Assembly (NCBI GenBank): GCA_030059665.1
Contig: JANVYR010000002.1
Location: 161,261 to 185,260, forward strand
Direction: 5' to 3'
From: Candidatus Calditenuis fumarioli
GTDB lineage: Archaea; Thermoproteota; Nitrososphaeria_A; Caldarchaeales; Calditenuaceae
Length of the DNA stretch: 24,000 nt
Shown: positions 1-24,000 of the stretch, piece by piece
Numbering within the stretch: the stretch's first letter is position 1
Layout of the letters: the number at the start of each line of letters is the position of its first letter
Notes under the pieces: generated by a model
Database searches by the model: none
The model's input: the letters and a program-made list of their open reading frames with translations, nothing else
What the model was told of the DNA's origin: nothing
Translations under genes and position numbers: made by a program

Positions 1-13
1 TTTACGGAACGGA

Positions 14-3000
14 TCACTTGGCCGGAGTCTTCGGCGGTGGCGGGGCGTAGACGCCTAGCCTCCTTCCTCTCCACCAGCGGTACTCGCTGATGATGATCGC
101 CAGCACTATCACCAGCAGTATGATGCCGATCGCGAGCGCCAGGAGCGTCGCCAGCGACATCGGTATGCCGAGGACCTCGACGTAGACCGGCAGCCTGATC
201 TCGACGACATCGCCTCTCCTGAGCTGGTCGAGCGTCACGCTAGCGGAGCCGGTGAAGCCCTTGTACGTCGCCCTGACCTCGTAGGAGGCCGGAGCGAGCT
301 TCTCGAACCTCGCGGAGCCGGCGGCGTCAGCGGATGCGGTCCCGACCGTGGTGCCAGCCCTGAGCAGCTGGACCGATGCGCCCTGGAGTCCCTGGCCGAG
401 CTCTCCGACGACCCTGACAGTCAGCGCGAAGAGCTGGGCGAGCACGGAGATCTCCTTCCTCGCGACCGAGATCGGCTCGTCTCTAGCGTAGACCTCGACG
501 CCCTCAACGGAGACCCTGACGGTGTATGTTATCGGCGAGTCCTCGGTTCCAAGCGGTACCCTCTCGAAGACGGCCTTGCCGTCAGGTCCTGTGGTCTTCG
601 GTTGAGCCCTACCGAAGGTTACCACCGCGCCTCCGACCGGCCTTCCCTGGGCGTCGACGGCGTTGATCACCACGTCGTCGACCGGCATCTGGAGCGTCCT
701 GCCGCCGAGGAGCCTCGTCCTAATGCCGTCAGCTGTGTCGGTCAGCGTCACCTGGACCGAGGTACCGTATGTCGGGCTCGTGTACTTGACCGAGAATGTC
801 ACCGGTGCGCCGGTGTATAGCGCAGTGATGGTGATCACGTTGCCAGCGACCTCACGCCTGAAGTAGTAGGCCTCAGGTGTGATCGAGACGTCTCCAGGCG
901 CTATCGAGAGCGGCCTGCCTCTGAGGTCGGTCACCTCGAAGGACAGGTCTGTGAACGGCATCGATGCCTCGACCTGCACGGTACCGACGTTGACGGTGCT
1001 GATGTCGAAGGTCCTCTTGAAGATCGTTCCGGCATCACCGAACCTCACCTCGAGCTCGTAGACTCCTCTCGGCAGCCTGTTGATCGTGAAGGTCCCTCTG
1101 GACATGCCGACGCCCTCCGTGAACCTCAGCGACAGCTCAGTAGTTGCACCGGTCTTCTTGTAAACAAAGACCTCGAACCTTCTGAGTATGTCGGGTGGCA
1201 GCGTCTTCCCTCCGTAGTTCAGCAGCGCCTTGAAGTCGAAGACCGCGGTTGTCACGTCCCTGTGGACTCCCCTGCTGACCGGATCGCTCGCGCTTACGAC
1301 CCTGTCAGGCAGCTTCAGTCCGATCGCGGCCTCGGAGTGCGGCACCTCAAGCGTCTTGGCGGCTGCGTCGGTCTCGTCGAAGTCGCTGTCGTAGACCTTC
1401 ACGTGCCTCGGCAGCGGAGCTGTCTCGTCCCTGAACGGCCATATCGGCCAGAGGTTGCCGTTCGCGTTGTTCGGGTTCGGATCGGTTGCGAGCCAGTAGA
1501 CCCTGATGATCAGTCTGAGCGGGTCTCTGACACCGGAGTTGTCTACGGTATCGTCGTTGTTGGCGTCGTAGTTCCAGGTGCCGAAGGTCAGGTTCATGAT
1601 GGCGGTGTACCCAGCTCCACCGATCGGTCTCGGATCCAGCAGCTTGCCCCTGTGGTACATGTACAGCGTCTGGAGGTCGATCGGTCTTGCGGTCCAGGAG
1701 TTGTTGGCGGTGTAGCTCCAGCCAGCTATCCTGCCGCTGGCCCTGTCGACCAGCTCGACGAAGGCTCCAGCGAGCGGCCTGCCGTTGAAGTCGATCGCCC
1801 TAACCGTCACGGCGGCGTAGTTGACGGTGATCACGAACGGCTTGCTGATCGTCCTTGCCTGGTCCTTGTCGTAGTAGGTGCAGAGCCCTACGCAGAACCC
1901 GTCTGGGTCGAACCAAGTGCTGATCGTCGTTATCGCCCAGTGCGTCGGCTCCTCGTCCGGGAAGTAGGCGAAGCTGCTCCTCCTGGTGGGCGTGTTGTAG
2001 GTCTGCTCGACCAACTGCACGTTCAGACCCTGCATCCAGGTCTTCCACTTGGCGTCGTCGGGCTCGTTGACGTAGGCCGGCGGCTCGACTCTGTACCTAA
2101 CCGTTAGCCCTGCCCAGAAGATCTTCCTCACGTTCGTCGGATCGCTGTCGAAGGTCACGAAACCGTATGCGTCGCTAACTCCGCTTAGAACGCCGGTGTC
2201 GACCGATGTGCCGAGCTTCCTGGCCTGCAGCCTTACGGTGTAGCCCTGGACCGGGTAGGCGGTGGGCACTCCCTGCTCGTCCCTCCACGTCAGCAGCACG
2301 ACGCTCAGCTGCCTCGCGGCGTTCAGCATTATCGGCACGGTCACCCTGCTGGTGGTCACGGTCTTGAGCGGGCCGTCGCCGAAGGTCTCGTTGTTCAGGA
2401 CGAACTGCGTCGCGACCAGGTCATTCAGCCAGGTGACGTCGGAGTGGTTGGCGCTGAAGACGTACTTCCAGGTGGTGTTCATGAACCTCGGTCCGGGTAT
2501 CTTGGAGAAGTCCACTATGCCGTCGGCGTCGGTGGAGCTGATCAGCGTGACCCTCTTCTCGCACGGGAAGGCGCTGTCCTCGCAGGCCTCGTAGTCCTGT
2601 GGAGCAGGCGGCCAGCTACTCCAAAGGCTCTGGTCCCACCAGGTCGTCACGTTCGGGTAGTAGATCCAGAGGTTGAGGTTGTGGACGGCGTGCGCCGGGT
2701 CAGTGGAGTTGCTCAGCGTGAACATGAACCTGACGTCGTAGACCTCTGAAGCGCCGAACTCCTTCACCGGACCCTTGTCGAGGACGTAGTTCTCGCTGTA
2801 GACGACCGCGCTCTTCCAGACGACGTTGAACTGGTAGTGGAACTCCTCCTTAGTGTTTGCCAGGCTTATCGCGTGAGTCCGATCAACGCCTCCGGTAGGC
2901 AGTATGCCGACGTTGTGACCTATGCCGGACTCGATCCCGTACGTCTCGTTCAGGAACCCGCTGGTCGGGAGCAGCAGCAGCCCCTCGTAACCGGAGATGG

Positions 3001-6000
3001 TGAAGCTCTTGATGGTGCCGTCGGACTTCGTGTACCACCTAGCGTACTTGAGCTGTCCATATCTGTACGACAGCGGGTCTGTGGAGGTTCCGGGCACGCC
3101 AGTGGCGTTGTTGGCGTCGAAGGCGAAGTCGCTGGACGGCATCAGGTAAATGTACCTCTCGGTGACCGTCATGTTCAGCCCGAAGACGTCACGGAGTATC
3201 AGCTTGGCGGGCCACGGAGGCACCTGCACGAAGATCTGATGTGTGGCAGAATCGTGGCAGTTACTGCCTACGCTTCTTACGCATCGGAACGTGATGTTGA
3301 TCCTGTCCCACTTGATTTCCTTAAACCTCTGCGGGCTATCTGGATCGGCGACCCTCTTGGTCTCCCACTCCCACCAGAACGTGTAGGTCGTGTTGGTGGT
3401 CCTTTTATCAGACTTCACGGTAGTTATAGTTCTGTTGACGGGACCTCCGGACATCGCGGATATGTCAATCCTCGATGTGACGTTCAGGTTGACGATCCAG
3501 GCCTCTATCAGCGCGTTCTCTAGCGGCGCACCTCCCTTGTCGATGGCCCTCGGCTTAATGAAAGCAACCGGCAGCGGAGCCCTCAGCGTATCCTTGTCGT
3601 AGATGATAATCTTGTAGCCGAATGCGTCCTGCAGCTTCACCCACTTGCTGTAGAACGTCTGCTGCTTGTGGAGATCAGCGTTGGGCTGGAGCGTGAAGTT
3701 CAATGCAGGCCATACCTTGTTGGGCAGCGCCGATTTGTTGTAGAACTTGTCGACGACGAAGCTCATGTTGGTCGTCAGCCTGACGTCCTGAAGCCTGTAG
3801 CTGCCGTTCCACCAGAGGTAGGAGTAGTCCTGCGGACCTGGCCTCGTGTTGTCTCCGTATAGGATCGTCTTGTACTCGAGCGATCCGGTCCACTTGGAGA
3901 AGTTCCCGAGACCGAGCGTCATGGAGACGAAGTTGTCGTTGATGATGTCGAACCTGACGTCGCCGATCCGCAGATCGCCGTCGATCATGTCCAGGAACCA
4001 GTGGAGGGCCCAGGTGTTCAGGTTGACCTCTAACCTGTCGCAAACGGTGAACCTCAGGTCCCTGTTGAACTCCCTCAGGACGACCCTCGTATCAGCCTTC
4101 TCATGGACCTCCTGCGGCAGCATGGACTCGGATCCGGGCATCCAGTGGATGTACGACTCGTACGTCCTGTTACCGGACTCACCTGGCCAGAAGCCGTAAC
4201 CAGGCGACGCGTCTCTGTAGTTGTATCCTCCTAATGTTCTCGGCGCCACCGTCGTCACGGTGATGTTGTATATCGCAGGCGGCATCTGGTAGAAGATGTA
4301 CTCGTTGGTGGCGTTCTTGTGCTGTATGACGTAGCTGAAGAACTGGGCAACCCTGACGCTGGTGTTCCACCTCTGGAAGTCGAAAATGTTGCCCTGGCCG
4401 GCGGGCACCACGCCGAGCCTCTCCGCCAGAGATCCGTCACGGATGGCGTAAGGCCACGGATCCATCGTCTCCAGGAAGTACCAGGGCTTCCTCGCCGGGT
4501 CGCTGATGTTGTATCCCACCCACGACACCGTGACGTTCAGCCTCGGTATCGCAACGGTTCCCTGGAAGTCGAAGGTCTTGAAGACGAAGTCGGTGATCAG
4601 GGCCCTGACCTTGATCGGTGCGTGGAAGTCGCCCTCGACCGGTATCGAGACCTTGCCGTCCTGCGCTGCAATCCTTGTGTTATCAGGGAGTATCGCCTCG
4701 AGGAACGGGACGTCAACTCCCTTCCAGTAGAGCCTCGTGAACGTCAGGGTACCTCCGGTAACGATGAAGTCCTTAGCTCCGTCGGTTCCCGTGTTGAACC
4801 TCACCTCGGAGTTGGTGGCGGGGTCGATCATCCAAGCAGGCGTCTGGGAGAGCGGCCTGTCCTGGCAGTCGACGAAGAGGACCTTCAGCTTGAAGACGCT
4901 AACTGTCTTGTCGACGAAGACTGTCCTGACCAGCTTGTTGATCTCGCCGGAGTTCTCGTAGATAGTTACACCAGCGTACTGGACCCTTATGCCGTACATC
5001 AGGTCCTCTGGGACCTGGAAGGCGACCCAGACGTACTCAGGCGCCGGAGATCCGAGGAGCGCGACGGAGATGTTCAGCCTCCAGAGGAATGGCCACGATA
5101 CCGGTCCAACCTGCTCGTAGGCGTACTTTCCATCGATGGGCGACGGCGATACCAGCCTGTATGCCTTCAGCTCAACCGGGCCTCCGGTCTCCCTTAGCAG
5201 CCAGATCCTCACGTCGCTCGGGTTCAGGACGTTGCCCTCGTTGTCCCTTACCGTTATCACGATGTCGCTGACGTTGGCGACGAGGAGGAGCTTGCCGTCA
5301 AGATCGAATGTTAAGGTCCCAAATATCGGGTCAACTACAGACCCCGTGTTGTTCTCAACCCTCCCTACCAGAGGACCTCCTCCGCTCGATGTACCCAGCC
5401 TGACCAGTCTCGGAGCTGATGTCCTGGAACCGCTGTAGATCTCCGGATAAATTGGTGTTGGACCCGAAGTCCACGGATCGGGCCATTCAGATGCACTCTT
5501 GAGCGCCACCAGGTACGGGTTCCTCAGGAAGAAGACTCCGACCGTCTGAGATGCTCCTCCGTAGCTGTCCATGAACCCTCCGGAGTACTGGATCTCTATC
5601 CTGAGACCGTTGTACGGGCCTGGATCATCGGATATGCTCCTCGTCTTCAGGTAATCGTTCACCGCGACCTTCGTGGGATCGTTGGCAGTGAGGTCAGCGG
5701 TTCCGGAATAGTACCTGGAAGTGTAAGTCTCGTCCCTCGCGAACCTCCCCTCTTGGAAGACCTTGATGTTTCCGAATTTGCCCACCAGGTACATCCACAT
5801 CGTGGCGTTCGGAACCCTCAGGTACGTCCTGAACTGCGGTAGGGATCCTGGCCATGCGTGACCGTTGGCCGTCAGGGCGAATCCGTCACCCGGAATTCCG
5901 AACGGCTCCTCAGTAGTTCCCACCTGGTTCTGGAGGTAGTATGCGTTGCCGTCCTTGTCCCTGAGGTTGAACTTGCATGTTGCCAGGAAGAGCGAGGAGT

Positions 6001-7426
6001 TGAAGGTGCTGATTCTCCATCCAAAGTTCCTGGGGTCGTAGACGGTGCCGTTAACCATCAGGTCGTCGTCCCTGACGCCGCACCTCCAGTAGAAGACGGT
6101 GGAGTTGAGGAATATCGCCAGCGGGATCGAGTGACCGCCGCTAACGTAAGGCTGTGTGGTGTAGTTGTAGTTGAGGTTGAAGGCCTCGAGGAGCTGCGGG
6201 ACGACATCAGAATAGAAGCCACCGGTCGGAATACCGTCCCTGAGAGCAGGTGGTGTTGCAGTAACAAGGTGCGAGTTGTCGAGCGTCGAGAAACCATCGG
6301 TATCCCTGTTCGCGAAGAACGTCGTGTTCACCAGTACCGTCTCCCACCAGACCCTGACAGTTACGTTGAGGTGCGCCTGCAGGTTAACTGAAGGATAGAA
6401 GTCATCGCGATAAGGCCTCTTCAATCCGAGGTGTATCGCCTCAAGCGGTATCGGTACCAGCTCGTTGGTCTTGTATCGAGTCCCGTAAACCGGGTACATC
6501 TCGTTGGTGGTCCTCGGATCGTACAGACCGTATCCTGATCCGTCGCCCTTGGTGACGAAGGCCCTTATCAAAGACGCTCCTCCTGTGGTTATGTTCATCT
6601 CGTAGATCTTGACCTGGGCGTAGCTCAGGTTGTCCTTCGTGCTGTACCAAGTGTGGACGTGGAATGGTGTGAAGACCACGGATGCGTTGGCAACCCAAGC
6701 GTTCCTTGCGTACCTTGTAGAGCCTAATACGTACTCAGACTGGGTGCCAAAGGCCGTCGAGAAGTTCGCCGGCGACATGGCGACGAAGTCAACAGGTCCA
6801 GCTCTACCACCGGTGTTGGACATCAGGCTGGGACCGTAGTTCGAGGTCCAAGGCAACCACACCGCTACCACGGTCCCGTTCATCAGGACGGTCGCGTTGG
6901 TCCTCCAATGCCCCTGACCAATCTTACTTTGGATGTATCTGGTCGATGCGTTGATCACCATCATGTACACGATTATTCCGCTGTATAGGCTCCCGGCACC
7001 GACCTCGGTACCGTCGTAGCTCTTCGCCTTAACAACCACAGTCACGTTCGACCATGTATCGGGCCACTCAATCCTCACGAACCCGGTCGCGTTGATATCG
7101 AACTTGCGAGGATAGAAAATGGCGTCGTTTAACGGAGCACCCCTCTCGTGGTAGACCTCTACGAAGTACCAGTTATCCGTCAGGTTGTACCTGTCCGCGA
7201 AGCCAGTATAGGAACCATCAGGGCACGCCCTCATCCGATGCGCGGCCGGGAGTGTCGTAGCACCGCTGCATTCTACTCCGTTCCAGCTCGGCGTCACTAT
7301 CTTCAGCCATGCCGAGTACGTCCCCTCCGCTTGGACAGACGGTATCACGTACAGGGCCGCCGGTATCGCCAGCAGCACGGCCAGCAGCGCCACGATTCCG
7401 ACCCTTGCCAGACCACGGTTGTCCAA
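14..7426 (-). CDS. Giant (2470 aa) secreted surface protein with C-terminal membrane anchor; probably N-glycosylated, S-layer/adhesin-like, with a stalk of carboxypeptidase-regulatory-like beta-sandwich modules
   Basis: Uninterrupted 7.4-kb ORF. TTG start at 7426 with GGTGA (7436-7440) 9 nt upstream. N-terminal signal peptide MDNRGLARVGIVALLAVLLAIPAALYVIPSVQA/EG. C-terminal hydrophobic span IPMSLATLLALAIGIILLVIVLAIIISEY followed by a basic, Pro-rich tail. About 45 N-x-S/T sequons by hand count. Repeated modules of the type VxxxDxxGxPLxGAxV...Y.V (e.g. LTVRVVGELGQGLQGASVQLL...ASYEVRATYKGF) are concentrated in the last ~600 aa. Confidence 0.85.
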   Translation of the reverse strand: MDNRGLARVGIVALLAVLLAIPAALYVIPSVQAEGTYSAWLKIVTPSWNGVECSGATTLPAAHRMRACPDGSYTGFADRYNLTDNWYFVEVYHERGAPLNDAIFYPRKFDINATGFVRIEWPDTWSNVTVVVKAKSYDGTEVGAGSLYSGIIVYMMVINASTRYIQSKIGQGHWRTNATVLMNGTVVAVWLPWTSNYGPSLMSNTGGRAGPVDFVAMSPANFSTAFGTQSEYVLGSTRYARNAWVANASVVFTPFHVHTWYSTKDNLSYAQVKIYEMNITTGGASLIRAFVTKGDGSGYGLYDPRTTNEMYPVYGTRYKTNELVPIPLEAIHLGLKRPYRDDFYPSVNLQAHLNVTVRVWWETVLVNTTFFANRDTDGFSTLDNSHLVTATPPALRDGIPTGGFYSDVVPQLLEAFNLNYNYTTQPYVSGGHSIPLAIFLNSTVFYWRCGVRDDDLMVNGTVYDPRNFGWRISTFNSSLFLATCKFNLRDKDGNAYYLQNQVGTTEEPFGIPGDGFALTANGHAWPGSLPQFRTYLRVPNATMWMYLVGKFGNIKVFQEGRFARDETYTSRYYSGTADLTANDPTKVAVNDYLKTRSISDDPGPYNGLRIEIQYSGGFMDSYGGASQTVGVFFLRNPYLVALKSASEWPDPWTSGPTPIYPEIYSGSRTSAPRLVRLGTSSGGGPLVGRVENNTGSVVDPIFGTLTFDLDGKLLLVANVSDIVITVRDNEGNVLNPSDVRIWLLRETGGPVELKAYRLVSPSPIDGKYAYEQVGPVSWPFLWRLNISVALLGSPAPEYVWVAFQVPEDLMYGIRVQYAGVTIYENSGEINKLVRTVFVDKTVSVFKLKVLFVDCQDRPLSQTPAWMIDPATNSEVRFNTGTDGAKDFIVTGGTLTFTRLYWKGVDVPFLEAILPDNTRIAAQDGKVSIPVEGDFHAPIKVRALITDFVFKTFDFQGTVAIPRLNVTVSWVGYNISDPARKPWYFLETMDPWPYAIRDGSLAERLGVVPAGQGNIFDFQRWNTSVRVAQFFSYVIQHKNATNEYIFYQMPPAIYNITVTTVAPRTLGGYNYRDASPGYGFWPGESGNRTYESYIHWMPGSESMLPQEVHEKADTRVVLREFNRDLRFTVCDRLEVNLNTWALHWFLDMIDGDLRIGDVRFDIINDNFVSMTLGLGNFSKWTGSLEYKTILYGDNTRPGPQDYSYLWWNGSYRLQDVRLTTNMSFVVDKFYNKSALPNKVWPALNFTLQPNADLHKQQTFYSKWVKLQDAFGYKIIIYDKDTLRAPLPVAFIKPRAIDKGGAPLENALIEAWIVNLNVTSRIDISAMSGGPVNRTITTVKSDKRTTNTTYTFWWEWETKRVADPDSPQRFKEIKWDRINITFRCVRSVGSNCHDSATHQIFVQVPPWPAKLILRDVFGLNMTVTERYIYLMPSSDFAFDANNATGVPGTSTDPLSYRYGQLKYARWYTKSDGTIKSFTISGYEGLLLLPTSGFLNETYGIESGIGHNVGILPTGGVDRTHAISLANTKEEFHYQFNVVWKSAVVYSENYVLDKGPVKEFGASEVYDVRFMFTLSNSTDPAHAVHNLNLWIYYPNVTTWWDQSLWSSWPPAPQDYEACEDSAFPCEKRVTLISSTDADGIVDFSKIPGPRFMNTTWKYVFSANHSDVTWLNDLVATQFVLNNETFGDGPLKTVTTSRVTVPIMLNAARQLSVVLLTWRDEQGVPTAYPVQGYTVRLQARKLGTSVDTGVLSGVSDAYGFVTFDSDPTNVRKIFWAGLTVRYRVEPPAYVNEPDDAKWKTWMQGLNVQLVEQTYNTPTRRSSFAYFPDEEPTHWAITTISTWFDPDGFCVGLCTYYDKDQARTISKPFVITVNYAAVTVRAIDFNGRPLAGAFVELVDRASGRIAGWSYTANNSWTARPIDLQTLYMYHRGKLLDPRPIGGAGYTAIMNLTFGTWNYDANNDDTVDNSGVRDPLRLIIRVYWLATDPNPNNANGNLWPIWPFRDETAPLPRHVKVYDSDFDETDAAAKTLEVPHSEAAIGLKLPDRVVSASDPVSRGVHRDVTTAVFDFKALLNYGGKTLPPDILRRFEVFVYKKTGATTELSLRFTEGVGMSRGTFTINRLPRGVYELEVRFGDAGTIFKRTFDISTVNVGTVQVEASMPFTDLSFEVTDLRGRPLSIAPGDVSITPEAYYFRREVAGNVITITALYTGAPVTFSVKYTSPTYGTSVQVTLTDTADGIRTRLLGGRTLQMPVDDVVINAVDAQGRPVGGAVVTFGRAQPKTTGPDGKAVFERVPLGTEDSPITYTVRVSVEGVEVYARDEPISVARKEISVLAQLFALTVRVVGELGQGLQGASVQLLRAGTTVGTASADAAGSARFEKLAPASYEVRATYKGFTGSASVTLDQLRRGDVVEIRLPVYVEVLGIPMSLATLLALAIGIILLVIVLAIIISEYRWWRGRRLGVYAPPPPKTPAK

Positions 7427-7435
7427 CTTTCCTTC

Positions 7436-7474
7436 TCACCTTGCGTCCCTCCCCAGGATCCGCCCGGATAAAGA
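7436..7474 (-). promoter_or_regulatory. Putative TATA-like box (minus-strand TCTTTATCC, 7466-7474) plus Shine-Dalgarno GGTGA (7436-7440) for the giant gene
   Basis: The only A/T-rich patch at a suitable distance, about 44 nt upstream of the TTG start. GGTGA matches the archaeal anti-SD. No transcript data. Confidence 0.3.
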
Positions 7475-7636
7475 CCGGTCCTTTCTAGAGCGGTTCTAAA
7501 CCCCGGAATCTCCGCCCGCAACCGCCCTTTTCACCCGGTAATACGCCAATAGCGTCCAGAGGGCCAGCAGAGGGTACCAGCAGAAAGGGACAAACCCATC
7601 CGTCACAAAGGACAGCGAAGCCAACCCGGTTGCTGA

Positions 7637-8144
7637 TCACTGGTCACGTGCGCCCCCCATCCCGAGCCCCCTCGCGACCTCCTCGACCAGCCTCCTCACC
7701 TCGCCCAGCGCGTCCTCCACGTCCTCCCTCGTAGCCAGGCCTTCGTAGGAGTTAACGTGCATCGAGCTCGCCAGCTTGAACGCTGTCCTGACCCAGCTCC
7801 AGGGCCACCTCGTTCTTGTGGGCCCAGAGATCGGCGTGCGACTCCAGCCTAAGACCCTTCCTCGCCATAGCGTGAGCCCTCACCGCCAGCGCGCAGGCCC
7901 CCCAGACCTTCTCTCCCGTCTGCCTCAGGTCTCCCCTGCTGAGCTCCTCCGCCGCCCGCTCAAGCAGCTGCCGGGCACCCTCGAGGTACTTCCTCCAGGC
8001 CTCGCGCGGGTCCTCATCTTTCGTCAGCAGCTCGAACACGAACTCCTCGACCGTCTGTCCAGCCCTCCTCGCCCTCTCCCTGAGCTCGTCGACCACCACC
8101 CTGGGCAGGGCCAAGGCCGTCGCTTCGGGCGCTTCTCCCGCCAC
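7637..8144 (-). pseudogene. PaREP1-family protein gene (four-helix, HEPN-like) interrupted by a single-nucleotide frameshift
   Basis: Frame A (8144-7752) reads LPRVVVDELRERARRAGQTVEEFVFELL...YLEGARQLLERAAEELSRGDLRQTGEKVWGACALAVRAHAMARKGLRLESHADLW, then stops after ELGQDSVQAGELDAR. The +1 frame continues without a stop as AFKLASSMHVNSYEGLATREDVEDALGEVRRLVEEVARGL to TGA at 7637-7639. That matches the C-terminal A..(L/M)H.N(F/S)YEG motif I remember for PaREP1. Total length is 508 nt (3n+1). Confidence 0.6.
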
Positions 8145-8245
8145 TCCGCCAAACCATCGGCTTGTTGCGTCAAATCTTTTTTCCTCCAGCTCCCTCCGTC
8201 GCGGGCTCCAAATCGATCGCTCAGCCGCAGATCCCTCAGCTGCGC

Positions 8246-8941
8246 TCAGACCCTCGTGTATATCTCGACTCCCAGCTCCATAGCAGTCTTCACGGCGTTG
8301 TCGGTAGCGAACGGCGTCACGAAGATCAGCCTGTCGGGTCTCTTCCCGGTCTTCCGCTCGTAGAGCTTCGCCTTCCTGTACAGGGTGACGACGTCTGAGG
8401 GCCTCACCTGGGACGATACCTCGATCAGCAGCGTCTTCCCGTCCTTCACCGCGACGTCGACCTCCACTGGGCTCGGGAACCCGAAGACCTCTCCTCCCTC
8501 ATCGAACGCCGTCCACCTCTCGACCTTCAGGCCCAGCTCCTTCTCGAGGATTCCCTTCAGTCCCTCCCTGAACGCTTCCTCGGACATCAGACCCCACCTG
8601 GCTCCCAAAGCCGAGATCTGCCTGTTGACCGCTTCGAACCCCTTGTTCATGTCCTCCCTGAGTCTGTTCATGTCCTCCCGTAGCTTTGCAATCTCCTTGT
8701 CATGCCTCTCGAACCCCCTGATCATGTCCTCCCTAAGCCTGTTCATGTCTTCCCTGAGCCTCGCAATTTCCTGCTCGTGTCTGTCAAGCCTCTTCAGGAT
8801 CTCGATTATGTGGGATTCGTGCCTGTCGAGTCTCTTCAGGATCTCGTCCAACCCAATTAATCCTGCAACTGCGTACCTGAACTCCTCGTCCTCCCTGAGC
8901 AGCTTCAGGATCCTCGACTTCAGCCTCTCCCTCGCGGCCAA
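8246..8941 (-). CDS. Paralogue A (231 aa): conserved N-terminal domain + heptad coiled coil + C-terminal PD-(D/E)XK-like domain; uncharacterised
   Basis: TTG start at 8941 with a TATA-like box about 26 nt upstream. N-terminus is EEFRYAVAGLIGLDEILKRLDRHESHIIEILKRLDRHE. The centre has REDMNRL heptads. The C-terminus reads FGFPSPVEVDVAVKDGKTLLIEVSSQV...RLIFVTPFATDNAVKTAMELGVEIY, a restriction-endonuclease-like D...E-x-S pattern. It resembles what I remember as DUF3782 plus DUF1626/PDDEXK_10; not verified. Confidence 0.8.
   Translation of the reverse strand: MAARERLKSRILKLLREDEEFRYAVAGLIGLDEILKRLDRHESHIIEILKRLDRHEQEIARLREDMNRLREDMIRGFERHDKEIAKLREDMNRLREDMNKGFEAVNRQISALGARWGLMSEEAFREGLKGILEKELGLKVERWTAFDEGGEVFGFPSPVEVDVAVKDGKTLLIEVSSQVRPSDVVTLYRKAKLYERKTGKRPDRLIFVTPFATDNAVKTAMELGVEIYTRV
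8634..8783. repeat. Intragenic tandem duplication, 2 x 75 bp (about 80 percent identical), with a nested 21-bp heptad repeat
   Basis: TCGAACC recurs at 8634 and 8709 and the following 68 nt align with ~16 mismatches. The units encode EIAKLREDMNRLREDMNKGFE and EIARLREDMNRLREDMIRGFE. GTTCATGTCCTCC repeats at a 21-bp period inside each unit. Confidence 0.8.
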
Positions 8942-8965
8942 CCCGTCACTACCTTCGTCGATTCG

Positions 8966-8973
8966 AGATATAA
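8966..8973 (-). promoter_or_regulatory. TATA-like box (minus-strand GTTATATC) for paralogue A
   Basis: 25-32 nt upstream of TTG 8941. The same motif sits at the same spacing upstream of paralogue B (13638-13645), followed in both by GAAGGnAGTGACGGnTTG. Suggests a leaderless or near-leaderless mRNA. Confidence 0.4.
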
Positions 8974-9170
8974 CTGAGTAGGTGCACCGTCGATCCTTGA
9001 TGGGCCAAAGCCCACCGCGCCCCGCACGTGAGCCGTCTCTCCCGCCGATCGGGGCATCGCAGCCCTCCGCTGTCTGCGGTGTGCAGCAAGCACCCCGTTG
9101 GGAAGGTGGACCCAGCTCGCATAGAACCGCGTGCGAACGTTCTTAACGCGGACGAAACCTCTCCGAGCCG

Positions 9171-9650
9171 ATGAGCCTGAAGCCGCTCATCAGGAAGGCG
9201 AACGAGCAGGACCTCAACGCCATCGTCAACCTCCTCGTCCGGAACAAGCGCCTGAACGAGGAGTTCGACCCGATGCTCACCGTCACCGATCAGATCGAAG
9301 AAGTAGCACGGGAGTACGTCTCCGAGGCCCTGAAGGACCGGAACTCGCTGGTACTCGTCTGCGAGGAGGGGGGGAAGGTGGTGGGCTTCCTGAAGGCCGA
9401 CGTCATCGACCGGCTCTTCTACGAGCCCCGGAAGGAGGGGGTCATCAGGGAGTTCTACCTCCTCCCCGAGTTCAGGAGGCGCGGGATCGGCAGGATCATG
9501 GTGGAGAGGGCCTACGAGGAGCTGAGGTCCATGGGAGCGGGGATCATAACCGCGGAGTTCCCATCGCAGCACAAGATAGCCGTCTCGTTCTACGAGAACC
9601 TCGGCTTCCGGCCGATCATCAGCAAGTACGCTAAGGAGGTCACCAGGTGA
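9171..9650 (+). CDS. GNAT-family N-acetyltransferase (159 aa)
   Basis: ATG start. Acetyl-CoA binding motif A is LLPEFRRRGIGRIMVERAYEEL, with a C-terminal FYENLGF. Size is typical. The antisense ORF 8949-9572 has a low-complexity P/L/E/D composition. Confidence 0.85.
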   Translation: MSLKPLIRKANEQDLNAIVNLLVRNKRLNEEFDPMLTVTDQIEEVAREYVSEALKDRNSLVLVCEEGGKVVGFLKADVIDRLFYEPRKEGVIREFYLLPEFRRRGIGRIMVERAYEELRSMGAGIITAEFPSQHKIAVSFYENLGFRPIISKYAKEVTR

Positions 9651-9659
9651 GTTCCCCTC

Positions 9660-10850
9660 TCAGGGCCTCTCGCCCAGCACCACCTCGACGTTCACGGCTT
9701 TGCCGTCCCTGATCACCGTCAGCACCACCCTGTCCCCGGGAGAGGTGTTCTCCACCAGGTAGGTCAGGAGGTCGTCCAGCGAGGAGATGCTGTGCCCATC
9801 TATCGCCACTATAACGTCACCTCCTATCAGGTATGTCTCGCCCGCAACGGTCACCCTGGTCGTCCCTCCCCTCAGGCCGGCCCTGCTGGCCGGGCTGTTG
9901 TTGGCCACCGTCTCCACCAAGAAGCCGGACTTGACCGGTATCCCGGCCCTCTCGGCCACCAGCGAGTTCAGCTCCTTCCCCGAGATCCCGATGTAGCTGT
10001 GGGAGTACCTGCCCTTCTCGATCAGCACCGGCACGACCCTTGCCACTATCGAGGAGGGTATCGCGTACCCCACGCCCGAGAAGGTGCCCGTCGTCGTCTC
10101 GATCGCCGTCGTCACCCCCACCACCTCTCCCCTGTAATTCAGCAGGGGACCGCCCGAGTTGCCCGGGTTTATCGCAGCGTCTATCTGGATCACCCACGGT
10201 ATCAGGTAGCCCCTGTTGGAGGGTAGGAGCCTGCCCTTCTGGCTGACGATCCCCACCGTCACGGAACCTTGGAGGCCGAAGGGGTTTCCGATCGCGACAA
10301 CGGGGTCGCCGATCCTGAGGGCCCTCGAGTCGCCGAGTGGGAGCGGTTTCAGCTGCAGGTCGCTCGGCGGCCTGATCCTGAGGACCGCGAGGTCCGTGTC
10401 CACGTCGTAGCCCACGAGGGTGGCCTGGAGCATCGTCCCGTCGAGGAAGCTGACGTAGATCTGATCGCCCCCGGAGACCACGTGGTAGTTGGTGACTATG
10501 TGCCCCCTGCTGTCGTACACGAACCCAGTACCGACCGCCGAAGTGATCGTCCCTATCACCCTCACCATCACCACCGAGTCCTTCGCCCGCTCGTAGATCT
10601 CGGAGACGTTCAGCGGCTCATTCAGAGGCCTCTCAACGACAGTCGTCTGCCGCGTCACCGTGACGGTGCTGACCTGCGCGAGCTGGGCCTGCGCGGATCC
10701 GAGGGCCTGAACCTGCTGGGCGACCTGCGCGATCCGCGAGTTGACCCCTTCGAGCTCCCCGCTCAGCGAGTCCAGCTCGACCACCAGAAGCCCCACGAGG
10801 AGGAGCGCCAGAACGCTGAGGACCACAGCCACCTTCCCGGCGCTGGCCAT
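9660..10850 (-). CDS. htrA: HtrA/DegP-family (S1C) serine protease with N-terminal membrane anchor and C-terminal PDZ domain (396 aa)
   Basis: Catalytic triad contexts TNYHVV (His), DTDLAVLRI (Asp) and GNSGGPLL (Ser). N-terminal hydrophobic segment VAVVLSVLALLLVGLLVV. PDZ-like SGFLVETVANNSPASRAGLRGG...GDVIVAIDGHSISSLDDL. ATG start at 10850. Confidence 0.9.
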   Translation of the reverse strand: MASAGKVAVVLSVLALLLVGLLVVELDSLSGELEGVNSRIAQVAQQVQALGSAQAQLAQVSTVTVTRQTTVVERPLNEPLNVSEIYERAKDSVVMVRVIGTITSAVGTGFVYDSRGHIVTNYHVVSGGDQIYVSFLDGTMLQATLVGYDVDTDLAVLRIRPPSDLQLKPLPLGDSRALRIGDPVVAIGNPFGLQGSVTVGIVSQKGRLLPSNRGYLIPWVIQIDAAINPGNSGGPLLNYRGEVVGVTTAIETTTGTFSGVGYAIPSSIVARVVPVLIEKGRYSHSYIGISGKELNSLVAERAGIPVKSGFLVETVANNSPASRAGLRGGTTRVTVAGETYLIGGDVIVAIDGHSISSLDDLLTYLVENTSPGDRVVLTVIRDGKAVNVEVVLGERP

Positions 10851-10907
10851 CCCGCTCCCCCACGGCCGCCGGGTCCTATTACGCGTTGTGGACGAAGCGT
10901 CCGCGCC

Positions 10908-11135
10908 TCACTCGACCGGGGCCTTCGAGAAGATCACCAGCTCGTCGTCCCTCAGCTCCACCCAGACCTCGTGCCCCAGCCCGAGGAGCGTCCTGAAGAC
11001 CCTCTCCCACGGGAACCTGACCGGGTCCTTCACCCGCACCTCGAACCCGCCCATCACGGTGGTGCACTCGCCGTACCCGTTGATCGCAGACCTGAGCTCG
11101 CCCTCGATGTCCACGCAGGCCCGCTCCGAGCCCAA
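10908..11135 (-). CDS. Hypothetical small protein (75 aa), no family recognised
   Basis: Fills the only gap in the minus-strand gene run. Balanced, non-repetitive composition (FPWERVFRTLLGLGHEVWVELRDDELVIFSK) with GC3-rich codons like its neighbours. TTG start lies about 28-38 nt downstream of an AATTTTTATGA box. No homology recognised. Confidence 0.45.
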   Translation of the reverse strand: MGSERACVDIEGELRSAINGYGECTTVMGGFEVRVKDPVRFPWERVFRTLLGLGHEVWVELRDDELVIFSKAPVE

Positions 11136-11162
11136 GGCCCCCGTCCGTCCCCGGAGGCTTGC

Positions 11163-11173
11163 TCATAAAAATT
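11163..11173 (-). promoter_or_regulatory. A/T-rich element (minus-strand AATTTTTATGA): candidate TATA box for the 75-aa ORF and/or oligo-T terminator of the aminotransferase gene
   Basis: The only A/T-rich patch between 11136 and 11213. It lies 41 nt after the upstream stop and about 30 nt before TTG 11135. Confidence 0.3.
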
Positions 11174-11213
11174 GTGACGCGGTTCCGGCCGGTGCTGTGG
11201 CCCGTCTGAACGC

Positions 11214-12545
11214 TCAGCGTCGTACCTTCGAGATCTCGGCAAGCGACTGCTCGAGCAGGTCGAGCCCGCGCTCCAAGAGCTCCCTCTCGATGGTCAGTGG
11301 AGGGTGAAGCCTGACGACGTTCCCGAAGAGGCCTCCCTTCAGCAACAGCAGGCCCCTCGACCTGGCCTCGGCGACCAGCCTGTCGGTCTCCTCCGTCGCC
11401 GGCTCCTTGCTCCTCCTGTCCCGGACGAGCTCCAGAGCGCGCATCGCACCCATCCCCCTCACGTCGCCCACGATCTCGTACCTCTCCGAGATCTCCAACA
11501 ACCTCCTCTCCATGATCCTGCCCAGCTCAACCGCCCTCTCGAGGACGCCGCCGCTCGTCATCACCTCGAGCACCTCCGAGGCCACCGCCGCGGCCACCGG
11601 GTTTCCCCCGAACGTCGTCCCGAGGCCCATCGGGTGCACCGCGTCCATCAGCTCAGCCCTCCCCACCGTCGCCGAGAGCGGCAAACCGTTGGCTATCGCC
11701 TTACCCAGCGCGAAGAGGTCGGCCGTCACGCCGAAGTTCTCCAGCGCGAAGAGCCTCCCCGTCCTGCCGAAGGCGGTCTGCACCTCGTCCGCGATCAGCA
11801 AGACGTCGTTCTCCCGGAGGAACCCCCTCAGCTCCCGCACGTAGTCCGCCGGCGGCACCACGAACCCTCCCTCGCCCTGTATCGGCTCGAAGAGGACGGC
11901 CGCGACGGAGCTCGGCGGTGCCACCGTTCTCATCACCCACCTCCTCAGGTAGTCGAGGCATGACAGCCCGCAATCCGGGTAGCTCTGTCCGAACGGGCAC
12001 CTGTAGCAGTACGGGTAGGGCGCGTGGTGGACCCCCGGTGCGAACGGTTCGAGGCCCGCCTTGTACGGGTGGTACTTCCCGGTGGCGGTTAGGGCGAGGT
12101 ATGTCCTGCCGTGGAAGGAGTTCTCGAAGGCGATCACGCCCTGTCTCCTCGTCGCCAGCCTCGCTACCTTCACCGCGTTCTCCACCGCCTCGGCTCCGCT
12201 GTTGAAGAGCGCCGCCTTGTTCTCCGACCCGGTCGGGGCCAGCTCCGAGAGTTTCCTCGCCACCACGAGGTAGGGCTCGTACGCAGCCACCGCGAAGCAG
12301 ATGTGCCAGAGCCTCCTCAGCTGCCGCTCCGCCGCCGCGATCAGCCGCTCGTTGCAGTGGCCTAGGTTGGCCACCCCTATCCCGCTGGTGAAGTCGATCA
12401 GCTCCCTGCCGTCGACCGTCCTGAGGAGCGCGTTCCTCCCCTCGGAGATCACTATTGGATGGAGCGTCGAGATGCCCCTCCCCACGAAGCGCTGCCTCAA
12501 CTCCAGAAGGGAAGTCTCGTCCAAGCCGTGTCCCCCAAGCACCAA
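11214..12545 (-). CDS. Class-III PLP-dependent aminotransferase (4-aminobutyrate / acetylornithine aminotransferase family, 443 aa)
   Basis: Motifs FTSGIGVANLGH, FNSGAEAVENAVKVAR, SFHGRT, LLIADEVQTAFGRTG, the PLP-lysine context LFALGKAIANG, and TFGGNP. The start is uncertain: TTG 12545, GTG 12542 or TTG 12524. A GAATAAC TATA-like box lies only about 16 nt upstream of 12545. Confidence 0.9.
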   Translation of the reverse strand: MVLGGHGLDETSLLELRQRFVGRGISTLHPIVISEGRNALLRTVDGRELIDFTSGIGVANLGHCNERLIAAAERQLRRLWHICFAVAAYEPYLVVARKLSELAPTGSENKAALFNSGAEAVENAVKVARLATRRQGVIAFENSFHGRTYLALTATGKYHPYKAGLEPFAPGVHHAPYPYCYRCPFGQSYPDCGLSCLDYLRRWVMRTVAPPSSVAAVLFEPIQGEGGFVVPPADYVRELRGFLRENDVLLIADEVQTAFGRTGRLFALENFGVTADLFALGKAIANGLPLSATVGRAELMDAVHPMGLGTTFGGNPVAAAVASEVLEVMTSGGVLERAVELGRIMERRLLEISERYEIVGDVRGMGAMRALELVRDRRSKEPATEETDRLVAEARSRGLLLLKGGLFGNVVRLHPPLTIERELLERGLDLLEQSLAEISKVRR

Positions 12546-12613
12546 TCGCCGAGGCTGTTATTCTCTGTTGGCCGTGTCGCCGGAAAGCGGTTCGGATTGC
12601 GGTTCTGGGCATG

Positions 12614-12624
12614 AAGTTTTTTGA
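12614..12624 (+). promoter_or_regulatory. Putative TATA-like box (AAGTTTTTTGA) for the tRNA gene
   Basis: T-rich element centred about 30 nt upstream of tRNA position 1 (12650), in otherwise GC-rich sequence. Confidence 0.35.
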
Positions 12625-12689
12625 GAGGTCAGCCGAGAATACCGATCGGGCGGGGGTAGCCAAGCCAGGTCAACGGCGCCGGCCTCAAG

Positions 12690-12705
12690 ATCCGCGCGAG
12701 GCGAA
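12690..12705 (+). other. tRNA intron 1, 16 nt, at the canonical 37/38 position (boundary ambiguous by 1 nt)
   Basis: 16 nt (ATCCGCGCGAGGCGAA) separate the anticodon loop from the 3' half of a perfect 5-bp anticodon stem. I could not draw a canonical bulge-helix-bulge here: the 32-35 helix has two mismatches, so the motif may be relaxed. Confidence 0.6.
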
Positions 12706-12719
12706 AGCCGGTCCCGCAG

Positions 12720-12737
12720 GCCAGACATCGGGCGGAA
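12720..12737 (+). other. tRNA intron 2, 18 nt, non-canonical position inside the variable arm
   Basis: A clean hBHBh' motif can be drawn. The central 4-bp helix is CCGC (12714-12717) with GCGG (12732-12735). The 3-nt bulges are AGG (12718-12720) and AAG (12736-12738). Flanking helices are C12721-C12722 with G12730-G12731, and T12712-C12713 with G12739-G12740. Cutting after the second bulge nucleotide gives the variable arm TCCCGCAG/GGGTTC. Confidence 0.65.
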
Positions 12738-12949
12738 GGGTTCGTGGGTTCGAATCCCACCCCCCGCACTTAGAGAACTTCGCTATGTGTCCCATCGACG
12801 GGGTCAACGACCGCACGGAAACCTCGCAGGATAAGCCGCGCAGAGCCCGAAAGTCCCAGGATAGGGAGCGGTGATCCGAGAGAGGGAGTTGAGAGCTAAT
12901 GCGGAGTGAAGGATCCGGGTTCAGGATCGAGTGGGTTGCACAGGTGCGG

Positions 12950-13612
12950 CTACGCCCTCGTGTATATCTCGACTCCGAGCTCCATAGCGGTCTTCACGGC
13001 GTTGTCGGTAGCGAACGGCGTCACGAAGATCAGCCTGTCGGGTCTCCTCCCGGTCTTCCGCTCGTAGAGCTTCGCCTTCCTGTACAGGGTGACGACGTCT
13101 GAGGGCCTCACCTGGGACGATACCTCGATCAGCAGCGTCTTCCCGTCCTTCACCGCGACGTCGACCTCCACTGGGCTCGGGAACCCGAAGACCTCTCCTC
13201 CCTCATCGAACGCCGTCCACCTCTCGACCTTCAGGCCCAGCTCCTTCTCGAGGATTCCCTTCAGTCCCTCCCTGAAGGCTTCCTCGGACATGAGGCCCCA
13301 CCTGGCTCCCAAAGCCGAGATCTGCCTGTTGACCGCTTCGAACCCCTTCATCATGTCCTCCCTGAGCCTGTTCATGTCCTCCCGTAGCTTCTCTATTTCC
13401 TGCCATATCCTCCCGATCTCCTGCTCTATCCTCAGGAACCTCTCCTCGTGTCTGTCCAGCCTCTTCAGGATCTCGATTATGTGGGATTCGTGCCTGTCGA
13501 GTCTCTTCAGGATCTCGTCGAGTCCTATCAGTCCTGCAACAGCATATCTGAACTCCTCATCCTCCCTGAGCAGCTTCAGGATCCTCGACTTCAGCCTCTC
13601 CCTCGCGGCCAA
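12950..13612 (-). CDS. Paralogue B (220 aa): same family as paralogue A, with a different central coiled-coil cassette
   Basis: Protein matches paralogue A except for the central segment, K->R, N->M and the last residue. I place the start at TTG 13610-13612. This is the position homologous to the paralogue A start and has the same upstream GTTATATC box. The 308-aa form in the ORF track (to 13876) adds an unconserved, non-protein-like extension that overlaps the glyA start. Confidence 0.8.
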   Translation of the reverse strand: MAARERLKSRILKLLREDEEFRYAVAGLIGLDEILKRLDRHESHIIEILKRLDRHEERFLRIEQEIGRIWQEIEKLREDMNRLREDMMKGFEAVNRQISALGARWGLMSEEAFREGLKGILEKELGLKVERWTAFDEGGEVFGFPSPVEVDVAVKDGKTLLIEVSSQVRPSDVVTLYRKAKLYERKTGRRPDRLIFVTPFATDNAVKTAMELGVEIYTRA

Positions 13613-13637
13613 TCCGTCACTGCCTTCGCAACTATCG

Positions 13638-13645
13638 GATATAAC
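13638..13645 (-). promoter_or_regulatory. TATA-like box (minus-strand GTTATATC) for paralogue B
   Basis: Same motif and spacing (about 26 nt to TTG 13612) as upstream of paralogue A. Confidence 0.4.
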
Positions 13646-13874
13646 CCAACCTTCCCAATCAGCCAGTAGGCGGTGAAGCTGGGCGACGAGATCACCGCTC
13701 TCAGCGAGAACGCGCGGACCAACGGCCTTTCTGCCCAAGAAGTGAGTTCCAGCAGCTGCAAAGCGCGTTCCGGGCAGTGGACCTGCGGCCTCCTGACAGC
13801 CGGAAACGAGGGTGGACGGCGATCCGGGGGCCCTCAACGATATCAGGCAGACCTTACGGAGGTTAGCTGCAGGC

Positions 13875-15212
13875 ATGGACGCGGAGCGGAGGTTCGTCAG
13901 GGCCGAGGAGGCCTTCAGGAAGGTTCTGCGATGGATGAGGGAGCACCACGAGTTCTTCGCGAGCTCTATACCGCTGATCGCGAGCGAGAACGTCCCGAGC
14001 CCTGCGGTGAGGGAGGCGCTGGCGAGCGACCTGGGAAACAGGTACGCTGAGGGCTATCCGGGGGAGAGGCTCTACGCCGGATGCAGGTGGATAGACTCTA
14101 TCGAGATGCTCGGCATCGAGCTAGCGAAGGAGGTCTTCAACGCGGAGTACGCCGACCTCAGGCCAATCTCTGGGGTTATGGCGAACCTCGCGGCGTACAC
14201 GGCCTTCGCCGAGCCGGGAGACGTGATGGTCGCTCTGGCAGTCCCCCACGGCGGCCACATCAGCCACGGCAAGCGGGAGTGGGGAGGTACCGCGGGCACG
14301 GTCAGGGGCCTGAGGGTCGAGCGGTACGAGTTCGACTACGACCGGTTCAACATCGACGTCGACGGAACGAGGCGGAGGCTCGAGCGTCTCGAGAAGGAGG
14401 AGGGGAAGAGACCGAAGGTCTTCATGCTCGGTGCCAGCGTCTTCCTCTTCCCTCATCCCGTCAGGGAGGTCTCGGACCTGGCCAAGGAGTACGGCGCGAG
14501 GGTCGTCTACGACGCGGCCCACGTCGCCGGCCTGATCGCCGGCGGCGTCTTCCAGGACCCTCTGAGGGAGGGGGCAGACGCGGTGACGATGAGCACGCAC
14601 AAGACGCTCGCGGGACCGCAGCACGGCCTGCTCCTCAGCTGGGAGAGGTACGCGGAGGACTTCAAGCGCGTCATGTTCCCCGGCCTCCACAGCAACCACC
14701 ACCTCCACGCGGTTGCAGGCGTCACGATAGCGCTGGCCGAGGCCCTCGCGTTCTACCACGAATACGCCAGGAGGATCGTCGAGAACTCGAAGGCCCTAGC
14801 TGGGTTCCTGATGGAGGAGGGGCTGGACGTCCTCTACGGGGACCTCGGCTTCACCGAGTCGCACCAGGTCCTCGTCGACGTCAGCAGGCTCATGGGAGGT
14901 AAGGAGGCGGAGTTCCTCCTGGAGCGGGCGGGCATCGTCGTGAACAGGAACCTCCTTCCGAAGGACTACCTCCTCAAGACCGACTACAGGAACCCGAGCG
15001 GGATAAGGCTGGGGACGCAGGAGGTCACGAGGCTCGGCATGGGCAAGGAGGAGATGAGGGAGATAGCGCGCTTCATCTCGAGAGTTCTGGTCAAGCGGGA
15101 GGACCCGGAGAAGGTCAGGAGGGAGGTTGCCGAGTTCAGGCGTCCCTTCCAGAAGGTGCACTACGCCTTCTCCAACGCCACCGAGGCCTACGCGTACGTC
15201 TCCATCACCTGA
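13875..15212 (+). CDS. glyA: Serine hydroxymethyltransferase
   Basis: Motifs LIASENVPSPAV, NRYAEGYPGERLYAGC and the PLP-lysine context VTMSTHKTLAGPQHG. I prefer ATG 13875, with GGAGGT at 13858-13863 (11 nt upstream), over the GTG at 13812 in the ORF track. Confidence 0.9.
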   Translation: MDAERRFVRAEEAFRKVLRWMREHHEFFASSIPLIASENVPSPAVREALASDLGNRYAEGYPGERLYAGCRWIDSIEMLGIELAKEVFNAEYADLRPISGVMANLAAYTAFAEPGDVMVALAVPHGGHISHGKREWGGTAGTVRGLRVERYEFDYDRFNIDVDGTRRRLERLEKEEGKRPKVFMLGASVFLFPHPVREVSDLAKEYGARVVYDAAHVAGLIAGGVFQDPLREGADAVTMSTHKTLAGPQHGLLLSWERYAEDFKRVMFPGLHSNHHLHAVAGVTIALAEALAFYHEYARRIVENSKALAGFLMEEGLDVLYGDLGFTESHQVLVDVSRLMGGKEAEFLLERAGIVVNRNLLPKDYLLKTDYRNPSGIRLGTQEVTRLGMGKEEMREIARFISRVLVKREDPEKVRREVAEFRRPFQKVHYAFSNATEAYAYVSIT

Positions 15213-15246
15213 CCTCGCCCGCGCCTGGGCCCATCGGGTGCTCGGG

Positions 15247-15930
15247 ATGGGAGGGAGGATCGCCGGCGTCGTCTTCGACCTCTTCGGCACGCTCGTCCCC
15301 CGTTATCCGATCGACAGGCACAGGAAGGTCCTGGCCGAGATCGCAGCTCTCCTCGGGGTCGATCCGGTGCGGTTCACAGAGGTCTGGATAAGCAGGCTCG
15401 AGCGCAGGATAACGGGCTTCTGCAGGGACGCTGAGGAGTGCATACTGGACACGCTCGAGGCGATGGGTGCGAGTGCTGACCGAGAGGCGCTTGCCCGGGC
15501 CGCTGCCATCAGGTACGAGTTCATGAGGAGCTGCGTCGTCCCGTACCCGGAGGTCGAGGAAGGGATCAGGGCACTGAAGGGGATGGGATACAAGCTGGGG
15601 CTCATCTCCAACTCCTCGCCGGAGGTCCCGGAGCTCTGGAGGTCGCTGAGCCTGTCGAGGTACTTCGACGTCGCCACGTTCTCCTGTGAGGTCAGGACCA
15701 GAAAGCCCCACCGGGAGATCTACCTGATGACCTGCAGTGCCCTCGGCCTCAGCCCAGAGCTGTGCCTCTACGTCGGAGACGGGTCCGAGAACGAGCTTGA
15801 GGGCGCGAGGGAGGTCGGGATGTTTCCCGTCATGATAGTCCGCGACGGGCCGCTCAGGGACTGGGACGGCCCCGTGGTCCGGGACGTGATGGGCGTCGTG
15901 GAGCTGCTGAAGTCGATGTCGGATTGCTGA
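15247..15930 (+). CDS. HAD-superfamily hydrolase, subfamily IA-like (227 aa)
   Basis: Motif I VVFDLFGTLV, motif II LGLISNSS, motif III RKPHREIY, motif IV YVGDGSENELEGA. ATG 15247 lies after the glyA stop (15210-15212). The longer ORF-track form from 15127 is P/S/T/R-rich and overlaps glyA. Confidence 0.8.
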   Translation: MGGRIAGVVFDLFGTLVPRYPIDRHRKVLAEIAALLGVDPVRFTEVWISRLERRITGFCRDAEECILDTLEAMGASADREALARAAAIRYEFMRSCVVPYPEVEEGIRALKGMGYKLGLISNSSPEVPELWRSLSLSRYFDVATFSCEVRTRKPHREIYLMTCSALGLSPELCLYVGDGSENELEGAREVGMFPVMIVRDGPLRDWDGPVVRDVMGVVELLKSMSDC

Positions 15931-16002
15931 GCGTAAACCCTGTATTCTATAAGAGGTGGGGAGAACAGAAAAAGCGAGCGGTGATGGTTCAGGGCAGACA
16001 GA

Positions 16003-17073
16003 TCAGATGTCCTTCATGAAGTCCTCGAGGTAGTCGAGGTCTCCGTCCGCTCCAGAGCCTCGGATCTCCGCGGGCTGCTGCACCTCATGCGGTCTCTGTG
16101 GTATCCTGAACATCGGTCCCGTGCTGCCCTGCGAGTAGCTGCCACCGCTCATGATGATCGAGACGTGCAGCGTCGACCCGTACCGCCTGTCAACCCTCGC
16201 CCCCCAGATCACGAGACCCTCCTCGCCCATCAGCTCCGAGACGATCTCCGCAGGCCTCGTGGCCTCCTTCAGCTTCATGTCCTCTCCTCCGCCGACGTGG
16301 ACGATGGCCGCGCTGATCCCCTCGATCGTCCCCTCCAGCAGCGGCGACTGGAGCGCGTTGAAGGTCGCCTCCTCCGCCCTGTTCGGGGAGCTGCTCTTGC
16401 CGAGGCCTATCGTGGCGATCCTCCCCCTGCTCACCACCGTCTTGAAGTCCTCGAAGTCGATGTTGATCAGGCTCGGCCGCACCAGCGACTCCGTGATGCT
16501 CACGACCATGTTGTTGATCACCTCGTCGGCCAGCGAGAAGGCGGTGTTCAGGTCGTACTGCGGGTAGAGCTCGAGGAGCCTGTTGTTGTCTATGACCACC
16601 ACCGTGTTGCAGTACCGCTGTAGCTCCTCAAGCCCCCTCATCGCTATCCTCCTCCTCACGGCCCCCTCGAACCTGAACGGCAGCGTCACCACGCCCACGA
16701 CTATCAGCCCCTGCTCCTGCGCCAGTTTGGCCACGAACGGGGCCGCTCCGGTCCCGGTCCCTCCGCCGAGCCCCGCAGCGATGAAGACAAGGTCGGCGTC
16801 CTCCAGCGCTTTCCTCAGGTCCTCCGCGGACTCCTCAGCCGCCATCCTGCCGAGCTCCGGGTTTCCGCCGGTTCCGTGGTTCCTCGTGACGGTTGGTCCG
16901 AGCAGAAGCTTCTCGTGGGCCTTGATGAAGCTGAGGTGCTGGAGGTCCGTGTTCATCGCGATGGCGTAGATGTCAGGTACGTTGGCCTCGATCAGCCGGT
17001 GGACCGTGTTGGATCCGGCTCCGCCCACGCCGATGACCTTTATCCTGATGCTGCTGTTCTGGAGCTCACTCAA
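16003..17073 (-). CDS. ftsZ: Cell division GTPase FtsZ (356 aa)
   Basis: [23 protein letters not shown], tubulin signature [29 protein letters not shown], and acidic C-terminal tail [12 protein letters not shown]. The only in-frame start codon upstream of the essential G-box strand is TTG 17071-17073. Confidence 0.92.
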
Positions 17074-17215
17074 CGCTCAGCCTCGCCTCCGTTCTTATGA
17101 AGTCCCTGACCGCCATCCGGATGGCCTCGGCCCTGTTCGGGTAGCGCTTCTTCCTGACGAGCTCGTCGATCGCCTCCAAGTATGCCTCAGGTAGGTGCAC
17201 CGTGACGACCCTCAT
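17066..17215 (-). CDS. Ribbon-helix-helix (CopG/RHH_1) DNA-binding protein, CdrS-like, 49 aa, overlapping the ftsZ start
   Basis: [43 protein letters not shown] is a textbook RHH (beta strand, then helix, then the RxEAIR helix). ATG 17215 is preceded by GGGTGAG. The stop TGA 17066-17068 overlaps the ftsZ TTG by 8 nt (GTTGAGTGA). The 238-aa ORF-track form upstream of this ATG is R/H/Q-rich low-complexity sequence. Confidence 0.75.
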
Positions 17216-17485
17216 CTCACCCGGTAGACTGAAGGTGAGAGCGTAAATCGGTTTGAACGAAGAGGTTAAATCCGGTTCCTCGAGGAAGTCCATTCCATCG
17301 CGATTTCCGATCCAGAAATTGGTATGTTCTGACCCACTTTCGCTCCACATTTCATCGTTTGATGAGAACGCGTGGTGAGGTCCGGAGCCGTGAGGTCGGT
17401 GAGCGCGTGGCGGAGATTCAACGCTGGTCGAGGGACGCCGGCACCGATTTATTCGATCCGCGATGATGTGAGAAGGGTTAGCCCC

Positions 17486-18262
17486 ATGCTGCCGGGATGG
17501 TTGGAGGGCGATCTGGCCAACGCGCTGCAGATGGTGAGGCCGGTGGTGCTCGCGGCCCTGATTATTGCGGCTACGTACGTGGTCGCGAAGCTCGTTTCGA
17601 GGCTGACTGACGCGGCGCTCTTCGCCTTCACGCCCGCGATGAGGTTCGCGGCCAAGAGGACGCTCTCGGCGGTGATCCTCGTCATAGGAGGCATCCTGGC
17701 CGCGGAGCAGCTGGGCCTTAGCATAGAGGTTCTGCTGGTGCTGTTGGCCGTTATGGGCATCGCCGTGGTCCTGGCGCTCCATAACGTCCTCAGCAGCGTC
17801 GCTGCCCGGTACTTCATCGAGCCCTACGTCCCGATCAGGGTGGGAGACACGGTGACGATAGGCTCTTACAGGGGAAAGGTGATCGAGATCAACCCGCTCA
17901 CGACCCTGCTGCAGACCGATGACGGCCGGGTGGTTTCCGTCCCGAACTCGGTGATCCTGAGGGAGCCTGTGGTCAACGAGTCGGCCTCCGCAGCCCGGGA
18001 GATCAGCATCCCCATCGCCCTCCCCTCGAAGGACGTCAAGCTGCCTGAGCTGGAGTCAGCGCTGATCAAGGCGTGCATGAAGCTGAGGTCCAAGCTCGAT
18101 CCCATGAGGCCGCCACAGGTCGAGGTCAGGTCCAGGTCCGAGAGGGAGGTCCAGATGCTCCTCAAGGTCTGGGTCTCGGACCCGAGTTACAGGAGCGCGG
18201 TCAGCGAAGAGCTGAAGCGCAGGGTTGACGACCTCCTGACCTCAATGCTCGGCCAGGGTTAG
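17486..18262 (+). CDS. MscS-family small-conductance mechanosensitive channel (258 aa)
   Basis: Three N-terminal hydrophobic helices. Pore-helix and beta-domain signature [68 protein letters not shown]. Start chosen at ATG 17486 (MLPGWLEG), with a GATTTATTCG box about 35 nt upstream. The ORF-track start at 17372 adds an R-rich extension. Confidence 0.8.
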
Positions 18263-18375
18263 TCGCCGTCCACGGCCAGCGAGGCAACCGCTCTCTCCGG
18301 ATCTGGGGCCGCGGGTCAGTCGTGCTGCGCAGTGGTGCGAGAGGTTCACGTGCTGGCGTCATGCCGTAAGACCGG

Positions 18376-18768
18376 ATGGTTCCGGGCAGGAGACCTTCCG
18401 CGGCGAGGGAGGAGGTGCTTGAGGAGCTCGAGAGGTTCGTGAGGATCCTGAACGAATCCGGCGCCGTCGTCGTGGTCGAGGGCGAGAGCGACAGGAGGGC
18501 CCTCGTCGAGTCCGGAGTCTCCGTGAGGGTGCTGACGCTCGCGGAGTTCGAGCGTGAGGTCGAGGATATGCCTGGTCAGGAGGTGGAGCTCTTGACGGAC
18601 CTCGACCGGCAGGGCGAGGAGCACTTCCGGAGGCTCGTTGGCAGATACGGTGGCGTCGTGAGGTTCACCACTCAGGCCCGGGACTACCTCAGGAGCACCA
18701 CGTCCTACAGGATGGGCATGAGGAGCGTCTACGAGCTGCTGCTGTTCTACCGGAGGAACGCTCTCTAG
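18376..18768 (+). CDS. Small Toprim-domain protein (RNase M5 / primase-like Toprim fold, 130 aa)
   Basis: Toprim glutamate context VVVVEGESDRRAL and the DxD context VELLTDLDRQGEE. ATG start. The size matches stand-alone archaeal Toprim proteins. Confidence 0.7.
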   Translation: MVPGRRPSAAREEVLEELERFVRILNESGAVVVVEGESDRRALVESGVSVRVLTLAEFEREVEDMPGQEVELLTDLDRQGEEHFRRLVGRYGGVVRFTTQARDYLRSTTSYRMGMRSVYELLLFYRRNAL

Positions 18769-18776
18769 GAACGCCT

Positions 18777-19964
18777 CTATGAGCTCCCTAGGAACGCCTC
18801 GATGGCCCTCCCCACCTCGGCGGGCCTGCCGGTGAGGTCCTTCAGCGTTCTGCCCATCGCGACGATCGTCGGTATCAGGTACCTGGCGGTCGCCGTCACG
18901 CCCATGTGTCCCACCCGGACGGTGCTGTCGACGAGGCTCCCGAGGCCGTTCGTCACCATGACCCTGTAGCTTCTCAGCATGTGTCCCACGAACTCGTCGG
19001 CCTTTCCCCTGAGTGGGGGCGGAAGCTCCAGCGATGTGACCGTCGGCGCTGCCAGCTCCTCCGACCTCGCCACCGGCTCCAGGCCGAGGACCTTCGCGGC
19101 CCTCCTGAAGGCCCCTGAAGCCCTCAGGTGCCTCTGGTACCTCCTCTCGAGACCCTCCTCAAGCGCCGACTCGGCGGCCAGCCTGAAGGCGACCACCGCG
19201 TAGGGGTTTATGGTGGTGTGGTAGGGGTGGCCCTCCTCGGCCCACAGCAGGTAGTAGCGCTTGAACGCGGAGGGGTTCGAGATCCAGCCGTCGCCGATTT
19301 CGGACGGGTCAATTTTCTCCCAGAGGTCCTCGGAGATGTGGAGCGGCACCACGCCGGGCATGCTGTTGAGGCACTTGTTGGGGTGGCCGACGCAGACGTC
19401 GATGCCGAGCTCCCTCACGTCGAGTGGGACCGCACCGTAGGAGGCTATGGCGTCGCAGATCACCCTAACTCCCCTCTCCTCGGCGAGCCTCGCGTAGGAC
19501 CTCAGGTCGTGGATCACACCGGTTCCCGTCTCAACGTGGACCAGCATCAGCGCCTCCGCGTCCGGGTTCCTGCTGAGGGCCCTCTCGACGTCGCCGATCT
19601 CCGGCACCAGCCCCTCCTCCGCCCTCACCTCGACCACGTCCGCACCGAGGCTCCTCGCTAGCTCCGCCAACCTCTCTCCCCAGAAGCCGCTGATCAGAAC
19701 CACCGCCTTCTCGCCTCTGGAGAGGACCGTCCTGGTCCCCAGCTCCAGCGCGAGCGACCCCGGCCCCGGAACCAAAAAGGTGTTCTCGGGGTTGGATCCG
19801 AAGAGCGCGGCGGCCGCCTTCCTCGCCCTCTCCACCTCCGGCGCCCATTCAGGACCGTAGTGTGGCAGCGACCTCTCCGAGAGGACCCTCCTCACCGCAG
19901 GGTGGAGCTCGGTCGGTCCGGGTATCATCAGCAGAGCATCGCCCTCCCAGAGGTCCTCGACCAA
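18777..19964 (-). CDS. Class-V PLP-dependent aminotransferase (alanine-glyoxylate / serine-pyruvate aminotransferase family, 395 aa)
   Basis: N-terminal LLMIPGPTELHPAV, the mid-region HVETGTGVIHDL, and the lysine context GHPNKCLNSMPG. TTG start at 19964 has GAGGAGG about 9 nt upstream. An ATG three codons before PGP is an alternative start. Confidence 0.85.
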   Translation of the reverse strand: MVEDLWEGDALLMIPGPTELHPAVRRVLSERSLPHYGPEWAPEVERARKAAAALFGSNPENTFLVPGPGSLALELGTRTVLSRGEKAVVLISGFWGERLAELARSLGADVVEVRAEEGLVPEIGDVERALSRNPDAEALMLVHVETGTGVIHDLRSYARLAEERGVRVICDAIASYGAVPLDVRELGIDVCVGHPNKCLNSMPGVVPLHISEDLWEKIDPSEIGDGWISNPSAFKRYYLLWAEEGHPYHTTINPYAVVAFRLAAESALEEGLERRYQRHLRASGAFRRAAKVLGLEPVARSEELAAPTVTSLELPPPLRGKADEFVGHMLRSYRVMVTNGLGSLVDSTVRVGHMGVTATARYLIPTIVAMGRTLKDLTGRPAEVGRAIEAFLGSS

Positions 19965-20001
19965 CGCCCTCGCCTCCTCAGCCGAGCCGGGAAGCCTTCG
20001 G

Positions 20002-20006
20002 AAAAA
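20002..20006 (-). terminator. Oligo-T run (TTTTT on the minus strand) about 18 nt downstream of the paralogue C stop
   Basis: Archaeal termination typically uses oligo-T tracts, and this is the only one in the 60-bp spacer. Weak evidence. Confidence 0.3.
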
Positions 20007-20024
20007 GTTGACGCGGGCCCTCCG

Positions 20025-20735
20025 TCAGAGCTCCAGCGTCTCCCTTATCTCCCTGCCCAGCACGAGCCTGATCCCGTTCCTCCCCGCGAGCTCCCTCAGG
20101 TACGAGCCGATCTCCTCCGGCACCGAGCCCACCAGGAGGAGCACCAGCAGCGCCCTCCTGCCGTACCTCTCCTCGACCATCGAGACCCTGCTCCTGAGCT
20201 TCTCGACCTCCGACTCGGCCTGTTCGCGCGTTCCGATGTAATTCGTGATCTCGCCGACCACGAGCGGTTCCTCGCAAAAGGCGTCGATATCAACGACCTT
20301 GCCGTCCACGGCGAAGTGCTTGACGTCAACCCTCGCGTCGGGGTACCCCATCTCGTCGAGCAGGACCTCGATGAAGGCCCGGGCCGTGGCCTCGAAGGTG
20401 ACGCCGAGCATCTCCCTCAGCTCCCTGAACCCTGACTTGACGTACTTCCAGAACCTCTCTTGGCCGGCCTCGAGTCGCCTCACGCTCTCCCACAGCCTCT
20501 CCTGTCCCTCCCTAAGCGCTCTGACCTCCTCCCACAGCCTGTTAACATTCTCCCACAGTCTGTTCTGGTTCTCCTCCAGCCTGTCGAGCCTCTTCAGTAT
20601 CTCGAGTATGTGGGACTCATGTCTGTCAAGCCTCTTGAGTATCTCTGACAGGCCGAGATAACCTGCGACGGTGTACCTGAACTCGACGTCCTTCTCCAGC
20701 AGCTCGATGAACTCCCTCTTCAGCTTCTCGGCCAT
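20025..20735 (-). CDS. Paralogue C (236 aa): divergent member of the same coiled-coil / PD-(D/E)XK-like family
   Basis: ATG start. N-terminus VEFRYTVAGYLGLSEILKRLDRHESHILEILKRLDRLE matches A and B, with nucleotide similarity in that segment as well. The centre has NRLWE(N/E)V-type heptads. The C-terminus VVDIDAFCEEPLVVGEITNYIG...ALLVLLLVGSVPEEIGSYLRELAGRNGIRLVLG has the same D...E-x-(S/T) pattern but low identity. Confidence 0.8.
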   Translation of the reverse strand: MAEKLKREFIELLEKDVEFRYTVAGYLGLSEILKRLDRHESHILEILKRLDRLEENQNRLWENVNRLWEEVRALREGQERLWESVRRLEAGQERFWKYVKSGFRELREMLGVTFEATARAFIEVLLDEMGYPDARVDVKHFAVDGKVVDIDAFCEEPLVVGEITNYIGTREQAESEVEKLRSRVSMVEERYGRRALLVLLLVGSVPEEIGSYLRELAGRNGIRLVLGREIRETLEL

Positions 20736-20819
20736 CCCCGATCAAACGCGTGTGTCAGCGACTAATGGGAGTTATTGCTGTCCCCCCAGCCGGTTGTCGG
20801 CCACGCGGTCCTCCCTGCC

Positions 20820-22160
20820 TCAGGGTCTGAGCCTGACGGGTTCGCTCCGGTCGCCGATCTCCCCCGCGATCCTCGTGAGCATCAGCCTCCTGATCTCCTC
20901 CAGGTCGTGGGCCCTGTGGAGGACCCACATCAGCTTGACCAGCGCGACCTCCGGGAGCATGTCGTCGAGCGGCGTGACGCCGGCCGCCTGTAGGTCCCTG
21001 CCGTTGTCGTAGACGTTCATGTTCACCCTTCCGAACCTGCACTGGGAGCACATGCCGAAGAAGACCCCGTCCCTCACGAGCCTCCTTATCACCGGTATCC
21101 ACGAGGACGCCACGTGTCCTAGCCCCGTCCCCTCCAGCACGAAGCCCCTGACGCCCTCGGATGCCAGGTGCTCGAGGACCGATGGTCTCATTCCTGGCCA
21201 GAACTTCAGCAGGTAAGCCCTCTCGTCGAACCCCGGCTCGTACCTGTAATCTTCGGATCCCCGAGGGTTCAGGCCCTCCGCCAGCACCTCGATCCTTCCC
21301 TCCCTGACCAGCGCTATCGGTCCCGCGTTGACGCTCCTGAAGGCGTCCCTGCTGCTGGTGTGGAGCTTCACGACCCTCGTTCCCCTGTGGACAGCTATCT
21401 CGTCGTCCGAGTGCCAGTGGTGCATCGCAACGCAGACCTCCGCGAAGCTCGATCTCGCAGCTACCGTGAGGGCCCCCATGAGGTTGGTGGCAGCATCGCT
21501 CGATGGCCTGTCGGAGCTCCTCTGAGCTCCCACCAGGACGACCGGGACCGGAGGCCTCTGGAGGACGAAGCTGAGCGCGGCAGCGGTGTAGTGCATCGTG
21601 TCGGTTCCGTGCGCTATCACGATCCCGTCGTAACCGTCAACGAGCCTTTGGTGTGCGCGCTCCGCGATCAGACTCCAGTCCCTCGGAGTCATGTTCTCGC
21701 TGTAGAGGGAGAGGACCACCTCCGCGTCGATCCTGGCCAGCTCAAGCACCTCCCTGATCACGGAGACCAGGTCCTCCGTGGTCATCGCTGGCCTCACGGC
21801 TCCGGTCCTGTAGTCGACCCTGCTCGCGATCGTCCCTCCGGTCCCGAGCAGCGCCACCCTCGGCAACGACGGGTCCTGCGGCGGTATCTCGCCTCGCCTG
21901 AAGGCCGGAGCCCTCCCCGCAGCCAACCTCCTGATGACCGTCCCCTCGGTGAACGCGATGCCGACGTTGTACCCGTTCCTGAGCTTGATGGTGATGACGT
22001 CCTCGTCGGCGTACTCCGGCCTCGCGATCAGGTAACCGACGAAGGTCTGGCCGTCGGGCGTTACGACCTCCAGCTCGTCCCCCTCCTCGGCTCCGATCCC
22101 CTCGAGGACTTCCCTCAGCCTGCCCCTGTAACCTGAAGGCGCCATCCCGGAGTCAGCCAA
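20820..22160 (-). CDS. gatD: Glutamyl-tRNA(Gln) amidotransferase subunit D
   Basis: N-terminal GDELEVVTPDG...ITIKLRNGYNVGI domain followed by an asparaginase-like domain with LLGTGGTIASRVDYRTGAV and IAHGTDTMHYTAAAL. The start is TTG 22160 or ATG 22145, which lies about 27 nt from a TATA-like box. Confidence 0.9.
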   Translation of the reverse strand: MADSGMAPSGYRGRLREVLEGIGAEEGDELEVVTPDGQTFVGYLIARPEYADEDVITIKLRNGYNVGIAFTEGTVIRRLAAGRAPAFRRGEIPPQDPSLPRVALLGTGGTIASRVDYRTGAVRPAMTTEDLVSVIREVLELARIDAEVVLSLYSENMTPRDWSLIAERAHQRLVDGYDGIVIAHGTDTMHYTAAALSFVLQRPPVPVVLVGAQRSSDRPSSDAATNLMGALTVAARSSFAEVCVAMHHWHSDDEIAVHRGTRVVKLHTSSRDAFRSVNAGPIALVREGRIEVLAEGLNPRGSEDYRYEPGFDERAYLLKFWPGMRPSVLEHLASEGVRGFVLEGTGLGHVASSWIPVIRRLVRDGVFFGMCSQCRFGRVNMNVYDNGRDLQAAGVTPLDDMLPEVALVKLMWVLHRAHDLEEIRRLMLTRIAGEIGDRSEPVRLRP

Positions 22161-22168
22161 CAGTTACG

Positions 22169-22177
22169 GATAATAAC
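22169..22177. promoter_or_regulatory. Shared A/T-rich box (GATAATAAC) in the 46-bp divergent gatD / CBS intergenic region
   Basis: About 30-38 nt upstream of CBS ATG 22207, which also has GAGGAG directly upstream. About 25-32 nt upstream of the gatD ATG 22145 on the other strand. Confidence 0.3.
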
Positions 22178-22206
22178 TGTGCAGTGGAAAGTATTGTTGA
22201 GGAGCC

Positions 22207-22623
22207 ATGCCCATAACAGTCCGCGTCAGGGACATCATGGAAAAGGAGGTGCCCACGATCGATGCCAAGGCCACGGTGATGGAGGCGGTCCAGCGCATGG
22301 TGAGGGAGAACGTCTGGTCATTCCTGGTCACCCGGGATGGCCTGCCGGTTGGGGTCGTGACGGAGAGGGACATCCTGAGGAGGTGCATCTCGAAGGGTTA
22401 CAGCCTCAACATGAAGGTGGAGGAGATCATGTCGTCGCCGATCATAACGATAGGGCCCGACGAGCCGATCGGGAAGGCGCTGCAGCTGATGGCCGAGAAG
22501 AACATCAGGAGGCTCTACGTCGTCGAGGGCGGCAAGGTCATCGGACGTATAACCCAGACCAAGTCGATGGAGTCGCTGCTGGACATACTCATGACTTTGC
22601 AGAGCCTCCCCTACCAGCTCTGA
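22207..22623 (+). CDS. CBS-domain pair (Bateman module) protein, 138 aa
   Basis: Two CBS repeats: VRDIMEKEVPTIDAKATVMEAVQRMVRENVWSFLVTRDGLPVGVVTERDILRR and VEEIMSSPIITIGPDEPIGKALQLMAEKNIRRLYVVEGGKVIGRITQTK. ATG with GAGGAG SD. Confidence 0.85.
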   Translation: MPITVRVRDIMEKEVPTIDAKATVMEAVQRMVRENVWSFLVTRDGLPVGVVTERDILRRCISKGYSLNMKVEEIMSSPIITIGPDEPIGKALQLMAEKNIRRLYVVEGGKVIGRITQTKSMESLLDILMTLQSLPYQL

Positions 22624-22661
22624 CCTAACACAACACCCCGATCGGTTTCTTGCGGCCCTTC

Positions 22662-23246
22662 TCACCCAGCAGCAGAGGGTCGCTCCTCCGCGTCCTCGTT
22701 CCTCTCCCGCTCCCCACCCTTGCCCTTCCCTCTGGACAGGTACCTGACCGAGAGGTGAACGGCCTCCGCCGCTATCAGGACGGCCAGCGTGATCGGCCCC
22801 CACGGCGGGAAGAGCTCGCCCCTCAGGAAGAGCGTCAGGTAACCCAGCCCGGTCCAGTGAGGTATCATCAGCCCGGTCCACCTCCCCACCACCGCATCCG
22901 GAGGGACGGGGAAGGGGTCAGGAGCGCTGTTGGCGTCGCCCTTCGTGATCAGCGCGTAGGGTTCCTTCGCTATGGCCCTGTGGACGATGAGCCGGCCGTC
23001 GAAGGGCCTCCGGTAGACGATCACGTCTCCGTCGATCGGTGAGGCCCTGATCTCCTCGAACCTCACGCCCTCTATCAGCAGGATGTCGCCCTCGTGGAGG
23101 ACCGGCCTCATGCTGCCCGATGCCACCACGACCAGCGGCGTCCGGGTGTCCAGCGCGAGACCGAGGCCCACGAAGAGCGCGAGGAAGGCCAGCAGGAGCA
23201 CCAGCAGGGGAAGGGCGCCCTTCAGGTACCTCGTCGCGTTGCTCAT
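22662..23246 (-). CDS. Type I signal peptidase, archaeal/eukaryotic Sec11-SipW-like (S26B), 194 aa
   Basis: N-terminal anchor LPLLVLLLAFLALFVGLGL. Catalytic Ser box ASGSMRPVLHEGDILL, His box LIVHRAI, and box E ITKGDANSAPD. A second hydrophobic span lies near the C-terminus. ATG 23246 overlaps the upstream stop (ATGA). Confidence 0.85.
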   Translation of the reverse strand: MSNATRYLKGALPLLVLLLAFLALFVGLGLALDTRTPLVVVASGSMRPVLHEGDILLIEGVRFEEIRASPIDGDVIVYRRPFDGRLIVHRAIAKEPYALITKGDANSAPDPFPVPPDAVVGRWTGLMIPHWTGLGYLTLFLRGELFPPWGPITLAVLIAAEAVHLSVRYLSRGKGKGGERERNEDAEERPSAAG

Positions 23247-24000
23247 AGGTTCCGCCTCACCCTCCTCCTGAAGCTCGTTTTACCTCCCTCCTCTTCAGGC
23301 CTTCCCGACGAACCTCCCTCGACCGTCCCCCTCCTCGCGGGACCTCCCGCTGCCTTGGTGAGGCTCAGCGACCTGAGGATCCCCAGCGCGGCCACCGCCA
23401 CCAGAGCCACCGAGACCACGTAGGGCGCCCCTCCCTGGACCGGTCTCTGCGGAACCAAGGCTATGTTCCTCGAGCCGGGACCCGTGAGATCGATCCCTGC
23501 CTCCTGGCTCCAGGAGCTAGAGTTCAGCCTGATCAGGTACCTGCCGGAGGGAAGGACCGCGCTCCCCTCGCCGGACGGCCCGACGTGCTGCGTGAGCAGC
23601 GGCCTGGCACCCTTTCCCTGCTGGATCAGGAGGAACGTGACCGTGAGGTTCCCCACCGGCGTGCCCTCCACGTCCAGCACCCGGTAGGCCACCCCGTAGA
23701 CCGGCAGCTCCATCTCCTCCTCGATCCTCGCGGCGTGGTTGACCTCGCTCCTTCCCACCTCTACGTCCATGAAGCGGTAAACGACCACGTAGTTCGACGC
23801 CGGCAACAGGACCGTTGCCCTCCCCCTCTCGTCGGTCGCGGTCTCCTCGATCAGCGCTCCCGAGCCCTTCAGCCTGTACTCCACCTTCACGCCCGGCAGC
23901 CCCCTCCTGTTCCCTCCCACGTCGAGGTAGAGGACGTCGACAACCCTCCTGAAGACCCGCGTCACCAGCTGGAGCCTCTCGTCCTGCTCGTCGACCCTCT
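23243..24000 (-). CDS. Membrane-anchored protein with carboxypeptidase-regulatory-like beta-sandwich modules; 5' end probably outside the window
   Basis: The frame stays open from the GTG at 23965 to the window edge. Modules include VKVEYRLKGSGALIEETATDERGRATVLLPASNYVVVYRF and YRVLDVEGTPVGNLTVTFL...SGRYLIRL. C-terminal TM APYVVSVALVAVAALGILRSL is followed by a G/R/E-rich basic tail. The stop overlaps the signal peptidase start by 4 nt. Confidence 0.7.
   Translation of the reverse strand, partial: RVDEQDERLQLVTRVFRRVVDVLYLDVGGNRRGLPGVKVEYRLKGSGALIEETATDERGRATVLLPASNYVVVYRFMDVEVGRSEVNHAARIEEEMELPVYGVAYRVLDVEGTPVGNLTVTFLLIQQGKGARPLLTQHVGPSGEGSAVLPSGRYLIRLNSSSWSQEAGIDLTGPGSRNIALVPQRPVQGGAPYVVSVALVAVAALGILRSLSLTKAAGGPARRGTVEGGSSGRPEEEGGKTSFRRRVRRNL

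Follow-up and report, generated by a model that had tools for sequence, protein, structure and literature searches.

Gene conversion among three dispersed paralogs and a mosaic coiled-coil nuclease-family gene in Candidatus Calditenuis fumarioli

In Candidatus Calditenuis fumarioli, an uncultivated thermophilic archaeon of hot springs, one gene of a coiled-coil nuclease family (copy A) combines the head and stalk of one paralog, X, with the nuclease tail of another, B. Both A and B lie in the window, the 24,000-nt stretch of DNA that was analyzed, where they bracket a 4-kb block of ordinary genes. Gene conversion among paralogs is an event of a known type, and it is seen here in unusually clear detail: A, B, and X form a clean natural case of homologous recombination among dispersed paralogs, with two effects, the remodeling of a multi-domain gene by a stalk swapped onto another nuclease domain and, probably, structural variation between strains. 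The full account, which we hold with considerable confidence, starts from old paralogs. At least three same-orientation genes (A, B, and X) would exchange sequence by repeated non-reciprocal homologous recombination (gene conversion), overwriting parts of the coding sequence and making A a patchwork of X and B, and purifying selection keeps every copy intact. As direct repeats separated by 4.7 kb, A and B would also permit a crossover that deletes the intervening tRNA-Leu/aminotransferase/HtrA/GNAT block and leaves one B-head/A-tail hybrid.

The two same-orientation copies of the initial annotation are confirmed, on the minus strand, with the genes at the following coordinates:

8246..8941, minus strand, copy A, 231-aa coiled-coil and PD-(D/E)XK nuclease gene, TTG start (MDJ0274656.1)
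12950..13612, minus strand, copy B, 220-aa paralog, TTG start (MDJ0274661.1; Pfam and alignment to A)

The protein of copy A matches P0001 at 100%, and that of copy B is identical on 14 contigs from other assemblies; an ATG ORF extending copy B up to 13876 was rejected as an over-extension of the frame that starts with TTG at 13612. The two genes had been described as near-identical, which does not hold uniformly: their ORFs align with 47 substitutions over 663 aligned nt (92.9% identity) and a 33-nt indel that had been overlooked, and about 40 substitutions, against an earlier count of about a dozen, occupy the 5′ half. The differences are clustered. A 229-nt block reported as free of differences is indeed exactly identical, and an identical run of this length was reached in 0 of 20000 permutations of the 47 differences; chance is excluded as the origin of the repeat, and the stretch is a recent conversion tract between A and B. 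The silent changes quoted earlier, six in GLIGLD and three in FRYAVAG, are correct, and the K→R, N→M, and C-terminal V→A replacements are present, but that list of protein differences was incomplete, as it missed a diverged stalk segment (QEIARLREDMNRLREDMIRGFERHDKEIA in A vs. ERFLRIEQEIGRIWQEIE in B). The main features of the alignment are:

8344..8572, minus strand, 229-nt stretch identical to 13048-13276, within the nuclease core
8849..8888, minus strand, patch of 10 silent A-B differences (ORF nt 54-93), where A is identical to X
8634..8783, minus strand, stalk repeats in A, two tandem 75-nt (25-aa) units of the LREDMxxGFERHD type
8967..8974, minus strand, TATA-like GTTATATC, 26-33 nt upstream of the A TTG start (from sequence)
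13638..13645, minus strand, TATA-like GTTATATC, 26-33 nt upstream of the B TTG start (from sequence)

The stalk of B has a single 75-nt LREDMxxGFERHD-type unit (13338-13412) and a diverged unit; this repeat region contains the 33-nt length difference, and unit number also differs between homologs in the family alignment. The repeat ends with the ORF and a short promoter region, in which the two TATA-like octamers may act as promoters of A and B, judging from their sequence. The idea that the duplicated unit is the gene plus its promoter is right as regards the shared octamer (8/8), but upstream homology is patchy, with 14/16 matches in the 16 nt preceding the start codon and ~52% identity over 58 nt. 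Downstream, identity is 60% over 30 nt. Unlike the ORF, the flanking DNA of A and B is not homogenized.

Paralog X has the same orientation as A and B and lies 149 genes away on the same 575-kb source contig; its position and orientation were taken from accession order (505/506, X 507, 508/509; 655, A 656, 657) and its sequence from further C. fumarioli assemblies (L002, L095-L104). X adjoins a zinc dehydrogenase gene, B adjoins SHMT, and A adjoins a PaREP1 gene and a giant surface-protein gene. Between A and X there is 1 difference in nt 1-384 vs. 94 across the remaining ~306 nt; between A and B there are 40 differences and the 33-nt indel in nt 1-369 vs. 7 in nt 370-696. A is of the X type up to nt 384 and of the B type from nt 370 to 691. 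The identity of A and B is patchy because, where silent divergence is concentrated, A follows X and not B. No site is private to A, each of its nucleotides being present in X or B. Informative sites number 137, at 43 of which A agrees with X and not B and at 94 with B and not X; a single breakpoint fits 133 of them, with 4 misplaced, and the chance probability of the sites dividing perfectly into 43 and 94 is about 1e-36. The breakpoint coincides with the stalk/nuclease boundary:

8558..8572, minus strand, mosaic breakpoint in A (ORF nt 370-384, aa 124-128), X on the 5′ side and B on the 3′ side

Gene conversion between the two copies, as first proposed, holds but requires this third partner. 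Between segments, silent divergence (dS) ranges from 0 to 1.6: A and B differ by 0.335 in the head and by 0.039 in the tail, and the tails of A and X by 1.59. The dN/dS ratio (omega) is 0.03-0.2 and not near 1. With 11/11 head differences silent at the protein level, the purifying selection suggested earlier is confirmed for these copies. A recent segmental duplication of gene and promoter, followed by point mutation only and no gene conversion, would be in keeping with the shared TATA-like octamer, the 14/16 nt before the start codon, and tails that are 98-99% identical. It is contradicted by the three-sequence site partition, as well as by the ~9-fold difference in silent divergence between head and tail of the A-B pair, the match of A to a third locus across 384 nt, the fall in flanking identity to ~50% only tens of nt outside the ORF, and the existence of positional counterparts of both loci in a sister species; we consider it extremely improbable, and the “mosaic recent duplication” of the initial annotation finds no support, given the same flanks and counterparts.

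Those counterparts come from the sister species OTU-1, where one contig (L020) retains the order copy-tRNA-aminotransferase-HtrA-GNAT and another (L038) retains copy-giant gene. Within C. fumarioli the A and B tails are 98% alike, vs. 76% and 68% to their OTU-1 counterparts (one outgroup genome), and over the first 40 aa the three C. fumarioli paralogs share 100% identity, vs. 75-85% to the OTU-1 copies. The unusual stalk motif of B, ERFxRIExEIxRIWQEI, is like that of the sister-species copy linked to the tRNA-aminotransferase-HtrA-GNAT unit. A and B are old paralogs at separate loci, in concerted evolution, and not the product of a fresh duplication. In enteric bacteria, tufA and tufB are likewise dispersed paralogs kept in concerted evolution by gene conversion, near-identical over part of their length, with diverged flanks and under purifying selection. 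The present case instead has three partners, segments homogenized with different partners, and a breakpoint at a domain boundary. A limited literature search on the family's Pfam names met no head/stalk exchange between paralogs.

The source MAG is a metaSPAdes assembly with k up to 77, shorter than the shared stretches of 229 and 384 nt, and public assemblies of the species often break or join oddly at the paralogs, so that a chimeric contig or a misresolved repeat has to be weighed as the source of the two-copy structure or of the mosaic. However, 8 independent assemblies show an identical B join, and the A join of the window, including the mosaic junction, recurs in assemblies from other projects (L014 and, in part, L012); the X join is found in 8 assemblies plus L002. 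The A junction is not a k=77 graph artifact because the discriminating sites, X-type nt 369 and B-type nt 385, are only 16 nt apart, far below any k used. An assembly artifact is very improbable on this evidence.

The content of the bracketed block was correctly given as GNAT, HtrA-like protease, class-III aminotransferase, and tRNA-Leu, to which a 75-aa ORF is the only addition:

12650..12769, plus strand, tRNA-Leu(CAA) with a 25-nt intron (Rfam RF00005, 42.5 bits; ARAGORN with introns allowed)
11214..12545, minus strand, class-III aminotransferase (Pfam Aminotran_3, 1.5e-119)
9660..10850, minus strand, HtrA-like serine protease with a PDZ domain (Pfam Trypsin_2 and PDZ_2)
9171..9650, plus strand, GNAT acetyltransferase, divergent from copy A (Pfam)

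The tRNA-Leu, missed by ARAGORN defaults and detected by Rfam and the intron-aware run, takes the first position of the block, intact and outside the repeat, and the linkage of copy and tRNA is also present at the sister-species locus L020. A search of the block for an integrase, an att-like site, or a replication or mobility gene found none, and a transposon or integrative element was rejected because mobility genes are absent and the repeat stops at the ORF.

Loss of the block by recombination between the repeats, foreseen in the initial annotation, is borne out at the level of contigs from short-read assemblies. Three contigs from three other samples (L001, L105, and L106) each carry SHMT, a 220-aa B-head/A-tail hybrid, PaREP1, and the giant gene, with the block absent. 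Each crosses over in a different window (nt 370-476, nt 670-691, and nt 283-295), as repeat-mediated deletion predicts. These contigs would represent real genomes, and deletion of the block between A and B is likely to have occurred in other strains. The opposite polarity, in which the block and one copy entered as a cassette by Campbell-type integration of circular DNA into an ancestral SHMT - copy - PaREP1 arrangement, would also account for the block-free contigs in three samples; integration would yield exactly two hybrid direct repeats, and the copy-tRNA-aminotransferase-HtrA-GNAT unit does have a different neighborhood in the sister species. However, the block lacks the integrase, att-like site, and replication or mobility genes of such an element, the three crossover points fit recurrent deletion better than one ancestral site, and integration predicts the sister-species-type stalk motif in A, whereas it is found in B. 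We regard insertion as unlikely and retain deletion. In Haloferax volcanii, recombination between the near-identical sod1 and sod2 genes split the chromosome (PMC6063281); there, too, near-identical paralogous genes, and not mobile elements, were the substrate of an archaeal rearrangement. That event was established in a laboratory strain by physical mapping, whereas A and B are known from metagenome contig structure, and its outcome was a split chromosome, whereas for A and B the likely event is a 4.7-kb deletion.

Some other joins at these loci are less credible. Many assemblies break within the copies, and contigs begin or end in the repeat, one such place being the edge of the 229-nt block; the exact GNAT protein occurs in 35 collection blocks, and in 20/35 the longest contig is only 2-5 kb. 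The GNAT side is joined to the X downstream flank in L005 and L006, and the ADH side meets PaREP1 in L004 and the tRNA in L003. The L005/L006 and L004 joins are probably mis-joins, because with all copies in direct orientation they would mean the loss or separation of ~145 genes, among them fibrillarin, Nop5, and topoisomerase VI A. The deletion junctions could therefore be mis-joins too, and since all data are short-read metagenome assemblies in which other joins look like mis-joins, the deletion is held to be only likely. No contig showed the reciprocal product, a GNAT - copy - tRNA circle or tandem junction, and when the accession series of the L106 MAG was searched for the block genes, the control gene FtsZ was also missing. 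The A/B/X paralogs break or mislead short-read Calditenuis assemblies, and several public MAG contigs there may therefore be mis-joined.

A and B share an architecture of conserved head, coiled-coil stalk, and NucS/EndoMS-like nuclease core, and belong to the DUF1626/COG5493 family (PF07788 PDDEXK_10 and PF12644 DUF3782) whose members, in archaea and bacteria, are predicted to be PD-(D/E)XK nucleases carrying a coiled coil at the N terminus (PMC1913061, PMC4786415). Both Pfam domains are far above threshold, with PDDEXK_10 at 71.5 bits in A and 72.1 in B (cut-off 21.2) and DUF3782 at 89.6 and 88.9 bits (cut-off 24.4); the E-values for copy A are 5.5e-20 and 1.4e-25, respectively. In an AlphaFold model, one helix spans residues 19-136, the long N-terminal stalk typical of the family, and pLDDT is about 90 over residues 140-228. 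Across 30 homologs E121, D162, and E174 never vary and K190 hardly does; position 176, S here, is K in some. The family's E-x-S/T variant of motif III, with a relocated lysine, has been described (PMC1913061), and A and B conform to it, as the motif III lysine is replaced (E-V-S) and a conserved basic helix follows. The proteins may be active nucleases; in the literature found on DUF1626, no member is biochemically characterized. Several gene copies per genome are known for the family in thermophilic archaea, as here. A PDB sequence search returned coiled-coil noise only, and NCBIfam only coiled-coil matches, all sub-threshold. A genome contig scan found no C. fumarioli locus (best match 63% identical) and supplied the outgroups and the family-wide context.

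Among PDB folds, EndoMS/NucS (5gkj and 2vld) and AF1548 match best; for the C-terminal domain the NucS/EndoMS structures rank first (Foldseek E 2.7e-4), and a profile comparison first connected DUF1626 with the NucS family DUF91 (PMC1913061). Membership in NucS/EndoMS itself was rejected, as sequence identity is only 18-20% and A and B lack the DNA-binding N-terminal domain and the PCNA-binding tail of NucS and have a coiled-coil stalk instead. A full-length match (E 3e-28) was also obtained to the PADLOC profile (PDLC01085) of C3a181, a cluster with Tpen_1359 as its representative and a candidate type III CRISPR accessory, which has 25.55 in the score column of its table (PMC6546367). Its “diadenylate cyclase” identity was rejected as weak and mislabeled, the label being at odds with the fold found, and no cas families occur among the neighbors of A, B, and X in the window and all loci examined.

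Next to copy A lies a conflict-type gene:

7752..8144, minus strand, PaREP1 (HEPN-T family), 101 nt downstream of A (Pfam 1.3e-10, profile positions 2-80 of 115)

PaREP1/8 (HEPN-T) genes occur in operons with DUF1626 restriction-endonuclease-fold genes (PMC3710099), which the same-strand placement behind A resembles. Unlike those operons, only A is paired, B and X having no adjacent, co-oriented PaREP1; there is no MNT gene, and compared with L014 the window's allele has an 8-bp deletion that shifts the frame and truncates the product (130 aa vs. 171 aa in other strains). At the sensitivity used, PaREP1 adjacency was found at 2/80 family loci. The catalytic acidic residues are intact in every copy, breakpoints cluster at the domain boundary, many different hybrid alleles exist in the population, and the neighbors are a conflict-type gene and a fast-evolving surface-protein gene, all of which would suit nucleases that drive the exchanges themselves by cutting in or near family members (as recombination-promoting nucleases or in cassette switching). 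Ordinary homologous recombination over identical stretches of 230-380 nt explains all the observations, though, no target site or inverted repeat is present, and the breakpoint may just mark where X becomes too divergent to recombine (~69% identity), which makes nuclease-driven exchange highly unlikely. A self-shuffling cassette system, in which the nucleases, perhaps with PaREP1, would break family members so that heads, variable stalks, and tails recombine at the domain boundary, seems to us very unlikely. If true, it would generate new variants of a conflict or defense protein beside a fast-evolving S-layer gene, and rearrangements would recur as by-products, for example removal of the 4.7-kb block or even chromosome splitting at X and A. 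Homologous recombination among A, B, and X, as favored here, in any case draws attention to a widespread, uncharacterized coiled-coil nuclease family, found in this genome beside PaREP1 and a putative colossal S-layer gene.

A further relative is present in the window:

20025..20735, minus strand, divergent 236-aa relative with the same N-terminal head motif and stalk

Its relation to the family is detected in the head only (hhalign probability 98.3), and it was rejected as a conversion partner, lying outside the network because its nucleotide identity to A is only ~70% in the head. Its tail has no Pfam match; in the model (pLDDT 84.6), with EndoMS as the top fold match, the tail is predicted to adopt a PD-(D/E)XK-like fold.

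Two minus-strand genes, A and B, flank a block of about 4 kb, and the initial annotation, which took them for same-orientation repeats separated by GNAT, HtrA-like protease, aminotransferase and tRNA-Leu genes, described this arrangement accurately. The copies, the block and the neighbouring genes discussed here lie as follows.

14-7426, minus strand: giant ORF, 2470 aa, with a signal-like N-terminus and a C-terminal membrane anchor
7752-8144, minus strand: PaREP1, downstream of copy A
8246-8941, minus strand: copy A, 231 aa, TTG start, an ORF aligning over its full length to B
9171-9650: GNAT gene of the block
9660-10850: HtrA-like protease gene of the block
11214-12545: class-III aminotransferase gene of the block
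12650-12769: tRNA-Leu(CAA) gene of the block, with a 25-nt intron
12950-13612, minus strand: copy B, 220 aa, TTG start, an ORF aligning over its full length to A
20025-20735, minus strand: head-sharing gene with the invariant head EFRYxVAGxxGLxEILKRLD and a coiled-coil stalk

ARAGORN at default settings missed the tRNA because of its intron. MDJ0274656.1, encoded on a 575,520-bp contig of Candidatus Calditenuis fumarioli, matches copy A exactly; copy B is MDJ0274661.1. The longest ORF at B (12950-13876, 308 aa, ATG at 13876) was rejected as over-extended, as homology and other gene calls place the start at the TTG at 13612; the longer frame crosses the divergent promoter region and reaches the start of SHMT. 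P0128 (262 aa), a database entry, has a similar over-extension.

In Pfam, A and B both hit DUF3782 with E-values near 1e-25 and PDDEXK_10 with values near 1e-20. For their family, formerly named DUF1626/COG5493, a 2007 study predicted an N-terminal coiled coil followed by a PD-(D/E)XK nuclease fold and a relationship to NucS (DUF91) and Hjc/Hje (PMC1913061); the coiled-coil stalk was later discussed as an alpha/beta coiled coil (PMC4786415). Across 30 aligned homologs, the head motif (L..LL.EDEEFRYAVAGL.GL), E121, D162, E174 and S177 are invariant and K190 is nearly so, while the homologs differ widely in how many LREDMxxGFERHD stalk units they have. Motif III reads E-V-S in A and B, a variant described in the 2007 family paper (PMC1913061), and E-V-K in some homologs. 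The best matches in a PDB fold search were EndoMS/NucS (5gkj, 2vld) and AF1548. A and B are members of DUF1626/COG5493, with every testable defining feature present and nuclease activity predicted. Homologs number more than 2300; most come from thermophilic archaea, whose genomes often have several copies, and none of the family papers retrieved gives a member a demonstrated function. In PADLOC, C3a181, listed as a candidate accessory cluster of type III CRISPR, gave a full-length match (score in the source table, 25.55), and no cas genes lie near A, B or X, the third paralog.

The A and B ORFs differ by 47 substitutions in 663 aligned nt and by a 33-nt indel in the stalk; about 40 of the 47 fall in the 5′ half of the gene, and these, like the indel, had been overlooked. 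A block of 229 nt without differences (8344-8572 = 13048-13276) was confirmed by alignment, and a run of this length was reached in 0 of 20000 permutations of the observed differences. The silent changes cited earlier (six in GLIGLD, three in FRYAVAG) were recovered, as were the three replacements K->R, N->M and V->A; the proteins also differ in a whole stalk segment that had gone unreported. Both copies carry the TATA-like octamer GTTATATC 26-33 nt upstream of the start codon, as had been noted; likeness beyond the ORF is limited to this octamer and 14 of the 16 nt preceding the start codon, the rest being about 50% identical.

Conversion had been proposed between these two copies. The mosaic structure bears out conversion, but a third donor is needed: paralog X (MDJ0274507.1, 260 aa), on the contig of A and 149 genes away, whose sequence was taken from other assemblies of C. 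fumarioli (L002, L095-L104). Accession order around X (NT5C 505, 280-aa ORF 506, X 507, the zinc dehydrogenase ADH 508, TRM 509) and around A (PaREP1 655, A 656, GNAT 657) indicates that X, A and B share one orientation. Over ORF nt 1-384, A differs from X once, versus 94 times over the remaining ~306 nt; from B it differs at 40 positions plus the indel in nt 1-369, versus 7 in nt 370-696. At 137 informative sites A sides with X in 43 and with B in 94, and a single breakpoint at nt 370-384 (window 8558-8572) fits 133 of them; each nucleotide in A is shared with at least one of X and B. In the protein the breakpoint falls at aa 124-128, the boundary between stalk and nuclease core (the tail). 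Synonymous divergence (dS) in the head is 0 for A-X and 0.335 for A-B, all changes being silent at the protein level; in the tail it is 0.039 for A-B and 1.59 for A-X. With dN/dS of 0.03-0.2 across the comparisons, the copies are under purifying selection, as had been suggested, and the alternation of perfect blocks with silent patches is a three-way patchwork under such selection. The junction in A cannot be an assembly artefact, because only 16 nt separate X-type nt 369 from B-type nt 385 and the same junction recurs in assemblies from other projects (L014, L012). X itself has two stalk-length alleles in the population, of 231 aa (L002 1720-2415) and 260 aa (L095 6001-6783), the latter with 87 nt more of stalk repeat units; in the 231-aa allele, head and stalk equal those of window copy A, with a switch to X-type inside a 32-nt window.

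A recent duplication, the other history first proposed, is not supported, as both positions have counterparts in the sister species, Calditenuaceae archaeon OTU-1. One OTU-1 locus (L020) has a copy followed by the tRNA, aminotransferase, HtrA and GNAT genes, with block proteins 80-86% identical to the window's and no second family copy after GNAT; in another (L038), the homologous giant gene is immediately preceded by a copy of 368 aa. Both copy positions are therefore older than the species split. The tails of A and B are 98% identical, versus 76% to the giant-linked and 68% to the tRNA-linked OTU-1 copy, and A, B and X share all of their first 40 aa, which are 75-85% identical to those of the OTU-1 copies. 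In its stalk, B retains an unusual motif, ERFxRIExEIxRIWQEI, that its positional counterpart also has. Measured against this one outgroup genome, the paralogs have evolved in concert; the likeliest history would be that an A-type tail overwrote that of B and that A exchanged its head with X. The initial reading was essentially right and its finding real, extended here by a third donor and by the age of the paralogs. In the place that copy A occupies in C. fumarioli, after GNAT, L020 has four ORFs (12808-16546) whose sole Pfam signal is a weak sub-threshold Phage_portal match, and may hold an integrated viral remnant at a variable edge of the block. In L038 (1-2803), a 132-aa ORF, PIN-like by eye, and a further partial family copy precede the giant-linked copy, so family members cluster there too.

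In the backbone that they share with the window, loci from other C. fumarioli assemblies (L001-L014, L095-L106) match it with 99.1-99.97% identity. Upstream flanks were designated U1 (SHMT), U2 (GNAT) and U3 (ADH), and downstream flanks D1 (tRNA and block), D2 (PaREP1 and giant gene) and D3 (280-aa ORF and NT5C).

Joins between flanks across assemblies
U1-B-D1, order of the window: 8 assemblies
U2-A-D2, order of the window: window, L014, partly L012
U3-X-D3, order of the window: 8 assemblies and L002
U1-D2, block absent: L001, L105, L106
U2-D3, GNAT side to NT5C side via a hybrid family gene: L005 8989-9771, L006 8989-9771
U3-D2, ADH side to PaREP1 via a hybrid family gene: L004 10001-10696
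U3-D1, ADH side to tRNA via a hybrid family gene: L003 10001-10696

The U1-D2 contigs come from three samples, ERR1544599 for L001 and the runs behind ERZ27245617 and GCA_038740795.1 for the others; each has one B-head/A-tail hybrid, lacks 4.7 kb, and has the structure predicted for crossing-over between direct repeats. Their switch points differ (L001 nt 370-476, L105 nt 670-691, L106 nt 283-295). The predicted deletion of the block thus has its junction contigs, and these likely represent real haplotypes: L001 and L105 carry k127/k141 contig names in MEGAHIT style, two switch windows are far shorter than any k, and 14 other contigs all carry the standard B allele unchanged. However, further conversion of the A tail by B in those strains would give long shared stretches at which mis-joins could arise, and the U2-D3 and U3-D2 joins, best read as mis-joins, indicate that such errors occur at these genes. 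On balance, a deletion polymorphism seen through short-read assemblies is moderately favoured. With A, B and X in direct orientation, joining U2 to D3 or U3 to D2 would mean that some 145 genes were lost or split off, among them those for fibrillarin, Nop5 and topoisomerase VI A; the hybrid joins in L003-L006 are probably mis-assemblies in deposited genomes, a split of the chromosome being less likely. Short reads were also the basis of the C. fumarioli MAG (GCA_030059665.1, from a Hawai'i fumarole library), for which metaSPAdes was run with k up to 77 (PMC10547907). A relative has been brought into culture (PMC12979851). Breaks fall inside the copies in many assemblies, several contigs start at window 8801-8837 or stop at 13276, an edge of the perfect block, and the longest contig is only 2-5 kb in 20 of 35 collection blocks listing the exact GNAT. 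The locus is of value for its unusually clear mosaic, for the likely deletion variants in nature, and as a caution that public contigs may be mis-joined here.

Homologous recombination between identical stretches of 230-380 nt, without or with crossing-over, would account for the exchanges, and the domain-boundary breakpoint may only reflect that X, at about 69% identity in the tail, is too diverged there to recombine. The encoded nucleases need not be involved, and a role for them has a low probability. Concerted evolution of dispersed paralogs is a classic phenomenon, and A, B and X resemble such cases; both the family and the recombination phenomenon are already known. On the rearrangement side, the locus resembles the sod1/sod2 recombination of Haloferax volcanii (PMC6063281).

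Operons of PaREP1 (HEPN-T) and DUF1626 have been noted (PMC3710099), and the A-PaREP1 pair fits them, although the PaREP1 allele here is frameshifted: it lost one 8-bp unit of a GGAGCTGG tandem repeat (window about 7794-7801) and encodes 130 aa. In its 90% cluster, five further alleles on record, that of L014 included, are 171 aa long and keep the C-terminal part with its histidine (SMHVNFYEG). The giant ORF is probably the PySLP-like colossal S-layer protein MDJ0274653.1, which a 2026 preprint lists for C. fumarioli. Its nucleotide identity between strains is only 80-95%, against 99.1-99.97% for the backbone right of copy A, so the variable region begins at copy A. More than 1600 proteins, differing in stalk length, make up the family of the head-sharing gene at 20025-20735. 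The tail of this gene has no Pfam match; a structure model and a fold search with EndoMS as the top match suggest another PD-(D/E)XK-like domain, and E155, P157, G161, E162 and T164 are invariant there.

Follow-up and report, generated by a model that had tools for sequence, protein, structure and literature searches.

The best-described relatives of the proteins considered here belong to the DUF3782 + PDDEXK_10 family (PF12644 + PF07788; formerly DUF1626; COG5493), which has thousands of members across thermophilic archaea. For DUF1626, Knizewski et al. 2007 (PMC1913061) predicted a nuclease fold, an N-terminal coiled coil and a change of the catalytic Lys to Thr, and proposed that the Lys has moved to the next helix, a relocation that the same work documents in other active PD-(D/E)XK families. 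Its profiles linked DUF1626 to DUF91 (NucS) and to Hjc/Hje. DUF506 and DUF790 are cases in which a compensating Lys is supplied from another element. The stalk of the family is the subject of Hartmann et al. 2016 (PMC4786415): crenarchaeal DUF3782 members contain nonad 'MATKDD' beta-layers, and the same Pfam stalk family includes the Tcar0761-type alpha/beta coiled coils (5APZ), which have no nuclease head and whose nonads form trimeric beta-layers. An experimental function or a biochemical assay was not found for any member in the searchable literature. NucS/EndoMS combines an N-terminal DNA-binding domain with an ExK motif, whereas the archaeal Holliday junction resolvases Hjc/Hje represent a minimal PD-(D/E)XK fold, Hjc keeping ExK and having no stalk. 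Card1/Can2/Cdn1, finally, are cyclic-oligoadenylate-activated CRISPR ancillary nucleases.

Three proteins, A, B and C, are encoded on the minus strand of the window, that is, the whole 24-kb stretch of DNA analysed here. The features are:

7752-8144, minus strand: PaREP1 (HEPN-T clade) ORF, 130 aa, 101 nt downstream of A on the same strand
8246-8941, minus strand: copy A, 231 aa, TTG start; cap, 7/7/11-residue stalk with a 75-nt tandem repeat, and PDDEXK_10 head with residues E160, D162, E174-V-S176, S177, R189 and K190
8780-8845, minus strand: stalk block EILKRLDRHESHIIEILKRLDR of A; the same block lies at 13451-13516 in B and at 20580-20645 in C
8967-8974, minus strand: TATA-like GTTATATC, 26-33 nt upstream of the start of A; putative promoter element, judged by its sequence
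12950-13612, minus strand: copy B, 220 aa, TTG start; also 220 aa in the NCBI record
13638-13645, minus strand: identical GTTATATC upstream of B; likewise a putative promoter element
20025-20735, minus strand: copy C, 236 aa, ATG start; EFRYTVAG cap, unbroken heptad stalk (residues ~29-110) and PD-(D/E)XK-like head (residues ~111-236) with residues E115, D149, D151, E162-I-T164, K179 and R183
20028-20405, minus strand: head domain of C, from a sister family of PDDEXK_10 without a Pfam model

A longer reading frame for gene B (308 aa, extending to 13876) was rejected, as it is merely an in-frame upstream extension of the 220-aa protein.

The three copies are genuinely paralogous. Every copy combines an EFRY(A/T)VAG cap with the stalk block EILKRLDRHESHI.EILKRLDR; a coiled coil and, at the C-terminus, an alpha/beta head are likewise common to all three. 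The residues following EFRY(A/T)VAG are invariant in the pattern G-L-x-E-I-L-K-R-L-D-R-H-E-S-H-I-x-E-I-L-K-R-L-D-R, and the strands of the head read EVDVAV...LLIEVSSQV in A and B and VVDIDAF...VVGEITNYIG in C. The similarity is far beyond chance: a whole-length profile comparison of the A family with the C family yields a probability of 99.8% (E 3e-28), and a domain-only hhalign comparison links the head of A to that of C with a probability of 89% (E 2e-6). On the DNA level, A and B are 97% identical across the last 300 nt, which encode the head.

Judged by their Pfam matches, copies A and B are ordinary DUF3782 + PDDEXK_10 proteins. Copy A matches DUF3782 (1.4e-25, 89.6 bits, cut-off 24.4) as well as PDDEXK_10 (5.5e-20, 71.5 bits, cut-off 21.2), and copy B likewise exceeds both cut-offs (DUF3782: 1.7e-26, 92.6 bits; PDDEXK_10: 2.3e-20, 72.7 bits). 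Copy C, whose protein is an exact match to the NCBI hypothetical protein QXO17_06890 of a Nitrososphaerota archaeon, has no Pfam match above noise, and neither DUF3782 nor PDDEXK_10 is found at E <= 1. Neither model matches any of 26 close relatives of C; among 84 remote representatives of the C family, PDDEXK_10 is matched by none and DUF3782 by five. The homology of C to DUF3782/PDDEXK_10 proteins is visible at profile level only, and the cap, the stalk and the topology of the head are the same. Copy C belongs to a small sister family of the same architecture, with a head too diverged for the Pfam model; 1.84 billion proteins yielded 128 representatives of it at 50% identity (E <= 1e-3). With A as query, 2326 proteins scored E <= 1e-3, and species-representative genomes contain 282 confirmed relatives; the range takes in Caldarchaeales, Bathyarchaeia, Thermoproteales, Desulfurococcales, Korarchaeia and others. 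These numbers contradict an earlier sequence-only reading of the window, which had described A, B and C as a three-member uncharacterised family. Its pointer to DUF3782/DUF1626 is right for A and B, and its remark that such proteins have no known function agrees with the searchable literature. We regard A, B and C as a real but largely known kind of protein. We note that the automated names of these proteins ('nuclease with TOPRIM domain', 'YoxC', 'DUF342', 'diadenylate cyclase') are not reliable and reflect coiled-coil composition.

The C-terminal heads of all three copies adopt, according to the structure models, a PD-(D/E)XK-like fold, as the sequence-only reading had proposed. The AlphaFold models are confident (pLDDT 88 for the head of C, 86 for full-length A), and a Foldseek search of the PDB with both heads returns the C-terminal domain of NucS/EndoMS as the best match (2vld, 5gke, 5gkj; probability ~1.0), followed by other PD-(D/E)XK proteins (probability 0.98-1.0 throughout). 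The best match of copy A is EndoMS 5gkj (E 2.4e-4). Sequence identity to NucS/EndoMS amounts to 12-22%, with a query-normalised TM-score of 0.3-0.46; the Pfam model NucS_C matches A weakly (E 0.03) and C not at all. Further matches of the heads of A and C include Card1 (6xl1), Cdn1 (9u49), AF1548 (1y88) and VC1899 (1xmx). The Card1/Can2/Cdn1 group (6xl1, 6wxw, 9u49; VC1899 1xmx) resembles the heads in shape, with a query-normalised TM-score of up to 0.55. Hjc is absent from the top Foldseek matches of both heads. With NucS/EndoMS as the closest solved folds, and with the profile links of 2007 to DUF91 (NucS) and Hjc/Hje (PMC1913061), the proteins might be housekeeping nucleases of DNA repair or recombination that act as NucS/EndoMS- or Hjc-like dimers on mismatches or branched DNA. 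The synteny of C between species (71% identity) would suit such a role. However, a cap and a coiled coil take the place of the N-terminal DNA-binding domain of NucS, ExK is not conserved (ExS or ExT is found instead), the distribution is patchy and multi-copy with pseudogenisation, and a hypervariable stalk length is unusual in a core repair enzyme. A repair nuclease is in our estimate quite unlikely.

The heads retain a set of conserved acidic and basic residues. In the A family, D162 (motif II, on beta-2), E174 and S177 are invariant, and E160, R189 and K190 are conserved at 90% or more. In the motif I region, E121, E126 and E133 are conserved on the model helix that runs into the stalk (residues 19-136). 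Among 83 close relatives within the C family, E162, T164 and E155 are found in all, E115 (on alpha-1 in the model) in 82, Glu or Asp at position 149 in 82, R183 in 81 and K179 in 79. Position 151 is Asp in 61 of the 83 and Asn in 22, and Asn in about half of the representatives. The motif III pattern (D/E)-x-K is broken in every copy: whereas its Glu (E174 in A, E162 in C) never varies, the position of the Lys is held by Ser in A (S176) and B and by Thr in C (T164), a substitution that had already been recognised from the sequence. Within the C family, Thr occupies this position in 83/83 close relatives and in 83/92 motif-bearing representatives. The DUF1626 description of 2007 likewise has Thr, whereas A and B have Ser. 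In a third head type, attached to the same cap and LWEEV stalk, the motif is a canonical G(D/E)AK, and its Lys aligns with T164 of C. Candidate substitutes for the Lys are found on the predicted helix after beta-3, 16-17 residues past the Glu, namely K190 (with R189) in A and K179 (with R183) in C. The hhalign register that pairs beta-1 of C with beta-2 of A, skipping 11 residues, was rejected because of the strand-for-strand equivalence of the two models and the alignment to the (D/E)AK head.

The Ser or Thr at the Lys position would also be consistent with an inert nucleic-acid binder or tether, whose head only binds DNA and whose stalk bridges or organises it, for example as a chromatin or segregation factor. 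The replacement of D151 by Asn in about half of the C-type representatives and the location of C in a conserved housekeeping neighbourhood near FtsZ agree with such a role, as do weak NCBIfam matches of the stalk to Sul12a (6e-5), ASRP and Rad50/SMC. These matches are, however, all far under their cut-offs (23 bits versus 150) and lie on the coiled coil, so they are compositional and the corresponding identities were rejected. In an inert binder, the retention of three to four invariant acids together with the invariant Thr/Ser and the helix Lys/Arg would be unexpected; relocation of the Lys is known in other active PD-(D/E)XK families (PMC1913061), and the gene is dispensable, B having decayed in a sister species. 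An inert binder is unlikely. With its acids and the Lys/Arg of the following helix conserved, the head appears likelier to be an active nuclease than an inert binder; part of the C-type family may be inactive, since many of its members carry Asn for the second beta-2 acid.

The N-terminal part consists of a cap and a coiled-coil stalk. The cap is a ~30-residue helical segment (LKxxxLxLLxxDxEFRYxVAG), and the AlphaFold model of A has a short helix (residues 2-17) directly followed by the long stalk helix (residues 19-136). The conserved N-terminal string noticed earlier is real, but what was called an 'N-domain' is not a globular domain. The stalks of A, B and C consist of plain heptads or of 7/7/11 repeats and lack the 'MATKDD' nonads of crenarchaeal members: the motif [ILVM]AT[KR]x[DE] is absent from all three and present in 1/366 collected relatives. 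Searches of the PDB by sequence and profile (A family, C family, N-cap profile and third head type) gave coiled-coil or noise matches only, and a PHROGs search gave coiled-coil noise alone, with no match for the heads when searched separately. PF28175, listed for some relatives, was discarded as a faint T4SS_LegC2C7 coiled-coil match. Where heads are at least 90% identical, stalk lengths differ between proteins by exact multiples of 7 aa, and the middle stalk of B differs from that of A and is 11 residues shorter.

The stalk block is shared by all three copies. Copies A and B have 21 of 22 codons in common. Copies A and C agree at 21 of 22 amino acids and use the same codon at 11 of 21 positions, compared to 13.4 expected from codon usage. 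A near-identical peptide with fewer shared codons than expected points to selection on the peptide, and recent A-C gene conversion was rejected on the same grounds. One reading that would account for a 22-residue segment kept identical in the old paralogues A/B and C of this lineage despite saturated synonymous sites is co-assembly through this segment. The proteins would then constitute a modular chassis, in which a conserved cap and a variable stalk carry swappable heads (ExS of PDDEXK_10, ExT of the C type, and canonical (D/E)AK have been seen), A/B and C form hetero-oligomers, and the stalk serves as a ruler. Stalk length would in this case set the cutting site of the head relative to a cap-bound target, and the family would be a machine for nucleic-acid processing or defence of a kind not yet described in archaea. 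We consider this reading very doubtful. A general within-genome co-evolution of the first stalk segment of A-type and C-type proteins was rejected: the similar-looking pair comes from different organisms (Infirmifilum and Caldarchaeales), and in loci L059 and L079 the first stalk segments of both types are unlike each other.

The similarity of A and B starts at the TATA-like GTTATATC and stops at the stop codon, such that the duplication spans the putative core promoter and coding sequence only, and flanking repeats are absent; B appears to be a recent duplicate of A. The 84-nt intergenic region upstream of C contains an AT-rich element that is weaker, and a separate promoter for each of the three genes is, going by such elements, only plausible. 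Copy C is syntenic in the sister species, and at the site of B just a decayed head fragment remains there. Both B and C lie directly among housekeeping genes. The presence of three copies within 24 kb, the near-identity of A and B, the position of B 181 nt from an intron-bearing tRNA gene, and TnpB-like transposase genes near some relatives might be taken as signs of an addiction-like element, selfish or mobile, whose copies spread through the genome, as the sequence-only reading had suggested. The confined extent of the A-B duplication and the synteny of C and of the B site in the sister species contradict this suggestion. The window contains no inverted repeats, integrase or transposase, and relatives were found neither on IMG/VR viral contigs nor on PLSDB plasmids nor in GenBank phages. 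Such an element is highly improbable.

Conserved partner genes were not found when the neighbours in 80 related loci were clustered, as no family occurs in more than 7/80 (~9%). The neighbours in other genomes include PIN, AbrB, HEPN and TnpB genes. The ORF downstream of A matches PaREP1 (Pfam, 1.3e-10, 80/115 model positions), and a PaREP1-DUF1626 operon association is listed by Anantharaman et al. 2013 (PMC3710099). The ORF may cooperate with A or just happen to lie beside it: PaREP1 adjoins A but not B or C, and was found next to a family gene in 1/80 related loci (phmmer, with limited sensitivity). This ORF and the neighbours named above would fit a nuclease dedicated to antiviral defence, which might serve type III CRISPR-Cas as an accessory effector or pair with a HEPN/PaREP1 toxin. 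Card1 and Cdn1 among the structural neighbours, the lineage-specific expansion and the fast variation of the stalk are in line with such a function. The same applies to the PADLOC model C3a181 (PDLC01085), a type III-associated cluster of Shah et al. 2018 (PMC6546367), whose match to A spans the full length (3e-28), with further matches to B (1e-26) and, by cap and stalk only, to C (3e-12). Traced to its source, this lead was judged weak, as C3a181 has only 3 members and a borderline score of 25.55 versus a cut-off of 24 (PMC6546367), and its label 'diadenylate cyclase' is ill-suited to the protein. Neither cas genes nor a repeat/CRISPR array are present in the window, and both are likewise absent from the contig flanks that were read; A, B and C have no CARF or other sensor domain, and B and C sit among housekeeping genes. 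Toxin-antitoxin genes are in any case abundant in these genomes, which weighs against a defence function. We rate a dedicated defence nuclease as rather improbable. The 'undescribed system' of the sequence-only reading likewise finds no counterpart in conserved neighbours, in cas genes within the window, or in copies on viruses or plasmids.

For catalysis, oligomeric state, substrate and biological role we infer the following account, which we hold to be probable. Copies A, B and C would be cytoplasmic stalked nucleases, each made up of a cap, a coiled coil of variable length and a NucS-like PD-(D/E)XK head, with an accessory role. The stalk would oligomerise in parallel and thereby gather two or three heads at its C-terminus, where the stalk helix would run into or beside alpha-1, the bearer of the motif I glutamate. 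The metal would be held by the conserved acids (E121/E126, E160/D162 and E174 in A; E115, D149(/D151) and E162 in C), and K190 in A, or K179/R183 in C, would stand in from the following helix for the absent Lys of motif III. DNA is the most likely substrate. The role would be accessory rather than core, for example in conflict and defence or in specialised DNA processing, with copies gained, duplicated and lost and the length of the stalk changing fast. An accessory nature is suggested by the decay of B in the sister species and by the loci with two family ORFs within ~10 kb (8/80), at least two of which (L047 and L049) look as if an assembly gap or a frameshift had divided a single gene.

If the proposed mechanism of a stalked nuclease is right, thermophilic archaea would possess a widespread family of oligomeric nucleases, in which the catalytic lysine lies off the canonical strand and the geometry is set by a fast-evolving coiled-coil stalk. 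The C-type heads and the third, (D/E)AK head type escape Pfam at present and could join the family. The family has stood as a computer prediction since 2007, and even a basic test for activity would fill an old hole in its annotation.

Three paralogues lie on the minus strand of the window, which has a G+C content of about 63% and matches contig JAWBKE010000003.1 of the Nitrososphaerota (Caldarchaeales/'Aigarchaeota') metagenome-assembled genome GCA_038831845.1:

8246-8941, minus strand: paralogue A, 231 aa
12950-13612, minus strand: paralogue B, 220 aa, TTG start
20025-20735, minus strand: paralogue C, 236 aa

The longer ORF for B, reaching 13876, only extends it in frame. Each protein consists of a cap (the N-terminal EFRY helix region), a stalk (the coiled coil) and a head (the C-terminal PD-(D/E)XK-like domain). 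A three-way alignment confirms that EFRY(A/T)VAG, followed by an invariant GL.EILKRLDRHESHI.EILKRLDR, is common to the three, as the sequence-only reading had it, and also recovers the C-terminal strand strings quoted there. The claim that the family has three members is not borne out. A as query retrieves 2326 proteins (E <= 1e-3), annotated as 'DUF3782 domain-containing protein' or 'PD-(D/E)XK nuclease family protein'; their sources are Aigarchaeota, Thermofilum, Infirmifilum and Bathyarchaeia. Among species-representative genomes, 282 relatives were confirmed, in Caldarchaeales, Bathyarchaeia, Desulfurococcales, Thermoproteales, Korarchaeia, Hadesarchaea, Marsarchaeota, Methanomethylicia and others. 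A and B lie far over the Pfam cut-offs for both DUF3782, the stalk family (1e-25 and 2e-26, respectively), and PDDEXK_10, formerly DUF1626 (5e-20 and 2e-20). No PDDEXK_10 match was found for C, for 26 of its close relatives or for 84 remote representatives; the database names of its relatives ('nuclease with TOPRIM domain', 'YoxC', 'DUF342') follow the coiled coil. Profile comparison relates the C family to the A family over the whole length (probability 99.8%) and by the head alone (probability 89%, E 2e-6). An exhaustive search of 1.84 billion proteins with the head of C yielded only 128 representatives at 50% identity; C therefore stands for a small sister family that lacks a model.

The structural part of the sequence-only reading was largely right. 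The model of the head of C (residues 95-236) has a pLDDT of 88 and a pTM of 0.82, and that of full-length A (pLDDT 86) shows a short helix (2-17), one long helix (19-136) and then a C-like head. The two models pair VEVDVAV/LLIEVSS of A with VVDIDAF/VVGEITN of C, in agreement with the register first proposed; an hhalign register that moves the strands by one hairpin was set aside for this strand-for-strand equivalence. A third head type, with a canonical G(D/E)AK motif and with neither a Pfam match nor a PDB relative by sequence, adjoins A-type genes at two related loci:

L013 3841-4845, plus strand: third head type with G(D/E)AK motif, EFRY cap and coiled-coil stalk
L079 1898-2782, minus strand: third head type with EFRY cap, LWEEV heptad stalk and G(D/E)AK motif

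T164 of C aligns to the Lys of this motif, with weak statistics (BLASTP E 0.064; hhalign probability 69.5%, E 4e-5). The strand equivalence in the models together with this alignment therefore puts Ser/Thr at the catalytic-Lys position of the A/B and C heads, as had been claimed. Within the A family D162, E174 and S177 are invariant, E160, R189 and K190 are kept at at least 90%, and helix alpha-1 carries conserved glutamates. Over 83 sequences of the C family, E155, E162 and T164 are present in all 83, E115 and E/D149 in 82, R183 in 81, K179 in 79 and D151 in 61 (Asn in the other 22); at position 151 the remote representatives have Asp about as often as Asn. A conserved Lys is found 16-17 residues past the Glu in both families, a spacing that fits the published proposal of a Lys migration to the next helix (PMC1913061).

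The stalk of C is built of heptads without a break, and that of A of a 25-residue (7+7+11) repeat, seen in the DNA as a tandem repeat of 75 nt; the main difference of B from A is a middle stalk that is 11 residues shorter. Among C-type homologues with heads at least 90% identical, total lengths step by exact multiples of seven (for example 208/215/222/236/250 and 292/299/306/313/320/327/362), and near-identical A-family homologues step by 7, 11, 18 and 25. These steps suggest that coiled-coil repeat units are often gained and lost in frame. This fast, in-register variation of stalk length is the most striking new observation. A 22-residue stalk block is common to A/B and C with 21/22 amino acids identical. 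The same codon is used at only 11/21 positions, versus 13.4 expected from codon usage, and a recent conversion tract was therefore rejected. The syntenic C orthologue of the sister species differs from C in this block, and no block sharing between A-type and C-type was found in other genomes where the two types lie close together. In this lineage the paralogues may share a partner or hetero-oligomerise.

In some representatives of the C-type head the EFRY cap is replaced by another N-terminus (LxEEIxxxPELxxKL...), and some are head-only proteins of 140-160 aa (both kinds are found among P0265, P0272, P0280, P0284, P0291, P0308, P0311, P0313, P0322, P0335, P0347, P0348 and P0351); both kinds are further evidence for a modular architecture.

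The genomic surroundings comprise a surface-type protein (2470 aa), a PaREP1 ORF, GNAT, HtrA, aminotransferases, a tRNA gene with an intron, SHMT, HAD, MscS, GatD, CBS, a signal peptidase, and FtsZ accompanied by a small RHH gene. The window contains no cas gene, repeat array, integrase or inverted repeat.

14-7426, minus strand: giant ORF, 2470 aa, N-terminal hydrophobic segment and C-terminal transmembrane anchor
7752-8144, minus strand: PaREP1/HEPN-T ORF, 130 aa, 101 nt downstream of A
12650-12768, plus strand: intron-bearing tRNA gene, 119 nt (Rfam 42.5 bits; missed by ARAGORN), 181 nt from the 3' end of B
16003-17073, minus strand: FtsZ, paired with the RHH gene; pair kept in the sister species
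17066-17215, minus strand: small ribbon-helix-helix gene, 49 aa (NCBI call), overlapping the FtsZ start
18376-18768, plus strand: 130-aa ORF, sub-threshold match to SUKH-4 immunity protein (E 9e-4, 19.8 bits vs cut-off 25.5)
L091 (sister species) 12713-13275, plus strand: decayed A-type head fragment without cap or stalk, at the B site, adjoining SHMT

The giant ORF probably encodes a surface protein of the S-layer or adhesin-like kind; a smaller gene like it (~950 aa), with faint Big_1/CarboxypepD_reg matches, lies shortly past the window's other end. The weak SUKH-4 match is probably noise. The PaREP1 ORF is extended by about 50 aa at its N-terminus; it matches only 80/115 Pfam model positions, so it may be truncated. 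Operons that pair PaREP1 (HEPN-T) genes with DUF1626 were listed by Anantharaman et al. 2013 (PMC3710099); here, a phmmer comparison of limited sensitivity finds PaREP1 adjacent in only 1 of the 80 related loci. Clustering of all neighbours found no family in more than 7/80 loci, with PIN, AbrB, HEPN, TnpB-like, retropepsin-like and ABC genes recurring at 4-9%. A mobile or selfish element (the latter a speculation of the sequence-only reading) is argued against by the genomic context: C is syntenic in the sister species (GatD-C-Aminotran_5...RHH-FtsZ-HAD-SHMT; orthologue 71% identical), the B site there holds only a decayed head fragment, A-B similarity extends only from the TATA-like GTTATATC (at 26-33 nt before the start) through the stop codon, and both families are absent from IMG/VR viral contigs, PLSDB plasmids and GenBank phages. 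This context speaks for a chromosomal gene family that can be dispensed with and whose copies duplicate and decay.

The family, fold and non-canonical motif have been published before, and we find no support for a new multi-gene system; the sequence-only reading had speculated on an undescribed system. Knizewski et al. 2007 (PMC1913061) assigned DUF1626 to the PD-(D/E)XK superfamily and described its N-terminal coiled coil, frequent Thr at motif III and a basic patch on the motif IV helix; Steczkiewicz et al. 2012 recorded an unknown function and a patchy distribution. Hartmann et al. 2016 (PMC4786415) regarded DUF3782 as the stalk region of these endonucleases and solved the structure of a related coiled coil, a trimeric alpha/beta one; the nonad 'MATKDD' motif described there is absent from A, B and C. 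The Tpen_1359 cluster is type III CRISPR accessory candidate C3a181 (three members, score 25.55 vs cut-off 24) in Shah et al. 2018 (PMC6546367). No experimental study was found in the searchable literature. Only three things are new: neither the C-type head nor the further (D/E)AK head has a model, a single cap and stalk are reused in modular fashion, and stalks vary in heptad steps. As the molecular part of the best explanation we propose, with moderate confidence, that A, B and C are predicted oligomeric stalked nucleases with a relocated lysine; such a nuclease would play an accessory role.
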